In this document: positions 1-32,160 of the stretch, piece after piece
Numbering within the stretch: the stretch's first letter is position 1
Layout of the letters: every line of letters begins with the position of its first letter
Assembly (NCBI GenBank): GCA_048939565.1
Contig: JBHLPJ010000002.1
Location: forward strand, 1 to 32,160
Length of the DNA stretch: 32,160 nt
Source: Promethearchaeota archaeon
GTDB taxonomy: Archaea > Asgardarchaeota > Odinarchaeia > Odinarchaeales > JBHLKK01
Direction of reading: 5' to 3'
Program-made: the position numbers and the translations under genes
Notes under the pieces: generated by a model
What the model saw: only the letters and a program-made list of their open reading frames with translations
Database searches by the model: none
What the model was told of the DNA's origin: nothing

Positions 1-631
1 CTAGAAGTGCCCTCGTAAATATTCCCAAGGTCCCCTCGCTTCCAACAAACAGTTTTGTCAAATCATATCCTGATACAGCTTTCACACATTTTGACCCCGT
101 CCACATGACCTCACCTGTTGGCAGAACGACTTCCAATCCTTTGGTCCAGTCTCCAGTAACTCCATACTTAACCGCTCTCATGCCGCCGGCGTTTTCAGCT
201 ATCATTCCACCGATGGTGACCCAATCCTGACTTGATGGATCAGGAGGGAAAAATAGCCCCCTTTTTGAAAGCTCCTTGTCCAGATCCTTGTAGACAACGC
301 CAGGCTCGACCATTGCCTGAAAATTCTCCTCGTCAATCTCTAGGATCTTGTTCATTTTTGTAAAATCGAGTAGTATGCCGCCCATAATGGCAACTGGTCC
401 TCCGCTGAGACAGCTGCCGGCTCCTCGTGGAATTACCGGGATCTTGTTCTCATTAGCATGTTTCACAATCTGTACTACTTCTTCGGTTTTGTGAGGAAAT
501 ACTACGATTGATGGCCTTCCCTTGAGTGGAGTCGCATCTGAAGAATAGACCACCAGATCCGCTGGGTCTGAAAGGACGTTTTCCTCGCCAACCACACTAA
601 TAAGGTAATCTTCATTTACCTTGACAGTCAT
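1..631 (-). CDS. FAD-binding oxidoreductase, GlcD / D-lactate dehydrogenase-like (N-terminal part; the 3' end runs off the window)
   Basis: Not in the ORF track because no stop lies in the window. Hand translation from the ATG at 631-629 gives MTVKVNEDYLISVVGEENVLSDPADLVVYSSDATPLKGRPSIVVFPHKTEEVVQIVKHANENKIPVIPRGAGSCLSGGPV...EPGVVYKDLDKEL...FFPPDPSS...TIGGMIAENAGGMRAVKYGVTGDW. This is the typical PCMH-type FAD-binding domain (RGxG(T/S)...GG, PDPSS, GG..AENAGG). GGGGG lies just upstream of the ATG. Confidence 0.75.
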   Translation of the reverse strand, partial: MTVKVNEDYLISVVGEENVLSDPADLVVYSSDATPLKGRPSIVVFPHKTEEVVQIVKHANENKIPVIPRGAGSCLSGGPVAIMGGILLDFTKMNKILEIDEENFQAMVEPGVVYKDLDKELSKRGLFFPPDPSSQDWVTIGGMIAENAGGMRAVKYGVTGDWTKGLEVVLPTGEVMWTGSKCVKAVSGYDLTKLFVGSEGTLGIFTRALL

Positions 632-725
632 CCCCCTCACACCTACTTCCATGTTTAGGCTAGCATGACCCCTATATGTTAATGATAGTTAAGGCTTGTG
701 TTATTCGTCTTCACTACTCTACCGC

Positions 726-1373
726 CTATTTCAAAATCCTTCCTGTTTTCATGTACCAAAGATACAAGTCCAACTCACCAATTGGCAGATCAACTCTTTC
801 CGCCAAACGCTTCACTATCGATTCGATCTCCAAATACTTTCGTCCTGTAAGCGTTTTCGGGATGTAGTTAATCAGCCCGTATTCGTGCAAAATCCTCAAG
901 ACATGCCTATCCAAGATAGCTACATTCAGATAGCCAACATTTCGGAGGTAGTGGCTGACTTCCTTGTATCCAAGACCTTTGACATTCTTGACGAGCCACT
1001 CTCTCAAATCCTTCAGACCTCTTTCTTGGGGGCTTTTTTCGAAAATTCGAAGGATTATGCTTTTTATGTCTCTGATCTTTCTCGCTTCGACGATATATTC
1101 TGCTCTCCTGTTGGGGAATCTGTATCCACACTCCTTCAGTCTCTTTGTCAAAATGTGTCTTGGCAATGTGGAGAATTCCTGACCAATAACCCTTTGGATC
1201 TTTATGCCCATCTCTGCAGAGCAGTTTGCAGTTAACAAGCAGAAACAAAGTTCTGAGAACCAGCACTCATCATCTTGACCATGTAAGTCAATGAATTCTT
1301 CTATCCGTTTTTTGATTTCTTTTCCTGTCTTTGAGTCTTTCAGTTTCTTAACTTCATCTGCCAATCTTTCCAT
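726..1373 (-). CDS. ogg: N-glycosylase/DNA lyase, archaeal Ogg2-type 8-oxoguanine DNA glycosylase
   Basis: Near colinear with my memory of the Methanocaldococcus Ogg (MJ0724) sequence: ELCFCLLTAN, RRAEYIV, KGLGYKEVSHYLRNVGY..VAILDRHVLR (HhH-GPD), IPKTLTGRKYLEIE, LDLYLWYMKTGRILK at the C-terminus. Confidence 0.9.
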   Translation of the reverse strand: MERLADEVKKLKDSKTGKEIKKRIEEFIDLHGQDDECWFSELCFCLLTANCSAEMGIKIQRVIGQEFSTLPRHILTKRLKECGYRFPNRRAEYIVEARKIRDIKSIILRIFEKSPQERGLKDLREWLVKNVKGLGYKEVSHYLRNVGYLNVAILDRHVLRILHEYGLINYIPKTLTGRKYLEIESIVKRLAERVDLPIGELDLYLWYMKTGRILK

Positions 1374-1574
1374 GACTGTACCTAATTACACCATCTTTTA
1401 ATTCTTTCTCAGAGTTCCATGAGCAACTTCACTCGAGGAAAAGATGCCTAGGATTTTCTGAGTCTCTCTAGAAGCTTCTTTTTTCCTTTCGGTGGCAGAT
1501 CTCTTATCTCTTTCGAGGAGGACTAGTTCTTCTTCTCCTGTGGTTACTTGTATTTCCACAAGCTCCTCCAATGT

Positions 1575-1757
1575 CTACTCATATTCTTCTTTGAAGCCCT
1601 CTTCAGAAACACCTTCTTCAATTGGAGAGCGCTCTTCGGTTCTTGCCTTATTTAGAGTGGTGATTAACTTATCTCTCTCCTTGTGATCCATTTCTAGGAG
1701 TTGTTCTACCAAAGATTCTTGTCCAGCGTGAGGCAGACTTGGAAACTTGCCATCCAA
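1575..1757 (-). CDS. Hypothetical small acidic protein (TTG start), followed in frame after a single TAG by a second 57-codon ORF (1398-1571)
   Basis: ORF-track entry with charged, helix-like composition (LVEQLLEMDHKERDKLITTLNKARTEE...). No recognisable family and no ATG start. See the finding on the in-frame TAG. Confidence 0.25.
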   Translation of the reverse strand: MDGKFPSLPHAGQESLVEQLLEMDHKERDKLITTLNKARTEERSPIEEGVSEEGFKEEYE

Positions 1758-1834
1758 GTTTTACTAGCTCTTCAACCTCCGGAACCACTTCCTGGCCAAG
1801 AACCAATTCAAGCTCTATTAAATCTACCCTTCTA

Positions 1835-1890
1835 ACTTGTTTAGATAACTTGTTTAGATAAATTGTTTAGATAGAAAACTTGTCTAGATA
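1835..1890. repeat. Four direct copies of a 13-nt unit, consensus ACTTGTYTAGATA
   Basis: Copies read directly at 1835-1847, 1848-1860 and 1861-1873 (AATTGTTTAGATA), then a GAAA spacer, then 1878-1890 (ACTTGTCTAGATA). The array lies between the stop of the DUF457-like gene and the small minus-strand ORFs. Confidence 0.85.
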
Positions 1891-1908
1891 AAAAGAAGGG
1901 TAGGAATG

Positions 1909-2424
1909 TTACCATGGGATGACTATGATTCCTGTCCAAGGAATGATTCCTTCTGCCATGATTAAGAATATCCCTGCCCAAACAAGGCACATTACGCCCG
2001 ACCAGACAAGAAGTGGTTTTTCCCATTTCTCTGGAACTCCTCTTATATCCCCCGGCGTATATTCCTTGAAAACCCCTGCGACTCGTTTGAATATGGATGC
2101 ATTTGATGCAAATATGTCCAAAAGCAGGTGAGATGCATAGCCCAGAAAGAAGACAGCAAGAAATCGATAGGTAGTCGGATCAGGAACTATCAGAATATAG
2201 AATATGAAAAACAGAGTAGGAACTAAGCCACTGTGTGTTATGGGGCTTCTGTGATATTTCGCACCGAATCCTAGATCCAAATCTGGGAAGATTGAGCCAA
2301 ATACGCAGACGAACAGTGCTGGCCAGAACAGTACCTGAAAAAGCTGCAGAAATCGTTCTATCAGTAGATAGTAAAATGAAAAACCGATTACAGCCCAAAC
2401 GTGATGCTCGACCGATTGAACCAA
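1909..2424 (-). CDS. Membrane-bound metal-dependent hydrolase, DUF457/YdjM-like
   Basis: Polytopic hydrophobic protein with the motifs PDLD, HRSPITHS and YASHLLLD, typical of the DUF457 family. TTG start as given in the track. Confidence 0.65.
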   Translation of the reverse strand: MVQSVEHHVWAVIGFSFYYLLIERFLQLFQVLFWPALFVCVFGSIFPDLDLGFGAKYHRSPITHSGLVPTLFFIFYILIVPDPTTYRFLAVFFLGYASHLLLDIFASNASIFKRVAGVFKEYTPGDIRGVPEKWEKPLLVWSGVMCLVWAGIFLIMAEGIIPWTGIIVIPW

Positions 2425-2672
2425 TTCTATTCAACCTATTTATTTTATTAGTATAGCATGTTACTCATAAAATGTTGTAGCAATAATAAAAAACCTTCCT
2501 GCAAGAGGTTGGACCAGATTCTGTTTCACAATTGAACAGCTTCGTCCTTTGAGATCCAAGTTGTTTGCTAGCAAGCTGAAAATCTGCTAGTAGATGCCTC
2601 TCTTGCTCCAGTGTATCTCCCTGAGCCAAATTCGTTAATTTTTTATCCTTTGGTGCCAAAAATAAAGCAGAG

Positions 2673-3320
2673 TTGAAGCAATTATTTCTATGGGTGTTGA
2701 GAAACGTGCGTCTCAATTTAGCGGAGGGAGAATACTTAATTAGACTCGCAAGAAAGAGTATAGAAACATATTTGAGAACCGGAGAACGACTAAAGGCTCC
2801 TGAAGAAGCCTTCGAAGTACTTTATGAAAAACGCGGTGTGTTTGTCACTCTCCAAAGAATGCTTGAAGGCGAGAAGCGACTCAGAGGTTGTATAGGTTTT
2901 ATTGTTCCTCAATATTCGCTTATAGAAGCCACAATTCGCTCGGCTATAAGTGCAGCTGTCGATGATCCGAGATTTCCTCCTGTGGAATTCAATGAACTGA
3001 AAAAACTCGTAATTGAAGTAAGTGTTCTGACACCTGCCCAACTGGCAAAAGTAAATAACCCGCGAGAATACCCTTCCTCCATAAAGGTGGGTCGTGATGG
3101 TCTAATCGCAAAATTAGGATGGAAAACCGGAGTTCTGCTACCCCAAGTTGCGGTAGAATATGGTTGGGATGAGGAGCAATTCATAAAACAAACATGCATT
3201 AAGGCGTTTTTACCTCAAGATGCCTGGAAAGAGGATGAATTTGAGCTATATTCCTTTCAATCCCAGATTTTTGAGGAAAAATCTCCTAACGGAGAAGTCG
3301 AAGAGCGTAGCCTAACCTAG
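2673..3320 (+). CDS. AMMECR1 domain protein
   Basis: RGVFVTL...LRGCIGF core motif, DPRFPPV, LLPQVA. The true start is probably the internal TTG at 2697 or GTG at 2706 rather than TTG 2673. Confidence 0.85.
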   Translation: MKQLFLWVLRNVRLNLAEGEYLIRLARKSIETYLRTGERLKAPEEAFEVLYEKRGVFVTLQRMLEGEKRLRGCIGFIVPQYSLIEATIRSAISAAVDDPRFPPVEFNELKKLVIEVSVLTPAQLAKVNNPREYPSSIKVGRDGLIAKLGWKTGVLLPQVAVEYGWDEEQFIKQTCIKAFLPQDAWKEDEFELYSFQSQIFEEKSPNGEVEERSLT

Positions 3321-3417
3321 AGTAATTCTCCCAAAAAACAGTTGAAAAATCTTAAATATTAGTGGTAGATATTACTGTTTGCTTCGGGTCTCGTACACGA
3401 GAAAGAGGCGACCAAAA

Positions 3418-3744
3418 ATGAGTTTAATACTTGCCGTTCCTATTGCATTTGTGATTTGTCTGATAGTAGTTGGAATACTCTATCTTTTTGGTAGAAAAAT
3501 GGCCCCTCCAAGTAGAAAAAAGGGGGAAGCTGTGTTAACCTATGCTTGCGGTGAAGATATGGATCAAGAGAAAATCCAATTCAGAATTAACTGGCTATAC
3601 TATGCAATATATTTCGTTATCTTCGACATCATTGCTTTTACGCTTTCTCTATCCATTCAACTTGGGGTCTTTGAATCAGCACTAATGGCAGTAGCTTACT
3701 CCTTTATTTCCCTTGTAGCGATACTCGTACTCCTAAGACGATAG
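3418..3744 (+). CDS. NuoA(ND3)-like small membrane subunit of a group-4 hydrogenase / complex-I-like module
   Basis: Three predicted TM helices. The YACGED motif corresponds to YECG in NuoA, and YYAIYFVIFDIIAF corresponds to the NuoA A..F..FD.E motif. I prefer the ATG at 3418, preceded by AGAGG, over the track's TTG at 3379. Confidence 0.65.
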   Translation: MSLILAVPIAFVICLIVVGILYLFGRKMAPPSRKKGEAVLTYACGEDMDQEKIQFRINWLYYAIYFVIFDIIAFTLSLSIQLGVFESALMAVAYSFISLVAILVLLRR

Positions 3745-3757
3745 AGGTGAAAGAAGA

Positions 3758-4210
3758 ATGGGGTTACTTAAAAGATTGGTTGACTGGTCAAGGCGTAAAT
3801 CACCTTGGCTCCTCCACTTCAATGCTGGAAGCTGCAATTGCTGTGATATAGAAATCCTGGCTGCTCTGATGCCTCGATTCGACATAGAACGGTTTGGGGC
3901 TCTTCTTAAGGCCAGTCCGAGACATGCTGATGTACTCGTATGCACAGGACCTGTTACATTGCAGCAGGCAAAGCGTCTAAAAAGGATTTATGAGCAGACG
4001 CCAGATCCAAAGTTTGTAATGGTAGTAGGTACATGTGGAAGTACGGGTGGGGTCTTTAGAGGCTGTTATCATACTCATCAAGGAATTGATAATATTATTC
4101 CGGTTGATGTTTACGTTCCCGGCTGCCCTGCAAGACCTGAATCTATACTATTCGGGGCTGTAAGGTTACTTCAGAAATTGGAGGCAGTCCAAAAAGGTGA
4201 AAGTACATGA
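3758..4210 (+). CDS. Group-4 [NiFe]-hydrogenase small subunit / NuoB-like [4Fe-4S] subunit
   Basis: GSCNCCDIE, GTCGSTGG and VPGCPARPE cluster-ligand motifs, 150 aa. GAGGTGA Shine-Dalgarno sequence. Its stop overlaps the next start (ATGA). Confidence 0.9.
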   Translation: MGLLKRLVDWSRRKSPWLLHFNAGSCNCCDIEILAALMPRFDIERFGALLKASPRHADVLVCTGPVTLQQAKRLKRIYEQTPDPKFVMVVGTCGSTGGVFRGCYHTHQGIDNIIPVDVYVPGCPARPESILFGAVRLLQKLEAVQKGEST

Positions 4211-5940
4211 CTGTAGAAGCTGAGATTAGTGAAGAAGTATTGTTTAGGCAATTCCCTAAAGAGGGCGAGATAATACAATCGTTGCGTGAAGCACTAGGTG
4301 ATCGATTCATTGACAGTAAGATTGCACGAAAGCGTAGAGTCTATATCACAGTTGCTGAGGGAGCTCATCGCGAGGCGGCTAAAAAGCTTAAGGCAATGGG
4401 AGTATGGTATACTCCTGCCATTGTGGGATTAGATCAAAAAGAAAAATTCGAGGTTCTCTTCCAATTCTTTGACAAAGAAAGAAATCTACACATCGCAATA
4501 AGAGCTCCGGTTTCGAAGGATAATCCAGAGCTGGAAACAATAACGGACCTCTTTCCAGGGACTGTACTCTATGAACGAGAAGTACACGACATGTTTGGTA
4601 TTGTTTTCAAAAACCATCCCAACTTAGCTAAGTTTTTGCTGGCTGATATCTGGCCTGCAGACGAACATCCTCTAAGGAAGGATTGGCAGCCTACGGGCAG
4701 AAGAGTCAAGTCTCGAAGAAAAACATCTTTGGTCGCGGAAGGAGAATACCTTATTCAAGTTGGGCCTCAGATTCCAACGCTGAAAGAACCTATGAACTTC
4801 GAGGTTATTGCAGACGGAGAAGTTGTTGTTGACATAATTCCTCATCTAGAGTACAACCATCGTGGTATAGAAAAAGCCATGGAACAAAGAACCTTCACGC
4901 AAGGGATCTACCTCAGCGAGAGAGTCTGTGGCATTTGCAGCCAACCTCATGCATTCACCTACTGCAGCGCTGCCGAAAGATTGTTGGACGTTGAGGTCCC
5001 TCGGAGGGGACAATACCTCAGAACGATGGTTTATGAAATGAACAGAATACATAGCCATCTTCTATGGATTGGTGTTGCAGCTCACCTGATTGGTTGGGAT
5101 ACTCTATTCATGTATACGTGGCGGGACCGTGAGGTTATTCTAGATCTGACAGAACTAGTAACCGGGGGACGGTTGACAGGTGCAATAAACACCATTGGTG
5201 GAGCTAGAAGAGACATAAATGGCGATCAAATACAGAAACTTCGTAAAGGATTAAACATACTGGAAGAACGGACCAAAGCATATAAGAAAATCGCTCTAAA
5301 CGAGGACACTTTGATAAAGAGATGTCTAGGCGTAGGTATCATGAAGCCAGAATTGGCCAGGGATTATGCTGCGGTTGGGCCAACCATACGAGGATCTGGA
5401 ATCAAGGCCGATCTCCGTTGGGATGATCCAGAACATGGATGTTATGATGAGATTTCAGATGTGTTTGATCCCGTAACTTCCGATTTATGTGATGTCGCAG
5501 GAAGACTAATTGTTCGTGCAGATGAGACGTTGGAATCGGTAAACATGATTCGTTGGATTCTTGACCATTTGCCAAGCGGACCAGTCCGAAAAAGAGTACC
5601 CAGGAGAATTCCGAGAGCTGAATCTGTGGGAAGGACTGAAGCTCCTCGAGGCGAAGTGTATTATTACATGGTGTCTAATAACACGGATAAGCCAGAAAGG
5701 GTGAAAATAAAAACACCAACGATAGCGAATATTCCTGCATTTATCGAATCCACAAAAGGACTATACATCGCAGACTTTGTAATTAACTTTGGCAGTATCG
5801 ATCCCTGCATTGCATGTACTTGTAGGACAACAATTACCGACATAAGCCACCCCAACAAGCCAAAACATCGTGTTATGTCACATGAAGAATTAAGGCAGTA
5901 TGGGATTAAATGGTACGAAGAAAGGAAATGGAGGAAGTAA
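4207..5940 (+). CDS. Fused NuoC-like / [NiFe]-hydrogenase large subunit (NuoD-like, HycE-type architecture)
   Basis: The N-terminal ~170 aa form a NuoC-like domain (FPGTVLYEREVHDMFGI.F). The large-subunit domain keeps both Ni-Fe ligand motifs: RVCGICSQPH (4921-4950) and DPCIACTCR (5800-5826). A 37-aa C-terminal tail follows. Confidence 0.9.
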   Translation: MTVEAEISEEVLFRQFPKEGEIIQSLREALGDRFIDSKIARKRRVYITVAEGAHREAAKKLKAMGVWYTPAIVGLDQKEKFEVLFQFFDKERNLHIAIRAPVSKDNPELETITDLFPGTVLYEREVHDMFGIVFKNHPNLAKFLLADIWPADEHPLRKDWQPTGRRVKSRRKTSLVAEGEYLIQVGPQIPTLKEPMNFEVIADGEVVVDIIPHLEYNHRGIEKAMEQRTFTQGIYLSERVCGICSQPHAFTYCSAAERLLDVEVPRRGQYLRTMVYEMNRIHSHLLWIGVAAHLIGWDTLFMYTWRDREVILDLTELVTGGRLTGAINTIGGARRDINGDQIQKLRKGLNILEERTKAYKKIALNEDTLIKRCLGVGIMKPELARDYAAVGPTIRGSGIKADLRWDDPEHGCYDEISDVFDPVTSDLCDVAGRLIVRADETLESVNMIRWILDHLPSGPVRKRVPRRIPRAESVGRTEAPRGEVYYYMVSNNTDKPERVKIKTPTIANIPAFIESTKGLYIADFVINFGSIDPCIACTCRTTITDISHPNKPKHRVMSHEELRQYGIKWYEERKWRK

Positions 5941-5943
5941 GAC

Positions 5944-6990
5944 ATGGTTTTGGAAGCTATCCTCGACATACTTCAAATCTTGCTTTTCCCAGGAATATTC
6001 TTCTGTCTCGCTTTAGCACTCTTTTACTCGTGGATAGACAGGAAATATCATGCCGATCTTCAGAACCGAATGGGACCGACATATACCGGGTGGCGAGGGA
6101 TACTTCAGCCTTTTGCAGACTTCATAAAGCTCATGGCCAAAGAAGATATCACTCCGGCAGCAGCCGATAGGAGGAGTTTCGCTGCTGTACCAATTATCCT
6201 GCTGGCGGTTCCTCTCACTGCTCTTCTTCTGATACCGATTAGCAGCGCAGCCGGAATAATTAGCTTCCCTGGTGACATTGTATTTCTGATGTTCTTATCA
6301 ACCATAATTGCGATTCTTATCTTTCTTGGCGGATGGTTTTCAACGAATGTATTCAGTGACATTGGAGCTACAAGAGCTGTCCTGCAGCTGATTGGATATG
6401 AGATACCTTTTATGATAGCCGTGTTCTCTCCGGCTATTCTGGCTGGTTCACTTACACTTGCACAGGTTGTTCAGTATCAAGCTGCTAATGGCTGGATGCT
6501 TTTCCAATTCCCAGCTATATATAGGAGTATTCCGATGTGGATTGCCTTTGGCATCTATATGATAGCATTGATGGCCGAACTTGAGAAAATCCCTCTGGAC
6601 ATTCCGGAAGCTGAAACCGAAATCGTTGCTGGATGGCAAACTGAATACTCCGGTAAGAAGTTCGCATTCCTTGTTCTATCAAATGATCTTCACATGCTAT
6701 TCGGTGCAGGCTTAGCTGTAACGTTATTCTTGGGCGGACCTTTCGGGATCGAGAAGCTGCCAGGACTGGCCTGGTTGGATGCGTTTATTTCGGCAACACC
6801 TGTAGTCAGAGAAATCTGGTATACAATATGGTTTATACTAAAGACTGCAATAATTGTGCTGATAATTTCAAACATCAGGACTTTGTTTGCACGTTATAGG
6901 GTTGATCAGATGATTCGTGGCTCGTGGAAGTATCTGGCACCACTTGCCTTGGTTCAAGTAATGATAATTCAACTAGTAAGTCTAATTTAA
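5944..6990 (+). CDS. NuoH/HycD/EchB-like polytopic membrane subunit
   Basis: N-terminal DRKYHADLQNRMGPTYTGWRGILQPFADFIKLMAKED matches the NuoH family signature (RK..A..Q.R.GP...G..G.LQ..AD..KL..KE). About 8 hydrophobic segments. Confidence 0.9.
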   Translation: MVLEAILDILQILLFPGIFFCLALALFYSWIDRKYHADLQNRMGPTYTGWRGILQPFADFIKLMAKEDITPAAADRRSFAAVPIILLAVPLTALLLIPISSAAGIISFPGDIVFLMFLSTIIAILIFLGGWFSTNVFSDIGATRAVLQLIGYEIPFMIAVFSPAILAGSLTLAQVVQYQAANGWMLFQFPAIYRSIPMWIAFGIYMIALMAELEKIPLDIPEAETEIVAGWQTEYSGKKFAFLVLSNDLHMLFGAGLAVTLFLGGPFGIEKLPGLAWLDAFISATPVVREIWYTIWFILKTAIIVLIISNIRTLFARYRVDQMIRGSWKYLAPLALVQVMIIQLVSLI

Positions 6991-6994
6991 GAAG

Positions 6995-7387
6995 GTGATG
7001 TTATTGCCTTTCCCTGGAGCTATGCAAGGTGAACTGTTGAAGCATCTTACTAAGAAGAGAGCAACTGTGCTTTATCCGTTTGAGAAGTTGGAGCTGGCTG
7101 AAGCGTATAGGGGTCGATGGTCTCATAACATGGCCAAATGTACTGGTTGTGGTCTTTGTGCAAAAGACTGTCCGAGCGAAGCCATACAGCTGGTTCAGAC
7201 CGATATAACTCCTGGTGGCAGGTATCCTGTCTGCTATTTGAGTCGATGTATGTTCTGTGCTCAATGTGAAGATACTTGCCCGACAGGTGCTATCCAACTC
7301 ACAAATGAATATGAGCTTGCTGATTATCAGAAGAGAATCATCGACAGCGCCGAACCTGAAGGATTTAGATACGAAGAAAGTAAATAA
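6995..7387 (+). CDS. NuoI/HycF/EchF-like 2x[4Fe-4S] ferredoxin subunit
   Basis: Two cluster motifs, CTGCGLCAKDCP and CMFCAQCEDTCP. GAAGGTGA RBS; the start is GTG 6995 or ATG 6998. Confidence 0.85.
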   Translation: MMLLPFPGAMQGELLKHLTKKRATVLYPFEKLELAEAYRGRWSHNMAKCTGCGLCAKDCPSEAIQLVQTDITPGGRYPVCYLSRCMFCAQCEDTCPTGAIQLTNEYELADYQKRIIDSAEPEGFRYEESK

Positions 7388-7512
7388 ATTAATTATTTCC
7401 TTATTTATTCTTATATTCGTCTCACATTTATCCATATCTTTTCAGTATTCTTTCTGTTAAGTAAATAAAACAAGATTATTGATTCCTACCTATTCTTTTT
7501 TGTTTTCAGAAA

Positions 7513-7539
7513 GATTTAAAAGAAACAAGCATAAATACT
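7513..7539 (+). promoter_or_regulatory. Candidate BRE/TATA region for the histone gene
   Basis: A/T-rich TATA-like elements GATTTAAAAG (7513-7522) and CATAAATACT (7530-7539), 40-70 nt upstream of ATG 7581 and upstream of the GGAGG RBS at 7568-7572. Judged by eye only. Confidence 0.3.
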
Positions 7540-7580
7540 AAGTGCAAATGGTTTAGTATATTAAATCGGAGGATAAAAAA

Positions 7581-7802
7581 ATGGCTACAAAGTTAACGAA
7601 TGCTCGTGTCGAGAGAATAATGAGGGAGACAGGGAAGAAGGAAGGAATTCCTCGTGTTTCAGCGGATGCAGTTGTTTCGATGAATGATGCTGCGACCAAA
7701 TTCATTCGTAGCATCTGTGCAGTTGCAGCTGGTCTGGCAAAGAAGGATAGACGTAAGACCGTCTTACCGCGAGACATCGATCAAGCTGTAAAACAAGCAT
7801 AA
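7581..7802 (+). CDS. Archaeal histone (HMf / CBF-NF-Y histone-fold family)
   Basis: 73 aa with a histone-fold pattern: L..ARVERIMRE.G...RVSADAV......A..FI......A...A....RKTVLPRDIDQAVK. The RKT...DI..AV signature matches HMfB-type histones. Confidence 0.85.
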   Translation: MATKLTNARVERIMRETGKKEGIPRVSADAVVSMNDAATKFIRSICAVAAGLAKKDRRKTVLPRDIDQAVKQA

Positions 7803-7819
7803 AACTCCCTTCTTCATTA

Positions 7820-7840
7820 TTTTTTTGGGGTACTTTTTTT
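7820..7840 (+). terminator. Two T7 tracts immediately downstream of the histone gene (archaeal oligo-T terminator)
   Basis: T7 at 7820-7826 and T7 at 7834-7840, within 40 nt of the stop at 7802. Confidence 0.5.
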
Positions 7841-7898
7841 GGATCTCATATAGCTGAACCTAGGCTCTCTTACAAAAACCAATTTTGCGATTTATACG

Positions 7899-7922
7899 AA
7901 AAACCGAGTATTTTCGGTTTTT
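7899..7922 (+). terminator. Perfect 9-bp stem hairpin with a T-rich 3' side
   Basis: AAAAACCGA (7899-7907), loop GTATTT, TCGGTTTTT (7914-7922), followed by TT. Lies in the intergenic region between the histone and the Rab-like GTPase gene. Its role (terminator, or RNA or protein-binding element) is unknown. Confidence 0.3.
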
Positions 7923-8040
7923 TTGTGACATCTTTTTATGATAATCACAATCATATCTTGATTGATATGCGGAATCCTTAAATGCCATTTTGCACAATTA
8001 TTTATCAGGAGCGCAAAAGAATACTGCGGGAGATTGCTAA

Positions 8041-8601
8041 ATGCTACTAAACACTGAGCTGTTCAAGGTAATTGTCACTGGAGAGGGTGGTGTTGGAAAA
8101 ACCTGCCTTGTTCAGCGTTATACTAGCGGTAACTTTTATCACACAAGGACGACCATCGGAGTAGGATTTGCCACAGCTGATGTTAATCTCAATGGAAGAG
8201 ACATAAAACTCCAGATTTGGGACTTCGGTGGTGAAGAACGTTTTAGAAGACTTCTTCCCTCTTTCTGCAAAGGAGCAAGTGGAGCATTAGTTCTATTTGA
8301 CTTGACAAGATTTCCTACTTTTCTTCATCTCAACGAATGGTTGGATCTCATAAGAGATAACACCAACAATATACCGCTGGTCCTCGTGGGATCAAAGGCC
8401 GATCTTACGAACATGAGAGTTGTTGGCAGAGAAGAGATCGCCGACCTGATGAATAAATACAATATCGAACACTATTACGAAGTCTCATCGAAAGATGGAA
8501 TCAACACAGAGGTGGTTTTTACTCGAATTGCTAAACTAATAGTTAACTCATTTGAGACCAGCAACACGAATAATGAACACGGGATAATAAGCATACAATA
8601 G
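8041..8601 (+). CDS. Small GTPase, Rab/Ras-like
   Basis: G1 GEGGVGKT, switch-I region TIGVGF (Rab-type IGVDF), G3 WDFGGEERF, G4 GSKAD, G5 SSK. 186 aa with no C-terminal Cys prenylation motif. Confidence 0.9.
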   Translation: MLLNTELFKVIVTGEGGVGKTCLVQRYTSGNFYHTRTTIGVGFATADVNLNGRDIKLQIWDFGGEERFRRLLPSFCKGASGALVLFDLTRFPTFLHLNEWLDLIRDNTNNIPLVLVGSKADLTNMRVVGREEIADLMNKYNIEHYYEVSSKDGINTEVVFTRIAKLIVNSFETSNTNNEHGIISIQ

Positions 8602-8611
8602 GAGGTATAAG

Positions 8612-9598
8612 TTGTTGAGCGTTACTGATCAAAGCTTCTTGGAGACCAAGCAGCCTGTTATATGTGATATCTGCGGTGAGAAGTTTAATATTAAAATTGA
8701 AAAAGAATATCTTAACGATGTCAAGCGTTTTCCGTTCTCTTACACGTTTGTACATGGAGCACCACCACATGCAGTTGTAGTATATCTTGATAAGGATCTG
8801 AATGTTAGAGGAACTGAGACATCTGATCTGACAAGCATAAAAAGCGGTGAACTAAATACTCCCGCTGTAGATATTACGCCTGATACTCGTCCTATTCTTT
8901 CAAAAAGGGACATCGGAAAGTTGGAAATGGACGGCGATACTGTTTTTATACTTCGAGAGATTGACGGTGAGCTTACAGTTAAGGAAATCGCTGAGAAAAC
9001 CAAAATGGACATAGACAAGGTATGCCAGAAAGTCCAGTATTTAGTTGACTCTGGCGTGCTAATGCCGCTGTTACCTATTGACCTCTGTAATGTGGATTAC
9101 CATCGGATTTACGAGCTCATACCGCCATATAATACAAACAATGTAACCATGACTGCAGGTGCCCAGAGAAGTTCTGCAACCTGCACAATTCTCAGCAACC
9201 TTGACAAGGACTACACTGTTCTGGAAATCGCTCGAGGCCTTGAAAAGGCTGGCTTTGATAAATCTCCCAAAGACGTCCTTGAGACTTTGGAATACTTCGA
9301 GGCTAGGGATGTGGTTCGAGTAAAAGGCCTGACTAAGATTGATATACCTGAGGAATGGAACGATCCTATATTCAATCAAGTACCAAGATTTGCAGACGGT
9401 ATAGAAGAAGAAAGCATACTCAAGAAGGTACCAATTCCAGACAAAACACACTATTTCATTATCAAGAATATTGGAAGAAGGAGTATACTCGATACCACAT
9501 TAGGCTTAATAGGACTTGGCATAGAGACAAATCCTAGAAGGGTACTAGAAATCATAAGGAAGTATCAAAAGCAAGGCTTGGTATATGCCACATTCTAG
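8612..9598 (+). CDS. Hypothetical protein: N-terminal C-x2-C-x26-H-x4-H domain followed by three winged-helix-like repeats
   Basis: TTG start 11 nt after the GTPase stop, preceded by GGAGGT. N-terminal segment CDICGEKF...YTFVHGAPPHAVVVYLDKDLNVRG. Three helix-rich segments of about 55 aa each end in a beta-hairpin-like motif: ...LVDSGVLMPL, ...EARDVVRVKG and ...QKQGLVYATF. No family recognised. Confidence 0.7.
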   Translation: MLSVTDQSFLETKQPVICDICGEKFNIKIEKEYLNDVKRFPFSYTFVHGAPPHAVVVYLDKDLNVRGTETSDLTSIKSGELNTPAVDITPDTRPILSKRDIGKLEMDGDTVFILREIDGELTVKEIAEKTKMDIDKVCQKVQYLVDSGVLMPLLPIDLCNVDYHRIYELIPPYNTNNVTMTAGAQRSSATCTILSNLDKDYTVLEIARGLEKAGFDKSPKDVLETLEYFEARDVVRVKGLTKIDIPEEWNDPIFNQVPRFADGIEEESILKKVPIPDKTHYFIIKNIGRRSILDTTLGLIGLGIETNPRRVLEIIRKYQKQGLVYATF

Positions 9599-9717
9599 GC
9601 ATAAACCATCTCATTCCTTTTTCTACTTTCTTTGTTCAACAATATTTAATAACAAATGGCACCATAGTCTACCCTGTCAAGATTAAACATTATGCCATAA
9701 GAGAGGAGGCAGAAATA

Positions 9718-9990
9718 GTGACTAAGTCCGAGAGTATAAGATCCAGGTGCAAGTTGTGTGACATCATCATTGATATTCCTGTTCCCAAAGATTTCGATGC
9801 CAGCGAAGGTGGCGTTGCACCCATAGTCTATGTACATGGCAATCCTCCTCACACAATAATCGCATATGTGGATGTGAATCTATCGGTCAGAAGCAGTTTC
9901 GTTGTTAGAACCACCGATCCCAAAAAGGCATTAACCGAGCTGAGAAAAAAAGCACTCAAGAGAATGGTAAAACGTGTAAAATCGCTCTGA
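9718..9990 (+). CDS. Hypothetical small protein: stand-alone paralog of the C-x2-C...H-x4-H domain, with a basic C-terminal helix
   Basis: GTG start preceded by GAGGAGG. CKLCDIIIDIP...PIVYVHGNPPHTIIAYVDVNLSVRS aligns residue-for-residue with the N-terminus of the 8612-9598 product. Confidence 0.65.
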   Translation: MTKSESIRSRCKLCDIIIDIPVPKDFDASEGGVAPIVYVHGNPPHTIIAYVDVNLSVRSSFVVRTTDPKKALTELRKKALKRMVKRVKSL

Positions 9991-10045
9991 TTCTGCTGCC
10001 ATCTATACCAAGAGGTCAAAAGAAGTGGAGAAGAAAAAGCAGCTC

Positions 10046-11011
10046 CTACTTCTCGCCGCATCGCTCCATGATTAACTCCCAGTTTTTATCAACATGCGCT
10101 TGAATCTGTTTGATAATATCGTCGCGTCTTTCCGGTCGGAATAGATGTCTGAATCGGCCTTGAATCTTTAGAAACTCTTCAACAGGTCTCTTTTTTTCGG
10201 GCTTTCTAACTATGATTTTGCTCGGTGTAGATAGTTTGTAGACAGCCTTTCCGTTCTCCAAGGCTGCCTCCCACAGCGGGAAGAAACAAGTTTCAACTGC
10301 TACTCTGGCAACTTTTACTGATAAGGCCGGATCATGTCGCCACCCTCTCTGACATGAAGCAAATACGTGCATAAATGCTGGACCTTGCACATCATAAGCA
10401 CTCTGGGCCTTTTGCATCAAATCTCTCCAATAGGCTGGTGATGCAGTAGCAACATAAGGTATTTCATGTTCTACTGCAATCCTTGCAATGGGTTTCTTCC
10501 ACTCAACCTTTCCTGGGATGACCTTTCCTGCGGGGCTTGTTGTTGTCCAAGCATATCGAGACGTACCGCCGCTCCTCTGGATACCAGTATTCATGTATGC
10601 TTCATTATCAAGCAGCACATATACAAAATCATGCCCTCGTTCTAGAGCACCAGAAAGTGCTTGAATTCCAATATCTATTGTACCGCCATCTCCAGCTAAA
10701 GCAAGAACATTGATGTGTCTCTTCATTTTTCCACGTCTTTTAAAACTTTTTAGCGTAGCCTCTATACCGCTTGCTGTGGCAGCTGCATTCTCAAATGCGT
10801 TATGAATCCATGGTATCTTCCAAGAAGTATAAGGATAGATGCTAGTTGAGACTTCGAGACAGCCTGTAGCGCTAACGGCTATAATGGGATCCTTACTGGC
10901 TTTCAGTAGAAGTCTTGTTGCTGTTCCTTCTCCACATCCGGGACACAATCTGTGACCTCCAGAAAGCAATTCATCAGGGGATTTTGCTATATCTTTGGCC
11001 TTCAACGACAT
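10046..11011 (-). CDS. porB: Pyruvate/2-oxoacid:ferredoxin oxidoreductase beta subunit (TPP-binding)
   Basis: LCPGCGE N-terminal Cys motif and the GDGG..DIG TPP-binding motif. The size and position as last gene of the four-subunit operon fit. Substrate specificity (pyruvate versus another 2-oxoacid) cannot be determined by eye. Confidence 0.88.
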   Translation of the reverse strand: MSLKAKDIAKSPDELLSGGHRLCPGCGEGTATRLLLKASKDPIIAVSATGCLEVSTSIYPYTSWKIPWIHNAFENAAATASGIEATLKSFKRRGKMKRHINVLALAGDGGTIDIGIQALSGALERGHDFVYVLLDNEAYMNTGIQRSGGTSRYAWTTTSPAGKVIPGKVEWKKPIARIAVEHEIPYVATASPAYWRDLMQKAQSAYDVQGPAFMHVFASCQRGWRHDPALSVKVARVAVETCFFPLWEAALENGKAVYKLSTPSKIIVRKPEKKRPVEEFLKIQGRFRHLFRPERRDDIIKQIQAHVDKNWELIMERCGEK

Positions 11012-11015
11012 CTTA

Positions 11016-12239
11016 TTATCTCACCCCCAGATACTGGATTCTTTTTTTGACCTTCCCAGTTTTGACAATCTCAAGTCCATCTTTGAAGGTCTTTCTAATG
11101 AGTTCTTGGGGCACATCACGACCACCTAAGCCGTATATGTAATTAACAATAATCGGCCTCTCTTCTTTTTCATAAAACAGTGATCTCAACTCGTTAAATA
11201 CTGGACCTCCATATCCTCCTGGAACGGAGCTTCTATCAAGAACTGCTACAACCTTGATGCCTTCCAGTGCTTCGGATAATTTCTCATATGGGAATGGTCT
11301 AAATACTCTAAGCTTCAGCGATCCGACTTTTGCTCCTTCATCTTTCATAGTCTTGGCCACGTATCTAGTTGTACCTGCTGTGGAACCTAGACTTAAGATC
11401 GCCACATCGGCATCTTCTAGTCCTTGCTGTTCAATGATACCATAGGTCCGCCCCGAGATTTCGCCATACTCCTTGTCAATCTTCTCGATAGCTCCTTCGA
11501 CGTTGTTCATTGCCAAGATTTGTTGCATCTTAATTTCGAAATAGTAATCTGTCAATGCTAGATCACCAAAACTCAGCGGATTCTCCGGGTCTAGTACATA
11601 TGGAGCTTCTTTGCTCCCGACATCTACCTTGGGGATTCTTCTCTCTCCAATGAAATCTTTTACTGCCTCATCCGGAAGCACGGTTACGTTTTCTAATGTG
11701 TGGCTTAATACAAAGCCATCTAGCGTATCCATAACTGGCAGTTGAACCTCAGGATGTTCAGCTATCCTCCATGCTTGGATTGTTGTATCATAGGCTTCTT
11801 GGCTGTTCTCACAATAGATTTGTATCCAACCGCTGTCTCTTGCCCCCATTGTATCTGAGTGGTCGCAATGAATATTAATGGGTGCTGAAAGCGCACGATT
11901 GACGACGGTCATGACTATCGGCAGACGTAATCCCGCAGCTATGTAGAGAATCTCCCACATTAATGCTAGACCTTGGCTAGCAGTTGCGGTGTATGCCCTT
12001 CCTCCGACAGCAGCTGCTCCCACACACGCCGACAAAGCCGAGTGTTCAGATTCTACAGCCACAAACTCAGTGTTAACTTCTCCGTCTGCGACATATTCCG
12101 AGAATCTCTCAACAATTATCGTTTGGGGTGTTATGGGATAAGCTGCCACAACATCTGGATCACATTGTTTTGCCGCAAAAGCTGCAGCCTCGTCGCCATT
12201 TAGAGCCAATATCTTTTGCTTAACGGCCATTTTCATCAC
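11016..12239 (-). CDS. porA: Pyruvate/2-oxoacid:ferredoxin oxidoreductase alpha subunit
   Basis: LNGDEAAAFAAKQCDPDVVAAYPITPQT and the overall ~400 aa layout are typical of PorA. Start ambiguous (GTG 12239, ATG 12236 or ATG 12230); it overlaps the porD stop. Confidence 0.9.
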   Translation of the reverse strand: MMKMAVKQKILALNGDEAAAFAAKQCDPDVVAAYPITPQTIIVERFSEYVADGEVNTEFVAVESEHSALSACVGAAAVGGRAYTATASQGLALMWEILYIAAGLRLPIVMTVVNRALSAPINIHCDHSDTMGARDSGWIQIYCENSQEAYDTTIQAWRIAEHPEVQLPVMDTLDGFVLSHTLENVTVLPDEAVKDFIGERRIPKVDVGSKEAPYVLDPENPLSFGDLALTDYYFEIKMQQILAMNNVEGAIEKIDKEYGEISGRTYGIIEQQGLEDADVAILSLGSTAGTTRYVAKTMKDEGAKVGSLKLRVFRPFPYEKLSEALEGIKVVAVLDRSSVPGGYGGPVFNELRSLFYEKEERPIIVNYIYGLGGRDVPQELIRKTFKDGLEIVKTGKVKKRIQYLGVR

Positions 12240-12523
12240 TCCTTAATCATAGTTATTGCTTCAACCGGGCATTCTTCAGCACAAATACCACACCCTTTGC
12301 AGAAATCATAGTCAAAAGAAATCTTTTCTCCATCCCACTTCACTGCAGCATCTGGACAGTAAAGCCAACATAACATACATGTCGTACATTTTTCATGGTC
12401 TATTGTTGGTTTGAATGTACGCCAAGCGCCTGTATGGTACTCTTCACTAGATTTCCAGGCAACTCCACCCATGGGTATTTCTTTCCAGCCCTTCTTCTCA
12501 GTCACTTTCTTTTGCCTCCTCAT
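12236..12523 (-). CDS. porD: Pyruvate/2-oxoacid:ferredoxin oxidoreductase delta subunit (2x[4Fe-4S])
   Basis: CTTCMLCWLYCPD and CKGCGICAEECP ferredoxin motifs. The start is possibly GTG 12505, preceded by AGGAGG, rather than ATG 12523. Confidence 0.85.
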   Translation of the reverse strand: MRRQKKVTEKKGWKEIPMGGVAWKSSEEYHTGAWRTFKPTIDHEKCTTCMLCWLYCPDAAVKWDGEKISFDYDFCKGCGICAEECPVEAITMIKE

Positions 12524-13073
12524 ACGCTCTCGTAATCAATTGAACATTCATTTCTCCGACCTTTCCTCTAAATCGTTCTTCGGTCGCTTCCAATACGCTT
12601 TCTAGTTTTGTATACCCTGTTGCCTTTACCAGGGCACCAATCATGGCCGTACTGGTTATTTCCCGTCCTAAAATCTCTACGGAGAGATCAGTGGCCGGTA
12701 TTACCCAGACTCTTTGTGATTTGGTCAAGTTGATTCTCTTCTTTAGATCAGAGGGAGAATCTCGCGAATTTATGGCTATTATGCCATTTTGAACCAATCC
12801 GTCCGAAACATCTACCGCATCAAGCAGCGTGGGATCTAAGACGACGACGCTGTCTGGCTCATAAATGCCGCAATGCAAATCTATGGGGCTGTCCGAAATA
12901 CGAACATATGCCTCCACGGGAGCTCCGCTTCGTTCAGGTCCAAATGCTGGAAAAGACTGAGTATATCGACCCTCGTGGATTACTGCCTTTGCCAGTATCT
13001 GTGTGGCGGTCCAAGCACCTTGACCTCCTCTGCCGTGAAATCTTATCTCTATAATCTTGTCTGCAGACACCAT
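12498..13073 (-). CDS. porG: Pyruvate/2-oxoacid:ferredoxin oxidoreductase gamma subunit
   Basis: IRFHGRGGQGAWTATQILA...FGPERSGAP is the PorG signature. First gene of the minus-strand porGDAB array. Confidence 0.9.
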   Translation of the reverse strand: MVSADKIIEIRFHGRGGQGAWTATQILAKAVIHEGRYTQSFPAFGPERSGAPVEAYVRISDSPIDLHCGIYEPDSVVVLDPTLLDAVDVSDGLVQNGIIAINSRDSPSDLKKRINLTKSQRVWVIPATDLSVEILGREITSTAMIGALVKATGYTKLESVLEATEERFRGKVGEMNVQLITRAYEEAKESD

Positions 13074-13184
13074 ATCGCCTCCATATCATTAGATTAATCA
13101 TACACCGTGAAATTAGAAGATAGATATAACAGTTATGCCCAAAAAAGGCATGAAAATTGCCAAATCGTTGTAGCATATAGGGTC

Positions 13185-14057
13185 TCATATGCCATCTTTT
13201 GACAGGACACCCTCTATAAGCTCCAAACTAAAGCTAAGAGCTTTAACTGAATGGGTTAAGCTTCCCATCGATATCACATCAACACCTGTTGCAGCATACT
13301 CGTCGACGTTTTCGAATGTAATCCCTCCCGATGCTTCAATAGTGACCTTTTCCCTCAATCCTTGATTCTTTAGTTCATACATGGTTTGTCTAATCTGATC
13401 CGGCTTCATGTTATCTAACATAATTATGTCTGCCTTAGCTTTAGCAGCCTTCAAACAATCTTCGGTATTCTCGACCTCAATCTCTACTTTCTTGGAGAAG
13501 CTAGCCTTGCCTCGAGCGACTCCTATCGCAGTTTCGACATCTCCAACGAGAGCAAGATGGTTATCTTTAATCAATATGCAATCATCTAGCCTGAATCTAT
13601 GCGTGTCTCCACCTCCAATCTCTGCGGCCCGTTTATCAAAGTATCTGAGAAGAGGGGCTGTCTTTCTGGTTACGGCAATCCGAATCCCCGGGTTCATCTT
13701 CCTTGCTTTTTCGATGGTTCTGCTAATTGCAGTAGCTATTCCGCTCATTCGCATAAGGAAATTGAGGGCGGTCCGCTCACAGGTAAGTATGGCTTTCGCG
13801 GATCCTTCAATAATCATAACGGTTGTTCCCTTTTTTTCAACCTTATCGCCATCATTCATTTTGGGAGTGACTTCTAATCCCATCTGCTCAAAAATGGTTT
13901 TTGCCTCTCTAATTCCGGCCACAACACCGATCTCTTCAGCTACTATTCTGGCTTTACTCCGCTGATCTCCAATCAGAATTTCTGTTGTTATGTCGCCAAA
14001 CCCTACATCCTCATTTAGAGCGTGAATAACTCTCTCCTCAAGATCGAAAGCCTTCAA
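13185..14057 (-). CDS. nadC: Nicotinate-nucleotide pyrophosphorylase (quinolinate phosphoribosyltransferase)
   Basis: ALNEDVGFGDITT, ERTALNFL..MSGIAT, TRKT.P, KDNH and MLDN motifs. Confidence 0.9.
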   Translation of the reverse strand: MKAFDLEERVIHALNEDVGFGDITTEILIGDQRSKARIVAEEIGVVAGIREAKTIFEQMGLEVTPKMNDGDKVEKKGTTVMIIEGSAKAILTCERTALNFLMRMSGIATAISRTIEKARKMNPGIRIAVTRKTAPLLRYFDKRAAEIGGGDTHRFRLDDCILIKDNHLALVGDVETAIGVARGKASFSKKVEIEVENTEDCLKAAKAKADIIMLDNMKPDQIRQTMYELKNQGLREKVTIEASGGITFENVDEYAATGVDVISMGSLTHSVKALSFSLELIEGVLSKDGI

Positions 14058-14990
14058 TCACGACAACTCCAACATACGTTCTATGGCCATTCTTGCCTTA
14101 ACTGCAATCTTATCAGGAACTTTGACTACGGGGGATTTATTCTTCAATGCAAGAAAAACCTTCTCCAATGTGATATGTTTCATTTGCCTGCATACAGCTT
14201 CTTCATTGGCACAGATAAAGGTCTTGCCAGGTATTTCACGTCTCATTCTTTCAATCAATCCAATCTCAGTAGCAACTATGAATTCCTTAGAAACCGATTC
14301 TTGAGCATGTTTGTACATTTGACCAGTACTACCAACGAAATCTGCTGCTTTTTGGATCTCCGGGTCACATTCGGGGTGAACCATAAACTCTGCCTGTGGA
14401 TATTGCTCCTTCTTCATAACGGATTCCCCGCCAAACATCATATGGACGTAACAGTACCCGTCTCTGGGAATAGGTATTATCTCCTTCTCTGAGACTTTGC
14501 TTTGAACATACCAAGCCAAATTCTTATCGGGTCCAAAGAGAATCTTATCTGAATCGAGCTTTCTCACAACATCTACCGCGTTGGCTGACGTACACATGAT
14601 ATCCGCTTCAGCCTTCGCTTCTGCCAGTGTGTTAACGTAAAGAACAACAACAGCATCCGGATGTTGTTTCTTTGCTTCAACTACCTTCTCTGCAGTAAGC
14701 ATAGCAGCCATAGGACACCTCGCCTCTATTGCTGGCAAAATCACTCTTTTGCTTGGGTTAAGAATTGAAGCAGTCTCAGCCATGAAATCGACTCCGCAAA
14801 AGACAATGTAATTTGCATCTTCGACTTCGGTGGCCTTGATTGAAAGCTGAAGGGAATCCCCCATGAAATCTGCTATCTCCTGTATCTCAGTTACCTGATA
14901 GTTGTGGACCAGCATTACGGCATTATCTCTTTTTCTTAGTTCCAGTGTATTCCTCTGTAACTTATTTAGCGGGAACATGGTGATCGCCAA
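14058..14990 (-). CDS. nadA: Quinolinate synthase
   Basis: VHNYQ...IQEIADF.GDSL, FCGVDFMAETA and a conserved Cys pattern. Directly abuts nadC. Confidence 0.9.
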   Translation of the reverse strand: MAITMFPLNKLQRNTLELRKRDNAVMLVHNYQVTEIQEIADFMGDSLQLSIKATEVEDANYIVFCGVDFMAETASILNPSKRVILPAIEARCPMAAMLTAEKVVEAKKQHPDAVVVLYVNTLAEAKAEADIMCTSANAVDVVRKLDSDKILFGPDKNLAWYVQSKVSEKEIIPIPRDGYCYVHMMFGGESVMKKEQYPQAEFMVHPECDPEIQKAADFVGSTGQMYKHAQESVSKEFIVATEIGLIERMRREIPGKTFICANEEAVCRQMKHITLEKVFLALKNKSPVVKVPDKIAVKARMAIERMLELS

Positions 14991-14993
14991 TAA

Positions 14994-15839
14994 TCAAGTT
15001 CCAATCTGTACGTGTTCACCAATTTTTCTTAATGTCCTTACAACTGAGAGTGCTGCAAGATAGCTTGTCTTGGGATTGTATGAAGAAGGTACGTTCTCTA
15101 CATGGGTCTTTATGGTACCAAAGTCCCCTTTTGCGGTAATCTCATGCACGTTTTTATGTACCGTTGGATCTGCGACTATTCTGACCCTCGTTCTTTTGGC
15201 CCCAATCCCTGCCAAGCTCAAAACCGCAGCAACATTAATGTTCTTTGGAAACGTTCTTGCGGCCTCTTCTGCATTCCCCTCATAAACTACGGTTGGCCTT
15301 TTGATTGAGTCCAGATTAATCTCATGTCGAACGATATAGGGTGCTCCTTTGAGCGCATCAGGATGCTTTCGTGTTGTCAACGTCACTTCGGTAAGATTAG
15401 CAGTCGAAGAAGACTTAACTCCATCCAAACCAGCTAATGCTCCAGACGGGAGATAGACCATCCTATCATTTCTCTCTGCGGTTTTTTCGATCTCTTCAAG
15501 TAACTTTCTATCTACTAGAGCTCCTATGCTTAGTATTAAAAGGTCCTTGCCTGAGTTAAGAATTTTGATTGCATGTTTTCTAACAACTTCCTGAGACGCT
15601 GCTTCTATGATCAGATTAATCCGGTCGCTTTCGATAAGTTCCTCTGGTCTTTCAGCTACTTTGGGTTTTTTGGCCATTCTCTGAATACACTTCTCAGCGT
15701 TCTCCTTCAGTAGATCATAAACCATCACTAGTTCTGTATCCCCTGCTCTGCCGTCTTTGATTGCATCAGAAATGATATTCCCGATTGCCCCACACCCAAT
15801 CAATCCCACTTTGAGTTTCGCCATCTCTTCCGCCAGCAA
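14994..15839 (-). CDS. nadX: L-aspartate dehydrogenase
   Basis: Rossmann motif VGLIGCGAIG. The C-terminal PSGALAGLDG...FPKNINVAA...IVADP....N.H.I...G.FG......EN.PS..NPKTS matches my memory of Thermotoga TM1643. The likely true start is ATG 15824. Confidence 0.88.
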   Translation of the reverse strand: MLAEEMAKLKVGLIGCGAIGNIISDAIKDGRAGDTELVMVYDLLKENAEKCIQRMAKKPKVAERPEELIESDRINLIIEAASQEVVRKHAIKILNSGKDLLILSIGALVDRKLLEEIEKTAERNDRMVYLPSGALAGLDGVKSSSTANLTEVTLTTRKHPDALKGAPYIVRHEINLDSIKRPTVVYEGNAEEAARTFPKNINVAAVLSLAGIGAKRTRVRIVADPTVHKNVHEITAKGDFGTIKTHVENVPSSYNPKTSYLAALSVVRTLRKIGEHVQIGT

Positions 15840-15968
15840 ACTATTTCCTAGAATTGAAAAATAATGATTATGATTTATAAATTAACCGATTGAAAAATTA
15901 AGAAAAGATAAAGCCCCCTTAGATACCGATTTCTAGACCTTCATCTCAAGTAACGGATTGATTTCCCA

Positions 15969-16814
15969 TTATTCTAAGATTATCCTCTCCAAGAGTTCCA
16001 AAAGACTATTTCGTTGAGCTTTCTCTATTGCTACCAAGCCGTAGGTCTTGATACCGAGTACCTCTTCAATTTCTTCAGGAGGGAGCGCGTTCCCGCGATC
16101 CTGTTTGTTCGCAACTCCTATGATTTTTGCATATGGAGCCTTGCTCTTAACCAGCGGGAGGATTTTTTCTTTTGTCAACTTAATATTATCCAGTGTAGAG
16201 TCACAGACTATGGCAATGACTTCTGTTCCTTTAACAAGTATGTCCCAGGCAGCCATGAACTGCTCCTGACCTGCAAAGTCAAATATCATGACATAGTAGA
16301 CTCCTACAGTAACTGTAAGCGGTTCTCTATCGGCGAAGATTGTGGGAACATATTTCATTGGAATTTCTTCTTTTCTCAAGAGGCGAAGTATGGTCGTCTT
16401 CCCGACGCCGCCAAATCCAACCAAAGATAGCTTCACCGGAAGCTTGCTTATGATATCAATCACTTCGTTGTTAAATCCATCGCTTAGCTGGGAGCCGTTC
16501 TCAATCTGATTCTCGACCCCAAACTTCTTAATAAATGAGGTTGTTATTTGCAGCAAAATATCCTGAACTTCTCGTTCTGAATTTGTTCTATCGCTTAGTA
16601 CAGCGAATATGTTGTCGTTTGACTTGAGATAGGAGAAACGAAAACGAACAATGTTTGTGTGTTCGATATTGCCCATTTCCATTCTCTCGGAGGCACCCAA
16701 AATTGTAGGCAGTATTGCGTCCACTGAGATCTCTTTCGATCTTGTGAATGATTTGTGGAAAACCTTACCTCCGACTTTATCTAGTATTAGTACCTCTCGT
16801 ATCAATTGCATCAC
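15969..16814 (-). CDS. Two-domain protein: N-terminal longin/roadblock-like alpha-beta domain fused to an Arf/SR-beta-like small GTPase domain
   Basis: The C-terminal half carries G1 GFGGVGKTT, switch-I T (VPTIF), G3 DFAGQEQF and G4 NKQD (Arf/Sar/SR-beta-type). The N-terminal ~125 aa reads as beta-beta-alpha-beta-beta-alpha (IREVLILDKVGGKVFHKSF ... FRFSYLKSNDNIFAVLSD ... VQDILLQITTSFIKKFG), resembling sigma-adaptin/longin domains. Confidence 0.8.
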   Translation of the reverse strand: MMQLIREVLILDKVGGKVFHKSFTRSKEISVDAILPTILGASERMEMGNIEHTNIVRFRFSYLKSNDNIFAVLSDRTNSEREVQDILLQITTSFIKKFGVENQIENGSQLSDGFNNEVIDIISKLPVKLSLVGFGGVGKTTILRLLRKEEIPMKYVPTIFADREPLTVTVGVYYVMIFDFAGQEQFMAAWDILVKGTEVIAIVCDSTLDNIKLTKEKILPLVKSKAPYAKIIGVANKQDRGNALPPEEIEEVLGIKTYGLVAIEKAQRNSLLELLERIILE

Positions 16815-17083
16815 CGAAGATTTTGATCAATTAAAAATACCTAACCCAACCATTTAATACTTTCGCAACATGGGCACATCTTCTTGTGATAGTCGCAACA
16901 TAATGCAATTAGGATCAGAAGGAATTAAGAGAAGAATCTGTCGTTGGCGTCACTATGAAAATTTTATTATATCCAAATTCTCTTATGTTATATATAAGAT
17001 ACGAAAGAATATACACCCTCTGACTGACCAAAAAAAGGCAGAAAAAGCAATAATAAAAGGGAGTATGTTATGGGGATGATTAG

Positions 17084-18922
17084 TTGCCCAAAACTGCAAA
17101 ATATATGTTTAAGATAATCACTGTCGGAGATGGAATGGTTGGCAAGACCAGTCTTATCCTACGATTCACTGAAAATACCTTTAGGGAGACCTATAAAAAG
17201 ACCATAGGGGCCGATTTCGCTATTAAGAATGTTGATATTGACGGGATTATAGCTAAACTCCAAATTTGGGATTTAGGCGGTCAGGATACCTTTAAGGATC
17301 TACGCAAGATATTCTATCCTGGAGCACGCGGAGCCGTATACGTTTTCGATGTTACTAACCGACCAACCTTCGAAAATATCAGACACTGGTTTAAGGATAT
17401 AGATTCAGTAGTCGGCGATGTTCCCGGACTATTGGTTGGCAATAAGATAGATCTAGCCAGAGAAGTAAGCTATGAGGAAGGGAAAGAATTAGCAGATGAG
17501 CTAGGTATGGACTATCTCGAGACGAGTGCTAAAACTGGAGAAAAGGTAGTAGATGTTTTTAAGATCATGGCGCGAGTAACAGTCGGCGAGAAAGCCGAAG
17601 AAATTCCTACTGGGGTTCCTTCGGCAATATCTCCAAAAATCCCCGGAATCTCTACAGATACTTCAATTGCCTTGGGTCCGGAAGCTGAACTGGAATCCGA
17701 GATCCCTGCAACACCTGCTGACCTGCTTCCAGCTAAACCAGCAATACTTCCTGACGTTGTTATGGATGTTTATGAGTGGATCGAATCACACAGAGACGAT
17801 TTCGTAGATTTATTGAAACGTCTAATAGGTGCTGATACAACCAATCCTCCTGGACACGAGTTCAGAGCAGCCAGAATAATACTGGAAGAATTACTAAAGG
17901 ATAATATCAGATTCAGGGTTTATGAAAGCGAAAAGGATAGAACAAATGTTGTCAGCTGGTCCGGCAAAACTGAGAGTCCTTCTGTTATGCTGGTCTGCCA
18001 TCACGATGTTGCACCGCAAGTTGAGGGGTGGAAGCATCCGCCGCTTGATGCTCTTGAGAAAGATAGCAGGATATATGGGTTAGGAGCTTGCTGCAGCAAA
18101 GGTCCCCTTGTTTCTGCTCTAATGGCCCTTAGAGCGATTCATGTCCTTAATGTAGAACTTAAAGGACAAGCAATGGTCGTGGCGGCCTCCGATGGACTTG
18201 GAGATGGATCAATTGGATTAAAGCACCTCATAGAAGAGGTAGGACTCGTTCCAAATCATGCCATTGTAGCCAGCCCTACAAACTGCAAAACAATAAGAAC
18301 CGTAGAACTAGAGACATTAGCTTTCAGACTTACCAGCAGAGGAAGAGTGTTTGAACCCTCACTTAAGGACATCAATGCTGCCGAGAAACTCGTCAAGGTG
18401 TTAGCAGGATTCAATGATTCTAATGGAAGCAAATATCCGACGCTCGCCAAATGCTCGATTAACATAAGGGAGATCAGAGGAATGCCTGGTGTTGGCGGCA
18501 TTCCTGAGTGGGCAGAGGCAACTCTAGATATTCGTCATCTATTCAAGGAGAACAACGAAAAGATACTTGACGAGGTTCGAAAATTGATTGATAATACCAA
18601 GATATTGGATTCCGATGTTGACGTGTCCATCGAGCAATTACCCGAACCTCCAAAAATCGCCTCTTCAGTCGATGCTCCTGTCGTAATGGCGGTTCGAGAT
18701 GGTTTATATAATACTGCCAATCAAGAACCCTCTTTCGCCGAAACCAAAGAGAATGTCTTGGCGAAAATCTTGGTTCAAAGTAAAATACCTGTGTGCATAT
18801 TTGGCCCAGGTAATGAAGAGAAGTGCAACAGTCCGAACGAGTATATCGAGATTGATGATATGATCGAGGGTGCTAAGGTTTTTGCTGCATCGATAATTAC
18901 TTTGCTAGGGATTAAAGACTGA
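17084..18922 (+). CDS. Rab-like small GTPase fused through a Pro/Ala-rich linker to an M20 (ArgE/DapE/CPG2-type) metallopeptidase-like domain with degenerate active site
   Basis: GTPase domain (aa 1-168): GDGMVGKTS, TIGADFAIK, WDLGGQD, GNKIDL, ETSAK. Linker: aa ~169-225. M20 domain (aa ~226-612): N-terminal LLKRLIG..T.NPPG, VCHHDVAP, W.HPP, IYGLGACCSKG, FGPGNEEKCNSPNEYIEIDD. TTG start at 17084, with ATG 17105 as an alternative. Confidence 0.85.
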   Translation: MPKTAKYMFKIITVGDGMVGKTSLILRFTENTFRETYKKTIGADFAIKNVDIDGIIAKLQIWDLGGQDTFKDLRKIFYPGARGAVYVFDVTNRPTFENIRHWFKDIDSVVGDVPGLLVGNKIDLAREVSYEEGKELADELGMDYLETSAKTGEKVVDVFKIMARVTVGEKAEEIPTGVPSAISPKIPGISTDTSIALGPEAELESEIPATPADLLPAKPAILPDVVMDVYEWIESHRDDFVDLLKRLIGADTTNPPGHEFRAARIILEELLKDNIRFRVYESEKDRTNVVSWSGKTESPSVMLVCHHDVAPQVEGWKHPPLDALEKDSRIYGLGACCSKGPLVSALMALRAIHVLNVELKGQAMVVAASDGLGDGSIGLKHLIEEVGLVPNHAIVASPTNCKTIRTVELETLAFRLTSRGRVFEPSLKDINAAEKLVKVLAGFNDSNGSKYPTLAKCSINIREIRGMPGVGGIPEWAEATLDIRHLFKENNEKILDEVRKLIDNTKILDSDVDVSIEQLPEPPKIASSVDAPVVMAVRDGLYNTANQEPSFAETKENVLAKILVQSKIPVCIFGPGNEEKCNSPNEYIEIDDMIEGAKVFAASIITLLGIKD

Positions 18923-18987
18923 TGGATAATCTTAAAACCCAAAAGTGTCTACATACTTATTCCCAGTAATTCCCCGGGGGGAGTAAT

Positions 18988-20505
18988 TTGAATGTTATTA
19001 CTGTTGAAGACATGAAGATTGCCGACAGGAATTCCGACTATTTGGGTGTTCCACCTCACATCTTGATGGAAAACGCAGGACGAGGAGTTGCAGATGCCAT
19101 TAACAATACCCATAAGGTTGAAGGCAAGAGAATCGTTATATTCTGCGGCCTGGGAAACAACGGCGGAGACGGATTTGTGGCGGCTAGGCATCTGGCTGGG
19201 TTGGGAGCTACAGTATGCCTTATCCTAATGGGCCATCCTGATCGGATTCGCACCCCTGAAGCCCAAAGGAACTGGAGAATCCTAGATAAGATGCAGCTGA
19301 CCGTTGATAAGGTAATTTGCACAGATTCTTCCGAGGAATCCAAGATTAAGGATCTAGTATCTGATGCGGACATAGTTGTAGATGCCATTCTTGGAACAGG
19401 ATTCTCTGGGAAGCTTAGAGACCCCATCACTGTGGCTGTTGACATAATTAATACTTTCATTGGGTTGAAGGTTGCAGTTGATGCGCCAACAGGAGTAGAT
19501 GCATCTACCGGAAAGATATCTGATCGAGCAGTTGAAGCAGACCTGACAGTAACATTCCACAAAGCTAAACCCGGACTGCTGAAAGCGCAGAAACATGTGG
19601 GTAGACTTACAGTTGCCGGAATCGGCATTCCGCCAGAAGCAGAGATTATCGCAGGACCTGGAGATGTAGGAATGACCCAGAAAAGCCGTAGCCCGCATGC
19701 CAAAAAAGGGGAATTTGGAAAAATCTTGGTTATAGGGGGAGGCAGTTATTATCATGGGGCTCCTACATTTGTGGCCTTCGCGGCCCTTAGAACCGGAGCA
19801 GATCTAGCAATCATTGCTACTCCGAGCAGTGTCGCGGACGCAGTGAGAAGTTTTTCTCCAAACCTAATTGTCCGTAGCCTACCCGGGGATGTTCTTACGG
19901 AGGATGCACTCCCTTCATTGAAGGGACTAATTGATTGGGCATCCTGTGTTGCCATAGGACCTGGCTTGGGTGTTGAGGCAGAAACAGTAGATGCTGTACT
20001 TAAAATTCTTGATCTTATCAAAGAGTCCAACAAGCCAACCCTAGTTGACGCTGATGCAATAAAGGCAATGGCAAAAGAGAAGACCATCTTGAGCGGACTT
20101 CCTGCTGTATTGACACCCCACGCTGGCGAATATACAAAGCTTACTGGCGAAATCCTGCCCCCCTCTGAGGAGCTTCAGAAAAGAATTGGCATAATAATGA
20201 GAACAGCAGGAGAACTTGGTGTAGTTCTGCTTCTTAAGGGGCATGAAGATATTGTTTCTGATGGAAAACGCTACAAGATTAACACTACTGGCAATCCTGG
20301 CATGACTGTGGGAGGTACTGGCGATGTCCTCAGTGGCGTTGCTGCAACATTTCTTTCACAAGGCTCCGATCCATTTAGAGCAGCAGTCTCAGCTGCCTTC
20401 ATAAATGGTCGCGCAGGTGATTTAGCTGTGGACAGACTAGGATATCATATTGTTGCCACGGATGTCATAGAGATGATTCCAAAAGCTATGAAAGAATGCC
20501 TGTGA
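18988..20505 (+). CDS. nnr: Bifunctional NAD(P)H-hydrate repair enzyme (NAD(P)HX epimerase / ADP-dependent dehydratase, YjeF N+C)
   Basis: YjeF_N domain: FCGLGNNGGDGFVAARHL, DAILGTGFSG. Carbohydrate-kinase domain: KG.FGK.LVIGG, GPGLG, TPH.GE, GGTGDVLSG. TTG start preceded by GGGGGGAG. Confidence 0.9.
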   Translation: MNVITVEDMKIADRNSDYLGVPPHILMENAGRGVADAINNTHKVEGKRIVIFCGLGNNGGDGFVAARHLAGLGATVCLILMGHPDRIRTPEAQRNWRILDKMQLTVDKVICTDSSEESKIKDLVSDADIVVDAILGTGFSGKLRDPITVAVDIINTFIGLKVAVDAPTGVDASTGKISDRAVEADLTVTFHKAKPGLLKAQKHVGRLTVAGIGIPPEAEIIAGPGDVGMTQKSRSPHAKKGEFGKILVIGGGSYYHGAPTFVAFAALRTGADLAIIATPSSVADAVRSFSPNLIVRSLPGDVLTEDALPSLKGLIDWASCVAIGPGLGVEAETVDAVLKILDLIKESNKPTLVDADAIKAMAKEKTILSGLPAVLTPHAGEYTKLTGEILPPSEELQKRIGIIMRTAGELGVVLLLKGHEDIVSDGKRYKINTTGNPGMTVGGTGDVLSGVAATFLSQGSDPFRAAVSAAFINGRAGDLAVDRLGYHIVATDVIEMIPKAMKECL

Positions 20506-20642
20506 GCTATTCTTATGTTAGTAGGTGCTCACACTCCGAAAACCTTTACTTCAGGGTTGTTGCGGTTTATTAATGGTTGAAGGAAAAGTTAAATTATAGG
20601 AAAATAATAATAAAGACTGAGGCCAAAACCTAGGAAAGTGAT

Positions 20643-21548
20643 GTGTTAGTAATGATAATCTACGGCGTATCGGATTCTGGTGATCTAGACGAACTAAAGG
20701 GAGATAGACCAATTAAGGATTATTTAGTCAGCGACAGAGTTCTTATTTTAATAGATGATGATTTGAAGAAAATTTGGATATGGAAAGGTAATAGTGCCCC
20801 TGTTCGACAGAAATTTATTAGTGCGCGAGTGGCAAATCAAATAAGACAGGAAAGAGGATTAACCTATAAGACTTTGAGCATTGATGAAGGTGAAGAATCA
20901 CAAGAGTTTCTCGATTCAATTGGAGCCAAACCAAAGAAAGCTCCCCGTCCTGCGCTTCCAGCTGAGCCCAAACCTCCTATGCCCGTTGCAGCTCCCACTC
21001 CTGATCCAACTCCCAAGTCTGCTCCAGCACCGGCTGCTCCAGCTCCCGCGCCAATAGTCAAACAGCCTGAAGCACCAAAAACACCTGCAACCTCAAGAGT
21101 CACTTCGCCCATGCCCTCTCCCACTCCAGCAGTAGTTACGCCTCTTGAAGCAGAAGTAATATCGAAACTTGAAAGAGTCGAAATCCCTCGCGGATATGAA
21201 AGAGAGTTGGTCATCGTTGGCAACGAGGTATATGCAATCACAGAATATCGAACGATTTTCTTGGGGGAGAAAAAGGTTGAAACAAAATTAGAAAAAGCCT
21301 CTAAGCTACCAGAGGGAATATTCTTTGCAGAAGGTTACACACCTAGAGTAATAGTGGACAAAGGTCGCGTTCTGGCTGTGGAATTCTTGAAAACAGGTAA
21401 GGGAGTTGAAGTCCCTGTCAAGGATACTACTCCTCGTTCACTGCGAGATGAAATGAAATTGCATTTGAGCGATCTAGTCGATTTCTTTAAAATCGATATC
21501 CCCAAGAAAGAGAAGAAGCTAAAAAGGGAAAAAAAGGGAAAGAAATAG
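20643..21548 (+). CDS. Gelsolin/cofilin-fold domain protein with Pro-rich linker, unknown C-terminal domain and Lys-rich tail (1DGelX-like architecture)
   Basis: In aa ~5-95, SDRVLILIDDDLKKIWIWKGNSAPVRQKFISARVANQIRQERGL.YKTLSIDEGEESQEFLDSIG fits the gelsolin-repeat pattern (yil...iyvW.G..as..ek..a...a..i......v.eG.E...F...f). A PxP/AP-rich segment follows (aa ~95-168), then a beta-rich ~120-aa domain and the tail KKEKKLKREKKGKK. Confidence 0.7.
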   Translation: MLVMIIYGVSDSGDLDELKGDRPIKDYLVSDRVLILIDDDLKKIWIWKGNSAPVRQKFISARVANQIRQERGLTYKTLSIDEGEESQEFLDSIGAKPKKAPRPALPAEPKPPMPVAAPTPDPTPKSAPAPAAPAPAPIVKQPEAPKTPATSRVTSPMPSPTPAVVTPLEAEVISKLERVEIPRGYERELVIVGNEVYAITEYRTIFLGEKKVETKLEKASKLPEGIFFAEGYTPRVIVDKGRVLAVEFLKTGKGVEVPVKDTTPRSLRDEMKLHLSDLVDFFKIDIPKKEKKLKREKKGKK

Positions 21549-21603
21549 CAGTGCATTAAGACAGATTGTGATCAACGCATCATTTGGTTAGGGAGATCTG
21601 AAG

Positions 21604-21996
21604 GTGTCATCTGTAAAAATCACTCCTGAAAAAGCAAAAGAATTGGCCAATTATCTTAGTGAGATTACCATGAAAACCGAATTAGAGGCTCTGGCCTGTG
21701 TTACGCGTGAGGGACAACGACTTGCTTTCAAAACTGTTGGCTATGAAGTTGAACCGGATCTAATGTCAGCAATTTCAGCTGCCATGCTTCATGTAGGAGA
21801 GACTGCCGTATCAAGAATGGGCTTTGGAGATCTTTGGGAGGTTATTGTCACAGGAGCGGAGGGCTATATAGTGTTATCTGGAGCGGGAAAGCTGGTCTTG
21901 ATAGGTGCTGGGAGATCTATGACTAGTCTCGGCAATACTGTGAGTGTATTTAGAAATTATGCAAAAATGGTTGCCAATCTGTTTCCTAGCAAGTAA
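21604..21996 (+). CDS. Roadblock/LC7 (MglB-like) domain protein
   Basis: 130 aa. LEALACVTREGQRLAF...DLMSAISAAML..GE....MGFGDLWEVIVTGAEGYIVLSGAGKLVLIGAGRSMTSLGNT follows the Roadblock/LC7 profile. GTG start preceded by AGGGAG. Confidence 0.75.
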   Translation: MSSVKITPEKAKELANYLSEITMKTELEALACVTREGQRLAFKTVGYEVEPDLMSAISAAMLHVGETAVSRMGFGDLWEVIVTGAEGYIVLSGAGKLVLIGAGRSMTSLGNTVSVFRNYAKMVANLFPSK

Positions 21997-21999
21997 TTC

Positions 22000-23391
22000 T
22001 TATTCTTTGCTGCTTTTGCTGAGGAATTCAATAAGTTCTGATAGCCTTGTATCCACTTTTCTTAGGTAATCATTTGCAGTACCAATATTCTTTGCTTCAA
22101 CAGTTAGACGTATTATTGGCTCGGTTCCAGAAGGACGTATCAGAATCCAGCCTTCACTCAATAGTAGACGCAAACCATCAACCTTCTGTACTTCGGTGAT
22201 ATCCTCCAAAAGCGAGGCTGATTCCTTTTCCAAGTCGTCCATTAAGGATCTTTTTAGCTTGTCGGGGCATTCAATTACCCCTCGTAAAATAGGATATTTG
22301 GGTATTGATGAGACGAATTCACTGATGTTAACCCCATCATGGGCAAGGAATTCAAGCAACTTTCCTACAGTGAGTAAGGAATCCGGTCCGTAGTGAGCCT
22401 TGGGCCATATGAATGTTCCACAAGCTTCTCCACCAAGCATACCTTTGCACTGTTTGATCTTTATGGCAACTTGAATATCACCTACGGGTGTTCGGAAGAC
22501 TTCACCGCCAGCTTCGTTTACTACTTCATCGATCACCATGCTGCCATCTATAGTAGTAACGGTCTTTCCGTTACCACCGTTCTCAATCTCTCTTTTGGCC
22601 AAGGCTGCCAGAAATCGATCCCCCTCGATAACTTTTCCCCTTTCATCCGTGAAGACAACCCTGTCGGCGTCACCATCGAAAGCTACACCTAGATCGGCAG
22701 AAGTAGCATTCACCAAAGCAGATAGATTCATCAAATTCTCTTCAGATGGAATAGGATCTCTGCCTGGAAAAAAACCATCCCCTTGGGCATTCAGGCTAAT
22801 TACCCTGCAACCTAATTCTCTCAACAATCTAGGTGCTATTTCATAAGCTGCTCCACACCCTGGGTCAACAGCTAACTCGAATTGTCTTCTTCCAATGCTT
22901 TTGGCATCAACACTCTCCCTTATCATTTCTATATGGGTGGAATCTGCAGTCTCTATGTTTTGGGTTTTCCCCAAGAGATGCCAAGGTTTCAGCGAAAAGG
23001 CCTTCCTAGTGTATATTCTTTCAATTTCATGCTCTTGCTCAGACGTAAACCCCATTCCATCGGGATTCCACAGCTTTATGCCAATTGCGGGTGGTGGGTT
23101 GTGAGAGGCAGTTATCATGATACCTGATGATACATTCAGGTGTTTTGTAGCATAGGCAAGAGTTGGTGTGGTCACGATCCCGGTTTTTAACACTGTACAT
23201 CCTGTGCTTAGCAGACCCGAGGTGATTGCAGATTCAATCGTTTTCGCAGCTGTTCTTGTATCTCTACCTACTACAACTGACTTTGAAGTAGCGTAAGTCC
23301 CCAGAGACGACCCCAATCTTAGAGCCATCAATGGCGTAAATTCGGTGTTGAATATACCTCTAATGCCGGATGTCCCGAAAAGTTTTTCCAT
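22000..23391 (-). CDS. Alpha-D-phosphohexomutase (archaeal phosphoglucosamine mutase / phosphomannomutase type)
   Basis: FGTSGIRG, the active-site TASHNPP, the metal loop FDGDADR, and GGE..G. Specificity cannot be assigned by eye. Confidence 0.9.
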   Translation of the reverse strand: MEKLFGTSGIRGIFNTEFTPLMALRLGSSLGTYATSKSVVVGRDTRTAAKTIESAITSGLLSTGCTVLKTGIVTTPTLAYATKHLNVSSGIMITASHNPPPAIGIKLWNPDGMGFTSEQEHEIERIYTRKAFSLKPWHLLGKTQNIETADSTHIEMIRESVDAKSIGRRQFELAVDPGCGAAYEIAPRLLRELGCRVISLNAQGDGFFPGRDPIPSEENLMNLSALVNATSADLGVAFDGDADRVVFTDERGKVIEGDRFLAALAKREIENGGNGKTVTTIDGSMVIDEVVNEAGGEVFRTPVGDIQVAIKIKQCKGMLGGEACGTFIWPKAHYGPDSLLTVGKLLEFLAHDGVNISEFVSSIPKYPILRGVIECPDKLKRSLMDDLEKESASLLEDITEVQKVDGLRLLLSEGWILIRPSGTEPIIRLTVEAKNIGTANDYLRKVDTRLSELIEFLSKSSKE

Positions 23392-23543
23392 ACCTATCTA
23401 CCACCACAAATAAGCTCCCTAGTTATTTATTAAAATTATCAGAAATGTTCCCTGCAAAAGCTGAGTGATGAGTTGATCTGGGAGATTGCAGGAGCCTTTT
23501 CTATATTTCACGAGCTCTTTACAAAGCAAAAAAAGTGGAGTGG

Positions 23544-23690
23544 TTACTTCCATTCATTTCTACAATCGTGACAAATGAGTCTTTTGCCATATATGGGGAC
23601 ATGACCAGCATATCCCAGTGCTTCTGATTTATCATCTTCTTTGGTGACGTTAAAGCCTCCACATCTTGGACACTTGGTTCGTTCAGCCAT
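23544..23690 (-). CDS. Small zinc-ribbon protein (48 aa), below the ORF-track length cutoff
   Basis: Hand translation: MAERTKCPRCGGFNVTKEDDKSEALGYAGHVPIYGKRLICHDCRNEWK, i.e. C-x2-C...C-x2-C. GGAGGT lies ~13 nt upstream of the ATG. The overlapping 64-aa track ORF in another frame looks non-coding. Confidence 0.5.
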   Translation of the reverse strand: MAERTKCPRCGGFNVTKEDDKSEALGYAGHVPIYGKRLICHDCRNEWK

Positions 23691-23784
23691 AGGAAGCTGC
23701 TACCTCCTAACATAACTTAGCAATCTAATATTTTGGGAAGCTGTCTTTTATATATTTCGTTTATTGCCGAGTCTTGGATTGAAT

Positions 23785-24165
23785 TTCTCAGAATGTAGGT
23801 GGAGTTATTCGCAGTTTTTGCTGAGATTTCTCAATTATTTTGAATCTTATTGCTCCAGTACTTCCTAAGTCAGGATCGGTCATAAGATACCCGGCAGGAA
23901 ATCAAACTAGAATATGTATGCTTGGTCTTCGTGGCTCGCCAACCTCTGCCGTATGTTCACCAGTAACAGGAAAGATAAAGGTGAAGAGAACATGGTATGG
24001 TTGAATTCGCTTAAATCCAGCGAATATGTCAACTATTGAACATGTTGGGGCATGACCCAAATGAACGGGGCCATTCATATGTGGTATCGGAAATGTGGTG
24101 AACATCTTTCCCCATCCATCAGGGTTCACTTCAAATAGTCTGCTTTCACTCCAATTTTTTGCCAT
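23785..24165 (-). pseudogene. Relic of the N-terminus of an archaeal-type leucyl-tRNA synthetase (HIGH region), truncated and degenerate
   Basis: The 87-aa ORF reads W.ESRLFE....K.F.T.PIPHMNGPVHLGHAPTCSIVDIFAGFKRIQPYHVLFTFIFPVTGEH. It lines up position-by-position with my memory of the archaeal LeuRS segment GHARTYTIxDVIARxKRMQGYNVLFPMxxHxTGxPI. Normally conserved residues are replaced (R to P, G to P, H to P). A stop follows after ~87 codons, with a weaker in-frame continuation to 23785. Confidence 0.5.
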
Positions 24166-24402
24166 TTTGCCTCAATTGCTCTCCAGTCCACCGTTAATCA
24201 TGACTCCAAAATACAAAGTAATAAATCTCCAAAGGTATTTACGAAAAATAGCTTATTTGAGGAGAATACAATACCCCACTCTGTCATCTCTTTGTTAGAA
24301 GCAAAAGGTAAACTACTCACATTTGAACCTTGTGAGTATCAAACCTTCATCTTTTATTAATATCCTCATTACAGAAATAGGAACTGTTAAGGAGGAGTCC
24401 TA

Positions 24403-24927
24403 ATGGATGTCTTCGAAGCTATTAAGGGACGGAAAAGTATCAGAAGATTTAACAGTAAAGAGGTTTCTGACGAGGAATTAAGAATGATCTTGGATGCCGC
24501 AATTCGTGCCCCCTCCGCAGGAAATATACAGCCTTGGTCATTCATTGTGGTAAAAAATCCAAATAAGCGTAGAGATCTTGCAAGGGCCGCATATGGTCAA
24601 ATGTTCATTGCAGAGGCCCCTTTGGTTATAGCCGTCTGCGCAGATGAACGAGCTTCAGGTCGGGGGTATGGTTCGAGAGGAAGAAGCTTATATTGTATTC
24701 AAGATACGGCTGCAGCAATTCAAAATATCTTGCTGGCTACCTATGCACTGGGGCTCGGAAGCTGCTGGGTCGGCGCTTTTAGTGAAGACGCTGCACGCGA
24801 AGTAGTAGAAACTCCCCCAGAAGTTCGTCCTATTGCCCTCATACCTATAGGACATCCGGCAGAAAAACCGTATGCTACTGGTAGAAAATCTCTAAATTCC
24901 GTCGTGCACTGGGAGAAATATGGGTAG
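24403..24927 (+). CDS. Nitroreductase-family FMN oxidoreductase
   Basis: IKGRKSIRRF, APSAGNIQPW.F.VV, the internal CADE...QD.A.A..N..L.A..LGLG.CW.G pattern, and ...IPIGHP. GGAGGAG RBS. Confidence 0.85.
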   Translation: MDVFEAIKGRKSIRRFNSKEVSDEELRMILDAAIRAPSAGNIQPWSFIVVKNPNKRRDLARAAYGQMFIAEAPLVIAVCADERASGRGYGSRGRSLYCIQDTAAAIQNILLATYALGLGSCWVGAFSEDAAREVVETPPEVRPIALIPIGHPAEKPYATGRKSLNSVVHWEKYG

Positions 24928-24957
24928 TTAATTCACAACAATGCTTGGGGTGAGGTT

Positions 24958-26361
24958 ATGGCTACAGACCTAGAGGATCTTGCCAGGCTGTCGGTAGAAC
25001 TGGTGTCAAAGCACGGAGCAAAACTAGTTGAATCAAGAGCAGAATCAGGGGAAGCATTCACAATAATAATCTCAGAAGAAGGAATCAAAAGAGTCGATTT
25101 TGGTGAGAGCAAAGGCTTAAGCATACGTTTTTTGATGAATGATATGTGGCATTTCTCATCTCTTGATAACCCTTCCAAAAGGAAAATACATAGCCAAGTC
25201 AGAAATATGGTCAAAGCAGCAAGAATCAGCAGCGGAAATGAAATTATCGAAGTGGCTGAAACCAGAACGGTTAGGGACAGGTTGCGGGTAAAAAGCAAAA
25301 TAGATATTCATAATACACCTGTTGACGAGATTTGCAGCATCCCCATATCACTTCATAGAAGACTCCGGTCTGAAGACAAGACTCCAAGAACGCTGAAATC
25401 TTATACTATTTCACTCGCTGCTTCACACAGTGAGGAGTTCTTTGTCAACAGCGATGGATCAGAGATTGCTATGGAAGCACCCTTTACCGTGATGACTTTT
25501 TCAGCTGTTCTGCAAAAAGATGGAAAATTGGCAAAATCTGCAGATGCAATAGGCGGCACATACGGATTAGAGTTCTATAAAGATCGTGACATCTGGAAAC
25601 CCTTCGAGCTGGCAGATTCGGTTTTGAACCGAGGACAGGTTGCATTAAAAGGCAAAAGACCTCCGAAAGGAGACTACCCGGTTGTCTTGGACCAATCTAT
25701 GACTGGCACATTAATCCATGAAGCCTTTGGCCACTTATGTGAGGCTGATCTCGTTATGGCCGGAGGCATTCTAAATAGAGAAATGATCCAGAAACAGATA
25801 GCAGACGAAGGCGTGACAATAATTGATGATGGTATTCGCAAGGACGGTGCTTGGGTCCCTTATGATGATGAAGGCATCAGGCATGAAAAAACCGCACTGG
25901 TTAAGGATGGAGCGTTGAAAACATTCATGGTCAACCGTGAATATGCAGCCAAGTTGGGTATAAGTCCCACGGGTAATGCGCGAACATCCAATTATCACAC
26001 CCCCCCTATCATTAGAATGCGAAACACATATCTCAAAAAAGGTGATTTCAGTTTTGAGGAATTGATTGAAGACATTCATCAAGGTATATACGTTGAGAAG
26101 TTCATGGGCGGTCAAGCTTCCTTAATTGGAATGTTTCAATTTGCCGGGCAGGTAGGTTGGCTAATTGAAAAAGGACAATTGGCTACGCCTATTCGGGATG
26201 TAACTATCTCGGGCTCAACTCTGGAAACCTTGAAGACACTTGATGCTATTGGTAAGGATTTTGGAACAGATATAGGCATTTGTGGAAAAGGTCAACAGAT
26301 AAGCGTTGGAAGTGGAGGGCCTCCCATAAGAGTTCCAAAGCTCAGCGTTGGAGGAGAGTAG
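24958..26361 (+). CDS. tldD: TldD-family metalloprotease
   Basis: HEAFGHLCEAD (HExxxH) motif, the C-terminal GNARTSNY...P..RMRNTY pattern, and adjacency to a PmbA-like partner. Confidence 0.9.
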   Translation: MATDLEDLARLSVELVSKHGAKLVESRAESGEAFTIIISEEGIKRVDFGESKGLSIRFLMNDMWHFSSLDNPSKRKIHSQVRNMVKAARISSGNEIIEVAETRTVRDRLRVKSKIDIHNTPVDEICSIPISLHRRLRSEDKTPRTLKSYTISLAASHSEEFFVNSDGSEIAMEAPFTVMTFSAVLQKDGKLAKSADAIGGTYGLEFYKDRDIWKPFELADSVLNRGQVALKGKRPPKGDYPVVLDQSMTGTLIHEAFGHLCEADLVMAGGILNREMIQKQIADEGVTIIDDGIRKDGAWVPYDDEGIRHEKTALVKDGALKTFMVNREYAAKLGISPTGNARTSNYHTPPIIRMRNTYLKKGDFSFEELIEDIHQGIYVEKFMGGQASLIGMFQFAGQVGWLIEKGQLATPIRDVTISGSTLETLKTLDAIGKDFGTDIGICGKGQQISVGSGGPPIRVPKLSVGGE

Positions 26362-27696
26362 ATGAGTGATATTCTGGAAAAAACAATAAAAAGAGCTGAA
26401 AAAAAAGGAATTGAGGCCGAAATCTTCTTCGTATATCGAGAGGTTACAGACTGTAGCTTTGAGAACAATATCTTGAATGAATTTGGAACCGGAGTCTCAA
26501 GAGGTGTTGGCATTAGAGTAATTCGAAACAACAAGCTGGGTTTCTCCTCAACAAACACAATTACAGAAAGAAGTCTGGAGAGGGGCCTGGATAGGGCAAT
26601 AGCCCTAGCAAAAGTCAATCGTAAGAATCCTTTTATTGGTTTTGCAGAAGCTAAGAAGGACCACAACCAAGCTTTTCTTGATCCGAAAGTCTCCAACTTG
26701 CCTTACAGCTACTTCCTTGAGAACGCGAGAAATATGCTAGCCAATACTCAAGACACCCTCAAAAAAAGAGGAATAGATGCAGTAATTAGCGGAGGACTTG
26801 TAAGAGGCGTAGGCAGAGTGAGGATTCTAAATACCCTGGGGTTGGATATCCAGTATGAGAAGTCGATACTTAAGAAAGGAATCGGTGGTAAAGCAATAAA
26901 TCCCCCTTCTCTCGAGTGCGGGGTCTCGGAGTCTCTTGCCAAAGGGGTCGGGAAGTCTGTAGAAGAACTAAGCGATGAATTTGTTAGGACTTTGGCATTT
27001 TCGCTAAAACCTGAAAAAGTTGACAAAATCAGTGGTCATGTATTATTTCACCCGGACTCTTTTGCTCAAGTATTGTCCTATACATTAGGACCCGCCATAA
27101 GTGGGGAGAATGTATGCAGAGGTCGAAGCTTTCTGGCCAATTCAATAAATAAAAAGATAGCTTGTGAAAAGCTTCAGATTTATGACTGGGGCAACTTGGA
27201 GAGTCTCTTTAACTCTCGTCCTTATGATGGAGAGGGAACGCCCACTAGAAAAAATGAAATAATAGAGGCCGGTATTCTCAAATCCTTCATTTATGACATT
27301 GAATGGGGTAGGAGAGCAGGAGAGGGAAGCACTGGTAACGCACAGAGAAGTTTCAGCGGCGTTCCCATGATAGCTTTGAGCAGCTTCTTTATACCGCCTA
27401 CTGCCAAAGCATCATTGATGGAACAGCTGGATTCAGCGTACTATGTACGTGATGTTAGCGGAGCCCACACCTCAAATAGTGTAACTGGTGACTTTGGGGT
27501 AGGGATCATACAGGCCTATAGGATTAAACATGGGGAAATTGAGAAACCAGTATACGGAGCAACTATTGTGGATAACTGCATTAGTCTTCTGAAATCGGTT
27601 CAAGAAGTAGACAATGATGTTGAAAATCTTCAGCTTTCTGGAGGATCTGTAGCCATACATTCTGGAAAAATCTTAACATACATGAAGAGAGCTTAG
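26362..27696 (+). CDS. pmbA: PmbA/TldE-family protein (TldD partner, lacks HExxxH)
   Basis: Starts directly after the tldD stop. Same fold family by length and C-terminal motifs (YDGEG.PT, GNA.RS....P....S....P, GDF). No HExxxH motif. Confidence 0.85.
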   Translation: MSDILEKTIKRAEKKGIEAEIFFVYREVTDCSFENNILNEFGTGVSRGVGIRVIRNNKLGFSSTNTITERSLERGLDRAIALAKVNRKNPFIGFAEAKKDHNQAFLDPKVSNLPYSYFLENARNMLANTQDTLKKRGIDAVISGGLVRGVGRVRILNTLGLDIQYEKSILKKGIGGKAINPPSLECGVSESLAKGVGKSVEELSDEFVRTLAFSLKPEKVDKISGHVLFHPDSFAQVLSYTLGPAISGENVCRGRSFLANSINKKIACEKLQIYDWGNLESLFNSRPYDGEGTPTRKNEIIEAGILKSFIYDIEWGRRAGEGSTGNAQRSFSGVPMIALSSFFIPPTAKASLMEQLDSAYYVRDVSGAHTSNSVTGDFGVGIIQAYRIKHGEIEKPVYGATIVDNCISLLKSVQEVDNDVENLQLSGGSVAIHSGKILTYMKRA

Positions 27697-28418
27697 TTTT
27701 TCCAATCCTCGATGAATCTAAGAAGGCCTGGTCTGGGTCTTATGATGTAACCTTCGTCAATCAAATCATTTAGGACTATCTCTACTTCATCTTTTTCGAA
27801 ACCATAATCTTTCATTTGCAGGTACACATAATCTTCAGGTACAGCTTCTGTTATTCTTCCGAAGAGCTCTCGTAATCTTGCGCTGACTTCTCTTCTTTTA
27901 TGTTGAGTCTTCGATTTCTTTTCTTTTTCTTTATCTGCTTGAATATCGGTCATAATGTATTTTAAAGACCATGGATTGGGAAACATTACTCCTCCCTGGC
28001 TTGCCAAGATCCCAACTCTCTTGCCTACCCAATCCCAGTCTAATTGGGCTTTGGCACACATTCTGTAAAAATCACCGAGCAGAGTTGATTTGGTGCAATG
28101 ATTCCTCAGTATCTGAAATAGGCGCTTGTCTTTGGACCCCGCGATATCAATCTCAAAATCCACAAGATCCTCGATTGAGTCATCATCCATTTTGGAATAA
28201 GCTTCAACTTCTGATAGGAACTTCTTCTTTCCTCCCTTCTTGTTATATTCTCTGACTTTAGAATATGCTTCTTTTTGTCCTTTTACGATCTTTGAATGTT
28301 GGGGGTTTGCCATAATCATCCTCCCACAATGGTTACAGATCCTAATTCTATGTTCTGTCGGTATAAATGTGAAACACTCACAATTAGGGCAAATGAATAC
28401 CAAGTATGTGTCCTTCAA
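27693..28418 (-). CDS. Zinc-ribbon (DUF1922-like) protein with two winged-helix-like domains
   Basis: N-terminus YLVFICPNCECFTF....IRICNHCGRMI (C-x2-C...C-x2-C). C-terminus EVEIVLNDLIDEGYIIRPRPGLLRFI is wH-like. Paralog of the next gene. The DUF1922 assignment is from memory and needs an HMM check. Confidence 0.65.
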   Translation of the reverse strand: MKDTYLVFICPNCECFTFIPTEHRIRICNHCGRMIMANPQHSKIVKGQKEAYSKVREYNKKGGKKKFLSEVEAYSKMDDDSIEDLVDFEIDIAGSKDKRLFQILRNHCTKSTLLGDFYRMCAKAQLDWDWVGKRVGILASQGGVMFPNPWSLKYIMTDIQADKEKEKKSKTQHKRREVSARLRELFGRITEAVPEDYVYLQMKDYGFEKDEVEIVLNDLIDEGYIIRPRPGLLRFIEDWKN

Positions 28419-28442
28419 AGATCATCCCCCGTTTTGATCATA

Positions 28443-28886
28443 CTACTGAGAAAGAAACAATATGAATCCTTCTTTTGGTCTTAAAAGAAGTCCGTTTCTC
28501 TCCAAACGAATTAGCTGGTTATCAACCCACTCCTCTTCCAATCCCTTATTCTTGGCTGCTCTAATTATTTCATTCTCAGGAATTGCCTTTCCCCCAGATT
28601 CTTCGGTTAGTGAAAGCAAGATTCTCATAAATCGATCTCTTTTAGATCCCCTTATTTGTGCTCCCGAATCAATGGCCTTAAATTCACCCTTCTTGTCCTT
28701 GGGCAATTTAATGAATCGCACGATTTTACTTGCTTCAAATCCATCATCAGCATACCCTATTTTGCGGGCACGTCCTATCTTGATGCTATAATCACATCTT
28801 GGGCACTTCCTTGTTTTCTGAGTTTCCTTTGTGAAAAGTGGAAGTCCACAATTGCCACAGACGAATATTATGTATCGCTTAGCCAT
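28443..28886 (-). CDS. Zinc-ribbon (DUF1922-like) protein with one winged-helix-like domain
   Basis: N-terminus YIIFVCGNCGLPLF....TRKCPRCDYSI. C-terminus WVDNQLIRLERNGLLLRPKEGFILFL. Same architecture as the downstream neighbour. Confidence 0.65.
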   Translation of the reverse strand: MAKRYIIFVCGNCGLPLFTKETQKTRKCPRCDYSIKIGRARKIGYADDGFEASKIVRFIKLPKDKKGEFKAIDSGAQIRGSKRDRFMRILLSLTEESGGKAIPENEIIRAAKNKGLEEEWVDNQLIRLERNGLLLRPKEGFILFLSQ

Positions 28887-29055
28887 TTTTCTATCATTCC
28901 AAGATTCCTGTTATCGCCTAAGAAGATGTCATATTAGTGGTAATTCAGCAGACCACATTATTCTTAGTTATGAATTCACCAATAAGACGCTTTTGATTAA
29001 CTTTTGTCAACTAAAGATTAATTTATTACTTCCCCCTATCGATTCAAAGGAGAAG

Positions 29056-29610
29056 ATGGTGTTGCCAGAAGAAAATGTTGAAATTCTTGCAGAACTGAAG
29101 AGTTTCATTGAAAAGGAAATTGAAAGGAAGCAGGAAGAGGTTAATACGCTTAAACGTTTTCTCAAAGCTGTTGATGCTTTTCTTGTAAAAAGCAGTTTCA
29201 AGACTGCAGATAAGCTCACCGGCAAGAAGGAAGAACCTAAGGCTGAGATGATGGAAGAGGCCGTCTCCATAAAATCAGGCAGTATCGAGTTAGCTGCAAT
29301 GTATATTGACAATGACGAAGTCCGAATAATTCCTGTGTCGGAGCATCAGTTCGATCCAGGATTGCCTCCTTTCGATTCATTCTTTGTAAAGAGAATAATG
29401 AATAACATGATAGAAGAAGATCAAGCTAAAGTAGAAGCCGGTGAATTGGCTCAAGAAGACGTTATTGCATTCGAAGTCCGAATTGAAGGCGGGATCATAA
29501 AAGAGATAATCATTAGAAACACAGGAAGTCAAGAAAGAAATAAGGAAATACAGAGAACCATAAGGTGGACTCTGGAGAAGATGTGGGAAAAGAAGATTTC
29601 GAAATCATAG
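29056..29610 (+). CDS. Hypothetical protein with an N-terminal coiled coil and an alpha/beta C-terminal domain
   Basis: I prefer ATG 29056, preceded by AAGGAGAAG, over the track's start at 28831, whose first 75 codons overlap the neighbouring gene and look non-coding. N-terminus ENVEILAELKSFIEKEIERKQEEVNTLKRFLKAVD. No family recognised. Confidence 0.55.
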   Translation: MVLPEENVEILAELKSFIEKEIERKQEEVNTLKRFLKAVDAFLVKSSFKTADKLTGKKEEPKAEMMEEAVSIKSGSIELAAMYIDNDEVRIIPVSEHQFDPGLPPFDSFFVKRIMNNMIEEDQAKVEAGELAQEDVIAFEVRIEGGIIKEIIIRNTGSQERNKEIQRTIRWTLEKMWEKKISKS

Positions 29611-29635
29611 TAGGACGGATTTAAAGGAGGGACTA

Positions 29636-30034
29636 ATGATTCAAGATCTGATCAAGGAGTTTGTTAACAAGAAGAATGTTTATGCTGTCATAGGAGTGAG
29701 TAGAGATCCAGAAAAATACGGTCATAGAGTCTACAAGGATTTGCGGAGCGCGCGCTACAAAGTTTATCCAATAAATCCAAAAATAAACGAGGTCTTGGGA
29801 GACAAGGTCTATCCCAATCTGGAGAGTTTGCCTGAAAAACCCGATGTCGTCGATGTAGTAGTCCCCCCTAAAATAACCGAAGAAATTGTCAAAACGTGTA
29901 AACAGTTGGGAATAACAAAAGTCTGGCTGCAGCCGGGTTCAGAATCTGATTCGGCAATAGAATTCTGCCAAGAAAACGGCATAGATGTTGTTTACGGAGT
30001 ATGTGTAATGAAAGAGCGTGCAGCTTATCATTAA
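29636..30034 (+). CDS. CoA-binding domain protein (YccU/YneT-like)
   Basis: VYAVIGVSRDPEKYGHRVYKDL....YKVYPINPK...V.G.KVY..L..LP...D.V..VVPP...........G....WLQPG. AAGGAGGGA RBS. Confidence 0.85.
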   Translation: MIQDLIKEFVNKKNVYAVIGVSRDPEKYGHRVYKDLRSARYKVYPINPKINEVLGDKVYPNLESLPEKPDVVDVVVPPKITEEIVKTCKQLGITKVWLQPGSESDSAIEFCQENGIDVVYGVCVMKERAAYH

Positions 30035-30085
30035 ATCTTGTCAGTCTTTTCACTTACTAATGATTAAACACAGGTTGAGAGTATC

Positions 30086-30520
30086 TTGTCCGAGAGCTCA
30101 GCATTTGAATTAAAGGCCATTGGCGTTGTAAAAAGTTCTGGACCCGTATCTGAAATAACTGTCTTTCAGGAATACTGCTCAGGTCTGCAGAGTCTTGCAG
30201 AATTTTCACACATCATCATATTATACTGGTTTCATCTTAGAGACGGCAGAGAAGACAGAAGTGTATTGAGCGTGATCCCTAAAAGACATCCCGGGGCACC
30301 TCCTGTTGGAGTGTTTGCATCCAGAAGTCCTAGTAGGCCAAACCCAGTTGGATTATGTGTTGCCGAGATCATAGAAGTAGTGAATTGTACCCTTACTGTG
30401 AAAGGTCTGGATGCGTTTGAAGGATCTCCTATAATCGATATAAAGCCATACCTTTCAGGGAACGATGTTGTTCTTGAAACCAGAGCTCCCGAATGGGCAT
30501 CGCATAAATCCCCCACTTAG
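30086..30520 (+). CDS. trmO: TsaA/TrmO-family tRNA (m6t6A37) methyltransferase-like protein
   Basis: IGVVKS, GL..L.EFSHIIILYWFH, GVFASRSPSRPNPVGL, GLDAFEGSPIIDIKPY. TTG start. Confidence 0.85.
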   Translation: MSESSAFELKAIGVVKSSGPVSEITVFQEYCSGLQSLAEFSHIIILYWFHLRDGREDRSVLSVIPKRHPGAPPVGVFASRSPSRPNPVGLCVAEIIEVVNCTLTVKGLDAFEGSPIIDIKPYLSGNDVVLETRAPEWASHKSPT

Positions 30521-30656
30521 AGTAGAAACCATTTCGAAAATCAACAGAAATATTCGTTTTCTTCCCTGCAAGAATAGGCAAAGTCTGTCCTCTACTCTTG
30601 ATAGATTCTTAAGATTTAGCAGCTTTTCTAGACCCTCGGCTTTGATCCTAGATTAC

Positions 30657-30944
30657 TTATTGGTGTGTCTTTGCTTCTTCAACAACTCGCTGACCTGCAA
30701 CTACCTGATCGATGCTGTGAATAGAACCCCCAAGCTCTTCCAACTGTTGCTTGATCAGATCGAATTGTAAATCAGGACCTACGATGGTAATTTTGATGCT
30801 CTCTGTTTCAGTGTCAACTTCGATCAAAGAGATGTTAACTCCGCTTACTCCATCAAGTCTTGCTATTCTGTCTGCCAATTCGTGCAGTGGAGGATTATGT
30901 GGCTTAAGAACGTCCAGCACAAGACGTTTAATGCCATAACTCAT
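30657..30944 (-). CDS. DUF211 family protein
   Basis: IKRLVLDVLKPHNPPLHELA..IA.LDGVSGVNISLIEVD.ETESIKITIVG.D..FD.I...LEELGGSIHSIDQV matches the conserved DUF211 pattern from memory. Confidence 0.8.
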   Translation of the reverse strand: MSYGIKRLVLDVLKPHNPPLHELADRIARLDGVSGVNISLIEVDTETESIKITIVGPDLQFDLIKQQLEELGGSIHSIDQVVAGQRVVEEAKTHQ

Positions 30945-31007
30945 TTATGTGGCGACACCTCAGAACTTTAAGGCTATACTCGATAGTCTTTTGGGATTAT
31001 TTAAATT

Positions 31008-31703
31008 TTATTGTTCTGATTGATAACTCATACTATCGAGAAAATCTGTCAACTCTGACACCCCTCTAATGGTGTAATCTGCTCCTCCTTTCTTTAATTC
31101 TTCTGCTGTTTTCATGGAAGTCTCCACACCGATTGTTAAGACTCCAATGCTGTTGGCTGCTTGAAAATCCACTGGATGATCTCCAATGACTATTGTCTTT
31201 TCTGGTGCTATTCCCAGAAGCTCGATCGCCTTGCCCAAATGCTCGATACTGGGTTTTGGCTCATCAACATCATCCCGAGTCACAATAACATCAAAGAATT
31301 CTCTAATGTTCGTTTTTTTAAGGACATAACTGGTAGTCAAATCTCTATTCAGTGTGAAGATCCCTAGCTTAAACCCTCTCCTTTTGAGCTCCTCCAGGGT
31401 TCCTATGACTCCAGGAATCAGCGATGTCATTTTAGCACCCTCGAGCTCATATTGCTCGATTGCTTGATCTACTGCTTGTCTTATTCTCTTCAGTTCCCCC
31501 TCTTTCGCCCCTTTTTTCCTCAGATAGTCGAATACTCTTCCTAGGGTTGTGAAGATCGGTTCAGTTGCTGATAAGAGTTCAGCGTCTATATTGTGTTCTC
31601 TAAGTCGATCTAAAGCCTTCTTTCGTGCACTCATGTAATCTATCCTAAACCACACCAGAGTTCCATCGAGATCGAAAATGACGGCTTTGAATTTTCGCAT
31701 CAT
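31008..31703 (-). CDS. HAD-superfamily hydrolase (phosphoglycolate phosphatase-like, subfamily IA)
   Basis: Motif I VIFDLDGTLV, motif II T (FTLN), motif III K plus GDHPVD. Confidence 0.85.
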   Translation of the reverse strand: MMRKFKAVIFDLDGTLVWFRIDYMSARKKALDRLREHNIDAELLSATEPIFTTLGRVFDYLRKKGAKEGELKRIRQAVDQAIEQYELEGAKMTSLIPGVIGTLEELKRRGFKLGIFTLNRDLTTSYVLKKTNIREFFDVIVTRDDVDEPKPSIEHLGKAIELLGIAPEKTIVIGDHPVDFQAANSIGVLTIGVETSMKTAEELKKGGADYTIRGVSELTDFLDSMSYQSEQ

Positions 31704-31730
31704 CGTACTCCCCTGAAATGCTAGAGATGA

Positions 31731-32156
31731 TTACTCGATTTCCATATTAAGAGGCTTTGAAACAAAATCAAAGAATTTCTGCGGGATAAACCTCTCGAAT
31801 CTCATCTTTGCTCTTATCCCATCAAATCTCAGGTATTTGGTTCCTTCTGCCAGAGTGAATACATACTTGAATTCTCTCTCGTCCTCAGGCTTGAGATCCC
31901 TGACTTCCCAGAATTTGCGCCTTGTATCCTCAGAACCTTCCCAAATCATATCTGATATTATTGCTTGAGTAACTTCTTGGTCTGATCTATTTGAGATAAT
32001 GACCTTAACAACATTCTCTCCGTTTCGCTTAATAGGCAATTGCATCTCACGCTCTACTGCTACATTGGGACAAACAAAAATCGGACCTATCTGAACCTTC
32101 GTTCTACCTATGCCAAAATAAATCTCATCGAACTTGTAGTTCATATCTGCCATCAA
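31731..32156 (-). CDS. Hypothetical beta-rich protein
   Basis: Clean 141-codon ORF with no recognisable motifs. There is no in-frame stop between its ATG and the window edge, so the true start could lie beyond 32160. Confidence 0.45.
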   Translation of the reverse strand: MMADMNYKFDEIYFGIGRTKVQIGPIFVCPNVAVEREMQLPIKRNGENVVKVIISNRSDQEVTQAIISDMIWEGSEDTRRKFWEVRDLKPEDEREFKYVFTLAEGTKYLRFDGIRAKMRFERFIPQKFFDFVSKPLNMEIE

Positions 32157-32160
32157 ATAC

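Follow-up and report, generated by a model that had tools for sequence, protein, structure and literature searches.

The window analysed here is a 32,160-nt stretch of an Odinarchaeales contig (JBHLPJ010000002.1, assembly GCA_048939565.1), in which positions 3418-7387 hold five plus-strand open-reading frames encoding NuoA-like, NuoB, fused NuoC-NuoD, NuoH, and NuoI proteins. This five-gene unit and its surroundings are laid out as follows:

2673-3320: AMMECR1 gene (2e-54), upstream of the five-gene unit
3321..3417, plus strand: intergenic leader of nuoA, 63.9% A+T, with a TATA-like box, TTAAATAT, read from the sequence about 60 nt before the ATG
3418..3744, plus strand: NuoA/ND3-like membrane subunit of 108 aa; its second helix has an FDI motif, and a YACGE loop is present
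3758..4210, plus strand: NuoB/hydrogenase small subunit of 150 aa, which has a single proximal 4Fe-4S site (CxxC...C...C)
4207..5940, plus strand: the large subunit of the [NiFe] hydrogenase (577 aa), a NuoC-NuoD fusion bearing the motifs L1 RVCGICSQPH and L2 DPCIACTCR
5944..6990, plus strand: NuoH/ND1-type membrane subunit, 348 aa, with the acidic loop AELEKIPLDIPEAETEIVAGWQTEYSG kept
6995..7387, plus strand: NuoI-type subunit carrying two 4Fe-4S clusters; 130 aa if it starts at 6995, 127 aa if it starts at 7004
7388..7580, plus strand: A/T-rich spacer with T-runs, 193 nt, 76.7% A+T compared to 57.4% for the whole window
7581-7802: archaeal histone gene (Pfam), downstream of the spacer
10046-13073, minus strand: four-subunit 2-oxoacid:ferredoxin oxidoreductase (Pfam TPP_enzyme_C, POR_N/PFOR_II, Fer4, POR)

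The original prediction described a tightly packed operon bounded by AMMECR1 upstream and by the A/T-rich spacer and the histone gene downstream. The packing was borne out by a 13-nt gap between nuoA and nuoB, a 4-nt ATGA overlap between nuoB and nuoCD, and gaps of 3 nt before nuoH and 4 nt before nuoI, and the borders by Pfam matches and base composition. The TTAAATAT box is a putative archaeal promoter, and the spacer likely serves both as the terminator of the hydrogenase cluster and as the promoter of the histone gene.

NuoCD matched the Pfam families Complex1_30kDa and Complex1_49kDa as well as the N-terminal motif of NiFeSe_Hases, its four Ni-Fe cysteines are invariant across 17 aligned relatives, and its best solved-structure matches were HycE (2.7e-86), MbhL (3.8e-71), and NuoCD (1e-59). 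It ends in a HycE-like C-terminal extension of 37 aa, into which the HycE alignment reaches. In NuoB (Pfam Oxidored_q6, 4e-30; NCBIfam NuoB, 2.7e-48), four cysteines are invariant in 8 relatives, and the protein has a hydrogenase-type CxxC motif, not a tandem-Cys motif. Given these Ni-Fe ligands, the CxxC of the small subunit, and the HycE-like extension of the large subunit, the earlier identification of the enzyme as a hydrogenase is sound. NuoI carries two CxxCxxCxxxCP motifs (Pfam Fer4; NCBIfam HycF/NuoI families) and is the likely entry point for ferredoxin; public assemblies call its start 9 nt later, giving a protein of 127 aa.

By its sequence matches, the membrane foot, NuoH and NuoA, is of the complex I type. 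NuoH (Pfam NADHdh, 1e-86) matched the solved structures of NdhA and Nqo8 at 1e-44 to 4e-42, compared to 2e-21 for MbhM and 3e-17 for HycD. The best solved-structure matches of NuoA were NdhC, Nqo7, and ND3 (1.5e-4 to 0.01), with MbhI marginal (E 0.16), and the protein is 60% identical to its Odinarchaeota orthologue. Both subunits are much closer to their complex I and NDH-1 counterparts than to those of Mbh or formate hydrogenlyase (FHL). A profile search upheld the NuoA-like assignment (Pfam Oxidored_q4, 6.7e-8; score 33.1 bits, cut-off 23.3), the protein being 108 aa long and not 109 aa as first given. Since NuoA in complex I chiefly bridges NuoH to NuoJ/K, its retention argues for a membrane arm.

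No such arm is encoded in the window. Pfam scans of ORFs longer than 110 aa from 726 to 28886, a range that excludes four longer ORFs beyond 28.8 kb, gave no Proton_antipo_M, NuoJ, NuoK, or Mrp match, and tblastn and HMM scans of the whole 32 kb recovered no antiporter genes. The original claim that the unit has no antiporter-like subunit thus holds for the window and fails for the species. The conspecific assembly GCA_048886265.1, which aligns with 15.9 kb of the window at 99.75% identity and encodes an identical large subunit on its contig 1, has genes for NuoL (709 aa) and NuoM (499 aa), both intact, as an orphan pair on contig JBHLKU010000003.1, and the pair recurs in three further NCBI assemblies and three read-set assemblies. 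NuoL, whose best solved-structure match is NdhF (1e-96), looks functional: it retains the conserved Glu in WEGVG, the lysines in KSAQFP and HAxFKA, and the SKE motif, as well as WYINEAYY at the start of the lateral helix. It is the locus, and not the organism, that lacks an antiporter. The search for the remaining genes elsewhere in the genome, as first proposed, was successful for L and M; NuoJ, J', K, and N were not found in the 65 kb examined (the window itself, the next 5.8 kb upstream of it, and the 22 kb surrounding L-M), and a metagenome scan with NuoK recovered no contig of the window lineage.

The same genes lie closer together in relatives. In Odinarchaeota, the five-gene unit is kept as a block at three loci (L005, L008, L010; large-subunit identity 59 to 64%). 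On contig JAEOUO010000001.1 (GCA_016839265.1), it has the same order, A-B-CD-H-I, and 60 to 81% identity to the window proteins, lies at 978,338-982,298 on the minus strand, counts WEU40017.1 of Ca. Odinarchaeum yellowstonii LCB_4 as a cluster-mate, and shares with the window a neighbourhood of NAD biosynthesis genes and 2-oxoacid:ferredoxin oxidoreductase. On the same contig, 16.9 kb away, an orphan J-J'-K-L-M-N cluster (999,221-1,005,283, plus strand) has no B, C, D, H, I, or A of its own, and NuoL and NuoM of the window species are orthologues of its L and M. The two Odinarchaeota gene sets are separated by a paralogous hydrogenase operon that includes an HdrD-like subunit; it lies directly upstream of the unit and comprises Fer4_11, a CCG-domain protein, one antiporter-like subunit, CD, H, I, and B. 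In the window species, 13 kb of upstream and 25 kb of downstream sequence showed no such operon. This orphan cluster occurs again on a second Odin-lineage contig (L017), where the paralogous operon lies on one side of it and ATP synthase genes on the other. In Baldrarchaeia (L016), J-J'-K-L-M is followed by 4 kb of unrelated genes and then A-B-C-D-H-I, Asgardarchaeia (L015) have the single operon B-C-D-H-I-J-J'-K-L-M-N-A, and in Bathyarchaeia the two halves are divergent (L013) or contiguous (L014). The large subunits of the Odin, Baldr, Asgardarchaeia, and Bathyarchaeia clusters all keep the four Ni-Fe cysteines. Identities of the window lineage to Odin, Baldr, and Asgardarchaeia were 61, 53, and 54% for CD, 62, 49, and 46% for H, and 60, 49, and 48% for L, a divergence that is congruent across subunits. 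An opposite-strand CLP1_P-family gene follows both the orphan NuoM and the membrane-arm genes of the Asgardarchaeia operon, the two proteins being only 32% identical. Because L-M is not beside J/K, unlike in every relative examined, the gene arrangement of the window species is more fragmented than any precedent.

We consider it likely that the five genes encode the head and membrane foot of a split-encoded, complex-I-like, energy-converting group 4 [NiFe] hydrogenase, with genes spread over at least two and probably three loci; another locus is expected to supply NuoJ, NuoK, and perhaps NuoN. The alternative offered in the original prediction, that the module docks to subunits encoded elsewhere, is supported by the orphan NuoL-NuoM pair on another contig of the same species and by the J-K-L-M(-N) module that relatives carry 4 to 17 kb away or in the same operon. 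Orthology and co-occurrence suggest that the two gene sets assemble physically, and the L-M pair might conceivably serve another partner.

Rather than a new minimal enzyme, this is most likely an already-described kind of Asgard hydrogenase. The complex-I-like group 4 [NiFe] hydrogenases known from Asgard archaea (Appler et al., bioRxiv 10.1101/2024.07.04.601786, subgroups 4j-4q; also Valentin-Alvarado et al., Nat Commun 2024, PMC11291895) have been modelled with AlphaFold-Multimer as a hydrogenase module joined to a proton-translocating membrane module, with NuoA, complex-I-type NuoH, and NuoL with a lateral helix (10.1101/2024.07.04.601786; PMC11291895). The window enzyme shares with them an Asgard host, a peripheral arm that consists of NuoB, C, D, and I and lacks NuoE, F, and G, the Ni-Fe ligands of NuoD, complex-I-type NuoH, NuoA, and NuoL (the last with a lateral helix), and ferredoxin as presumed donor. 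It differs from them in the fusion of NuoC and NuoD and in the dispersal of its genes, and its large subunit is classed only to the level of group 4. Subunit set and order are the same as in the 11-subunit core of complex I/NDH-1/Fpo, with NuoH, NuoA, and NuoL closest to NdhA/Nqo8, NdhC/Nqo7, and NdhF/NuoL, whereas NuoD has Ni-Fe cysteines in place of quinone-binding residues, NuoB uses CxxC, and no NADH or F420H2 input module was found in the window. With E. coli FHL (HycE/G/F/D/C), the window enzyme shares the fused NuoC-like N-terminus and cleavable-type C-terminal extension of its large subunit, which is closest to HycE and then to P. furiosus MbhL, and a NuoI-like subunit matching the HycF/HyfH families; with FHL, Mbh, and Ech, it shares presumed H2 evolution from a low-potential donor. 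These three enzymes encode an antiporter-like subunit within the same operon. A clear NuoA is lacking in FHL, Ech, and Mbh. The original comparison, with Ech, Coo, Hyc/Hyf, and Mbh, left out the Asgard enzymes described in 2024.

The minimal, possibly non-pumping hydrogenase that headed the original prediction is not favoured, because of the orphan NuoL-NuoM in the species and the matching membrane module in relatives. It is unlikely that A, B, CD, H, and I are the whole enzyme, which would form H2 from ferredoxin without antiporter modules and pump nothing, or at most one ion via NuoH/NuoA, leaving the L-M pair as a relic or with another function. The five genes are self-contained, tightly coupled, and kept as a block, J, K, and N were not found near the unit or near L-M, and a relative with only B-CD-I at its locus (L011) shows that the family tolerates reduction or further splitting. 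Electron transfer from ferredoxin to protons has, by thermodynamic reasoning, a small energy yield, so that a three- or four-site pump would be hard to drive unless H2 were very low, and a low-stoichiometry enzyme would suit this yield. However, NuoL and NuoM are intact and full length, retain their key charged residues, and are conserved in at least four assemblies; Odin genomes pair the unit with an orphan JKLMN cluster for which no other partner is obvious; and NuoA, mainly a bridge in complex I, is retained. Two other loci (L032, L035) split B-CD-I from A-H-J-K, and a partial locus is therefore no evidence of a partial enzyme.

Less probable again is docking of the head to a membrane partner other than NuoL-NuoM, such as a stand-alone antiporter of the Mrp type or the membrane portion of a paralogous hydrogenase, as might be suggested by the paralogous operon directly upstream in Odin relatives and by the Mrp antiporters of Lokiarchaeales in a published schematic. 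That operon has its own NuoH, NuoB, and NuoI and therefore looks self-sufficient, and it was not seen in the flanks examined in the window species (13 kb upstream, 25 kb downstream); NuoH and NuoA are of the type that pairs with NuoJ/K and NuoL/M/N, and L diverges across lineages as CD and H do. A ferredoxin- or F420H2-dependent quinone/methanophenazine reductase of the 11-subunit complex-I/Fpo type is highly improbable, for although the top NCBIfam matches were NuoD, FpoD, NuoH, and FpoH (all below their cut-offs) and an FrhB/FpoF-like gene adjoins the cluster in Bathyarchaeial relatives, the window has no FpoF-like gene and the invariant Ni-Fe cysteines, HycE and MbhL matches, maturation extension, and CxxC are those of a hydrogenase.

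For the split-encoded complex-I-like enzyme, we infer that ferredoxin is the donor, which way the reaction runs, and the stoichiometry of pumping. NuoI, NuoB, and NuoCD would form the electron-input and catalytic head and NuoH and NuoA the membrane foot, the rest of the arm being encoded at other loci in this lineage. Reduced ferredoxin would pass electrons to the two 4Fe-4S clusters of NuoI, then to the one of NuoB and on to the Ni-Fe site of NuoD, where protons would be reduced to H2. As in complex I and Mbh, redox chemistry at the NuoB/D/H/A interface would drive ions through NuoH, NuoA, NuoJ, NuoK, and the antiporter-like subunits, and the enzyme could also work in reverse. The nearby 2-oxoacid:ferredoxin oxidoreductase is context and not part of the hydrogenase complex; it is a plausible source of the reduced ferredoxin, with some support from synteny, as the same neighbourhood occurs at two of the Odinarchaeota loci (L005, L008).

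The five open-reading frames of the original prediction were recovered between window positions 3418 and 7387 on the plus strand. The first encodes a small NuoA-like protein (Pfam Oxidored_q4, 33.1 bits in a profile search against a curated cut-off of 23.3), and the remaining four were identified by profile searches as NuoB, a NuoC-NuoD fusion forming the large subunit (CD), NuoH, and a NuoI-type protein with two 4Fe-4S clusters. The fusion also matches the N-terminal nickel-hydrogenase motif in Pfam. NCBIfam gives the five-gene unit identical subunit names with every score below the equivalog cut-off, indicating that these are divergent members and not ordinary Nuo or Fpo proteins. The gene junctions are, in order, 13 nt, a 4-nt ATGA overlap, 3 nt, and 4 nt, and the cluster is followed by a 193-nt spacer of 76.7% A+T. 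Profile searches likewise confirmed the expected neighbors, AMMECR1, a histone, and a four-subunit 2-oxoacid:ferredoxin oxidoreductase, and the window carries the marks of an Asgard genome in several Ras/Arf-family GTPases, a Roadblock-like protein, and the histone. The locus had also been predicted to lack an antiporter-like subunit, and Pfam, tblastn, and HMM scans of the window found no antiporter-like, NuoJ, NuoK, or Mrp genes. No hyp or hycI maturation genes were found in the window.

The large subunit carries the L1 and L2 motifs RVCGICSQPH and DPCIACTCR, in agreement with the group 4 [NiFe] hydrogenase patterns RxCGxCxxxH and DPCxxCxxR, and the Ni-Fe ligands C241, C244, C534, and C537 are invariant across 17 relatives in the large-subunit alignment. 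Among solved structures, the best match is E. coli HycE (2.7e-86), followed by P. furiosus MbhL (3.8e-71) and NuoCD (about 1e-59). The large subunit ends in a 37-residue C-terminal extension with homology to the HycE one, and the HycE alignment covers most of it; in group 4 enzymes, a HycI-type endopeptidase cuts such an extension off. In the window species and Odinarchaeota, L2 reads DPCIAC(T/M)CR (window 5806-5832, residues 532-540, around columns 602-610 of the alignment), an extra cysteine replacing the aspartate found in almost all other relatives (DPCxxCTDR). The NuoB small subunit is short, at 150 aa, with the motif GSCNxCDIE and four cysteines that are invariant in the NuoB alignment, and it holds a single proximal 4Fe-4S cluster through CxxC...C...C, as in group 4 enzymes. 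Residues 26-30 of the window NuoB (window 3833-3847) read SCNCC, compared to (S/G)CN(G/A)C in all relatives. The resulting CNCC was considered as a complex-I-like tandem-cysteine feature of the N2 site and rejected, since relatives have CNGC and the glycine-to-cysteine change is private to this species; the tandem cysteines are, therefore, probably incidental.

The membrane-bound part of the unit resembles that of complex I. NuoH (Pfam NADHdh, 1e-86), encoded together with the catalytic subunits as in group 4 hydrogenases and separated from the large subunit gene by 3 nt, retains the acidic TM5-6 loop and matches the solved structures of NdhA/Nqo8 at 1e-44 to 4e-42, compared to 2e-21 for MbhM and 3e-17 for HycD. 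The assignment of the first, 108-aa protein as NuoA-like was borne out not only by Pfam but also by matches to NdhC, Nqo7, and ND3 among solved structures, and the protein carries the YxCG loop motif. On sequence grounds, the five-gene unit encodes a hydrogenase head on a complex-I-type foot.

Contig JBHLKU010000001.1 (152.9 kb) of assembly GCA_048886265.1 encodes an identical large subunit, as do several read-set assemblies. This contig is 99.75% identical to the window across 15.9 kb, with 39 mismatches, indicating that GCA_048886265.1 is conspecific with the window, if not necessarily the same assembly. GCA_975958455.1, GCA_048886755.1, and GCA_048937425.1 are further conspecific assemblies. 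The first 15,940 positions of the window (1-15940) differ from each of three public assemblies covering the stretch (L001, L002, and L003) by 35 to 43 substitutions with no gaps (99.73 to 99.77% identity); the window represents a population close to theirs or a further assembly of the species. Public records label the large-subunit cluster and the sister nearest to it as "Promethearchaeota archaeon" and "Candidatus Hodarchaeota archaeon". No Nuo-type genes are present on the conspecific contig in the 5.8 kb beyond the window start, that is, to 13.4 kb upstream of the cluster.

The nearest large subunits are those of Odinarchaeota, Asgardarchaeia, Baldrarchaeia, and Jordarchaeia; the closest are 56 to 64% identical and mostly from Odinarchaeota, with one 90% cluster that includes Ca. 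Odinarchaeum yellowstonii LCB_4. The A-B-CD-H-I unit is conserved in three Odin-lineage loci, again without an antiporter gene. The full form of the family comprises the 11 core complex I subunits with an intact Ni-Fe site, and every relative whose membrane-arm locus could be read has both NuoJ and NuoK. Outside Odinarchaeota, the genes are arranged as follows.

Asgardarchaeia, locus L015: a single operon, B-C-D-H-I-J-J'-K-L-M-N-A
Baldrarchaeia, locus L016: J-J'-K-L-M, then 4 kb of unrelated opposite-strand genes, then A-B-C-D-H-I
Bathyarchaeia, locus L013: A-B-CD-H-I, divergent from J-J'-K-L-M
Bathyarchaeia, locus L014: all genes contiguous

Compared with one another, these arrangements show that genomes with this hydrogenase family break recurrently between NuoI and NuoJ. 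When the NuoM/N-like subunit of L013 was used as a protein query, the best 120 matches were all from Bathyarchaeia, at 51% identity at least, with no Asgard protein among the matches listed.

Odinarchaeota NuoL proteins were reached using the Baldrarchaeia NuoL as a search query; one of them lies on a 702,456-bp contig, and a contig of equal length carries the large subunit of the five-gene unit. Around this NuoL (Odin-lineage locus L017), an orphan J-J'-K-L-M-N cluster with no adjoining B, C, D, H, I, or A sits between a paralogous hydrogenase operon and the genes for an A-type ATP synthase. A scan of the genome collection with the Odin NuoL, based on exact 8-residue peptide patterns, returned only four close relatives, the window species not among them, and yielded the distance between the two Odin loci. 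On JAEOUO010000001.1, a distance of 16.9 kb separates the orphan cluster (999,221-1,005,283, plus strand) from the five-gene unit (978,338-982,298, minus strand), and the two are divergent. Since one of these gene sets is without a membrane arm and the other is without a head, the simplest reading of the gene content is that their products would form one complex.

A second, paralogous group 4 operon lies directly upstream of the five-gene unit in Odinarchaeota (L008:962-8436 and L005:1-5242). It encodes, in order, a Fer4_11 protein, a 91-aa protein, a CCG-domain (HdrD-like) protein, a 99-aa protein, one antiporter-like subunit, a fused CD that is 35% identical to the window CD, a NuoH-like protein, a 2x4Fe-4S protein, and NuoB. 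Appler et al. (10.1101/2024.07.04.601786) mention Mbh-like complexes with a heterodisulfide-reductase domain, and the Odin operon probably belongs to these; it is absent at the equivalent position in the window species. A further relative (P0006, assembly GCA_003661645.1; L011:4911-7438 and L012:3362-5901), with a large subunit 56% identical to that of the window, has only NuoB, a fused CD, and NuoI; NuoA and NuoH are missing there, and the neighboring genes encode aconitase, isocitrate dehydrogenase, and ATP-citrate lyase. An 80-aa open-reading frame upstream of NuoB in L011 was considered as a NuoA remnant and rejected at 17% identity. In two JGI metagenome contigs (L035:5384-10276 and L032:4068-8955), B-CD-I lies on one strand and A-H-J-J'-K with the following genes is divergent on the other, a breakpoint that separates the soluble head from the entire membrane arm. 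Given this split, the P0006 locus is more likely part of a divided gene set than a soluble enzyme.

A NuoL cluster labeled Promethearchaeota/Hodarchaeota was found to be 60.6% identical to the Odin NuoL, in line with the 61% observed for the large subunit. One of its members (P0376) is encoded in the conspecific assembly GCA_048886265.1, on contig JBHLKU010000003.1 at 93,037-95,166, and is followed by a gene for a 499-aa NuoM-like protein; six further assemblies, three from NCBI and three from read sets, carry this pair too. This NuoL is full length (709 aa), its top solved-structure match is NdhF (1e-96) in an alignment that reaches the start of the lateral helix, and the charged residues conserved in antiporter-like subunits are retained. 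The identities of the window lineage to Odinarchaeota, Baldrarchaeia, and Asgardarchaeia are congruent across subunits, at 61, 53, and 54% for CD, 62, 49, and 46% for NuoH, and 60, 49, and 48% for NuoL. In the conspecific NuoL-NuoM locus (L022:13752-15008), as in the Asgardarchaeia operon (L015:18984-20285), the last membrane-arm gene is followed by an opposite-strand CLP1_P-family gene. This is consistent with a NuoL-NuoM pair left over from the 3' end of what was ancestrally one operon, and the CLP1_P gene may be a remnant of that position, a link that is only suggestive given an identity of just 32% between the two CLP1_P proteins.

Searches by tblastn and family HMMs detected no NuoJ, J', K, or N in the window, in 5.8 kb upstream on the conspecific contig L002, or in 22 kb around the NuoL-NuoM pair. 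A metagenome scan with a NuoK alignment returned 80 loci, among them the split L032 and L035 loci but none of the window lineage, with a best NuoB match of 62% and no nucleotide match. The Rce1-like gene upstream of NuoL was considered as a disguised NuoJ or NuoK and rejected, as it matches Pfam PF02517 and none of the J and K HMMs. Since the NuoL, with its long lateral helix, and the NuoM have been kept intact, a third locus with J and K, and perhaps N, likely exists in the window species; the alternative is that this lineage has a reduced membrane arm. It is quite improbable that NuoJ, NuoK, and NuoN are truly lost and that A-B-CD-H-I, with NuoH and NuoA as its sole anchors, is a membrane-bound [NiFe] hydrogenase smaller than any yet known, which does not pump or pumps via NuoH only, with the orphan NuoL-NuoM recruited to another role. 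If real, such a five-subunit enzyme would be of use as a minimal model of the complex I coupling site. The original prediction had left the choice between such a minimal hydrogenase and a module docking to subunits encoded elsewhere. The first reading is not favored, and the second is supported by the conspecific NuoL-NuoM pair and by the separate membrane-arm clusters of relatives.

Group 4 complexes contain at least one antiporter-like subunit of the NuoL/M/N/MrpD type and couple ferredoxin-dependent H2 evolution to ion translocation. Complex-I-like group 4 hydrogenases have been described in Asgard archaea (Appler et al. 2024, 10.1101/2024.07.04.601786; Valentin-Alvarado et al. 2024, PMC11291895), and subgroups 4j-4q were defined in the former study. 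These enzymes combine a hydrogenase-type NuoD with complex-I-type NuoH and NuoA, as does the window, and their NuoL with a lateral helix and further antiporter-like subunits have counterparts, at the sequence level, in the conspecific NuoL-NuoM pair; in the described enzymes, NuoJ and NuoK connect such subunits to NuoH. In respiratory complex I, Fpo, and NDH-1, by contrast, NuoD is without the Ni-Fe cysteines, which the window NuoD keeps, and has a quinone (or phenazine) site, and the NuoB of complex I binds N2 by tandem cysteines, whereas the motif in the window family is CxxC. The operons of Ech, FHL, and Mbh include an antiporter-like subunit (EchA, HycC, MbhH) that the window operon lacks, and these enzymes lack NuoA and have a NuoH-like subunit of the EchB/HycD/MbhM type, while the window NuoH is far nearer to NdhA/Nqo8 and a NuoA gene is present. 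The window locus is, then, neither a strict Ech, FHL, or Mbh nor a quinone-reducing complex I; it is most likely a further member of the Asgard hydrogenase type, with a fused CD and an unusually scattered gene set.

By analogy with Mbh, FHL, and complex I, reduced ferredoxin would bind NuoI, electrons would cross three 4Fe-4S clusters to the Ni-Fe site, and proton reduction at the junction of B, D, H, and A would drive ion movement through the membrane arm. The oxoacid:ferredoxin oxidoreductase neighborhood, conserved in Odin and the window, weakly supports ferredoxin as the donor. The transfer of electrons from ferredoxin to protons yields little energy, and so, by our reasoning, H2 would have to be kept low by a partner, the stoichiometry would be lower than that of complex I, or the enzyme would be reversible. 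Another potential electron-input enzyme near the hydrogenase genes is encoded on the minus strand of the conspecific contig (L002:3901-6425, reaching window position 631), where a 458-aa FAD-linked oxidase resembling GlcD/D-lactate dehydrogenase is partnered by a 380-aa protein with Fer4_8 and CCG domains (HdrD/GlcF-like). With the window locus, one more Asgard lineage is seen with a complex-I-like hydrogenase near a ferredoxin-producing enzyme, the 2-oxoacid:ferredoxin oxidoreductase, which fits an H2-evolving, syntrophic fermentation.

For annotation, the lesson is that in complex-I-like hydrogenases the locus is not the enzyme. The genes for head plus foot and those for the membrane arm are repeatedly found apart, whether divergent, separated by 4 kb or 17 kb, or on separate contigs, and surveys that stop at the immediate neighbors of the large subunit gene will count too few antiporter-like subunits. 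Given this repeated separation, and the caution of Appler et al. (10.1101/2024.07.04.601786) that open-reading frames were possibly missing from their multimer inputs, claims of shorter membrane arms in Asgard hydrogenases need a whole-genome check, and the same check is due for the evolutionary story leading from Mbh-like enzymes to complex I.

A 144-aa open-reading frame antisense to nuoI (window 7001-7435, minus strand) is probably spurious, since none of the public assemblies of the locus has a gene called at this position. Elsewhere in the window, a weak Roadblock/LC7 match was observed at 21604-21996, and further small GTPases are encoded at 8041-8601 and 15969-16814 (minus strand). A 612-aa fusion protein is encoded at 17084-18922 (plus strand); its N-terminal part is a Ras-family GTPase (Pfam Ras, 5e-51), and its C-terminal part is an M20 peptidase complete with the dimerization domain.

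Follow-up and report, generated by a model that had tools for sequence, protein, structure and literature searches.

A Rab-like GTPase gene beside a pair of CCHH-domain proteins in an Odinarchaeal genome: a candidate NPRL2/3-like partner with a putative zinc β-domain

The genomes of Asgard archaea hold genes for dozens of small GTPases of eukaryotic type, together with many longin, roadblock and TRAPP-like proteins. Among the described GTPase regulators, GATOR1 serves as the GAP of the Rag GTPases. The longin N-lobes of its NPRL2 and NPRL3 subunits heterodimerise and bear an arginine finger (PMC8534245, PMC9646525), and NPRL2-like longin proteins have already been described in Asgard archaea (bioRxiv 10.1101/2020.10.19.343400). 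According to Tran et al. 2024 (PMC10933270), the GTPase genes of MK-D1 as a rule do not share operons with longin, roadblock or TRAPP-like regulators, and gene order therefore does not reveal which of them belong together. A domain family residing in GTPase operons would give concrete, testable GTPase-partner pairs. Here we analyse a window, the whole 32,160-nucleotide stretch of contig JBHLPJ010000002.1, in which a small-GTPase gene is followed by two genes that share such a domain.

A three-gene unit headed by a Rab-like GTPase

Three open reading frames follow one another on the forward strand and encode a Rab-like small GTPase of 186 aa (8041-8601; Pfam Ras, 2.2e-40), a 328-aa protein (8612-9598) and a 90-aa protein (9718-9990), all located in the window where the first-pass annotation had placed them. 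On the upstream side, a histone ORF (7581-7802; Pfam CBFD_NFYB_HMF, 3.6e-15) is followed on the forward strand by two T7 tracts (7820-7826 and 7834-7840), likely a terminator that isolates the unit from the upstream genes, and on the downstream side porB runs convergently on the minus strand (10046-11011); reading of the sequence confirms both flanks, from which the unit had been described as standing alone. Directly 5' of the GTPase gene lies a block with the features of a promoter (7970-8040, forward strand), comprising a TATA-like TTAAAT (7978-7983) and an SD-like GGGAG (around 8028-8032). In an alignment with three relatives this putative promoter is near-invariant, and the sequence farther upstream diverges.

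At the first junction (8601-8614), the last base of the GTPase stop codon (TAG, 8599-8601) is also the first of a GGAGG (8601-8605), and a TTG start follows at 8612. The first-pass annotation had described a GGAGGT-led TTG start 11 nt behind the stop; GGAGG and TTG are both seen, with a gap of 10 nt. Relatives have the same junction, 13-17 nt in length, and none of the close relatives departs from this arrangement. The overlap of GGAGG with the GTPase stop, ahead of the TTG, suggests that translation of the 328-aa ORF is coupled to that of the GTPase. The third gene is further downstream, as had been noted, behind a spacer of 119 nt (9599-9717; earlier given as 120 nt). Alignment with relatives shows a T5 tract at 9618-9622 to be conserved in this spacer, which further includes a TATA-like TATTTAATAA at 9643-9652 and, ahead of a GTG start, the SD sequence GAGGAGG (9703-9709); given the T5 tract and the TATA-like element, the 90-aa gene may have a separate promoter.

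The closest solved structures to the GTPase in a PDB search are Rab2B, Rab43 and Rab11, at about 1e-35. Its G1 P-loop, GEGGVGKT, conforms to GxxxxGK[ST], G4 and G5 occur as the variants SKAD and SSK, and switch II (G3) reads WDFGGE, in which DxxG is kept and Glu takes the position of the catalytic Gln. The protein ends in ...HGIISIQ without a Cys and so lacks the C-terminal prenylation motif that eukaryotic Rabs carry. By alignment, the same DFGGE is present in the GTPases of four further loci (L031, L058, L059 and L054). Among the loci fetched, the nearest relatives of the window GTPase are WDFGGE proteins (L031, 5e-52; L059, 1e-51; L058, 7e-45); those of L031 and L058 adjoin other CCHH proteins, and that of L059 lies 2.8 kb from one.

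The CCHH domain and its association with GTPase genes

The translation of the 328-aa ORF begins with the motif C18-x2-C21-x26-H48-x4-H53, whose four residues are the candidate ligands of a putative zinc β-domain, here called the CCHH domain (aa 15-75; 8654-8836; family HMM 5e-28). A presumably flexible linker of low model confidence (aa 76-104; 8837-8923; pLDDT <50 at residues 74-84) connects it to winged helix 1 (wH1; aa 105-170; 8924-9121; 'IDG..T..EIA' motif, pI 4.4), winged helix 2 (wH2; aa 185-242; 9164-9337; 'NLDKDYTVLEI' motif) and a basic winged helix 3 (wH3; aa 276-328 plus the stop codon; 9437-9598; pI 10.1), all on the forward strand. In the AF2 model (pLDDT 84.8) the latter appear as three helix-helix-helix-wing units (about 105-170, 188-240 and 276-325), and BLASTP identifies them as true repeats (wH2 against wH3, 5e-5; wH1 against wH2, 0.013). 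Translation, model and BLASTP thus bear out the initial description of an N-terminal CCHH domain followed by three winged-helix repeats. The 90-aa protein had been described as the CCHH domain and a basic helix only, and this is confirmed: the domain spans aa 8-66 (C11, C14, H40, H45, D52, R58) and the basic C-terminal helix aa 68-89 (pI 11.2), the protein matches the N-terminal domain of the 328-aa protein (BLASTP 4e-8, 33% over 52 aa) as well as the family HMM (7.6e-20), and its AF2 model (pLDDT 90.6) has five β-strands and one helix. Its orthologues are 81-90% identical, and the counterpart at locus L073 has 100 aa.

Word-index homologue searches returned only close relatives of both proteins and a domain profile added little; the wider family was recovered by an exhaustive phmmer search. 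Sampling with a degenerate DNA pattern yielded 46 genuine loci, all from Asgard archaea, while 17 bacterial hits lacked the domain and had matched by chance. Judged from these sequences, the CCHH domain appears to be a widespread family found in Asgard genomes only. The family pattern is C-x2-C … [VI]HG-x-P-x-H … Y-x-D-x4-[VI]R, on a five-stranded β-meander (models with pLDDT 85-91). Invariant columns are both Cys, the first His and an Asp (D60 in the 328-aa protein), and an Arg (R66) is nearly always present; in the strands of the AF2 model, D60 and R66 sit at the β4-β5 turn. Of the CCHH motif as first formulated, the second His is not invariant family-wide. In a secondary-structure map of the models, the four candidate ligands lie on two adjacent β-hairpin tips, where they would bind zinc. 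As in zinc ribbons, the metal would sit between two β-hairpin knuckles, one bearing C-x2-C and the other H-x4-H, and the weak profile matches at the C-x2-C knuckle are to zinc-ribbon proteins only (RpoP, LysW, eL42). Unlike in zinc ribbons, the second knuckle is His-based and not invariant, and the sheet is extended into a meander of five strands, one turn of which has the conserved Asp and Arg. The possibility of a cryptic longin or roadblock domain was rejected, since hhalign against the Roadblock profile gave a probability of 0.5% and Foldseek, with no significant structural neighbour (best E=0.7), matched neither fold. Even without a link to GTPases, this is a confidently modelled domain that is widespread in Asgard archaea and gives no match in Pfam, NCBIfam or PDB folds.

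Across 44 independent Asgard loci carrying the domain, small-GTPase genes occupy 11 of the 75 slots adjacent to CCHH genes, compared to 2 of 226 non-adjacent ones (odds ratio 19, p=6e-6). The enrichment spans independent Asgard lineages, the GTPase gene lies directly 5' of the CCHH gene on the same strand in 8 of 36 loci, and short co-directional gaps between the two recur across several unrelated architectures. Loci picked blind to context include operons of the order GTPase, CCHH-wH1, V4R-like, and a Roadblock/LC7 gene (Pfam Robl_LC7, 5.4e-6) paired with CCHH-wH1. The 203-218-aa gene 3' of CCHH-wH1 was considered as a split-off wH2-wH3, which BLASTP does not support (E=6.4); it is V4R-like instead. 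Among the CCHH proteins encoded next to a GTPase there are at least six or seven architectures, whose C-termini are unrelated, and the association thus seems to run via the zinc domain. From its recurrence across Asgard archaea, the CCHH proteins are probably GTPase regulators or effectors. For tracing a co-inheritance of GTPase and CCHH subtypes by similarity ranking, the domain is too short.

The domain also occurs elsewhere. It is fused to V4R, a TRAPPC3/Bet3-like domain, in 8 loci (Pfam 1.3e-17), is found twice in tandem in single proteins (P0030, P0045), combines with TPR, and in short forms adjoins a Hel308-like helicase; a longin assignment for the C-terminal domain of the CCHH proteins of about 200 aa (P0040 group) found no support in a PDB profile search. 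Many CCHH genes, namely the V4R fusions and the short forms near the helicase, have no GTPase neighbour, which would suit a domain that serves as an adaptor in general. In this case it would be a zinc-stabilised dimerisation or adaptor module not specifically tied to GTPases, the operon would have arisen by accident in one lineage whose genome is rich in GTPases, and the 328-aa and 90-aa proteins would function elsewhere. Such a reading accommodates the diversity of partners (V4R, TPR, the Hel308-like helicase neighbour, winged helices), a 51%-identical orthologue whose locus has no GTPase, and the three GTPase genes within the 32-kb window, which make chance adjacency likelier in this genome. 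It does not account for the adjacency enrichment, nor for the short co-directional gaps that recur in unrelated architectures together with the overlap of stop and SD in the window, and two of the non-GTPase partners, Roadblock and V4R, themselves belong to the GTPase-regulator toolkit. We consider a general adaptor rather unlikely.

Likeness to NPRL2/NPRL3 and a proposed mechanism

When the 328-aa model is compared with PDB folds, the 11 best matches are without exception GATOR1/SEACIT chains, with lengths fitting NPRL2 and NPRL3 (Foldseek E 1e-5 to 3e-3, probability ≥0.96, but TM about 0.19). The sequence profile reaches NPRL2 residues 188-250 with E=0.096 only and no Pfam NPR2/NPR3 signature was found at E≤1; going by the predicted model, the match is at the level of the fold only. 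In overall layout the architectures have in common an N-terminal platform domain, a linker and a C-terminal winged-helix lobe; both also have two paralogous subunits, here predicted to form a pair, and a small GTPase as companion, here a putative one, and paralogues of the window protein have a true Roadblock/LC7 N-domain. They differ in that a zinc β-domain without detectable longin or roadblock similarity forms the N-terminus of the 328-aa protein, the 90-aa subunit has no C-lobe, a DEPDC5-like third subunit is absent, and the GTPase is Rab-like, not Rag/Gtr. The near-invariant R66, on a β-turn of the zinc domain, might correspond to the arginine finger, which in NPRL2/3 sits on a loop of the N-lobe. 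The 328-aa protein looks like a variant of the Asgard NPRL2-like architecture. The first-pass annotation had recognised no described system with such a composition, which is half right, NPRL2-like longin proteins being known from Asgard archaea (bioRxiv 10.1101/2020.10.19.343400). A small dimeric α/β or β platform encoded beside a GTPase is also the theme of MglA-MglB, Ragulator, Mon1-Ccz1 and TRAPP. CCHH genes share operons with Roadblock/LC7 and V4R (Bet3-like) genes, in addition to the V4R fusions, whereas the CCHH domain differs from the Roadblock/LC7-longin platforms in fold and metal site, and a GAP or GEF role would be a putative one.

In our estimate, chances are about even that the unit specifies a switch formed by the small GTPase and a dedicated NPRL2/3-like two-subunit partner, in which a zinc β-domain stands in the longin's place. 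The zinc β-domains of the 328-aa and 90-aa proteins would pair in the manner of longin or roadblock domains to create a GTPase-binding surface, the one in the 328-aa protein occupying the place of the Roadblock/LC7 domain of the paralogues. A dimeric working unit fits with the retention of the pair in the 51%-identical orthologue and with the tandem-CCHH proteins. The D60/R66 turn could touch either the nucleotide pocket or the switches, in a GAP-like, GEF-like or state-specific binding mode, and the basic helix of the 90-aa protein may anchor the complex to a membrane or another anionic surface. In this scheme zinc binding, the pairing of the two subunits, their contact with the GTPase and a possible GAP or GEF effect are all predicted. 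The earlier notion of a GTP switch joined to a scaffold or effector thus gains from the enrichment, the Roadblock fusion and the NPRL2/3 fold, and loses from the missing adjacency at L073 and in the Roadblock-wH paralogues. A family that lies in operons with GTPases, has its C-terminal module in common with Roadblock proteins, occurs fused to V4R and resembles NPRL2/3 in overall fold would also inform on how regulators of the GATOR1 and TRAPP types were put together from older components.

A more far-reaching proposal, which we regard as doubtful, would make the CCHH domain an Asgard-specific class of GTPase regulator, that is, a self-pairing zinc β-platform that replaces longin or roadblock in an NPRL2/3-like heterodimer and places its Asp/Arg turn on the nucleotide pocket. 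If true, these would be the first genome-readable GTPase-regulator pairs in eukaryotes' closest archaeal relatives, because CCHH genes, unlike longin and roadblock genes, often share an operon with the GTPase gene. A primitive switch for nutrients or energy, similar to GATOR1, would then be hinted at by the neighbouring V4R/TRAPP-like, ubiquitin/ESCRT and central-metabolism (por) genes.

Orthologues, paralogues and the winged-helix module

The 51%-identical orthologue of the 328-aa protein (L073/L074), the nearest one beyond trivial relatives, retains the large and small CCHH pair, separated by a 21-nt gap, and no GTPase gene was found near it. The conserved core is the pair of the 328-aa and 90-aa proteins, not the GTPase. 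Paralogues P0008-P0010 combine the winged-helix module with an N-terminal Roadblock/LC7 domain (2.8e-6 to PDB 7f8m by profile), and in four contexts no GTPase lies next to a Roadblock-wH paralogue. The initial interpretation had named a lack of GTPase adjacency in relatives as a refutation, and this applies in part: the adjacency is a feature of the close relatives, but not of the orthologue or of these paralogues. A metagenome scan with the winged-helix alignment added only two Roadblock-type contigs, too short to include an upstream gene.

The NZF fingers of Vps36 bind ubiquitin. At L073/L074 the orthologue is located 64 nt 3' of a ubiquitin gene and beside genes for Vps4, ESCRT-II (Vps25), EAP30 and E2, consistent with the pair being a ubiquitin/ESCRT accessory, with an ESCRT-II-like scaffold and a ubiquitin-binding zinc domain, that was re-wired to a GTPase in the window's lineage. 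ESCRT-II subunits (Vps22, Vps25, Vps36) consist of tandem winged helices (PMC11188069), a build that the 328-aa protein shares, also as a possible protein scaffold; yeast Vps36 has zinc fingers, and the SNF8/Vps22 profile gives a weak match (E=0.01). The window protein has three winged helices, however, compared to two there, the Pfam EAP30/ESCRT-II profiles do not match it, and the top 50 fold matches of its model include no ESCRT-II structure. The gene neighbourhood, too, is confined to one lineage, ubiquitin/ESCRT genes being absent from all other CCHH loci examined, and Hodarchaeia retain the pair yet are reported to be without ESCRT (PMC11188069). A role in the ubiquitin/ESCRT system is therefore very unlikely in our view, and from the original suggestion of an ESCRT-II-type scaffold there remain the L073 neighbourhood and the SNF8 score, against the missing Pfam and fold matches.

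The winged helices could alternatively bind DNA, which would make the 328-aa protein a transcription regulator with the zinc or Roadblock domain as sensor, nearby metabolic genes such as por (pyruvate:ferredoxin oxidoreductase) as targets and the GTPase a mere neighbour. A precedent is found in Sulfolobus, where the gene for Ss-LrpB adjoins porDAB, which Ss-LrpB regulates. Here, por adjoins in two arrangements, convergent in the window and at L073 and co-directional at P0010, a Roadblock-wH2 homologue directly 3' of porGDAB. By profile, wH1 and the winged-helix module match the HTH of Lrp/AsnC (feast/famine) proteins (PH0140, 5.4e-5; 7fby, 7.9e-5; PH1519, 3e-4), the basic wH3 would be compatible with DNA binding, and a gene for a stand-alone AsnC-type RAM domain follows the Roadblock-wH3 paralogues in 5 of 5 loci. 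Further profile matches of wH1 are to PqqD (1e-3) and, weakly, to Pfam HTH_47 and MarR_2. The window protein differs from Lrp/AsnC in combining three winged helices with a zinc domain, in the absence of a RAM (AsnC_trans_reg) domain by Pfam, and in its acidic wH1. As this Lrp-like unit is strongly acidic and its recognition-helix residues are unconserved among homologues, it is unlikely to bind DNA. The gene moreover adjoins por on the 3' side, with over 3 kb between it and the promoter of that operon, the whole-protein fold matches to Lrp-type structures have E>0.1, compared to 1e-5 for NPRL2/3, and regulation of transcription would not explain why GTPase, Roadblock and V4R genes accompany the domain across its family. 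Overall, we judge a transcription regulator to be distinctly unlikely. If the three genes instead encode a GTPase switch with a two-subunit NPRL2/3-like partner, as we prefer, the winged-helix module would be a protein scaffold directed toward downstream partners. Within this module, wH2 is kept in the Roadblock-fused homologues.

Layout of the GTPase unit

The three open reading frames lie, all on the forward strand, where the first-pass annotation placed them, and the unit is bounded as described by the T7 tracts behind the histone gene and by the convergent porB. The first gene encodes a small GTPase of 186 aa (8041-8601; Pfam Ras 2.2e-40), whose nearest solved structures are Rab2B, Rab43 and Rab11 (PDB, ~1e-35). 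A GGAGG overlaps its stop codon (8599-8601), and the 328-aa ORF (8612-9598) starts with TTG at 8612. The 90-aa ORF (9718-9990) starts with GTG behind a 119-nt spacer and a GAGGAGG Shine-Dalgarno sequence. A TTAAAT-bearing promoter-like block 5' of the GTPase is nearly invariant among relatives. Because a conserved T5 tract occurs together with a TATA-like element in the spacer ahead of the 90-aa gene, this gene may have its own promoter besides read-through. The GTPase subfamily is marked by WDFGGE in switch II, with Glu replacing the catalytic Gln, a signature found in the window (8041-8601) and in the compared loci L031, L054, L058 and L059; the CCHH-adjacent GTPases of Thorarchaeota carry FD[LF]GGQ instead.

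The CCHH domain

The motif C18-x2-C21-x26-H48-x4-H53 is present in the 328-aa protein, and its N-terminal domain does recur in the 90-aa protein (BLASTP 4e-8), which is closed by a basic helix (pI 11.2). Exhaustive searching with phmmer turned up 83 proteins, most of which share residues 15-80 only, and a local HMM confirmed CCHH in 83 of 91 sequences (81 database proteins and the two window proteins), with tandem copies in two proteins. Both Cys are invariant, as are D60 (an Asp) and the first His; G49, directly after that His, and R66 are nearly so. The motif as originally defined therefore holds throughout for three of its candidate ligands, while the second His is found in most members but not all. 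The model of the 90-aa protein (pLDDT 90.6) is a five-stranded β-meander followed by a C-terminal helix, in which C-x2-C and H-x4-H are predicted to sit at two β-hairpin tips, zinc-ribbon-like with a His knuckle, and the Asp/Arg pair at the β4-β5 turn, at the opposite end of the sheet.

CCHH has no match in Pfam or NCBIfam. Searches against PDB sequences returned only zinc-ribbon C-x2-C knuckles (E≥0.05), the comparison with PDB folds gave no match (best E=0.7) and profile-profile comparison with Roadblock was negative (probability 0.5%). Scanning a degenerate DNA pattern of the motif over 185,579 species, one genome each, produced 63 loci, 46 of which truly encode CCHH, all of them Asgard (Thor-, Loki/Prometh-, Hod-, Odin- and Wukong-archaeota); the domain is absent from the 17 bacterial pattern loci. 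Family members are all named 'hypothetical protein' in the databases. CCHH is a confidently folded, Asgard-restricted predicted zinc domain absent from current libraries, and defining it is of value in its own right.

The domain occurs alone (80-115 aa), with one wH1-type winged helix (about 150 aa), with V4R, a TRAPPC3/Bet3-like domain (Pfam 1.3e-17; 8 genome loci), with TPR repeats, or with C-terminal regions of other kinds (150-700 aa). Directly 3' of a lone CCHH gene of 88-108 aa, five loci (L020, L036, L037, L038 and L044) carry a Hel308/Ski2-like helicase of ~840 aa with the Pfam domains DEAD, Helicase_C and Helicase_dom4_arc.

The 328-aa protein and GATOR1 subunits

The AlphaFold2 model of the 328-aa protein (20-sequence alignment, pLDDT 84.8, pTM 0.65) has four parts: the N-terminal β-domain followed, after a disordered linker (74-84), by three winged helices. 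The earlier reading of three winged-helix repeats is borne out, with helix-helix-helix-wing units predicted at about 105-170 (wH1), 188-240 (wH2) and 276-325 (wH3) that are genuine repeats (wH2 vs wH3 5e-5; wH1 vs wH2 0.013). The ~150-aa family aligns with the N-terminal half (CCHH, linker, wH1). In eight proteins the wH module, mostly wH1-wH2 with wH3 too in P0008 and P0009, sits behind another N-terminal domain whose profile matches solved Roadblock/LC7 proteins (7f8m 2.8e-6; 7yh1 0.008). One MAG series encodes both a Roadblock-wH3 paralogue and a CCHH-wH3 orthologue, and the two forms therefore coexist.

The best eleven PDB fold matches of the model are all GATOR1, SEACIT or SEAC chains (E-values 1.1e-5 to 3.3e-3, probability ≥0.96). 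We infer that these chains are NPRL2/NPRL3 (Npr2/Npr3), subunits of the Rag GAP GATOR1, as their lengths and entries fit and the profile search names NPRL2 there. At about 0.19, the TM-scores of the GATOR1-type matches are low, which would be expected of domains in a different orientation. Support at the sequence level is weak (NPRL2 E=0.096, SNF8 E=0.01). In NPRL2 and NPRL3, a linker joins a longin N-lobe to a C-lobe; the two proteins heterodimerise through both lobes, and Arg78, on a longin loop of NPRL2, serves as the arginine finger for RagA (PMC8534245, PMC9646525). The 328-aa protein would share this lobe-linker-lobe layout, with a predicted zinc β-domain in the longin/roadblock position. 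'NPRL2-like' longin proteins have been reported from Thor- and Lokiarchaeota (bioRxiv 10.1101/2020.10.19.343400). We favour, at about an even call, a GTPase switch with a two-subunit NPRL2/3-like partner whose zinc β-domain takes the longin or roadblock position. Such a complex would have its two zinc domains paired and the Asp/Arg turn oriented towards the GTPase, with the winged-helix array, acidic to basic along its length, serving as a scaffold for further partners.

In the profile search, the strongest sequence matches of the wH module are to Lrp/AsnC HTH domains (5e-5) and PqqD (1e-3). A RAM gene (a 76-aa stand-alone AsnC_trans_reg of amino-acid-binding type) lies 3' of Roadblock/LC7-wH3 at 5/5 loci (L071, L072, L075, L076, L077), and a metallo-β-lactamase-fold gene lies 5' in the three with a visible upstream flank (L075-L077). 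P0010 (Roadblock-wH2) is 127 nt downstream of porB and co-directional with porGDAB (L078-L080), so that the por operon has a wH-module gene beside it in two distinct arrangements. These observations would suit a transcription regulator of the Lrp type with a link to por; with the fold matches on the other side, we regard this identity of the 328-aa protein as distinctly unlikely.

Genomic neighbourhood of CCHH genes

The closest protein matches, at 92% and 86% identity, are encoded in MAGs that carry the labels Hodarchaeota or Promethearchaeota, both Asgard archaea. Close-relative MAGs are syntenic throughout (nuo, histone, GTPase, 328, 90, porBADG, nadCA, aspartate dehydrogenase), and such whole-neighbourhood synteny is uninformative on functional linkage. 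At P0007, the nearest orthologue beyond the trivial ones (51% identical, with the label Odinarchaeia; L073/L074), the large and small pair is kept with a 21-nt gap and a 100-aa CCHH partner (L073), and the por-nad genes 3' of it are syntenic with the window. Conservation of GTPase adjacency in relatives fails here: the locus has no GTPase gene within the 13 kb, and a ubiquitin gene lies directly upstream instead, with E2, EAP30, ESCRT-II/Vps25 and Vps4 genes beyond (L073 1-7293). This neighbourhood would fit the pair being a ubiquitin/ESCRT accessory, which we consider very improbable.

Linkage to GTPases across the wider family was counted over 44 genome loci that are independent and do not include the window's own family. 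Of the slots adjacent to a CCHH gene, 11/75 hold a GTPase gene, vs 2/226 of the other slots (odds ratio 19, Fisher p 6e-6), although about six protein architectures stand behind these cases and the independent events are therefore fewer than the raw count. In 8/36 cases the GTPase gene lies upstream of the CCHH gene and in the same direction, the layout of the window. Among CCHH-wH1 proteins picked blind to genomic context, [GTPase]-[CCHH-wH1]-[V4R-like] occurs twice (gaps of 41 and 27 nt, third gene overlapping) and [Roadblock/LC7]-[CCHH-wH1] once (Pfam 5.4e-6), and three further loci have weak Roadblock-like neighbours. WDFGGE GTPases adjoin CCHH proteins with unrelated C-termini at L031 (Wukong) and L058, which suggests that it is the zinc domain that is linked to the GTPase; the GTPase of L059 (Odin) is 2.8 kb from a CCHH gene. 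The varied architectures and the P0007 locus could also mean that CCHH is a general adaptor whose GTPase adjacency is incidental, which the slot enrichment makes unlikely in our view. Asgard genome layout generally does not reveal GTPase-partner pairs (Tran et al., PMC10933270); the GTPase switch with an NPRL2/3-like partner would offer operon-encoded ones. As first noted, the operon corresponds to no described system, though it conforms to a known theme of Asgard GTPase platforms.

Thorarchaeotal loci have the order [membrane protein]-[GTPase]-[CCHH ~280 aa] (L012, L023, L030, L057); at L010, L029, L043 and L061 there is no GTPase and the membrane protein is directly upstream of the CCHH gene. 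This ~230-aa multi-pass protein, conserved in Thorarchaeota-type CCHH loci, has no Pfam match. At L017 (856-4957) and L046 (3511-7574), two genes diverge: one encodes a CCHH protein of ~740 aa that has a long coiled-coil-like stretch, the other a 504-546-aa multidomain protein that includes a GTPase domain of the Ras family (Pfam Ras 4e-43). Within the window, an unusual fusion of a Ras-family GTPase to an M20 peptidase domain (612 aa; 17084-18922, forward strand; Pfam Ras 5e-51, aa 10-164; Peptidase_M20/M20_dimer, aa 303-604) is divergent from a reverse-strand gene (15969-16814) for a 281-aa protein, in which an Arf/Ras-like GTPase domain follows a ~125-aa N-terminal extension with a weak Pfam Longin match (0.05). 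Together with 8041-8601, the 32 kb window therefore holds three small-GTPase genes.

Follow-up and report, generated by a model that had tools for sequence, protein, structure and literature searches.

The question raised by this locus is what is done by a small Cys- and His-containing domain that is encoded twice, in two neighboring reading frames, just downstream of a Ras-like GTPase gene. The locus lies in a window of 32,160 nucleotides, the whole stretch of DNA that was analyzed, from contig JBHLPJ010000002.1 of an Asgard archaeon assigned to the Odinarchaeia. Ras/Rab/Arf/Rag-like GTPases number in the dozens in Asgard archaea. To our knowledge, few regulators or effectors of these GTPases have been identified beyond Roadblock and longin domains, and the classic eukaryotic GAP and GEF domains explain none. 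An initial annotation had described the two copies as a candidate new metal-binding domain and gave no function; the link to small GTPases was newly found here. The domain is referred to as CCHH for its conserved Cys, Cys, His, and His residues.

The first gene of the cluster (positions 8041–8601, forward strand) encodes a Ras/Rab-like small GTPase of 186 amino acids (Pfam Ras, PF00071, 2.2e-40). The best Pfam family is Ras and not Gtr1_RagA, and the protein is Ras/Rab-like rather than Rag-like. The switch II sequence is DFGGEERF, where the position of Ras Gln61 is held by Glu. The second reading frame, p328 (8612–9598, forward strand), begins with a TTG codon 10 nt past the GTPase stop. From the open reading frame, the AF2 model, and the Foldseek results, p328 was divided into a CCHH domain at the N-terminus, a linker, and three modules that resemble winged helices; the protein has an overall pI of 5.2 and orthologues with identities of 92%, 86%, and 50%. 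The CCHH domain of p328 (8663–8812, forward strand) translates to CDICGEKFNIKIEKEYLNDVKRFPFSYTFVHGAPPHAVVVYLDKDLNVRG, with C18, C21, H48, and H53 as the putative ligands and Y58, D60, and R66 as the other conserved residues. A gap of 119 nt, which holds a T-rich tract and an AT-rich TATA-like stretch, separates p328 from p90 (9718–9990, forward strand). The p90 reading frame begins with GTG, preceded by GGAGG 9 nt upstream, and encodes a CCHH domain followed by a basic C-terminal helix. The second copy of the domain (9748–9894, forward strand) translates to CKLCDIIIDIPVPKDFDASEGGVAPIVYVHGNPPHTIIAYVDVNLSVRS, with the putative ligands C11, C14, H40, and H45 and the additional conserved residues Y50, D52, and R58. 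The C-terminal tail of p90, VRTTDPKKALTELRKKALKRMVKRVKSL (9904–9987, forward strand), has a calculated pI of 11.6 and is probably an amphipathic helix.

When p328 and p90 were compared using BLASTP, the alignment was limited to the CCHH region (17 of 52 residues identical, E = 4e-8 for this single comparison). The gene pair is retained in the same genus and in a distant MAG labeled as 'Odinarchaeia' (locus L108), where the p90 orthologue has a similar basic tail. A search of genome contigs for related loci returned just two near-identical loci. Reads of the locus were found in DNA metagenome runs only, from sediment and mangrove samples of five separate studies, each with 64% or more of the sampled words present.

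Both translations given in the initial annotation are exact, and each copy forms the N-terminus of its reading frame. The spacing is C-x2-C-x26-H-x4-H in copy 1 and C-x2-C-x25-H in copy 2, and ranges from about 24 to 31 in the family. The spacer had been written as x25/26 as far as the Val before the first His; the correct values to that Val are x25 and x24, and x26 and x25 are the distances to the His itself. Conservation was determined across 155 instances of the domain. The two Cys residues are each present in 98%, the first His in 100%, the Gly in 93%, the first Pro in 83%, and the second His in 83%, followed by a Tyr in 73% (Phe in a further 14%), an Asp in 90% (Asn in 8%), and an Arg in 87%. 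These positions had been listed as invariant and are indeed the conserved ones, but the second Pro of the 'PP' pair (25%) and the Leu (46%), from the same list, are weakly conserved. The second His is missing in 17% of the members, and one subgroup has D, N, or E nearby.

The domain is widespread. A search of 1.84 billion representative proteins yielded 456 clusters at E ≤ 1e-3, and the domain is present in 309 of 400 Asgard genomes and 65 of 85 genera, with up to 13 copies per genome and five significant copies in the genome of the window itself. The motif thus recurs across the family, as the initial annotation had asked of it, and this breadth together with the strong conservation of the two Cys and two His residues bears out the earlier view of a real, selected fold. 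All named members are Asgard proteins annotated as 'hypothetical protein', and, from the names and the small number of global matches, CCHH has so far been seen only in Asgard archaea.

In the AF2 model of the domain (pLDDT 91, pTM 0.72), the chain runs from a CxxC knuckle hairpin through a short helix into an antiparallel sheet of three strands, in agreement with the expectation of a beta-rich domain. In the domain numbering, the CxxC falls between strands 4–5 and 12–13, and H36 and H41 flank a 4-residue hairpin turn, H-G-x-P-x-H, between strands 30–36 and 41–47. The two Cys and two His residues are predicted to sit at the two hairpin tips, and the predicted secondary structure would suit a zinc ribbon. 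Because the ligands are conserved and the four residues are predicted to lie at these two tips, they most likely hold one structural zinc. In the model, the second hairpin lies between the conserved Asp and Arg, whose role may be that of a structural salt bridge and not a catalytic one.

No Pfam or NCBIfam family covers CCHH in the window proteins, in nine diverse members, or in 150 representatives. A PDB sequence search with CCHH returned just local CxxC matches (E ≥ 0.18), Foldseek with the domain model gave no fold match (best E = 0.59), and no paper describing the domain was found in the literature. CCHH is supported as a previously unannotated domain, as had been proposed; it has about 55–60 residues and maps to no characterized Pfam family. 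The earlier statement that the domain is not a classical C2H2 finger also holds. The ligand set is likewise Cys2His2, but the spacer is 25–26 residues rather than 12, a predicted beta-hairpin and not a helix carries the His residues, and no zf-C2H2 Pfam match was obtained for the window proteins, where only zf-C2HC_2 appeared at E = 0.23. That the domain is not a 4-Cys ribbon is evident from the sequence itself.

By description, CCHH is close to the zinc-ribbon fold group, of which the 4-Cys ZnR domain of GltJ from Myxococcus (GltJ ZnR; PMC11135422) is one example. The modeled CCHH domain resembles it in its small size and high beta content, and in having a C-(P)-x-C knuckle in an N-terminal hairpin while another hairpin tip bears the remaining two putative ligands. 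GltJ ZnR operates in the MglA/MglB small-GTPase circuit, where it binds MglB and not MglA (PMC11135422). The GltJ domain is bacterial and uses four Cys residues, whereas CCHH has Cys2His2 ligands, H-G-x-P-x-H as the second knuckle, and a 25–26-residue insert with a short helix between the two sites. No link from CCHH to the zinc-ribbon families was found using Pfam/NCBIfam, PDB sequences, or Foldseek.

In nearly all proteins CCHH sits at the N-terminus, and its partners are winged helices, V4R, TPR, and coiled coils, the last reaching 700 amino acids. Many proteins of about 150–190 amino acids consist of CCHH and one winged helix and share module 1 of p328. Among 150 representatives, V4R is the partner in nine, a GerE/LuxR HTH in one (Pfam 2.9e-7), and two tandem CCHH copies occur in seven. 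An adjacent pair of CCHH genes was also found at a further locus, L044.

The gene neighborhoods of CCHH were sampled at 60 loci from other genomes. A Ras-like GTPase is the immediate neighbor of 16 of the 60 CCHH genes, and about 73% have no GTPase neighbor. At the same loci, Ras-like GTPases account for 16 of 117 immediate neighbors, compared with 2 of the 344 remaining genes (odds ratio 27, p = 1.2e-8 by Fisher's test); the 60 loci are phylogenetically non-independent, because many of the adjacent cases come from one lineage (family f31). When all GTPase frames no more than 400 nt away were included, a looser criterion, 17 pairs were counted; the GTPase precedes the CCHH gene on the same strand in 12, is downstream in three, and is divergent in two. 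The adjacency spans several CCHH architectures and the families f1, f8, f14, f22, f31, and f33. Two proteins, P0127 and P0097, are direct fusions of CCHH and Ras (Pfam Ras 1.8e-24 and 6.3e-28, respectively). In the genome of the window, a divergent CCHH copy (34.5 bits, E = 1.3e-8) lies directly downstream of another GTPase on contig C44. The CCHH-adjacent GTPases of f33, f14, and f22 score 148–178 bits against the GTPase of the window, and the pairing of GTPase and CCHH therefore looks orthologous, since the paralogues in the window's own genome reach no more than 138 bits. At the distant orthologous locus L108, the p328/p90 pair is preceded by a gene for a ubiquitin-like protein and not by a GTPase gene. 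CCHH is recurrently adjacent or fused to small GTPases, which makes it a candidate small-GTPase partner module, in the sense of a functional class and not of a homology family. The f31 cassette also carries a conserved, Cys-rich third gene of about 160 amino acids. This gene was considered as a possible V4R; no Pfam match was obtained for it at E ≤ 0.1, and hhalign against the CCHH-V4R fusion proteins gave 3%.

The C-terminal region of p328 was analyzed separately from the CCHH domain. Module 1 (residues ~100–155; 8909–9076, forward strand) was assigned using sub-threshold Pfam matches, phmmer, AF2, and hhalign. It is acidic (pI 4.4) and carries the motif ILxxIDGxxTVxEIA. The Pfam matches are of the MarR/TrmB/ArsR-type wHTH and fall within residues 110–150, the phmmer alignments cover residues 15–150, and the AF2 model places helices at 108–146 and a strand at 150–152. 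Winged-helix-like modules 2 and 3 (residues ~156–328; 9077–9595, forward strand) were assigned from the AF2 secondary structure and the paralogues. When the full-length AF2 model (pLDDT 77.6, from a shallow alignment) was searched using Foldseek, the top 12 matches were all NPRL2, NPRL3, or Npr2 chains, whose identity was checked (E of 1.6e-5 to 6.5e-3, probability of 0.92–1.0, 188–300 aligned columns), though with a TM of just 0.2 and an rmsd of 17–20 Å. The next match appears at E = 0.34. The NPRL2/3 match was absent when the CCHH domain model alone was searched with Foldseek. In the model, the C-terminal region of p328 thus matches the fold of the NPRL2/NPRL3 C-lobe, which its three acidic winged helices resemble. 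An hhalign comparison of p328 residues 107–152 with residues 190–235 of human NPRL2 was marginal (46 residues, P = 0.0098, probability 4%), and a search of the p328 profile against the PDB gave no NPRL match. The Pfam family NPR2 (PF06218) was found in none of 41 related genomes, a search that is uninformative because 14 control genomes also gave nothing.

Paralogues of the triple winged-helix region (p328 residues ~81–324) were identified with 33–39% identity and a different N-terminal domain; one of them has 431 amino acids. This domain was matched to Roadblock using an 85-sequence alignment (hhalign probability 88.3%, E = 2.9e-6). The match emerged only with deeper alignments; no Roadblock was detected by Pfam, by a PDB profile search, or by hhalign with shallow profiles. 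Roadblock and CCHH are swapped in the triple winged-helix architecture. A GTPase-adjacent class of about 320 amino acids from other lineages (A5) has only CCHH in common with p328, and its C-terminal region differs.

These results allow p328 to be compared with known GTPase regulators. NPRL2 and NPRL3 (yeast Npr2 and Npr3) are the longin and C-lobe pair of GATOR1/SEACIT, a GAP for RagA/Gtr1. The layout of p328 is alike, with a small, predicted beta domain at the N-terminus, a linker, and a winged-helix-rich C-terminal region, and the GTPase neighbor, the presence of p90 with a common N-terminal domain, and the Roadblock paralogue recall the same type of pairing. The differences are that the N-terminal domain of p328 is CCHH and not longin, that the neighboring GTPase is not a Rag, and that no DEPDC5-like partner was identified. 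The architecture of p328 also differs from that of the Asgard NPRL2-like proteins already described, which combine a longin with the NPRL2 C-domain (bioRxiv 10.1101/2020.10.19.343400).

Two homology assignments for the domain were rejected. CCHH was considered as a mini-longin with a beta-beta-alpha-beta-beta-beta order, HGxP as the GP motif, and an Arg finger, and hhalign against Asgard PF11704-positive longins of the FLCN type gave 0.2%. CCHH has about 60 residues where a GAP-type longin has about 120, and it has no C-terminal helices. True Asgard longins read (D/E)E-x-x-GP ... ARG, and the resemblance of HGxP and Arg in CCHH is superficial. As a Roadblock homologue, CCHH gave 0.8% when its 155-sequence alignment was compared with the 85-sequence Roadblock alignment, for which the positive control gave 88.3%. 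The likeness to Roadblock/LC7 domains (MglB, LAMTOR) is one of architecture. CCHH holds the Roadblock position in p328 and is often paired and located beside Ras-like GTPases; pairing and proximity to Ras-like GTPases are likewise features of Roadblock domains. CCHH differs in being half the size, in lacking flanking helices, and in its putative metal site. In ArfGAP domains, which are C4 fingers, the spacing is 16 residues and the Arg follows the last Cys by 5 residues. CCHH similarly combines a putative zinc site with a conserved Arg beyond it and an association with GTPases, but this Arg is 13 residues past the last His, and no ArfGAP Pfam match was obtained.

Its spread across the Asgard archaea, together with its frequent location next to Ras-like GTPases or in fusions with them, makes CCHH a good candidate for a new module that partners GTPases. 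The favored reading, to which a probability of roughly 55% was assigned, is that CCHH is a zinc-stapled interaction module that links proteins to small GTPases, with both the bound zinc and the GTPase contact being putative. An unlikely alternative is a generic structural or dimerization zinc module without a specific partner class, whose GTPase neighbors would reflect the abundance of Asgard GTPase genes and a few inherited syntenies. Such a module would account for the majority of CCHH genes that have no GTPase neighbor, for the diversity of fusion partners (V4R, TPR, coiled coil, HTH), for the other recurrent neighbors, which are DEAD/Hel308-like helicases (eight) and metallo-beta-lactamases (five), and for the tandem and adjacent CCHH duplicates, which suit plain dimerization. 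Against it stand the clustering of GTPases at the adjacent position, the recurrence of the GTPase link in several architectures and families and in two direct fusions, and the occupation of the CCHH position by Roadblock, a known GTPase platform, in the paralogous architecture.

An N-terminal zinc ribbon followed by an HTH is common in archaeal regulators, and V4R is common in bacterial sensor-regulators. The CCHH proteins could on this basis be transcription factors with an N-terminal zinc ribbon, a DNA-binding (winged) HTH, and V4R as the ligand sensor, with the neighboring GTPases being regulated genes or a coincidence. The many members composed of CCHH and a winged helix, the one with a GerE/LuxR HTH, the nine with V4R, the weak MarR/TrmB/ArsR-type matches of p328, and the very basic p90 tail point in this direction. 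The reading is nevertheless improbable: p328 and its best-conserved winged helix are acidic, every wHTH Pfam match of p328 is sub-threshold, and the p328 model fits the protein-binding lobes of NPRL2/3 (1.6e-5) while MarR, Lrp, and MntR appear just at E > 0.6. Ras fusions, TPR, and coiled coils of 700 amino acids are a poor fit with transcription factors, as is the Roadblock domain in the paralogous architecture. The context of L108, where the orthologous pair (50% identical) lies 64 nt downstream of the ubiquitin-like gene (PF00240) and beside UQ_con (E2), EAP30, and ESCRT-II genes, would suit a ubiquitin- or ESCRT-linked zinc finger comparable to NZF and UBZ, with p328 and p90 acting in Asgard ubiquitin-ESCRT sorting. 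The winged helices would then be ESCRT-II-like. The subunits of ESCRT-II are built from tandem winged helices, and zinc ribbons are frequent in the ESCRT proteins of Asgard archaea (PMC10936438). This context is confined to one lineage, however. A ubiquitin-like gene was found at none of the 60 other sampled loci, the orthologous gene in the window's own genome sits on a different contig (C60), the top 50 Foldseek matches of p328 include no ESCRT-II structure, and p328 and p90 are retained in Hodarchaeia, which are reported to be without ESCRT (PMC10936438). A ubiquitin- or ESCRT-linked role is highly improbable.

For the favored reading, in which CCHH links proteins to small GTPases, the following scheme may be proposed. 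CCHH would serve as a zinc-stapled platform for protein–protein interactions. The p328 and p90 proteins may pair through a contact between their CCHH domains, possibly before coupling to the GTPase, and would be coupled to small GTPases via CCHH as a regulator or an effector. CCHH proteins may bind the GTPase directly and may have GAP or GEF activity. CCHH would fill the place of a Roadblock or longin domain in the paralogous and eukaryotic proteins. A bolder version of this scheme is tentative and, taken as a whole, rather doubtful. It holds that CCHH is an unrecognized regulatory platform for small GTPases, born in Asgard archaea and substituting for Roadblock or longin, and that p328 and p90, perhaps with a Roadblock/triple-winged-helix paralogue, form a GATOR1-like (NPRL2/NPRL3-like) complex that would act as a GAP or GEF on the neighboring GTPase, in which Glu replaces the catalytic Gln of switch II, with the conserved Arg (R66 of p328, R58 of p90) as a catalytic residue.

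Even if the link to GTPases fails, CCHH would be a new Cys2His2 variant of a zinc-ribbon-like fold. The family, with at least 456 clusters and no annotation beyond 'hypothetical', deserves a Pfam entry and a structure. Repeatedly encoded near GTPases and replacing Roadblock in an NPRL2/3-like architecture, CCHH is a concrete and testable candidate for a missing piece of the GTPase machinery in the closest lineage to the eukaryotes.

The initial annotation had proposed a new metal-binding domain with two copies in the window, and translation of both stretches gave exactly the sequences reported there. Copy 1 of this domain of about 55-60 residues (8663-8812), denoted CCHH for its putative Cys2His2 ligands, forms the N-terminus of p328 (8612-9598, + strand), which begins with a TTG codon 10 nt past the stop of the upstream gene. 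Copy 2 (9748-9894) forms the N-terminus of p90 (9718-9990, + strand), which has a GTG start with GGAGG 9 nt upstream. Only the CCHH region aligns when the two proteins are compared using BLASTP (17/52 identical, E = 4e-8). A Ras-family small GTPase (8041-8601; Pfam PF00071, 2.2e-40) is encoded upstream of p328, and its gene is preceded by an archaeal histone gene. The close orthologues of the window proteins are named as "hypothetical proteins" from Hodarchaeota or Promethearchaeota MAGs, which assigns the window to an Asgard archaeon. The locus is not an assembly artefact, since it was recovered from sediment and mangrove metagenomes, where runs of five separate studies contain 64% or more of the sampled words. 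The gap of 119 nt between p328 and p90 (9599-9717) contains a T-rich tract, ttcctttttctactttctttgttc, and an AT-rich TATA-like stretch, caatatttaataac, so p90 may have its own promoter instead of being co-transcribed with p328. The C-terminal end of p90 (9904-9987) is strongly basic (pI 11.6) and probably an amphipathic helix that could bind membrane or nucleic acid; a basic tail is also found in a distant p90 orthologue at locus L108.

A profile of three CCHH copies from the same genome was used to search the phylum. The search detected the domain in 309 of 400 genomes, including 75 of the 90 of high quality, and in 65 of 85 genera. A single genome has as many as 13 copies, and the host open frames are 91 to ~850 residues long. 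A 16-sequence profile searched against 1.84 billion representative proteins returned 456 clusters at E <= 1e-3, of which 130 reach E <= 1e-10. These searches bear out the claim of a real domain. All source-named members are from Lokiarchaeia/Promethearchaeota, Thorarchaeota, Hodarchaeota or Odinarchaeia, and all are called "hypothetical" except where the name was taken from a fused TPR or V4R part. The genome that contains the window has five significant copies: those of p328 (82 bits) and p90 (59 bits), one in a TPR fusion on contig C16 (60 bits), a divergent N-terminal copy on contig C44 (34.5 bits), and a divergent C-terminal copy in a protein of ~390 aa (C170:4478-5785, - strand; 38.6 bits). 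The last of these reads CPHC...KHEDH...IYLD, with H-x2-H in place of H-x4-H, and the Cys-rich N-terminal half of its host has no Pfam match. Across 155 instances, conservation is 98% for each Cys, 100% for the first His, 83% for the second His, 93% for Gly, 83% for Pro, 77% for the Pro of "FPF", 73% for Tyr (plus Phe, 14%), 90% for Asp (plus Asn, 8%) and 87% for Arg. Of 154 instances, 141 have the domain at the protein N-terminus.

Current family and structure libraries do not contain the domain. Neither Pfam nor NCBIfam models match over it in the window proteins, in nine diverse members or in 150 representatives, in keeping with its initial designation as new. A profile search of PDB sequences gave local CxxC matches only (E >= 0.18), and the best Foldseek match of the domain model to the PDB has an E of 0.59. 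Full-text literature searches and the most relevant Asgard papers yielded no description of it.

The AlphaFold2 model of CCHH, obtained from a 16-sequence alignment, is a confident one, with a pLDDT of 91 and a pTM of 0.72. Strands 4-5 and 12-13 flank a C-D-I-C-G-E turn and are followed by a short helix (19-22) and a meander of three strands (30-36, 41-47 and 53-60). His36 closes the first long strand and His41 opens the second, with a G-A-P-P turn between them. Given the positions of the CxxC turn and of His36/His41, the four candidate ligands occupy the tips of two hairpins, an arrangement seen in zinc ribbons, and are predicted to converge on one site. The initial interpretation is upheld, with metal binding as the part that we infer. 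In the model the conserved Asp and Arg stand on either side of the second hairpin, where they could either be joined in a structural salt bridge or serve a function as a pair.

The neighborhoods of 60 CCHH genes from other Asgard genomes were sampled using simple gene calls over ~10 kb each. Ras-like GTPases account for 16 of 117 immediate neighbors but for only 2 of the 344 genes elsewhere in these loci (Fisher odds ratio 27, p = 1.2e-8); many of the GTPase-adjacent cases are from a single lineage, family f31, and ~73% of the CCHH genes have no GTPase neighbor. A less strict criterion, any GTPase frame no more than 400 nt from a CCHH gene, gave 17 pairs, with the GTPase directly upstream on the same strand in 12 (usually separated by anything from a few bases to a few tens), downstream in 3 and divergent in 2. 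The adjacent CCHH proteins have several architectures and come from five or more further families (f8, f14, f22, f31 and f33). Against the window GTPase, the partners in f33, f14 and f22 reach 148-178 bits and outscore all of its own-genome paralogues (<=138 bits), which makes the pairing itself appear orthologous. The divergent C44 copy is also directly downstream of another GTPase. Other repeated neighbors are helicases (8) and metallo-beta-lactamases (5), with DEAD, Helicase_C and archaeal helicase domain 4 among the commonest neighbor families (8, 7 and 5 members).

Switch II of the window GTPase reads DFGGEERF, with Glu at the position of the catalytic Gln61 of Ras. The DF(G/A)GE variant is also present in the CCHH-adjacent GTPases of L053, L056, L069, L073 and L074 and in none of the other GTPases of the window's genome; the f31 partners retain Gln. 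A conserved three-gene cassette in f31 (L076-L080, L085 and L092) encodes a Ras-like GTPase, a CCHH + winged-helix protein (171-214 aa) and a protein of ~160 aa with a C-x2-C ... C ... C pattern (QNCLICPRRVGGYDLEGxTACPVGG). This third protein has no Pfam match, and its hhalign comparison with the CCHH-V4R fusions was negative. Small stand-alone CCHH proteins of f22 (~103-152 aa; L060, L063, L071, L093 and L094) are followed by a gene for ~840 aa, and many have a C-terminal "EISRD..TF......KWSNP" motif.

The p328 orthologue P0009, from an "Odinarchaeia"-labelled MAG (locus L108), is 50% identical and is followed 21 nt on by a 100-aa protein with a CCHH domain (60 bits) and a basic tail. This pair is in turn followed by the same 2-oxoacid:ferredoxin oxidoreductase genes that the window has, and no GTPase is present at the locus. 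A ubiquitin-like gene (3667-3936), with an internal ...RTEGG and a 14-residue extension, is directly upstream of the pair, and E2 (UQ_con), EAP30 and ESCRT-II genes lie next to it in divergent orientation. This adjacency would suit CCHH as a ubiquitin/ESCRT adaptor, a reading ranked as a minor rival because the other 60 sampled loci contain no ubiquitin-like gene and, in the window's genome, the orthologous ubiquitin-like gene sits on another contig. A second adjacent pair of CCHH genes occurs at L044, and 7 of 150 representatives are tandem CCHH-CCHH proteins. Together with the conserved p328/p90 pair, these cases suggest a paired mode of action for CCHH domains; a generic dimerisation module is a further rival reading.

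Paralogues of p328 residues ~81-324 (33-39% identity, E on the order of 1e-38 to 1e-48) were found by searching the order, in the window's genome (C164:2308-3030, - strand, cut by the contig end; locus L117 1486-2355), in another genome of the genus (G299:C134, 431 aa) and in the sister family (405-432 aa); loci L113-L116 also belong to this paralogue family. In place of CCHH they have a different N-terminal domain of ~119 residues. This N-domain is unrecognised by Pfam and shallow profiles, and other Asgard families encode relatives of it as separate proteins of 132-138 aa. Its 29-sequence alignment matches Roadblock/LC7 (85 sequences, seeded from the window's own Roadblock gene, 21604-21996) using hhalign with a probability of 88.3% (E = 2.9e-6, 100 columns). 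Two paralogous architectures therefore exist, in which either Roadblock or CCHH precedes the triple winged helix. CCHH itself was rejected as a Roadblock (0.8% against the same 85 sequences) and as a longin (0.2% against Asgard folliculin-type longins). Roadblock domains form platforms for small GTPases, as in MglB, Ragulator and the Rag C-terminal domains. The occupation of the Roadblock slot by CCHH, by position and not by homology, is the strongest architectural argument for the proposed GTPase-partner function.

In the full-length model of p328 (AF2, shallow alignment; pLDDT 77.6, pTM 0.63), a disordered linker separates CCHH from three winged-helix-like modules rich in helix. Of the Foldseek matches to this model in the PDB, the top 12 are without exception chains of NPRL2, NPRL3 or yeast Npr2, taken from entries of the GATOR1/SEA complex (E 1.6e-5 to 6.5e-3, probability 0.92-1.0, 188-300 aligned columns). 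E then rises to 0.34 for the next match, with SelB and other generic tandem winged-helix proteins at ~0.4. Chain 6ces_N is 100% identical to human NPRL2, and 8adl_S was identified as Npr2 in a sequence search. The TM-scores are only 0.2, as expected for a flexible multi-domain model superposed whole. The likeness resides in the C-terminal region of p328, since the CCHH-only model yields no such matches. The sole trace at the sequence level is an alignment of p328 107-152 with NPRL2 190-235 (ILxxIDG..v.eIa; hhalign P = 0.0098), and a search for Pfam NPR2 in 41 related genomes found nothing. The winged helices might instead indicate that the CCHH proteins are transcription factors; however, p328 is acidic (pI 5.2), as is winged helix 1 (pI 4.4), which argues against DNA binding.

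Among the 150 CCHH representatives, V4R is fused to the domain in 9 members, and TPR fusions and one GerE HTH fusion also occur. A class with one winged helix (150-190 aa), aligning to p328 residues 15-150, is very common, and a coiled-coil class of about 730-850 aa recurs. In P0127 and P0097 a complete Ras-family GTPase domain directly follows CCHH (Pfam Ras, 1.8e-24 and 6.3e-28). The best supported reading is that CCHH is a zinc-stapled beta module serving as an interaction platform. The module would link diverse proteins to Ras-like GTPases, and p328 and p90 would form a CCHH pair downstream of the window GTPase. The boldest reading would be a GATOR1-like regulator with CCHH in place of longin/Roadblock. 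The finding is real, and CCHH is best filed as a zinc-ribbon-like module, putatively metal-binding, within an NPRL2/3-like GTPase-partner architecture.

Follow-up and report, generated by a model that had tools for sequence, protein, structure and literature searches.

A short-form fusion of a longin domain with a probable ArfL-group GTPase in an Asgard archaeon

The gene on the minus strand of the window (by which we mean the whole stretch of 32,160 nucleotides that was analyzed) very probably encodes a longin domain fused to a Ras-superfamily GTPase of the ArfL group, i.e. the common N-terminal-longin form of ArfL. Fusions of a longin domain with an Arf-like GTPase have been described in Asgard archaea since 2016, and the architecture is therefore real but not new. 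According to Dey et al. 2016 (PMC4917890), Klinger 2016 found Arf-like GTPases with a fused longin domain in five cases in Lokiarchaeum. Similar Asgard architectures were reported by Liu 2020 and by Tran et al. 2024, who modeled 74 GTPases of Prometheoarchaeum syntrophicum MK-D1 (PMC10933270), and longin N-terminal domains are found even on true Asgard Arfs (AArfs), as described in Nat Commun in 2025 (PMC11914678). The novelty that a preliminary description of this DNA had implied for the fusion is thus not borne out by the literature. The gene and the elements flanking it are the following:

15969..16814, minus strand: whole gene, probable longin-ArfL GTPase (stop codon at 15969-15971; from the list of open reading frames)
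16831..16839, minus strand: TATA-like TATTTTTAA, 17-25 nt upstream of the GTG (read from the sequence)
15893..15913, minus strand: T-rich tract after the stop codon, putative archaeal terminator (read from the sequence)

The open reading frame, the strand of which the preliminary description had not given, comprises 281 amino acids when counted from the GTG, which is directly followed by an ATG one codon on, at 16811. Because homologues start with MIRE or MLRQ and the alignment puts those starts at residues 4-7, and because the protein itself is recorded in databases at 280 and 278 amino acids, translation more probably begins at the ATG at 16811 than at the GTG. The position of the TATA-like TATTTTTAA suggests a leaderless or short-leader transcript. 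The T-rich tract is a probable archaeal terminator, and since it follows the stop codon, the gene looks monocistronic; the next gene, nadX for aspartate dehydrogenase, lies beyond a gap of 129 nt at 15839. The reading frame is not a chance one, because 97 homologues were found and 13 G-box positions are invariant.

The N-terminal part of the protein is organized in a domain of its own:

16446..16814, minus strand: longin domain, residues 1-123 (AlphaFold2 secondary structure, Foldseek against the PDB, AP-2 σ profile match)

We modeled the full-length protein (with 34 sequences) and residues 1-122 alone (with 27 sequences) using AlphaFold2. The full-length model reached a mean pLDDT of 83.8 and a pTM of 0.80, and the isolated domain, which assumes the same fold as in the full-length model, a mean pLDDT of 84.6 and a pTM of 0.80. 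As assigned by DSSP on these models, the domain comprises five β-strands (residues 5-12, 17-22, 50-55, 58-65, and 68-75) and three α-helices (residues 31-43, 80-98, and 107-123). Their order, β-β-α-β-β-β-α-α, corresponds exactly to the longin topology, without an N-terminal helix. The rhythm proposed in the preliminary description (β-β-α-β-β-α) was correct in being longin-like, but the model shows one strand and one helix more.

A Foldseek search of the PDB with the isolated domain returned 57 matches at E ≤ 1e-3. Longin-type domains account for 49 of the best 50 (E 5e-6 to 4e-4), the sole exception being 5x6u_B. The longin matches include the σ subunits and μ N-terminal domains of AP-1, AP-2, and AP-3, ζ-COP and δ-COP, as well as Sec22b, Ykt6, and the TRAPP core-complex chain 2j3t_C. 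The best query TM-score (0.78, with an rmsd of 2.6 Å) was obtained for VAMP7, and the SRP-receptor chain 2fh5_A appears at rank 48 (E 3.7e-4). On the sequence level, AP-2 σ matches the profile of the domain with an E-value of 6.7e-5 over residues 1-98 on both sides, including a common MIR start, followed by the AP-2 μ N-terminal domain, VAMP7, and MON1. The Pfam families Longin, Clat_adaptor_s, and Fuz_longin_1 score below their gathering thresholds for the target, weakly but consistently across family members. The only nearly invariant polar residue of the domain is Arg-6 (91% conserved).

As judged from these models, residues 1-123 fold as a canonical longin domain, which bears out the longin-like N terminus of the preliminary description. 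A roadblock fold was ruled out for this domain: roadblock domains start with a helix, the model lacks an N-terminal helix, and 5x6u_B is the only non-longin structure among the best 50 matches. The coat-adaptor subunits (σ-adaptin, the μ-adaptin N-terminal domain, and ζ/δ-COP) provide the best profile match and the top of the Foldseek list; SNARE longins reach equal or better TM-scores, and in its modeled structure the target domain resembles longin domains in general. No GTPase fusion is known for these σ/μ-adaptin and ζ/δ-COP proteins, which belong to the structural core of coat adaptors. The preliminary description had also cited σ and ζ subunits as acting on Arf1, which is loosely worded, as the contacts of Arf1 are mostly with the large trunk subunits.

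When the profile of the N-terminal domain was searched against 1.84 billion representative proteins, 658 were retrieved at E ≤ 1e-3, 108 of them with E ≤ 1e-10. These proteins measure ∼60 to 874 amino acids and nearly always carry the domain at residues 1-120. About 60 of the 130 top representatives of this longin family carry a small-GTPase domain, and the others are stand-alone or fused elsewhere. Judged from these sequences, the varied fusions fit the extensive shuffling of domains reported for eukaryote-like Asgard proteins better than a preserved ancestor, and the variety of partners together with the stand-alone longins argues against the fusion as a uniquely preserved ancestral state.

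The C-terminal part of the protein is a small GTPase domain with intact G boxes:

15972..16445, minus strand: small GTPase (G) domain, probable ArfL group, residues 124-281 (Pfam Arf, TIGR00231, BLASTP against ArfL, Foldseek)
16392..16418, minus strand: G1/P-loop GFGGVGKTT, residues 133-141 (seven of nine positions, Gly-133 and Gly-136 to Thr-141, invariant in 34 homologues)
16341..16346, minus strand: G2/switch I, Pro-157 and Thr-158 (Thr-158 conserved in 97% of homologues)
16245..16280, minus strand: G3/switch II DFAGQE, residues 179-184, with the catalytic-type Gln-183, plus Trp-190 (conservation in homologues)
16098..16109, minus strand: G4 NKQD, residues 236-239, guanine-specificity box (invariant in 34 homologues)

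The motifs quoted in the preliminary description are all present, GFGGVGKTT, DFAGQE, and NKQD at the positions above and ITTSFIKKFG of the longin domain at residues 90-99. The target possesses the whole Arf-type G-box signature, GxxxxGKT(T), DxxGQ with a tryptophan at +7, and NKxD. Across the 34 homologues, the P-loop, Ser-206, and NKQD are invariant; in G3, Asp-179 (91%), Gly-182 (97%), Gln-183 (97%), and Trp-190 (94%) are highly conserved, as is Arg-268 (94%). Gln-183 and Trp-190 lie seven residues apart, as do Gln-71 and Trp-78 in Arf1. Judged from its sequence, the G domain has its nucleotide-binding and catalytic motifs intact and shows no sign of a dead enzyme.

Among Pfam families, Arf matches the C-terminal half best (1.9e-15, residues 127-257), ahead of Roc (1.1e-10) and Ras (3.3e-10); the NCBIfam model small_GTP (TIGR00231) matches with 4.5e-16. 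The best match by sequence to a solved structure is GerdArfR1 (8OUN/8OUM; E 2.6e-12), closely followed by RhoA and then by Arl1, Arl8, and Sar1. In the Foldseek comparison, the G domain aligned with GTP-bound GerdArfR1 (target TM-score 0.75-0.77, rmsd 2.6 Å) and with GTP-bound Arl1 (0.77), so that the model is nearer to GTP-form Arf-family structures (0.75-0.77) than to GDP-form Arfs (0.57-0.62). Confidence of the model is lowest in switch I; the adjacent residues 159-162 have a pLDDT <50, as expected of a mobile switch loop. An Arf-type N-terminal amphipathic helix, which in Arf proteins rests on the interswitch when GDP is bound, is absent from the protein, only longin helix α3 preceding β1, and a C-terminal lipidation motif is likewise absent from the target.

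As the DNA was probably assembled from a metagenome, we considered whether the protein might be the product of a mis-assembly or of a mis-called reading frame, or a pseudo-GTPase; nothing specific points to such an artifact. The two-domain architecture recurs in many independent assemblies and lineages. The named sources among the 97 homologues are all Asgard (Hodarchaeota, Ranarchaeia, Odinarchaeota, Promethearchaeota/Lokiarchaeota, Thorarchaeota, and Hermodarchaeota), and in a genome scan with one genome per species, 79 of the 80 loci were Asgard, including the complete chromosomes of Lokiarchaeum ossiferum and Atabeyarchaeum. The exception is a weak match to the G domain only, in a Chloroflexota MAG. 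Together with the frequent GTPase partner of the longin family, every G box being intact, the conservation data effectively refute an artifact or a dead protein, to which we assign next to no probability.

For assignment to a GTPase group, we compared the G domain by BLASTP with the sequences and labels given in Table S3 of Vargová et al. 2024 (bioRxiv 10.1101/2024.02.28.582541). In this table, the label ArfL is carried by Helarchaeota proteins with the layout MI(H/R)...GFGGVGKTT...DFAGQE...NKQD...VAI, by Lokiarch_05490 and Lokiarch_05440 of Lokiarchaeum GC14_75, and by one of our homologues, TFG24326.1 (P0032). Seven of the ten ArfL sequences taken from Table S3, including the two from Lokiarchaeum, share 37-49% identity with the target G domain (E 1e-32 to 3e-45), and the other three share 32-33% (E 6e-18 to 7e-25). 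All ten outscore every non-ArfL sequence in the comparison. The GerdArfR1 fragment follows with 35% identity (E 7e-16), and human RhoA, Sar1A, and Arf1 with 28-35% (E 2e-13 to 5e-11; Arf1 ∼29%, 5e-11). The two best RagGtr matches show 31-34% identity over 67-104 amino acids (E 4e-6 or weaker), and the best MglA match shows 23% (E 1e-4 or weaker).

In a bootstrapped neighbor-joining tree, which is crude, cannot fix deep positions, and contains only two archaeal ArfR sequences besides human ones, the target falls amid ArfL, in a subclade with Odin and Ranarchaeia orthologues (97/100). The node uniting only ArfL is weak (23/100), and ArfL is joined to Arf, Sar, and GerdArfR1 at 96/100, with the MglA sequences as outgroup. 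Because of these two nodes, our own data define the distance between ArfL and Arf only loosely. However, ArfL lies outside the Arf/SRβ clade in two published maximum-likelihood trees, one of which is the 2025 Nat Commun tree, in which ArfL neighbors the Rag and Rup2 clades (PMC11914678). Because of the affinity to ArfL and the exclusion of ArfL in both published trees, the G domain is, on present evidence from sequence, Arf-like in its motifs yet probably not of the Arf/SRβ lineage. The "Arf/SR-beta-type" label of the preliminary description consequently is not supported in the phylogenetic sense, the Pfam SRPRB family reaching only an E-value of 0.019 (14.8 bits against a cut-off of 25). A clustering with MglA, which the same description had set against its own proposal, was not found; but the domain groups with the prokaryote-only ArfL, not with Arf.

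Under the opposite reading, the evolutionary one of the preliminary description, the protein would be a genuine GTPase of the Arf/SRβ lineage, retained in the fused form that an ancestor of the eukaryotic pairs of longin regulator and GTPase may have had. This reading could draw on Arf as the best Pfam match, on the Asgard ArfR GerdArfR1 as the best solved-structure match, on the Arf-like NKQD, GKTT, and tryptophan seven residues after the glutamine, on the 96/100 node of the crude tree, and on σ-adaptin as the best sequence match of the longin domain. It is at odds with the position of ArfL near Rag/Rup2 in the 2025 tree, with the missing N-terminal amphipathic helix that is a hallmark of Arf, and with the occurrence of the same longin family on its own or in fusion with many other domains, and we regard it as very unlikely.

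Like members of the ArfL group as annotated by Klinger et al. 2016 and by Vargová et al. 2024, such as Lokiarch_05490 (KKK45962.1) and Helarchaeota NVM28342.1, the target possesses an N-terminal longin-like domain with an MI(R/H) or MLR start and the motifs GF(G/S)GVGKTT, WDFAGQE, ANKQD, and VAI; the G domains are 37-49% identical, and the distribution is confined to Asgard archaea. ArfL proteins fall into length classes of 273-288 amino acids (the class of the target), 344-346 amino acids with a helical tail, and ∼450 amino acids. In contrast to the best-known Lokiarchaeal ArfL proteins (344-346 or ∼450 residues, with the extra helical tail), the target is short and lacks a C-terminal extension; it belongs to a Hod/Odin/Ranarchaeia subclade of ArfL. 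With the Asgard ArfR/AArf proteins (GerdArfR1, 8OUM/8OUN; HodArfR1) and eukaryotic Arf, Arl, and Sar1 it shares GKTT, DxxGQ with tryptophan at +7, and NKQD, whereas its identity is only ∼35% to the GerdArfR1 fragment and ∼29% to Arf1, the amphipathic helix is lacking, and the grouping is with ArfL.

Rag/Gtr proteins also consist of a small GTPase covalently linked to a platform of the roadblock/longin superfamily, and in the scheme of Tran et al., MK-D1 proteins of this build fall under "Rag-like but close to Arf" (PMC10933270). In Rag/Gtr, however, the G domain comes first, is followed by a C-terminal roadblock domain, and carries HKxD as its G4 box, whereas the target starts with the longin domain and carries NKQD; the opposite domain order noted in the preliminary description is thus correct. 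Membership in a reverse-order Rag/Gtr family was ruled out, as a Pfam Gtr1_RagA match is absent from the target (and weak in some homologues), the RagGtr BLAST matches are weak, and the platform is a longin domain.

The longin or roadblock fold is likewise paired with a small GTPase in SRX/SRβ, MglB/MglA, Mon1-Ccz1, TRAPP, and FLCN-FNIP, and two of these systems turned up among the matches of the target longin, through the SRP-receptor chain 2fh5_A and the longin domain of MON1. These systems differ in that they are made of separate polypeptides with a platform that is usually a dimer, whereas the target is one chain, and the similarities of the target to SRPRB and MglA are below threshold. 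An SRβ-type GTPase was ruled out on the basis of the sub-threshold SRPRB score, the low rank of 2fh5_A, and the location of the longin domain in cis. MglA was ruled out by the weak BLAST matches and by its outgroup position in the neighbor-joining tree.

The neighbors of the gene on the same strand encode aspartate dehydrogenase, NadA, and NadC, followed by subunits of pyruvate:ferredoxin oxidoreductase. On the opposite strand, head to head over 270 nt, lies a gene encoding a fusion of a Rab-like GTPase with an M20 deacylase, and beyond it follow an NAD(P)HX repair enzyme and then a 301-amino acid protein and a weak roadblock protein. This layout of NAD biosynthesis and GTPase-M20 genes is kept in the closest named relatives (Hodarchaeota MFX0096260.1 at 91% identity and an orthologue at 82%) and lost further out. 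Judged from these relatives, the gene is probably that of a Hodarchaeales-like archaeon, from the lineage now ranked nearest to eukaryotes. In orthologues from Odin, Ranarchaeia, and a JGI contig, the longin-ArfL gene shares 4 nt with a conserved gene for a coiled-coil protein of 166-220 amino acids, these proteins having a C-terminal motif in common, and small coiled-coil reading frames come after the Atabeyarchaeum and Jordarchaeales homologues. A coiled-coil partner gene was not found in the window by tblastn and motif search, and is absent from the two closest relatives.

Because G1-G4, Thr-158, and Gln-183 are conserved at 91-100% in the 34 homologues, the protein would be an active GTP/GDP switch. 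In the AlphaFold2 model, three residues lie between longin helix α3 (residues 107-123) and β-strand 1 of the G domain (residues 127-133). Since α3 leads straight into β1, the longin domain may be rigidly coupled to the G domain, and the full-length pTM, which is as high as that of the longin domain alone, suggests that the two domains keep a fixed orientation toward each other. The longin domain could then serve as a built-in platform for dimerization and/or for the binding of a helical partner, and the nucleotide state would control the assembly of the complex, by analogy to a Rag GTPase with its platform at the opposite end. SNARE and adaptor longin domains bind helical peptides. In the Rag, MglA/MglB, and TRAPP systems, GTPases sit on roadblock/longin platforms, and Tran et al. 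2024 predicted dimers for those GTPases of Prometheoarchaeum syntrophicum MK-D1 that are fused to longin or roadblock domains (PMC10933270). We counted these dimer predictions, the translational coupling of the distant orthologues to the coiled-coil gene, and the small coiled-coil reading frames of Atabeyarchaeum and Jordarchaeales in favor of a partner-binding platform, and the absence of the coiled-coil gene from the window and the closest relatives against it. Because we found no biochemistry on any ArfL protein in the literature searched, this mechanism rests on analogy, and we propose it tentatively, as plausible but somewhat short of probable.

Because it lacks both the N-terminal amphipathic helix and a lipidation motif, the protein is probably soluble or recruited via partners, and its sequence makes membrane binding by itself unlikely.

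The fixed interdomain packing that the full-length pTM suggests could also be read in terms of a self-regulating GTPase, a possibility raised in the preliminary description, in which the longin domain binds the switch regions of its own chain as a built-in GAP, GEF, or autoinhibitor, modeled on SRX of SRα on SRβ-GTP and on MglB on MglA. The structural match to the SRP-receptor chain 2fh5_A and the conserved arginines (Arg-6, 91%; Arg-268, 94%) would be in keeping with such a role, and longin/roadblock modules are known GAP/GEF platforms (PMC10933270). However, the three-residue linker between α3 and β1 sets the longin domain beside the N-terminal end of β1. The switch face of small GTPases is on the side of the domain away from this end. 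Furthermore, the model shows switch I with its lowest confidence and not as a docked element, and known longin/roadblock regulators work in trans as dimers. Self-regulation in cis is therefore unlikely in our view.

A bolder reading would place α3 in the role of the Arf N-terminal helix, so that nucleotide-driven movement of the G domain would be passed on to the partner-binding groove of the longin domain, which would open or close. On the basis of the model, we consider this relay improbable. If true, the protein would be a single-chain "regulator plus switch," and a living model of the first coupling of longin and Arf-like domains before the split into the trans-acting pairs of eukaryotes.

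Longin/roadblock platforms and small GTPases form the core of eukaryotic membrane traffic and nutrient signaling, and the Asgard fusions of longin or roadblock domains with GTPases count among the eukaryote-like proteins invoked to argue that the pairing is older than eukaryotes. The gene described here leaves the current picture unchanged, as the architecture is published and the trees give ArfL no direct link to eukaryotic Arf/SRβ. It adds a short-form member to the longin-ArfL proteins, which, being compact (281 amino acids) and well predicted, would provide a convenient construct for the first biochemistry on ArfL.

The longin-ArfL gene (encoding a 281-aa Asgard Arf-like GTPase with an N-terminal longin domain) stands head-to-head with a second GTPase gene:

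Window 17084..18922, + strand: Rab/Ras-like GTPase–M20 fusion, 612 aa

The fusion protein comprises a Rab/Ras-like GTPase part (aa 10–164; Pfam Ras, 5e-51), followed by an ArgE/DapE-type M20 metallopeptidase part (aa ∼240–605). It is kept at full length in Hodarchaeota (85–91% identity) and also in Jord/Freyarchaeia (575–586 aa, 35–37% identity, 99% coverage). Full-length relatives from Odinarchaeia comprise 552–581 aa with 29–30% identity, and Pfam no longer detects the M20 domain in these proteins. At two homologous loci, L001 (a Hodarchaeota relative) and L006, the GTPase–M20 gene is still divergently paired with the longin-ArfL orthologue.

At three further homologous loci, the orthologue is followed downstream by a coiled-coil gene:

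L002:6822-7463: coiled-coil gene
L003:6831-7331: coiled-coil gene
L004:4528-5190: coiled-coil gene

These loci come from Odinarchaeota, Ranarchaeia, and a metagenome contig of JGI; in each, the start of the coiled-coil gene overlaps the stop codon of the orthologue by 4 nt. The encoded proteins (166–220 aa) give weak CdvA-like coiled-coil matches and share the C-terminal motif L(E/S)DLEF(N/Q)(Y/F)xxGFxDxx(E/D)Y. We consider them candidate binding partners of the longin domain. By tblastn and motif search, no coiled-coil gene of this type was found in the window.

Small coiled-coil ORFs also follow the ArfL gene in Atabeyarchaeum (L007; 138 aa, beginning 15 nt past the stop codon) and in Jordarchaeales (L011; 112 aa, beginning 2 nt past it). 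Both feature an LDxxxxxGxIDxxxRD-type motif, and the L011 ORF appears, from reading the sequences, to resemble that of L007. The L007 ORF additionally matches L003:7339-7641 (BLASTP, 4e-8).

A separate longin-ArfL subfamily (289–298 aa) occurs at L033, L034, L036, L048, and L050, where an ORF of about 585 aa lies 42–137 nt downstream. Inspected by eye, the ORFs at L036 and L050 look phosphoglucomutase-like, with a TASHND motif. The window also holds a gene of this kind, and its proximity to the longin-ArfL gene may be a coincidence:

Window 22000..23391, − strand: PGM/PMM gene, some 5 kb away from the longin-ArfL gene

Two other proteins of the window, both conserved at L001, are further candidate eukaryote-like proteins:

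Window 20643..21548, + strand: 301-aa protein, not assigned to any family, sole hit gelsolin (0.064)
Window 21604..21996, + strand: 130-aa protein, weakly matching Roadblock/LC7 (E 4.5e-4)

The sole ArfR (the Asgard group allied to Arf) of Lokiarchaeum GC14_75, Lokiarch_19980/KKK44255.1 (Vargová et al. 2024, Table S3), is extended at its N terminus by about 190 aa, beginning MLNNIFFLKGKK. This extension could be a longin-like domain. If so, N-terminal longin fusions would occur in ArfL and ArfR alike, in agreement with the remark that longin N-terminal domains are present even among true Asgard Arfs (PMC11914678).

Follow-up and report, generated by a model that had tools for sequence, protein, structure and literature searches.

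Two small GTPase genes that stand head to head in an Asgard archaeon labelled Hodarchaeota are probably two independent transcription units brought together in one lineage, and not a conserved two-GTPase module, with the second gene heading a string of nnr, gelsolin-domain and roadblock genes. An ordinary juxtaposition is probable because each gene has its own predicted promoter and because the pairing is confined to one narrow lineage.

Divergent GTPase genes and their promoter-like elements

Within the window (the whole stretch of 32,160 nucleotides that was analysed), a gene for a longin and Arf-like small GTPase protein (LonArf; 15969-16814, minus strand, maximal open reading frame of 281 amino acids) and a gene for a Rab-like GTPase joined to an M20-derived pseudo-peptidase (Rab-M20; 17084-18922, plus strand, 612 amino acids, TTG start) diverge from a 269-bp spacer (16815-17083). 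The open reading frames and the GC content of the spacer, 33.1% against 42.6% in the window, bear out the preliminary description of divergent genes on one A/T-rich region. The true start of LonArf is likely TTG 16805 (278 amino acids) or ATG 16811 (280 amino acids); the TTG is the probable one, since most homologues begin with MIRE and GGTGA lies just 5′ of it. For Rab-M20, all four sequences of the spacer alignment agree in the TTG start and in a GGGG that precedes it. A 69-residue open reading frame at 16870-17079 was rejected on account of its non-conserved ATG and of indels in relatives that are not multiples of three, and an Rfam search of the window and of the spacer gave no match.

Footprints were drawn from an alignment of four related sequences that represent about three species and share 60-80% identity in the rest of the spacer. 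Facing LonArf, a BRE/TATA-like block at 16851-16868 (minus strand, TTGCGAAAG-T-ATTAAATG) is invariant in 17 of its 18 columns (column-shuffle p about 6e-4) and predicts a transcription start near 16828 on the minus strand. Facing Rab-M20, a second such block at 16954-16972 (plus strand, TATGAAAA-TTTTATTATAT) is invariant throughout 16960-16972 (13/13 columns), with a predicted start near 16993 on the plus strand and hence a leader of about 90 nt. Both blocks carry a BRE-like purine-rich extension on the expected side, and similar blocks of the GAAA(A/G)(G/T)-T(T/A)AAT type are invariant 5′ of the gelsolin gene and of aspDH. From these features we infer that the two blocks act as promoters. They are separate, one per gene, and lie back to back about 111 bp apart, so that the spacer would hold two archaeal core promoters (BRE plus TATA). 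In place of the single shared control region previously proposed, the alignment points to two distinct core-promoter-like blocks.

The three TATA-like strings on which that proposal drew were all recovered, at 16828-16836 (minus strand), 16962-16972 and 16988-16998 (both plus strand). Only the second, which falls inside the block facing Rab-M20, is conserved among the four sequences; the block facing LonArf had not been listed. Because A/T-rich runs are not clearly above chance for the composition of the spacer (eight-letter A/T windows number 19, compared with 10 ± 5.5 after shuffling, and 8% of shuffles reach 19), such strings alone mean little.

Between the two promoter-like blocks lies a semi-conserved block, TTGTGATAGTCGCAA, at 16884-16898 (about 11 of 15 columns invariant), which could be a putative regulator-binding site, possibly for a shared regulator; LonArf and Rab-M20 could be co-regulated within this lineage. 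The core of this block, TCGCAA, was rejected as a repeated regulator motif, as it is not enriched in the window. A hairpin predicted in the Rab-M20 leader (z = -2.2) was likewise rejected as a conserved structure, a deletion in one aligned relative (L019) removing it. A scan for sigma-70 promoters and hairpin terminators, a model not applicable to archaea, returned counts at chance level.

On the other side of LonArf, a near-invariant block at 15841-15890 (minus strand), containing TTTATAAAT at 15881-15873, lies upstream of aspDH-nadA-nadC and probably serves this operon as a promoter of its own; LonArf would then be a single-gene unit.

Phylogenetic extent of the divergent pairing

The LonArf/Rab-M20 pairing was found only in the window, in isolate DZ1B.307 (91% protein identity) and in isolate H2M.186 together with short-read contigs (82-85%). 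About 15 kb are collinear throughout this lineage, running nadC-nadA-aspDH-LonArf on one side of the spacer and RabM20-nnr-gel-robl followed by PGM on the other. Since the whole block is collinear in all paired genomes, the adjacency of the two GTPase genes carries no specific signal.

The pairing is absent from the genomes of Odinarchaeia, Jord-/Freyrarchaeia and Ranarchaeia searched, though one or both families are present. In Odinarchaeia, the Rab-M20-like gene comes after homoserine dehydrogenase, and about 35 kb separate it from the closest longin-Arf-like gene of that contig. Rab-M20 in Jord-/Freyrarchaeia diverges from a Pyr_redox_2 gene. LonArf orthologues in Odinarchaeota and Ranarchaeia (46-50% identity) have other neighbours and are then followed by a gene for a coiled-coil protein that the window lacks. 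Conservation of the divergent pair in related genomes thus ends with immediate relatives of at least 82% identity.

LonArf belongs to the known longin-GTPase fusions

The best Pfam match of the LonArf product is Arf (1.9e-15), placed on its GTPase domain (15972-16439, minus strand). The motifs of this domain are intact: G1 GFGGVGKTT, G3 DFAGQE with a tryptophan seven residues past the glutamine, and G4 NKQD. The P-loop, DxxGQ with its tryptophan, NKQD and Arf as the best model together assign the protein to the Arf family, and Foldseek matches of the domain include Arl1, Arf, Rho and the Asgard GerdArfR1 structure 8oum. The Arf-type N-terminal amphipathic helix was not found; in its place stands a 122-residue longin domain (16446-16811, minus strand; residues 1-122 counted from the ATG), recognised in an AlphaFold2 model. 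We therefore call the protein Arf-like and not a canonical Arf.

Foldseek searches with full-length LonArf were swamped by the GTPase domain, so the longin domain was modelled and searched alone. The model of the N-terminal 123 residues (pLDDT 85, pTM 0.81) has the order beta-beta-alpha-beta-beta-beta-alpha-alpha, a predicted topology that fits a longin fold in having no N-terminal helix, unlike a roadblock domain. Almost all of the PDB matches listed are longin-fold proteins, the best being the VAMP7 longin domain (TM 0.78), with Sec22b, zeta-COP, sigma- and mu-adaptin, Bet5/Trs23, SRX (2fh5) and LAMTOR-type proteins among the others; Pfam Longin matches weakly (E 0.013).

Asgard longin-GTPase fusions have already been documented, both as the Rag/Arf-like class of Tran et al. 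2024 (PMC10933270) and as 'AArf' proteins with longin N-termini (PMC11914678). LonArf resembles them in carrying the longin domain N-terminal to an Arf/Rag-like core with intact G motifs; it differs in nothing essential and is another member. The membrane-binding ArfR/AArf proteins studied experimentally have an N-terminal amphipathic helix, whereas LonArf does not. Small GTPases are known to use longin domains as platforms (PMC10933270). The SRX domain of SRalpha (longin-like) and SRbeta (Arf-like) show the same longin/GTPase pairing, which LonArf holds in one chain, and MglB-MglA, Ragulator-Rag and TRAPP-Rab1 likewise combine a longin or roadblock platform with a small GTPase, comparable to LonArf and possibly to Rab-M20 with the roadblock protein encoded downstream. 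By analogy with SRX-SRbeta and MglB-MglA, the longin domain of LonArf would probably act as a platform for, or a regulator of, either the GTPase domain in the same chain or that of a partner.

Rab-M20 fuses a Rab-like GTPase to a degenerate M20 domain

Pfam identifies Ras (5e-51), Peptidase_M20 (6e-18) and M20_dimer (2e-8) in the Rab-M20 product. The GTPase domain (17084-17593, plus strand; residues 1-170) has intact G motifs, aligned as GDGMVGKTS, WDLGGQ, NKIDL and ETSAK, and forms a Ras-superfamily core closest to Rabs; its best PDB relatives are Rab1A and Rab8A (1e-42 to 1e-40), with the Thorarchaeota Rab 7ezb also matched. With eukaryotic and Asgard Rabs such as 7ezb it shares the Rab-type motifs IGADF, KLQIWDLGGQ, LVGNKIDL and ETSAK. 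Unlike Rabs, it has WDLGGQ for WDTAGQ at G3, and its C-terminus is extended by a Pro-rich linker followed by the M20 domain. We found neither C-terminal prenylation cysteines nor a hypervariable tail in Rab-M20, whose M20 domain ends ...LLGIKD.

The M20 domain (17780-18919, plus strand) is of the ArgE/DapE type. Pfam recognises both its catalytic and its dimerisation domain, and DapE 7uoi matches the C-terminal query at 1.8e-13 over residues 13-380 of 387. Fold, dimerisation subdomain and overall length are shared with the metallopeptidases/deacylases ArgE, DapE and LysK, from which Rab-M20 differs in the fusion to a Rab-like GTPase. Compared with DapE 7uoi and ArgE 7rsf, the active site retains the first histidine and its aspartate, whereas the bridging Asp is replaced by Cys, the Glu-Glu pair by Gly-Leu, the next Glu by Ser and the last His by Asn. 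Since the catalytic glutamate has been replaced along with four of the five metal ligands, the two-metal site is gone and the domain is, judged from these residues, a pseudoenzyme, as had been guessed beforehand. Members of the fusion family in Jord-/Freyrarchaeia retain the site (HxD, DxKG, DEE, E and H motifs), and in Odinarchaeia the domain is eroded further, to the point that Pfam no longer recognises M20.

A genome scan with the full-length alignment placed full-length relatives of Rab-M20 in the Hodarchaeota lineage of the window, in Jord-/Freyrarchaeia and in Odinarchaeia. Among 1.84 billion representative proteins, only four clusters match end to end. Our literature search for GTPase-M20 fusions in Asgard archaea found no paper describing a Rab-M20 fusion.

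A conserved gene string downstream of Rab-M20

Rab-M20 is followed, after 65 nt (18923-18987, plus strand), by nnr (18988-20505, plus strand), which encodes a bifunctional NAD(P)HX epimerase/dehydratase (Pfam YjeF_N 8.5e-46, Carb_kinase 4.4e-49). The intervening spacer has no T-tract (longest T run 2), as first described. A 97-column alignment of four sequences that contains it (A7) has a mean column identity of 84%, with a conserved BRE/TATA-like GGATAATCTTAAAAC at 18924-18938 and GGGGGGAG before the nnr TTG. Co-transcription of Rab-M20 with nnr had been suggested on the basis of this layout. The same-strand adjacency proves conserved, with spacers of 64-68 nt in the window lineage and 15-16 nt in Odinarchaeia, which favours the suggestion; against it, the BRE/TATA-like string leaves room for a separate nnr promoter in the window.

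Next in the string is a gelsolin-domain gene (20652-21548, plus strand), with ATG 20652 conserved as its start and GTG 20643 not. Its 298-residue product has one N-terminal gelsolin domain, joined by a Pro-rich linker to a C-terminal domain that is unassigned; this architecture is 1DGelX-like by sequence and domain layout, and the protein matches the Asgard gelsolins 7whg (4e-9), 7c2h and 7c2f. A 41-nt block at 20576-20616 (plus strand), containing GGAAAAGT-TAAATTATA and invariant in four genomes, is probably an internal promoter for this gene and the roadblock gene that follows. The gelsolin-domain family is present across Asgard lineages, annotated as hypothetical only, and we know of no earlier report of its conserved place between nnr and a roadblock gene. 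The roadblock/LC7 gene (21604-21996, plus strand; 130 amino acids) matches Pfam Robl_LC7 (4.5e-4) and the PDB entries 7f8m (3.7e-6) and 9jue (8e-5).

The order Rab-M20-like, nnr, gelsolin, roadblock is collinear at the Odinarchaeia loci L006, L027 and L100/L101, with successive spacers of 16, 51 and 2 nt at L006 and of 15, 45 and 3 nt at L100. Between the window and Odinarchaeia, the roadblock protein is 68-70% identical, against about 45% for Nnr and PGM. In another Hodarchaeota genome (L103), the nnr-gelsolin-roadblock trio occurs without Rab-M20 and with wider spacers; Rab-M20 is therefore not obligate in the string, and its link to the roadblock gene is one of position. Linkage of Rab-M20 to a roadblock gene, 2.7 kb downstream, is found in the window lineage and in Odinarchaeia and recalls an MglA/MglB-type pair, but nnr and the gelsolin gene intervene. 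A metagenome scan with the roadblock alignment yielded one distant locus of unrelated context. In MK-D1, small GTPase genes are generally not in operons with roadblock or longin genes (Tran et al., PMC10933270).

Weighing the alternative explanations

The divergent layout had been read as the mark of an interacting, co-regulated pair. On that reading, LonArf and Rab-M20 would be coupled physically or functionally, as a cascade or a heteromeric switch, through a recent arrangement controlled from the shared spacer. It draws on the retention of the pair throughout the lineage, of which three genomes are known, on the semi-conserved block between the promoter-like elements and on the platform role of longin domains. 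Coupling is nevertheless very unlikely: conservation stops at about 82% identity, inside that clade everything is collinear, the core-promoter-like blocks are separate, both families occur unpaired in Odinarchaeia, and LonArf orthologues elsewhere keep a different downstream partner, the coiled-coil protein. More improbable still is a neighbourhood centred on NAD, in which one or both GTPases would sense or regulate NAD metabolism and the dead M20 domain would act as a metabolite-binding sensor. Genes of de novo NAD synthesis (aspDH-nadA-nadC) and NAD(P)HX repair (nnr) do flank the pair on both sides, nnr directly follows the Rab-M20-like gene in Odinarchaeia, and two Jordarchaeales genomes have nnr and nadC at a distance of 5-9 kb from Rab-M20. 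However, nnr is a common housekeeping gene, and aspDH-nadA-nadC appears to have its own strongly conserved promoter. In Jordarchaeales, both strands of the intervening stretch carry unrelated housekeeping genes, for which reason an operon was rejected there, and no nnr was present in the flanks examined at five other Jord-/Freyrarchaeia loci (L020-L023, L025) or on the L002-L005 contigs.

All adjacencies, including the Rab-M20-nnr-gelsolin-roadblock string, might instead be inherited gene order without functional coupling, each gene acting alone. Because the opposite-strand genes PGM and LeuRS, together with a 48-residue gene, are collinear between the window lineage and Odinarchaeia too, part of the string's conservation may indeed reflect such inheritance. 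The promoter-like blocks before the gelsolin gene and possibly before nnr point the same way, as does the more widely spaced trio without Rab-M20. As a full account we consider it possible but unlikely, since the short same-strand spacers of Odinarchaeia (2-51 nt) look operonic, the trio persists across three lineages in which housekeeping proteins share only about 45% identity, and the roadblock protein is unusually well conserved. Somewhat less likely again is the most far-reaching idea, in which Rab-M20, with its dead and dimeric M20 scaffold, would join the downstream roadblock and gelsolin-domain proteins in a conserved Asgard switch module co-expressed with Nnr. The roadblock protein would supply the GAP/GEF platform for the Rab-type GTPase, and the gelsolin-domain protein either an actin regulator or a Sec23-like gelsolin GAP element.

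Two independent transcription units thus remain our preferred explanation. The first promoter would drive LonArf by itself. The second would drive Rab-M20 at the head of the conserved string. In its product, a Pro-rich linker connects the Rab-like GTPase with a dimeric M20 moiety that is catalytically dead and probably serves as a dimerising or ligand-binding scaffold in place of a hydrolase. The most plausible regulatory partner of Rab-M20 would be the downstream roadblock protein, as a GAP/GEF-type platform, and not LonArf.

Implications for Asgard GTPase biology

Matching small GTPases of Asgard archaea to their regulators is an open problem, because GTPase genes rarely share operons with roadblock or longin genes (PMC10933270). 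The non-conservation of the head-to-head pair removes one tempting but weak lead. A better one is the rare Rab-M20 fusion itself, whose M20 domain remains intact in Jord-/Freyrarchaeia but has decayed both in Odinarchaeia and in the lineage of the window, making the family an example of an enzyme domain eroding inside a GTPase fusion. The switch module considered above, if real, would be a prokaryotic forerunner of the coupling of small GTPases to cytoskeleton or membranes. In the window lineage and in Odinarchaeia, the position of Rab-M20 at the head of the nnr-gelsolin-roadblock string narrows the search for partners of one Asgard Rab-like switch to a few candidates that can be tested.

Distribution of the head-to-head GTPase pair

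Two small GTPase genes diverge from a single A/T-rich spacer of 269 bp, as the preliminary description had stated. LonArf, a longin and Arf-like GTPase gene (15969-16814, minus strand, 281 aa), and Rab-M20, a Rab-like GTPase and M20-peptidase-like gene (17084-18922, plus strand, 612 aa), were both confirmed as open reading frames, with a spacer GC content of 33% versus 42.6% for the window. The three A/T strings quoted from the spacer were all located (16828-16836, minus strand; 16962-16972 and 16988-16998, plus strand), so the original observation was correct.

The window derives from an Asgard archaeon, and its nearest public relative is a MAG labelled Candidatus Hodarchaeota, isolate DZ1B.307 (~91% protein identity). 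The order nadC-nadA-aspDH-LonArf / Rab-M20-nnr-gel-robl / PGM, in which nnr encodes an NAD(P)HX epimerase/dehydratase, gel a gelsolin-domain protein and robl a roadblock protein, is shared by the window, DZ1B.307, the closely related isolate H2M.186 and several short-read contigs. Genomes carrying the pair share 82-91% protein identity, and in each the collinearity extends over the entire region. Gene-neighbourhood comparison did not bear out conservation of the pair across related genomes: it was recovered only in these 82-91% relatives, the genes being unpaired in Odinarchaeia, Jord-/Freyrarchaeia and Ranarchaeia. A database of 5.8 billion proteins yielded no intermediate-identity relative for either the LonArf or the Rab-M20 family.

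In Odinarchaeia, the Rab-M20-like gene follows a homoserine dehydrogenase gene, and the 1.05-Mb contig that carries it also holds a longin-Arf-like gene ~35 kb away. In the annotated Jord-/Freyrarchaeia loci, Rab-M20 diverges from a Pyr_redox_2 gene, and none of the Jord/Freyr loci yielded a LonArf homologue. The LonArf orthologues of Odinarchaeota and Ranarchaeia, at 46-50% identity, have different upstream neighbours: in the Odin loci an EF-Tu-like GTPase gene that is divergently oriented, and in Ranarchaeia a TFIIE/TrmB-like gene on the same strand. Directly downstream of these orthologues, with a 4-nt overlap, is a gene for a coiled-coil and Pro-rich protein (L007, 8822-9463; L008, 4528-5190; L010, 8831-9331) that bears a conserved DLEFNYEGGF..(E/D)Y-type motif in its C-terminal region and has no homologue in the window. 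The head-to-head pair, as such, is ordinary.

Promoter-like blocks

Alignment of four spacers, otherwise just 60-80% identical, revealed two blocks that stand out (column-shuffle p ~6e-4). One (16851-16868, minus strand) faces LonArf and joins a BRE-like purine stretch to a TATA-like box, reading TTGCGAAAG-T-ATTAAATG; the other (16954-16972, plus strand) faces Rab-M20 and reads TATGAAAA-TTTTATTATAT. Their TATA centres are ~111 bp apart, and transcription starts are predicted at ~16828 for LonArf and ~16993 for Rab-M20. The TATA-like strings proposed in the preliminary description are all present, but those at 16828-16836 and 16988-16998 are not conserved in this alignment and lie close to the predicted starts.

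Comparable invariant blocks precede aspDH and the gelsolin gene. The former, a near-invariant stretch of ~50 nt upstream of aspDH-nadA-nadC (15841-15890, minus strand), contains TTTATAAAT; the latter, in the nnr/gel interval (20576-20616), comprises 41 nt identical in four genomes, with GGAAAAGT-TAAATTATA among them, and probably serves as an internal promoter. These parallels support the spacer motifs as core promoters of this lineage, a function that we infer from sequence. Between the two spacer blocks, a semi-conserved block (16884-16898) could be a candidate regulator-binding site. DZ1B.307 carries ~350 additional bases between LonArf and aspDH.

Architecture of the two GTPases

The C-terminal half of LonArf is an Arf-like GTPase (top Pfam match Arf, 1.9e-15) with intact motifs: GFGGVGKTT, DFAGQE with Trp seven residues on, and NKQD. 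Modelled alone, the N-terminal 122 residues (pLDDT 85, pTM 0.81) show a predicted longin topology, beta-beta-alpha-beta-beta-beta-alpha-alpha. Almost all structural matches listed for this model are longin-fold, including VAMP7 (TM 0.78), Sec22b, zeta-COP, sigma-/mu-adaptin, TRAPP Bet5/Trs23 and SRX. Since most homologues open with MIRE, translation probably begins at TTG 16805, with GGTGA upstream of it. Fusions of Rag/Arf-like GTPases to longin or roadblock domains in Asgard archaea were described by Tran et al. (PMC10933270), and longin N-termini were recorded in the AArf study (PMC11914678); LonArf is an additional member of an architecture already in the literature.

Rab-M20 comprises an N-terminal Rab-like GTPase domain (Pfam Ras, 5e-51; closest solved structures Rab1A, Rab8A and a Thorarchaeota Rab), a Pro-rich linker and an M20 peptidase domain including its dimerisation subdomain. 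Reading the active site from an alignment to DapE and ArgE structures and to Rab-M20's own relatives, we found that only the first His and the neighbouring Asp are retained in the window; the bridging Asp is replaced by Cys, Glu-Glu by Gly-Leu, the next ligand Glu by Ser and the last His by Asn. The earlier pseudo-enzyme guess is therefore right for the window lineage. All these motifs are retained in Jord-/Freyrarchaeia members; in Odinarchaeia members the M20 domain is more eroded, carries a deletion and is missed by Pfam. The fusion is rare: when 1.84 billion representative proteins were scanned in full with HMMER, only 4 clusters matched end to end, and searching the literature brought up no account of such a protein.

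Window-lineage Rab-M20 also has cysteines at or beside former metal-ligand positions (residues about 310-600; vCHHD, aCCsKG, ekCNspNE, pvCifGPG), which could form a putative new metal-binding or redox-sensing site. In five Promethearchaeota loci (L086, L091, L092, L095, L096), a stand-alone M20 gene (at about 1-2.4 kb of each locus; 23-28% identity to the window M20 domain) and a Rab-like GTPase gene stand ~8 kb apart, each time in the same relative position; this is probably orthologous gene order without functional meaning. The window contains another small GTPase gene, of the Ras family (2e-40; 8041-9598 region); 10 nt beyond it begins a gene whose 328-aa product shows weak winged-helix matches, and DZ1B.307 keeps this pair.

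Genes downstream of Rab-M20

The order Rab-M20-like, nnr, gel (~286 aa), robl (131 aa) is the same in the window and in the Odinarchaeia loci examined, where the successive spacers measure 16/51/2 nt (L006) and 15/45/3 nt (L100). The nnr-gel-robl trio is collinear in the window lineage (18988-21996 of the window), in Odinarchaeia (L006, 9691-12596) and in a second Hodarchaeota genome (L103, 5246-8442), where it occurs without Rab-M20 and is followed at a distance of 4.6 kb by an actin gene. The gelsolin assignment derives from matches to solved Asgard gelsolins (best 4e-9), and the architecture resembles 1DGelX (PMC7444086); the start is placed at ATG 20652 because GTG 20643 is not conserved. 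The roadblock assignment (21604-21996) derives from Pfam and PDB matches, and this protein is 68-70% identical between window and Odin, compared with ~45% for Nnr and PGM.

Co-transcription of nnr with Rab-M20, suggested earlier, may occur in the window: the intervening spacer has no T-tract, but a BRE/TATA-like string in it is conserved, so transcription of nnr could come either by read-through from Rab-M20 or from a promoter of its own.

Competing explanations

The best-supported reading, which we consider reasonably probable, is that two separate transcription units would stand back to back within a single lineage. LonArf would be a self-contained longin-GTPase switch, and Rab-M20 a Rab-like switch whose scaffold is a dimeric M20 domain that is catalytically dead. 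The downstream genes would be its positional partners, the roadblock protein being the most plausible regulator.

Purely inherited gene order, without functional coupling, is unlikely, although PGM and LeuRS, housekeeping genes collinear on the opposite strand, and the trio lacking Rab-M20 both caution against over-reading conserved order; the Rab-M20 string itself recurs in Odinarchaeia. Recent coupling of LonArf and Rab-M20 in this lineage alone would suit a pair kept in all three known genomes of the lineage and a spacer with a candidate regulator site, and we regard it as distinctly improbable, each gene having its own promoter-like block and other neighbours elsewhere. Least probable of all is a functional neighbourhood centred on NAD: nad genes and nnr do flank the pair, and in Odinarchaeia nnr comes directly after the Rab-M20-like gene.

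What merits modest follow-up is the Rab-M20 fusion, whose active site is decaying and whose nnr-gelsolin-roadblock context is conserved.

What the first reader, a model, noticed from the sequence alone, without database searches (positions are those of the whole stretch)
17084..18922. Rab-like GTPase covalently fused to a catalytically degenerate M20 metallopeptidase domain
**GTPase part (seen).** A complete Rab-type G domain is present: GDGMVGKTS, TIGADF, WDLGGQD, GNKIDL, ETSAK. It is joined by a ~55-aa Pro/Ala-rich linker to a full-length ArgE/DapE/CPG2-like M20 domain.

**M20 part compared with the canonical ligand set as I remember it.** Only the first motif survives (CHHDVAP). The other substitutions are:
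- GRGxxDMKG is GLGACCSKG, so the bridging Asp becomes Cys.
- The DEE general-base/ligand motif reads SDGLGDG.
- EPT reads SPT.
- The C-terminal AHxxxE reads CNSPNE.

**Inference.** This predicts a pseudo-peptidase used as a dimerisation, scaffold or ligand-sensing module on a membrane-traffic-type GTPase. I know of no characterised GTPase-M20 architecture. **Caveat:** the alignment was done by eye, and an EE pair (HLIEE) sits ~14 residues downstream of the expected position.
Basis: partly seen in the sequence, partly recalled or inferred. Interest (0 to 1): 0.85.

Follow-up and report, generated by a model that had tools for sequence, protein, structure and literature searches.

The report
Asgard Rab-like GTPase fused to dead M20 peptidase
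A single gene in this Asgard (Hodarchaeota) archaeon joins a working-looking Ras/Rab-type molecular switch to a peptidase-like domain that has lost its catalytic residues; related archaea carry the same fusion with the enzyme intact, partly eroded or fully eroded, which makes it a natural series showing an enzyme becoming a non-catalytic part of a GTPase.

Summary
ORF 17084-18922 (+) encodes 612 aa:
- a Rab-like G domain with all G1-G5 motifs;
- a disordered Pro-rich linker;
- a full ArgE/DapE-type M20 fold.

The M20 part keeps only one of five metal ligands (H306). The bridging Asp is Cys, the general base and ligand Glu-Glu are Gly-Leu, the other Glu is Ser, and the second His is Asn. The lid His is also lost. 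"HLIEE" is an ordinary helix, not a shifted catalytic pair.

The gene is not an artefact or a decaying relic. Four Hodarchaeota versions keep the frame and the substituted residues, and dN/dS is about 0.03-0.06 for both domains.

The fusion is not unique:
- Jord/Freyarchaeia orthologues have an intact active site.
- A Jord subgroup is partly eroded.
- Odinarchaeia orthologues have lost every catalytic residue but remain detectably M20-derived.

In Hod and Odin the gene heads a conserved cluster: fusion, Nnr, 2DGel gelsolin, roadblock.

Most likely it is a GTPase switch that uses an ex-enzyme as a dimerisation or binding platform. That role is inferred, not shown. I found no literature on it. 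It is a new variant of known kinds, of moderate interest.

The parts
17084..18922 (+). Complete ORF (612 aa plus stop) for the Rab-like GTPase / linker / degenerate M20 fusion protein
   Evidence: Four Hodarchaeota orthologues are collinear. The N-terminus M-PK..KY.FK aligns with the starts of the Frey and Odin orthologues, which supports the TTG start.
17084..17593 (+). Ras-superfamily (Rab-like / Asgard RasL) G domain, aa 1-170, with intact G1 (GDGMVGKTS), switch I Thr40, G3 (DLGGQ, Q67), G4 (NKID) and G5 (SAK)
   Evidence: Pfam Ras E 5e-51. Best solved relatives are Rab1A/Rab8A and Thorarchaeota Rab 7ezb, E about 1e-42. The G motifs are invariant in all 16 fusion proteins. dN/dS is 0.02-0.05.
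17594..17758 (+). Pro/Ala-rich flexible linker, aa 171-225
   Evidence: pLDDT is below 50 for aa 170-210. dN/dS is 0.23-0.42, and there are in-frame indels among the Hod orthologues. The linker is short in Frey/Jord and long in Hod and Odin.
17759..18919 (+). ArgE/DapE-type M20 fold (catalytic subdomain plus lid), aa 226-612, catalytically degenerate
   Evidence: Pfam M20 and M20_dimer above cut-off. NCBIfam TIGR01910 scores 156 bits, below its 217.6 cut-off. Foldseek best matches are DapE 7uoi and ArgE 7rsf, E about 1e-27. dN/dS is 0.03-0.06.
18290..18643 (+). Lid / dimerisation subdomain of the M20 fold (about aa 403-520)
   Evidence: Pfam M20_dimer 430-505. Predicted strands and helices E403-419 to H491-508. 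It holds 5 of the 10 M20-region residues invariant across all fusions (N431, L436, N460, D482, I494). It is the best-conserved M20 part between Hod and Odin (22.5% versus 15-18%).
17996..18016 (+). CHHDVAP: remnant of the HxD motif; H306 is the only metal ligand kept, and D308 is kept
18077..18103 (+). GLGACCSKG: the bridging Asp is replaced by C337 (with C336 beside it)
   Evidence: Both Cys are conserved in four Hod genes across TGC/TGT codon changes.
18188..18208 (+). SDGLGDG: general-base Glu becomes G371 and ligand Glu becomes L372
18269..18280 (+). ASPT: ligand Glu becomes S397
18344..18364 (+). RVFEPSL: the lid 'AHGS' motif is lost (His becomes E424), with a 2-residue deletion
18803..18844 (+). 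GPGNEEKCNSPNEY: C-terminal ligand His becomes N582; E586 is kept
18988..20505 (+). Downstream gene 1 of the conserved cluster: bifunctional NAD(P)H-hydrate repair enzyme (YjeF_N + Carb_kinase)
   Evidence: Pfam. It lies immediately downstream of the fusion in Hod (L001, L002, L008) and Odin (L005, L016).
20643..21548 (+). Downstream gene 2: Asgard two-domain gelsolin (2DGel-like), 301 aa
   Evidence: PDB sequence hits: Lokiarchaeota 2DGel 7whg_G at E 4e-9 (two stretches), 2DGel3, and Heimdallarchaeota 2DGel. It is 47% identical to the syntenic Odin gene.
21604..21996 (+). Downstream gene 3: roadblock/LC7 protein, 130 aa
   Evidence: Pfam Robl_LC7 E 4.5e-4, below cut-off. PDB Robl_LC7 proteins 7f8m_A (E 4e-6) and 9jue_D. 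It is 71% identical to the syntenic Odin gene and 95% identical within Hod.
15969..16814 (-). Divergently transcribed neighbour: longin-like N-terminus (weak match) plus an Arf/Rag-like GTPase, 281 aa
   Evidence: Pfam Arf E 2e-15. Longin E 0.013 only. It is conserved beside the fusion in Hod (L001, L002, L008) but not in Odin.

Best explanation
The ORF encodes one member of an Asgard-specific orthologous family.

**Anatomy (shown)**
- A nucleotide-competent Ras-superfamily (Rab-like) GTPase is tethered by a flexible linker to an ArgE/DapE-type M20 body.
- In the Hodarchaeota lineage the M20 body has lost 4 of its 5 metal ligands, its general base and the lid His. It cannot perform canonical di-zinc amidohydrolysis.
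- Both domains are under strong purifying selection.
- The substituted residues are themselves conserved.
- The same fusion exists with an intact site (Jord/Freyarchaeia), a partly eroded site (a Jord subgroup) and an obliterated site (Odinarchaeia).

**Mechanism (inferred)**
- The conserved job of the family is centred on the GTPase.
- The M20 body works as a non-catalytic platform. Most likely it is a homodimerisation scaffold acting through the lid subdomain, which is the dimer interface in DapE/ArgE/CPG2-type enzymes. It may also offer a binding surface for partners.
- This would give a constitutively dimeric G protein. The logic resembles Rag/Gtr GTPases (C-terminal roadblock dimer) or Roco proteins (COR dimer).

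**Context (inferred)**
- In Hod and Odin the gene heads a conserved co-directional cluster: fusion, Nnr, 2DGel gelsolin, roadblock.
- The roadblock protein is therefore the best candidate regulator of the G domain (MglB- or Ragulator-like).
- Actin remodelling is a candidate output.
For: **Architecture and fold:**

**Catalytic residues.** The losses are mapped against solved DapE/ArgE and canonical homologues. The protein fails the NCBIfam ArgE/DapE cut-off (156 versus 217.6), whereas the Frey orthologue passes at 280 bits.

**Not a relic**
- dN/dS is 0.02-0.05 for Rab and 0.03-0.06 for M20, against 0.23-0.42 for the linker, with dS from 0.6 to above 2.
- C305, H307, C336, C337, G371, L372, S397 and N582 are kept in four Hod genes through synonymous codon changes.

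**Family series**
- Fusions were found in a scan of 1.84 billion representatives (P0002, P0066, P0079).
- The profile search found 8 Frey/Jord and 5 Odin proteins.
- Among GTDB species genomes there are 2 Hod, 7 Jord/Frey and 1 Odin among the best 80 loci kept.
- Ligand tables show the gradient from intact to eroded.
- The Odin C-terminus alone matches a stand-alone M20 profile end to end: hhalign probability 94%, E 1e-7, 344 columns.

**GTPase-centred constraint.** Across all 16 fusion proteins, 47 of the 57 invariant columns lie in the G domain. Hod versus Odin identity is 56% for Rab and 15-22% for M20.

**Orthology and context**
- The block fusion / Nnr / 2DGel / roadblock / PGM is collinear between Hodarchaeota and Odinarchaeum yellowstonii, with 29, 47, 47, 71 and 45% identity.
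- Gaps between the four co-directional genes are 2-51 nt in Odin.
- Gelsolin and roadblock identities.

**Precedent.** Asgard GTPases fused to longin or roadblock domains are predicted to dimerise like Gtr1/Gtr2 (PMC10933270).
Against: - No dimer model or interface could be computed, because only monomer prediction was available. Dimerisation rests on what is known of M20 enzymes in general.
- The lid subdomain is only marginally better conserved than the rest of the M20 body.
- The intact active site in Jord/Freyarchaeia shows that catalysis does matter in part of the family, so a residual ligand-binding or sensing role in Hod is not excluded.
- The Hod pocket has been refilled with conserved Cys and His (C305, H306, H307, C336, C337, C581). 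This could be a new metal or ligand site rather than an empty pocket.
- The gene cluster contains Nnr, which has no obvious link to a GTPase switch. Conserved order could be inherited synteny rather than an operon, and there are no expression data.
- The cluster is absent from Frey/Jord loci.
Confidence: 0.55

Rival explanations
1. Ligand-sensing pseudo-enzyme. The M20 pocket no longer hydrolyses but still binds a small molecule (an N-acyl amino acid or similar) or a protein tail. Occupancy is relayed to the GTPase, giving a metabolite-gated switch.
For: - The ancestor was an ArgE/DapE/LysK-type deacylase. The Frey orthologues still have the full site.
- The nearest stand-alone relative, P0003, sits beside a RimK/LysX-type ATP-grasp gene.
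- Pocket residues in Hod are replaced but then strictly conserved, and H306, D308, K339 and E586 are retained.
Against: - Odin orthologues share the same gene cluster but have deleted about 23 residues of the metal/substrate loop and lost all pocket residues. A pocket-dependent function therefore cannot be the family-wide one.
- No ligand can be inferred.
- The lid His and the GG..N substrate-binding motif are also gone in Hod.
Confidence: 0.2
2. Still an enzyme. The Hod M20 domain uses a re-tooled Cys/His (mono-metal or thiol) centre to catalyse a different reaction, and the GTPase regulates it.
For: - C336-C337 replace the bridging Asp region.
- C305-H306-H307 and C581 line the former site, and all are conserved through synonymous changes.
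- The fold is confidently predicted.
Against: - The general base (Glu to Gly371), two Glu ligands and the second His are all lost, together with the lid His that stabilises the transition state in DapE-type enzymes.
- C305 and C581 are ancestral: they are also present in the canonical relatives P0003 and P0004, so they are not new.
- I know of no precedent for such chemistry in M20.
Confidence: 0.07
3. Neutral relic. The M20 part is a decaying leftover of a once-active fusion with no present function.
For: Catalytic residues are lost progressively across lineages.
Against: - M20 dN/dS is 0.03-0.06, as low as the G domain and five to ten times lower than the linker. Synonymous divergence is near or at saturation in two of the three Hod comparisons (dS 0.6 to above 2).
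- The full-length frame is kept in Hod, Frey/Jord and Odin.
- A complete M20 fold is predicted.
Confidence: 0.03
4. Assembly or sequencing artefact. Two adjacent genes (a Rab and an M20) were joined by a missed stop or frameshift, or by a chimeric contig.
For: None found.
Against: - The same continuous ORF occurs in four independent Hodarchaeota assemblies at 83-91% identity, with in-frame linker indels.
- It also occurs in at least 8 Jord/Frey and at least 5 Odin proteins, including the closed Odinarchaeum yellowstonii chromosome.
Confidence: 0.01

Closest known systems
Asgard Rab-like / RasL small GTPases (e.g. Thorarchaeota Rab, PDB 7EZB; PMC10933270)
   Same: The G domain is 40-45% identical to Rab1/Rab8 and matches Thor-Rab at E 4e-42. 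All G motifs are intact. Like Thor-Rab it lacks the C-terminal prenylation cysteines.
   Different: It carries a 440-aa C-terminal extension (linker plus M20 fold). The published survey of Asgard GTPase architectures describes single-domain forms and longin/roadblock fusions, not M20. It has the switch II signature WDLGGQ rather than WDTAGQ.
ArgE/DapE/LysK M20 deacylases (PDB 7uoi, 7rsf, 1vgy, 5xoy; NCBIfam TIGR01910)
   Same: It has the same two-subdomain fold (Foldseek E about 1e-27) and is collinear over the full length. The Jord/Frey orthologues of this very fusion are bona fide members by score and residues.
   Different: The window protein keeps 1 of 5 metal ligands and has lost the general base and lid His. 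It scores below the family cut-off. It is fused to a GTPase.
Rag/Gtr GTPases and Asgard longin/roadblock-GTPase fusions; Roco (Roc-COR) proteins
   Same: The logic is the same: a small G domain permanently attached to a C-terminal domain whose known role elsewhere is dimerisation. A roadblock protein is encoded nearby, as with Rag-Ragulator and MglA-MglB.
   Different: The C-terminal domain is an M20 fold, not a roadblock or COR domain. The G domain is Rab/Ras-like, not Rag-like (the Gtr1_RagA HMM scores only 22.1 bits). The resemblance is functional analogy only and is untested.
Clan MH pseudo-peptidases used as binding modules (transferrin receptor, nicastrin, nicalin; M28 family). This comparison rests on my own knowledge and was not tested here.
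   Same: In both cases a metallopeptidase fold of the same clan has lost its metal ligands and is kept as a protein-binding or dimeric scaffold.
   Different: Those are M28, eukaryotic and membrane-anchored. This one is M20, archaeal, cytosolic and fused to a GTPase. I found no paper describing an M20 pseudo-enzyme of this kind.

Membership tests
Ras superfamily small GTPase (Pfam PF00071) | HMM score above the gathering threshold, and G1 (GxxxxGK[ST]), switch I Thr, G3 (DxxGQ), G4 (NKxD) and G5 (SAK) all present | tested here: met
   172.8 bits against a 21.6 cut-off. Motifs lie at aa 15-23, 40, 63-67, 120-123 and 148-150 and are invariant in all 16 fusion proteins.
Eukaryotic Rab family proper | C-terminal prenylatable Cys motif (CC/CxC/CAAX) | tested here: not met
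   The G domain is followed by the linker and M20, and the protein ends ...LLGIKD. This is as in Thor-Rab (PMC10933270).
Eukaryotic Rab family proper | Specific phylogenetic sisterhood to eukaryotic Rabs / RabF motifs | not tested
   The best PDB hits are Rab1/Rab8. RabF-like strings are only partly matched (IGADF, KLQIWDLGGQ, FYPGA) by inspection. A published analysis finds no Asgard sequences specifically sister to Rabs (10.1101/2024.02.28.582541).
Peptidase M20 fold family (Pfam PF01546 + PF07687) | HMM scores above the gathering thresholds, and the two-subdomain fold | tested here: met
   65.9 against 24.6 bits and 34.6 against 21 bits. Foldseek to DapE/ArgE gives E about 1e-27 with TM (target-normalised) about 0.66.
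ArgE/DapE family deacylase (NCBIfam TIGR01910) | Whole-protein score at or above the curated cut-off of 217.6 bits | tested here: not met
   The window protein scores 156.1 bits. The Frey orthologue P0215 scores 279.9, P0222 267.5 and the stand-alone P0003 269.7. Odin P0083 gives no hit.
Catalytically active M20 metallohydrolase | Five metal ligands (His, bridging Asp, Glu, Glu, His) plus the general-base Glu | tested here: not met
   Only H306 is retained. The others are C337, L372, S397, N582, and the base is G371. The lid His is also lost (E424).
Dimeric M20 enzymes (DapE/ArgE/CPG2 type) | Homodimer through the lid subdomain | not testable with these tools
   The lid subdomain is present and confidently modelled, but only monomer prediction was available.
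Asgard Rab-M20 orthologous group (defined here) | Full-length collinear alignment G domain / linker / M20 fold, the WDLGGQ switch II signature, and (Hod and Odin) the syntenic cluster with Nnr, 2DGel and roadblock | tested here: met
   collinearity; G domains cluster in an NJ tree, no bootstrap; synteny.
Rag/Gtr GTPases | Rag-type G domain plus a C-terminal roadblock domain | tested here: not met
   Gtr1_RagA scores 22.1 bits over aa 10-104 only, far below the Ras score. The C-terminal domain is M20.

The most novel reading that the evidence does not exclude
The cluster Rab-M20* / Nnr / 2DGel gelsolin / roadblock is a primordial signalling module. A dimeric GTPase built on an ex-deacylase senses a metabolite or a protein tail through the remnant M20 pocket or surface. 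It is switched by the roadblock protein, as MglB or Ragulator switch their GTPases. It then controls actin remodelling through the gelsolin. This would be an archaeal forerunner of nutrient- or polarity-coupled small-GTPase control of the cytoskeleton.
Probability: 0.12. Interest if true: 0.85.

Novelty: new variant of a known kind. Interest (0 to 1): 0.55.

Why it matters
**Open question.** Asgard archaea encode dozens of Ras-superfamily GTPases, and almost none has a known partner or output.

**What this family offers**
1. A natural series from enzyme to pseudo-enzyme inside one fusion: intact in Jord/Freyarchaeia, half-dead in a Jord subgroup, dead in Hodarchaeota and unrecognisable in Odinarchaeia. 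This is well suited to asking how a metabolic enzyme is recruited as a structural module of a signalling protein.
2. A compact gene cluster conserved across two classes. It puts a specific GTPase next to a roadblock protein, which is the fold of GTPase regulators such as MglB and Ragulator. It also puts it next to a gelsolin, whose actin activities are already characterised in Asgard archaea. This yields directly testable hypotheses about pairwise interactions.

**Practical point.** Automatic annotation currently calls the Hod proteins 'M20 metallo-hydrolase' and the Odin proteins 'GTP-binding protein'. These names hide the fact that they are orthologues. They also suggest that the Hod protein is an active hydrolase, which it almost certainly is not.

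Tried and rejected
1. **Is the 301-aa neighbour the DENN protein?** Liu et al. describe a conserved Asgard operon of roadblock, Rab-like GTPase and DENN (10.1101/2020.10.19.343400). I tested whether this neighbour fits. Pfam and NCBIfam gave nothing, and a PDB sequence search shows it is a 2DGel gelsolin. The DENN idea is dropped.\n2. **Are other Asgard 'Rab + ~400 aa' proteins cryptic M20 fusions?** These are the Loki, Thor, Hel and some Odin proteins (L019-L056, P0109 etc.). They form one family with a low-complexity Pro/Glu/Lys tail ending in a CxxC...CxxC zinc ribbon. hhalign shows no similarity to M20. Rejected.\n3. **NJ tree of M20 domains, to ask whether degeneration happened once or several times.** The fast-evolving Hod and Odin branches fall to the base, which looks like long-branch attraction, and the bootstrap run hit the time limit. 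Inconclusive.\n4. **Foldseek of the Odin P0083 model.** The 50 listed matches are all Rab structures, so it says nothing about the C-terminal domain. I replaced it with hhalign of the Odin C-termini against stand-alone M20.\n5. **Last large protein search, using a profile of the degenerate C-termini (A6).** It returned only three known members and missed known Odin ones. It is uninformative about unfused degenerate relatives.\n6. **HLIEE as a shifted catalytic pair.** Rejected by alignment and predicted helix.\n7. **Artefact and pseudogene readings.** Rejected.
Full report
**1.

The ORF finder lists 17084..18922 (+) as an uninterrupted 612-aa frame starting at TTG.

- Pfam places a Ras-family G domain at aa 10-164 (E 5e-51).
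- It places Peptidase_M20 at aa 303-604 (65.9 bits against a gathering score of 24.6).
- The M20 dimerisation (lid) domain is inserted at aa 430-505 (34.6 against 21).

The N-terminal 189 aa match Rab1A, Rab8A, Sec4/Ypt1 and the crystallised Thorarchaeota Rab (7ezb) at E about 1e-42 to 1e-44. The C-terminal 387 aa match solved DapE, ArgE and LysK sequences end to end.

An AlphaFold2 model built on a 53-sequence alignment is confident for both globular parts (mean pLDDT 86.4). It leaves aa 170-210 disordered. Foldseek against the PDB returns DapE (7uoi) and ArgE (7rsf) at E about 1e-27.

**2. The catalytic set is gone**

I used pairwise alignments to DapE/ArgE structures and multiple alignments with canonical homologues. 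The canonical M20 positions read as follows.

| Canonical position | In this protein |
|---|---|
| HxD | C305-H306-H307-D308 (ligand His and the Asp kept) |
| GRGxxDxKG | G-L-G-A-C336-C337-S-K-G (bridging Asp is Cys) |
| DEE | D370-G371-L372 (general base and one ligand lost) |
| EPT | S397-P-T |
| C-terminal H...E | N582...E586 |

Both normally come from the lid: the 'AHGS' His (here E424, with a two-residue deletion) and the 'GG...N' motif (here GMPGVGG).

HLIEE (381-385) aligns with YLLNE/YLIKE in enzymes that have the normal DEE motif 14 residues upstream, and it lies in a predicted helix.

Consistent with this, the protein scores 156 bits against NCBIfam TIGR01910 (ArgE/DapE family deacylase), below the 217.6-bit cut-off.

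**3. It is a real gene under selection**

Close orthologues exist in three other Hodarchaeota assemblies at 83-91% identity:
- P0001 / L001 = L007, GCA_048886745.1;
- P0002 / L002, a Logan assembly;
- L008.

All keep one frame, and the linker carries in-frame indels. Nei-Gojobori estimates are:

| Region | dN/dS |
|---|---|
| G domain | 0.02-0.05 |
| M20 part | 0.03-0.06 |
| Linker | 0.23-0.42 |

Synonymous divergence runs from 0.6 to saturation. The replaced active-site residues are conserved through synonymous codon changes (C305, H307, C336, C337, G371, L372, S397, N582). A frameshift artefact and a decaying relic are therefore both excluded.

**4. The fusion is a family, and the family is a degeneration series**

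*Where it occurs*
- An exhaustive HMMER scan of 1.84 billion cluster representatives returned three fusion clusters among the best 150 listed: Hod (P0002), P0066 (576 aa) and P0079 (581 aa).
- A profile search of the 5.8-billion-protein collection added eight Jordarchaeia/Freyarchaeia proteins of 575-586 aa. NCBI names them 'ArgE/DapE family deacylase'.
- The same search added five Odinarchaeia proteins of 552-581 aa, named 'GTP-binding protein' or 'Rab family GTPase'. One is from the closed Odinarchaeum yellowstonii chromosome.
- A scan of GTDB species genomes kept the best 80 loci. Among them, full-length fusions occur only in 2 Hod, 7 Jord/Frey and 1 Odin species.

*State of the active site*

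| Lineage | State |
|---|---|
| Main Jord/Frey group | Every catalytic and lid residue kept; passes TIGR01910 at 280 bits |
| Jord subgroup (P0222, L013, L015) | Has lost the EPT Glu (GGNT/GGST); P0222 has also lost the general base (DGE) |
| Hod | As described in section 2 |
| Odin | All positions lost, plus about 23 residues of the metal loop deleted; Pfam and NCBIfam no longer recognise M20 |

The Odin C-termini alone still align end to end with a stand-alone M20 profile: hhalign probability 94%, E 1.3e-7, 344 columns. Their AlphaFold model has the same order of secondary-structure elements. That model leans on an alignment containing M20 sequences, and the Foldseek list was filled by Rab hits, so the model is weak support.

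The nearest stand-alone relative, P0003 (34% identity), is fully canonical.

Across all 16 fusion proteins, 47 of the 57 invariant columns lie in the G domain. Hod versus Odin identity is 56% in the G domain against 15-22% in the M20 body. The G domains of the fusions group together in a neighbour-joining tree, together with three short singletons. There is no bootstrap support.

**5. Genomic context**

The window and its Hod relatives share the following order:
- longin-like/Arf-like GTPase (-);
- fusion (+);
- Nnr (YjeF_N + Carb_kinase);
- a 301-aa protein;
- a 130-aa protein;
- PGM (-).

The block from the fusion to PGM is collinear with two Odinarchaeia genomes, at 29, 47, 47, 71 and 45% identity. 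In Odin the four co-directional genes are separated by only 2-51 nt.

- The 301-aa protein is an Asgard two-domain gelsolin: PDB 7whg_G at E 4e-9, and also 7c2h and 7whf.
- The 130-aa protein is a roadblock/LC7 protein: Pfam E 4.5e-4, PDB 7f8m_A at E 4e-6.
- The Jord/Frey fusions, which have the intact enzyme, sit in unrelated neighbourhoods.

So the two lineages with a dead M20 share three things: the long Pro-rich linker, the closest G domains and this cluster. That fits a common origin of the non-catalytic form, but my M20 tree could not resolve the question.

**6. How it most likely works**

*Shown:* a nucleotide-competent G domain, a flexible tether, a complete M20 fold without the canonical chemistry, purifying selection on all of it, and a GTPase-centred pattern of conservation across lineages.

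*Inferred:* the M20 body is kept as a structural platform.
- In DapE/ArgE/CPG2-type enzymes the lid subdomain is the homodimer interface (established knowledge). The simplest reading is therefore a constitutive dimeric GTPase.
- This parallels Rag/Gtr (roadblock CTD), Roco (COR) and the Asgard longin/roadblock-GTPase fusions, which are predicted to dimerise (PMC10933270).
- The adjacent, unusually conserved roadblock protein is the obvious candidate GAP/GEF-like partner.
- The gelsolin suggests a cytoskeletal output.

I put about 0.55 on this overall picture. That breaks down as about 0.9 on 'real fusion with a catalytically dead M20' and roughly 0.45 on 'dimerisation or binding scaffold'.

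*Rivals*
- A ligand-sensing pocket (0.2). This is weakened by the Odin orthologues having no pocket.
- A re-tooled Cys/His catalytic centre (0.07).
- A neutral relic (0.03).
- An artefact (0.01).

**7. Comparison with what is known**

The G domain is a member of the Ras superfamily. It resembles Rab1/Rab8 most, but it lacks prenylation cysteines. By published phylogenies, Asgard 'RasL' proteins are not specific sisters of Rabs. Asgard Rab-likes tested so far showed no membrane targeting. 'Membrane-traffic-type' is therefore not supported.

The C-terminal domain is a member of the M20 fold family but fails the ArgE/DapE functional family both by score and by residues.

Unusual multidomain architectures of Asgard eukaryote-like proteins are a known phenomenon ('extensive domain shuffling'). 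Pseudo-peptidases of the same clan (transferrin receptor, nicastrin) are known from my own knowledge.

Six full-text searches and three papers read found no description of a GTPase-M20 fusion or of an M20 pseudo-enzyme of this kind (papers read). The proteins are in public databases, but only under automatic and mutually inconsistent names.

**8. Verdict**

The finding is a new variant built from known kinds. It is rare: a handful of clusters among billions of proteins, confined to three Asgard classes. It is under selection, and it sits in an informative gene cluster.

It is not categorically new, and its mechanism is inferred. Interest is 0.55.

Noticed in passing
window 20643-21548 (+): A 301-aa protein with no Pfam or NCBIfam hit above threshold is an Asgard two-domain gelsolin (2DGel-like). 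It matches PDB 7whg_G at E 4e-9 in two stretches. It is conserved (47% identity) at the same position in Odinarchaeia.
   Followed up: partly
window 21604-21996 (+): A 130-aa roadblock/LC7 protein is 71% identical between Hodarchaeota and Odinarchaeum and 95% identical within Hod. That makes it far more conserved than its neighbours (29-47%). It is a candidate GTPase regulator.
   Followed up: partly
window 15969-16814 (-): A 281-aa protein has a weak longin-like N-terminus (Pfam E 0.013) and an Arf/Rag-like G domain. It is transcribed divergently from the fusion. This pairing is conserved in Hod loci but not in Odin.
   Followed up: partly
window 8041-8601 (+) and 8612-9598 (+): A second, single-domain Ras-like GTPase (186 aa, Pfam Ras E 2e-40) is followed 10 nt later by a 328-aa protein that has only weak winged-helix hits. 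This may be another GTPase-partner pair. The same pair is present in L001.
   Followed up: no
L019, L021, L023, L025, L027-L029, L031-L034, L038, L045, L049, L054, L056 (match at about 6001 in most): A widespread Loki/Thor/Hel/Odin family of about 540-590 aa has an N-terminal Rab-like domain. This is followed by about 370-440 aa of low-complexity Pro/Glu/Lys-rich sequence ending in a CxxC...CxxC zinc ribbon. It is unrelated to M20 by hhalign.
   Followed up: partly
L006 2392-4152 (P0222); L013 and L015 (match 6001-7704 and 5838-7550): A Jordarchaeia subgroup of the fusion is half-way degenerate. The EPT Glu is replaced (GGNT/GGST), and in P0222 the general base is also lost (DGE). It still passes the ArgE/DapE NCBIfam cut-off.
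   Followed up: partly
window 13185-15839 (-) and 18988-20505 (+); L003 4112-5683 and 9217-9771: NAD-related genes surround the fusion: nadC, nadA and aspartate dehydrogenase upstream, and the NAD(P)HX repair enzyme Nnr immediately downstream. Nnr also lies within 4-8 kb of the canonical stand-alone relative P0003 (beside an isochorismatase-family gene) and of the Frey fusion P0222. This recurring M20-Nnr proximity is unexplained.
   Followed up: no
P0080 (213 aa, from the representatives search): The closest G domain outside Hod (60% identity) is a 213-aa protein with only a 40-aa linker-like tail. It could be a truncated gene call or an unfused orthologue. Its origin could not be looked up.
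   Followed up: no
window 3379-6990 (+): There is a complex-I-like module with NuoA, NuoB, a fused NuoC/NuoD of 577 aa (which also hits the NiFe-hydrogenase large-subunit N-terminus) and NuoH. This is ordinary housekeeping context and shows that the window is chromosomal.
   Followed up: no

What the first reader, a model, noticed from the sequence alone, without database searches (positions are those of the whole stretch)
20643..21548. Single gelsolin-domain protein with an unknown C-terminal domain (1DGelX-like)
**Seen.** The N-terminal ~95 aa fits the gelsolin-repeat pattern: LILIDDD..KIWIWKGNSA....KFISARVANQIR......YKTLSIDEGEESQEFLDSIG. A long Pro-rich spacer follows, then a ~120-aa beta-rich domain (EVISKLERVEIPRGYERELVIVGNEVYAITEYRTIFLGEKK...GRVLAVEFLK) and a poly-Lys tail.

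**Established knowledge.** Asgard archaea are known to encode primitive gelsolins, including a one-domain form with an uncharacterised domain X.

**Inference.** The function of the C-terminal domain and basic tail remains open; membrane, nucleic-acid or actin side-binding are possibilities.
Basis: partly seen in the sequence, partly recalled or inferred. Interest (0 to 1): 0.65.

Follow-up and report, generated by a model that had tools for sequence, protein, structure and literature searches.

The report
Asgard gelsolin-X (1DGelX-type) actin regulator
This gene encodes another member of the already described Asgard-archaeal "gelsolin plus domain X" family of actin regulators. The main point added here is that the unexplained domain X is a compact, extremely conserved beta-rich module with no detectable relative, not a coiled coil or a disordered region.

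Summary
The ORF is real (20643/20652..21548, +). Its N-terminal ~92 aa form a genuine gelsolin-homology domain. The family profile hits Loki 2DGel at 1.9e-15 and Thor ProGel at 1e-13. The AF2 model superposes on ProGel with TM 0.89.

A 71-aa linker (34% Pro) follows. Next come an ~85-aa conserved domain X, an amphipathic helix and a 15-aa polybasic tail.

- **Domain X structure:** it is predicted as one helix plus five long beta-strands (pLDDT 83-90). Conserved glycines sit at all three hairpin turns.
- **Constraint:** it is the most constrained region (dN/dS 0.008-0.02, against 0.07 for the gelsolin domain).
- **Distribution:** it occurs in 131 of 151 genomes of the window's (Asgard) phylum. 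In the top 150 hits it is always joined to a gelsolin domain or is the only region my two profiles detect.

A Roadblock/LC7 gene follows directly in 60 of 73 loci.

Verdict: a new member of a known kind. The function of domain X is still open. The most likely role is a second actin contact, with Roadblock docking as the main rival.

The parts
20652..21548 (+). GelX coding sequence. The probable start is ATG 20652 (298 aa). The alternative is GTG 20643 (301 aa, the numbering used in this report). The stop codon is 21546-21548.
   Evidence: P0002 (298 aa) and P0204 (301 aa) are both on record. Homologue P0004 starts MIVYGVS.
20652..20927 (+). Gelsolin-homology (GH) domain, aa 4-95. D39, W47 and G49 are invariant (the DWG motif). 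The long helix is aa 54-71, with invariant R55, K57, F58, I59, A61 and R68.
   Evidence: PDB phmmer hits: 7whg 4e-9, 7c2f 6e-7. Profile hits: 1.9e-15 and 1e-13. AF2 pLDDT is 80-93. Foldseek gives 111 hits at E<=1e-3, and all 50 listed are gelsolin, villin, adseverin or related gelsolin-domain entries, best TM 0.89. dN/dS is 0.07.
20928..21140 (+). Disordered Pro/Ala-rich linker, aa 96-166.
   Evidence: Composition is 34% P and 20% A. pLDDT is below 50. dN/dS is 0.24-0.39, the least constrained region. Linker length varies from 10 to 239 aa across the family, median 68.
21141..21395 (+). Domain X core, aa 167-251: helix 167-178 plus five beta-strands (185-192, 195-206, 209-218, 232-239, 242-251). 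Invariant residues are P182, G184, R187, E188, G208, G225, F227, P234, R235, E247, L249 and K250.
21441..21485 (+). Post-X amphipathic helix, about aa 267-281 (LRDEMKLHLSDLVDF, continuing into FKI). It carries the clade-specific motif LxxL[IV]DFF[KR].
   Evidence: It is predicted as a helix in both models but with low confidence, pLDDT about 50-63. The motif occurs in 23 of 141 family members. dN/dS is 0.10-0.13 for the 35-aa post-X region, aa 252-286.
21501..21545 (+). Polybasic tail PKKEKKLKREKKGKK, aa 287-301.
   Evidence: 10 of 15 residues are K or R. It is disordered in the model. A comparable tail occurs in only 18 of 141 family members.
21604..21996 (+). Roadblock/LC7-like gene, 55 bp downstream on the same strand. 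It is a conserved partner gene.
   Evidence: Pfam Robl_LC7 scores 4.5e-4, below the cut-off. The profile hits solved Roadblock/LC7 proteins 9jue at 8.9e-9 and 7f8m at 1.5e-6. Identity to the neighbours of Odin and Loki GelX genes is 44-58%. It lies directly downstream in 60 of 73 assessable loci.
18988..20505 (+). NAD(P)HX epimerase/dehydratase (YjeF_N plus Carb_kinase), the conserved upstream neighbour.
   Evidence: Pfam scores 4e-49 and 8.5e-46. It is upstream of GelX in most loci. It is probably synteny without a functional link.

Best explanation
The gene encodes an orthologue of the Asgard 1DGelX/GelX class of actin regulators, in a small-genome Asgard lineage. Its same-order relatives have genomes of 1.3-1.4 Mb, and its next-closest homologues carry Odinarchaeia labels.

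**Shown here.**
- It has one bona fide gelsolin-homology domain with the DWG motif and the long helix.
- A flexible Pro-rich tether links that domain to a compact, very strongly conserved beta-rich domain X.
- In this clade an amphipathic helix and a polybasic tail follow.

**Inferred mechanism.**
- The GH domain binds an actin subunit through its long helix, as seen for ProGel and 2DGel in their crystal complexes.
- On its own a single GH domain binds weakly and cannot sever (ProGel Kd 337 uM, no severing).
- Domain X, helped here by the basic tail, supplies a second attachment point on the filament side or on a neighbouring actin subunit.
- The tethered GH domain can then compete for actin-actin contacts. 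The result is severing, and at low dose nucleation.
- This is functionally analogous to the G2-then-G1 mechanism of eukaryotic gelsolin.

**Calcium.** Regulation is probably calcium-independent. Where calcium-regulated 2DGel has an acidic Asp-Glu pair at the start of the long helix, this family has an invariant Arg followed by a non-acidic residue.
For: **Gelsolin identity.** D39, W47 and G49 are invariant.

**Family identity with Thor GelX.**
- The alignment with the Thor protein is end to end: 41% identity, E 7e-59.
- The Thor protein's GH domain is 35% identical to ProGel, the figure published for 1DGelX.

**Published biochemistry of Thor 1DGelX** (PMC7444086).
- Kd for rabbit actin is 7.7 uM, against 337 uM for ProGel.
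- Nucleation and severing are calcium-independent.
- Transient short bundles form.
- The authors themselves hypothesise an actin side-binding element in the C-terminal extension.

**Domain X is functional and tied to gelsolin.**
- It is the most constrained region, with dN/dS 0.008-0.021.
- Among the top 150 representatives, wherever either of my two profiles detected a partner it was a gelsolin domain: Gel-X 88, Gel-X-X 3, X-Gel 1. The other 58 hits showed X only.
- It is present in 70 of 72 high-quality genomes of the window's phylum.
- The tether length is free to vary from 10 to 239 aa, as expected for two independently docking modules.

**Calcium site.** The 2DGel 'svDEk' segment aligns with the family's 'svRsk'.

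**In vivo.** In the L. ossiferum study, five gelsolin homologues co-immunoprecipitate with Lokiactin. Its preprint places B35_GelX with Thor_GelX.
Against: - No direct evidence shows that X touches actin. X has no similarity to any known actin-binding fold.
- GFP-1DGelX associated only weakly with filaments in human cells and concentrated at ER and nuclear-envelope-like regions.
- The tightly conserved Roadblock neighbour suggests that X may instead bind that protein.
- No actin gene was found in this 83%-complete MAG. However, 15 of 15 relatives have one, including both same-genus genomes.
- The AF2 model of X rests on shallow alignments (13-23 sequences) and has pTM 0.52.
Confidence: 0.5

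Rival explanations
1. Domain X is the docking site for the dedicated Roadblock/LC7 dimer encoded immediately downstream. GelX-Roadblock would be a two-protein module in which a Roadblock platform controls or localises the gelsolin domain. By analogy with MglB or Ragulator, that platform might read a small GTPase. Under this reading X does not contact actin.
For: - The Roadblock-like gene is directly downstream on the same strand in 60 of 73 assessable loci, spanning Odin-, Loki-, Thor-, Hermod- and Hod-labelled genomes. In this window the gap is 55 bp.
- The neighbour is itself highly conserved, at 44-58% identity.
- It is a true Roadblock-fold relative.
- X is more constrained than the actin-binding GH domain, as expected for a specific protein-protein interface.
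- Two small GTPase genes lie just upstream in this window.
Against:
- A 13-locus clade keeps all X invariants but has a zinc-ribbon gene instead of Roadblock downstream.
- Thor 1DGelX gained about 40-fold affinity for actin and gained severing without any Roadblock protein present. The C-terminal part therefore already has an actin-related role.
- The upstream YjeF gene is equally syntenic yet has no obvious functional link, so synteny alone can mislead.
Confidence: 0.3
2. The C-terminal region (X plus amphipathic helix plus polybasic tail) is a membrane or anionic-surface anchor. It would place actin severing and nucleation at the cell membrane or in protrusions.
For: - The amphipathic helix LxxLVDFFKI is followed by 10 K/R residues in 15, a typical membrane-targeting arrangement (established knowledge).
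- GFP-1DGelX concentrated at ER and nuclear-membrane-like regions in U2OS cells.
- The tail is under purifying selection against the closest orthologue, with dN/dS 0.05.
Against: - The tail (18 of 141) and the helix motif (23 of 141) are clade-specific, while X is universal. Membrane binding therefore cannot be the general function of X.
- Polybasic tails also bind acidic F-actin or nucleic acids non-specifically.
Confidence: 0.15
3. Domain X is a homo-oligomerisation module. It would turn a monovalent GH domain into a bivalent actin binder, which would explain nucleation and transient bundling.
For: - Thor 1DGelX nucleates at substoichiometric doses and produces short bundles, both of which require at least two actin sites.
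- A five-strand sheet with free edges could pair.
- Variants add a long coiled coil after X (P0123, Helarchaeota) or duplicate X (P0096, P0159).
Against: - There is no evidence on oligomeric state.
- Adding a coiled coil in some lineages suggests that X itself does not dimerise.
- The model is monomeric and compact.
Confidence: 0.1

Closest known systems
Thorarchaeota 1DGelX (Akil et al. 2020, PNAS, PMC7444086) and its SMTZ1-45 orthologue AM325_003590 (P0249)
   Same: The architecture is the same: one GH domain, a Pro-rich linker, domain X, a helix and a basic tail. The alignment is end to end at 41% identity. Both are Asgard proteins, and both have a Roadblock gene downstream in Thor-labelled loci.
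   Different: The lineage differs: this is a small-genome Asgard archaeon whose same-order relatives have genomes of 1.3-1.4 Mb. The published description of X as a predicted coiled coil does not fit the helix plus five-strand model obtained here. I could not obtain the exact SMTZ1-83 sequence.
Lokiarchaeum ossiferum B35_GelX (bioRxiv 10.1101/2025.11.30.690169; Nature 2026, PMC13716822)
   Same: It has a GH domain, an extensive linker and domain X, and it clusters with Thor_GelX. It comes from the organism in which five gelsolin homologues co-immunoprecipitated with Lokiactin.
   Different: Loki-type members in my alignment lack the polybasic tail and carry a GPLYxG linker motif instead of a pure Pro/Ala linker; whether B35_GelX itself is of this type was not checked, because I did not have its sequence. 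That preprint calls X a 'disordered domain of unknown function', whereas here it is the most constrained and confidently folded part after the GH domain.
Thorarchaeota ProGel (PDB 7C2F) and Asgard 2DGels (7C2G, 7C2H, 7WHF, 7WHG)
   Same: The GH fold and sequence family are the same, and so is the DWG motif.
   Different: ProGel has no linker or X domain. 2DGels add a second GH domain instead of X and are calcium-regulated. The acidic DE pair of 2DGel at the start of the helix is R-x here.
Eukaryotic gelsolin G1-G2, and villin (GH domains plus headpiece)
   Same: This is a 'works like' comparison. A GH domain is tethered by a flexible linker to a separate module that gives a second filament contact and so enables severing.
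   Different: The second module is not a GH repeat (hhalign probability 0.1%). It also has no similarity to any solved fold. There is no type-II calcium site.

Membership tests
Gelsolin-homology (GH) domain superfamily | Significant sequence-profile similarity to gelsolin repeats | tested here: met
   phmmer against the PDB gives 7whg 4.2e-9, 7c2h 2.1e-7, 7c2f 5.8e-7 and villin 2e-4. The family profile A4 gives 1.9e-15, 1e-13, 2e-11 and gelsolin about 1e-6. Caveat: the Pfam Gelsolin score is only 13.5 bits, below the cut-off of 21.
Gelsolin-homology (GH) domain superfamily | Fold: central mixed beta-sheet packed against a long helix and a short helix | tested here: met
   The AF2 model has strands 4-9, 15-17, 33-38, 43-48 and 76-81, a long helix at 54-71 and a short helix at 87-93, with pLDDT 80-93. 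Foldseek places 7c2f_B on top with TM 0.89 and rmsd 2.0 A. There are 111 hits at E<=1e-3, and all 50 listed are gelsolin-domain entries.
Gelsolin-homology (GH) domain superfamily | DWG motif (Asp hydrogen-bonded to Trp, followed by Gly), which distinguishes gelsolin from cofilin | tested here: met
   D39, W47 and G49 are invariant in 23 family members. The motif definition is quoted.
Gelsolin-homology (GH) domain superfamily | Binds actin | not testable with these tools
   Binding is known only for Thor 1DGelX, with Kd 7.7 uM on rabbit actin.
Calcium-regulated gelsolins (type-II site) | Acidic ligand (Glu) at the start of the long helix | tested here: not met
   Loki 2DGel 'svDEk' aligns with family 'svRsk'. 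R55 is invariant and the next residue is never acidic in the alignment. The assignment of this position as the calcium ligand comes from my own knowledge of gelsolin G1 (Glu97). It is consistent with the calcium-independent activity of 1DGelX.
1DGelX / GelX class | Architecture: a single GH domain followed by a linker and a non-GH domain X | tested here: met
   X is unrelated to GH by hhalign (probability 0.1%).
1DGelX / GelX class | Domain X homologous to the X of the Thorarchaeota protein | tested here: met
   The alignment with Thor SMTZ1-45 AM325_003590 is end to end and includes X (41%, E 7e-59). The GH domain of that protein is 35% identical to ProGel, as published for 1DGelX. Caveat: the characterised SMTZ1-83 sequence itself was not available.
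1DGelX / GelX class | Restricted to Asgard archaea | tested here: met
   No named source among the hits carries a non-Asgard label. Some are labelled only 'uncultured archaeon' or 'archaeon'. X is present in 131 of 151 genomes of the phylum and in 70 of 72 high-quality ones. Hits in the 1.84-billion-protein library carry no taxonomy.
1DGelX / GelX class | Calcium-independent nucleation and severing of actin filaments | not testable with these tools
   This requires biochemistry. Only the sequence-level absence of the calcium ligand was seen.
1DGelX / GelX class | Domain X forms a coiled coil (the published I-TASSER prediction, not a strict definition) | tested here: not met
   Two AF2 runs give one helix plus five beta-strands. 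Conserved Gly residues sit at all three hairpin turns. A true coiled coil is found only as an additional C-terminal segment in a Helarchaeota variant, P0123.

The most novel reading that the evidence does not exclude
Domain X is a previously unrecognised protein fold. It is nearly universal in, and so far confined to, Asgard archaea, and it is more constrained than the gelsolin domain itself. Under this reading its conserved face docks the dedicated Roadblock dimer encoded next door. Actin severing and nucleation would then be switched by a Roadblock/small-GTPase-type signalling platform, an ancestral link between GTPase signalling and the actin cytoskeleton that predates eukaryotes.
Probability: 0.2. 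Interest if true: 0.75.

Novelty: new member of a known kind. Interest (0 to 1): 0.35.

Why it matters
GelX is the most active of the primitive Asgard gelsolins in vitro, and the part that makes it active (the linker plus X) is unexplained.

- X is a small (~85 aa), folded domain under extreme constraint.
- It is phylum-wide.
- It has no detectable relative.

These results also correct the literature's 'coiled coil' and 'disordered' descriptions. If X proves to bind actin in a new way, or to bind the conserved Roadblock partner, that would bear on how regulated actin dynamics arose before eukaryotes.

As a genome annotation, however, this locus is simply one more orthologue of a described family.

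Tried and rejected
1. **X as a degenerate second gelsolin repeat.** hhalign probability 0.1%. Rejected.
2. **X related to its Roadblock neighbour.** hhalign probability 0.7%. Rejected.
3. **X matching any Pfam family or PDB sequence.**
   - The PDB profile search gave no hit at all at E<=10.
   - Pfam gave only noise (TRAM 0.034, CHU_C 0.14), each in only 1-2 of the 13 members.
4. **X matching a solved fold.**
   - The Foldseek best hit has E 0.13 and TM at most 0.25 (alpha-crystallin, NF1 Sec-PH, GFP).
   - The model includes floppy tails and has pTM 0.52, so a missed fold cannot be excluded.
5. **The Loki-type vWA neighbour as the 'Sec23-like' protein lacking its gelsolin domain.** This would make GelX plus vWA a split Sec23.
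   - The vWA domain is C-terminal and there is no Sec23/24 hit in Pfam or the PDB.
   - Not supported by sequence, and that gene is absent from this window.
6. **Absence of actin in this genome as biology.** Rejected as an assembly gap. The MAG is 83% complete, and 15 of 15 relatives, including both same-genus genomes, have actin.
7. **Obtaining the published 1DGelX or B35_GelX accessions.** No supplementary files are held for either paper. The link to the published protein therefore rests on the SMTZ1-45 orthologue.
8. **Model coordinates.** They are not available in the Python box, so no surface-conservation or electrostatics mapping was possible.

Full report
**Observation.** The ORF listing finds a 301-aa ORF at exactly 20643..21548 (+) with a GTG start. 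Nine bases downstream is an ATG (20652), which gives MIIYGVS... and 298 aa. That form is on record as P0002, the closest homologue P0004 starts at the same place, and other family members begin just before the first beta-strand. I therefore take 20652 as the likely start. I keep the 301-aa numbering below.

- a gelsolin-like N-terminus;
- a 71-aa spacer with 34% Pro and 20% Ala;
- a conserved beta-rich C-terminal domain;
- the tail PKKEKKLKREKKGKK.

**The N-terminal domain is a real gelsolin-homology domain.**
- Pfam's Gelsolin model scores only 13.5 bits, below the cut-off of 21.
- phmmer against PDB sequences hits the solved Asgard gelsolins: Loki 2DGel 7whg 4.2e-9, Thor 2DGel3 7c2h 2.1e-7, Thor ProGel 7c2f 5.8e-7 and villin 2e-4.
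- A profile of eleven family N-domains raises these to 1.9e-15, 1e-13 and 8e-13. It also reaches villin (2e-11) and vertebrate gelsolins (about 1e-6).
- The AF2 model (pLDDT 80-93) has the expected sheet, long helix (54-71) and short helix.
- Foldseek returns 111 PDB hits at E<=1e-3. All 50 listed are gelsolin, villin, adseverin or related gelsolin-domain entries, led by ProGel 7c2f_B (TM 0.89, rmsd 2.0 A).
- D39, W47 and G49 are invariant in the family. These form the DWG motif that the literature uses to separate gelsolin from cofilin.
- In the alignment with calcium-regulated Loki 2DGel, the acidic pair 'DE' at the start of the long helix faces an invariant Arg (R55) plus a non-acidic residue. 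From my knowledge of gelsolin G1, that Glu is the type-II calcium ligand. Its absence fits the calcium-independent activity reported for 1DGelX.

**Family and relation to the published 1DGelX.**
- A word-indexed search finds 51 relatives of 248-322 aa with no Pfam annotation. Their labels are Hod-, Odin-, Loki/Promethearchaeota-, Thor-, Hermod- and Njordarchaeota.
- 204 species-representative genomes encode a relative, and none of the 80 best carries a non-Asgard label.
- Akil et al. [quoted passage not shown]
- I could not retrieve that sequence, because no supplements are held.
- A search with a Thor-type member returns AM325_003590 from Thor SMTZ1-45, another assembly used in that paper.
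- Its GH domain is 35% identical to ProGel (30/85), the figure the paper gives for 1DGelX.
- It aligns with the window protein over 296 residues at 41% identity, E 7e-59. The alignment runs through the Pro-rich linker, X and the helix, and both proteins end in a basic tail.
- The 2025 preprint on L. ossiferum describes B35_GelX and Thor_GelX as a GH domain, an extensive linker and domain X.

I conclude that the window protein belongs to this known class.

**Domain X.** The literature describes X as a predicted coiled coil (I-TASSER) or as disordered or unknown. My results differ.

- *Conservation.* The aligned family shows an ~85-aa block (aa 167-251) with twelve invariant residues: P182, G184, R187, E188, G208, G225, F227, P234, R235, E247, L249 and K250.
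- *Predicted structure.* Two AF2 runs, one full-length and one of the domain alone, give the same topology. It is a helix at 167-178 and five long strands at 185-192, 195-206, 209-218, 232-239 and 242-251, with core pLDDT 83-90.
- *Sequence-level support.* The conserved glycines G193, G208 and G241 fall exactly at the three predicted hairpin turns.
- *Constraint.* Against the two closest orthologues (L005, L006), dN/dS is as follows:

| Region | vs L005 | vs L006 |
|---|---|---|
| Domain X | 0.008 | 0.021 |
| GH domain | 0.067 | 0.076 |
| Linker | 0.39 | 0.24 |
| Post-X region (aa 252-286, contains the helix) | 0.13 | 0.10 |

  X is thus the most constrained part of the protein.
- *Caveat.* The model has pTM 0.52 and comes from shallow alignments, so 'new fold' is not established.

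**Distribution and architecture of X.**
- An exhaustive HMM search of 1.84 billion representatives finds 223 proteins at E<=1e-3 and 107 at E<=1e-10.
- Among the best 150, counted with my own GH and X profiles, the architectures are Gel-X 88, X only 58, Gel-X-X 3 and X-Gel 1. Several of the X-only hits do not begin with Met, which suggests fragments.
- Pfam scans of ten unusual proteins added a Helarchaeota Gel-X-coiled-coil protein (P0123) and an X plus HeH/Rho_N protein (P0173). P0123's GH domain was found by Pfam Gelsolin (7.2e-6, residues 23-89), not by my GH profile.
- In 151 genomes of the window's phylum, X is found in 131, in 70 of 72 high-quality genomes and in 47 of 52 genera. There are 1-6 copies per genome and a single copy in this lineage.
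- Linker length ranges from 10 to 239 aa, median 68.
- The polybasic tail (18 of 141) and the LxxL[IV]DFF[KR] helix (23 of 141) are clade-specific additions.

**Genomic context.**
- The window's order is a Ras-type GTPase fused to an M20 peptidase (17084-18922), then YjeF NAD(P)HX repair (18988-20505), GelX, a Roadblock-like gene (21604-21996, 55 bp gap) and a convergent phosphoglucomutase.
- The downstream protein is 44-58% identical to the genes that follow GelX in Odin- and Loki-type loci. Its profile matches solved Roadblock/LC7 proteins 9jue at 8.9e-9 and 7f8m at 1.5e-6.
- Across 73 assessable loci it sits directly downstream on the same strand in 60.
- The 13 exceptions form a separate clade in which a ~430-aa zinc-ribbon protein follows instead.
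- YjeF is upstream in most loci. A large vWA protein and an actin gene lie downstream in Loki-type loci.
- The Asgard Roadblock structure paper never mentions gelsolin. It states that MK-D1 small GTPase genes generally do not share operons with Roadblock genes. I found no held paper that visibly describes the pairing.
- Earlier notes of this scan on other genomes report the same pairing. My count is an independent confirmation.

**Own genome.**
- G000 is 1.38 Mb and 83% complete. It has one GelX and three further GH-domain ORFs of 95, 102 and 207 aa, resembling ProGel and 2DGel.
- No actin gene is found. All 15 relatives have one, including both same-genus genomes, so this is most likely an assembly gap.

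**Mechanism.**

*Shown:*
- a GH domain, a flexible tether and a constrained globular X;
- among the top 150 hits, the only partner my two profiles detected for X was a gelsolin domain;
- the calcium ligand is absent.

*From the literature:*
- ProGel alone barely binds actin (Kd 337 uM) and does not sever.
- 1DGelX binds about 40-fold tighter, nucleates at low dose, sequesters at 1:1, severs without calcium and gives transient short bundles.

*Inference:*
- The C-terminal region supplies a second contact, which lets the tethered GH domain wedge into actin-actin contacts.
- This is analogous to G2-then-G1 in gelsolin.
- I give it about 0.5.

*Rivals:*
- The main rival (about 0.3) is that X docks the conserved Roadblock dimer.
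- Lesser, non-exclusive options are membrane anchoring through the helix and basic tail and homo-oligomerisation. Membrane anchoring is supported by the ER and nuclear-envelope localisation of GFP-1DGelX, but the tail is not universal.

**Verdict.** The locus is a new member of a known kind. The added value is a sharper description of domain X and a confirmation of the Roadblock linkage. The function of X remains untested.

Noticed in passing
window 17084-18922 (+): A 612-aa protein fuses an N-terminal Ras/Rab-type small GTPase (Pfam Ras 5e-51) to a peptidase M20 domain with its dimerisation domain. It lies two genes upstream of GelX. The same fusion is upstream in L005 and L006 (91% and 85% identity), and a partial match (43%) is upstream in Odin locus L007. 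It is an unusual GTPase-peptidase fusion.
   Followed up: partly
window 15969-16814 (-): A 281-aa protein has an Arf/Roc/Ras-like GTPase domain only in its C-terminal half (aa 127-257) and an unassigned ~125-aa N-terminal region.
   Followed up: no
window 21604-21996 (+) and loci L005-L084: A Roadblock/LC7-like gene lies directly downstream of GelX in 60 of 73 assessable loci. The YjeF-GelX-Roadblock trio is conserved from Odin-labelled to Loki-type loci, and in Loki-type loci a vWA protein and an actin gene follow. I found no description of this pairing in the held papers.
   Followed up: partly
loci L013-L016, L028, L030, L036, L037, L042, L057, L062, L071, L074: This is a distinct GelX clade (start MRVLS..., basic tail) without the Roadblock neighbour. 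In 9 of the 10 loci inspected a ~330-440-aa protein with two N-terminal zinc-ribbon motifs (CSRCGATLK...FCTVCGTP) follows instead; in L015 a 132-aa zinc-ribbon ORF and a 253-aa ORF take its place. A Ras-like GTPase lies about 5-6 kb downstream in several loci.
   Followed up: partly
proteins P0123, P0096, P0159, P0127, P0173, P0095, P0114 (other genomes): Architectural variants of domain X:
- Gel-X-long coiled coil (Helarchaeota, P0123);
- Gel-X-X (P0096, P0159);
- X-Gel (P0127);
- X plus an HeH/Rho_N motif (P0173);
- X at the N-terminus of a 444-aa protein with a zinc-ribbon-like segment (P0095);
- a ~250-aa acidic repeat linker (P0114).

   Followed up: partly
G000 (own genome): No actin gene was detected in this 83%-complete MAG, although all 15 relatives searched have one. 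This is probably an assembly gap. The genome also has three other gelsolin-domain ORFs, on C140, C78 and C110.
   Followed up: partly
The genome search matches in families f9 and f19 (e.g. G048, G063, G069, G087): Many matches to the X-domain profile are flagged with one or two in-frame stops, for example '1 TAG' in several members of one genus. The likely cause is that the profile's C-terminal tail positions read past the natural stop of shorter proteins. This was not checked.
   Followed up: no
window 24958-27696 (+): A tandem TldD/PmbA metallopeptidase pair (467 and 444 aa), preceded by a nitroreductase gene at 24403-24927. Ordinary.
   Followed up: no
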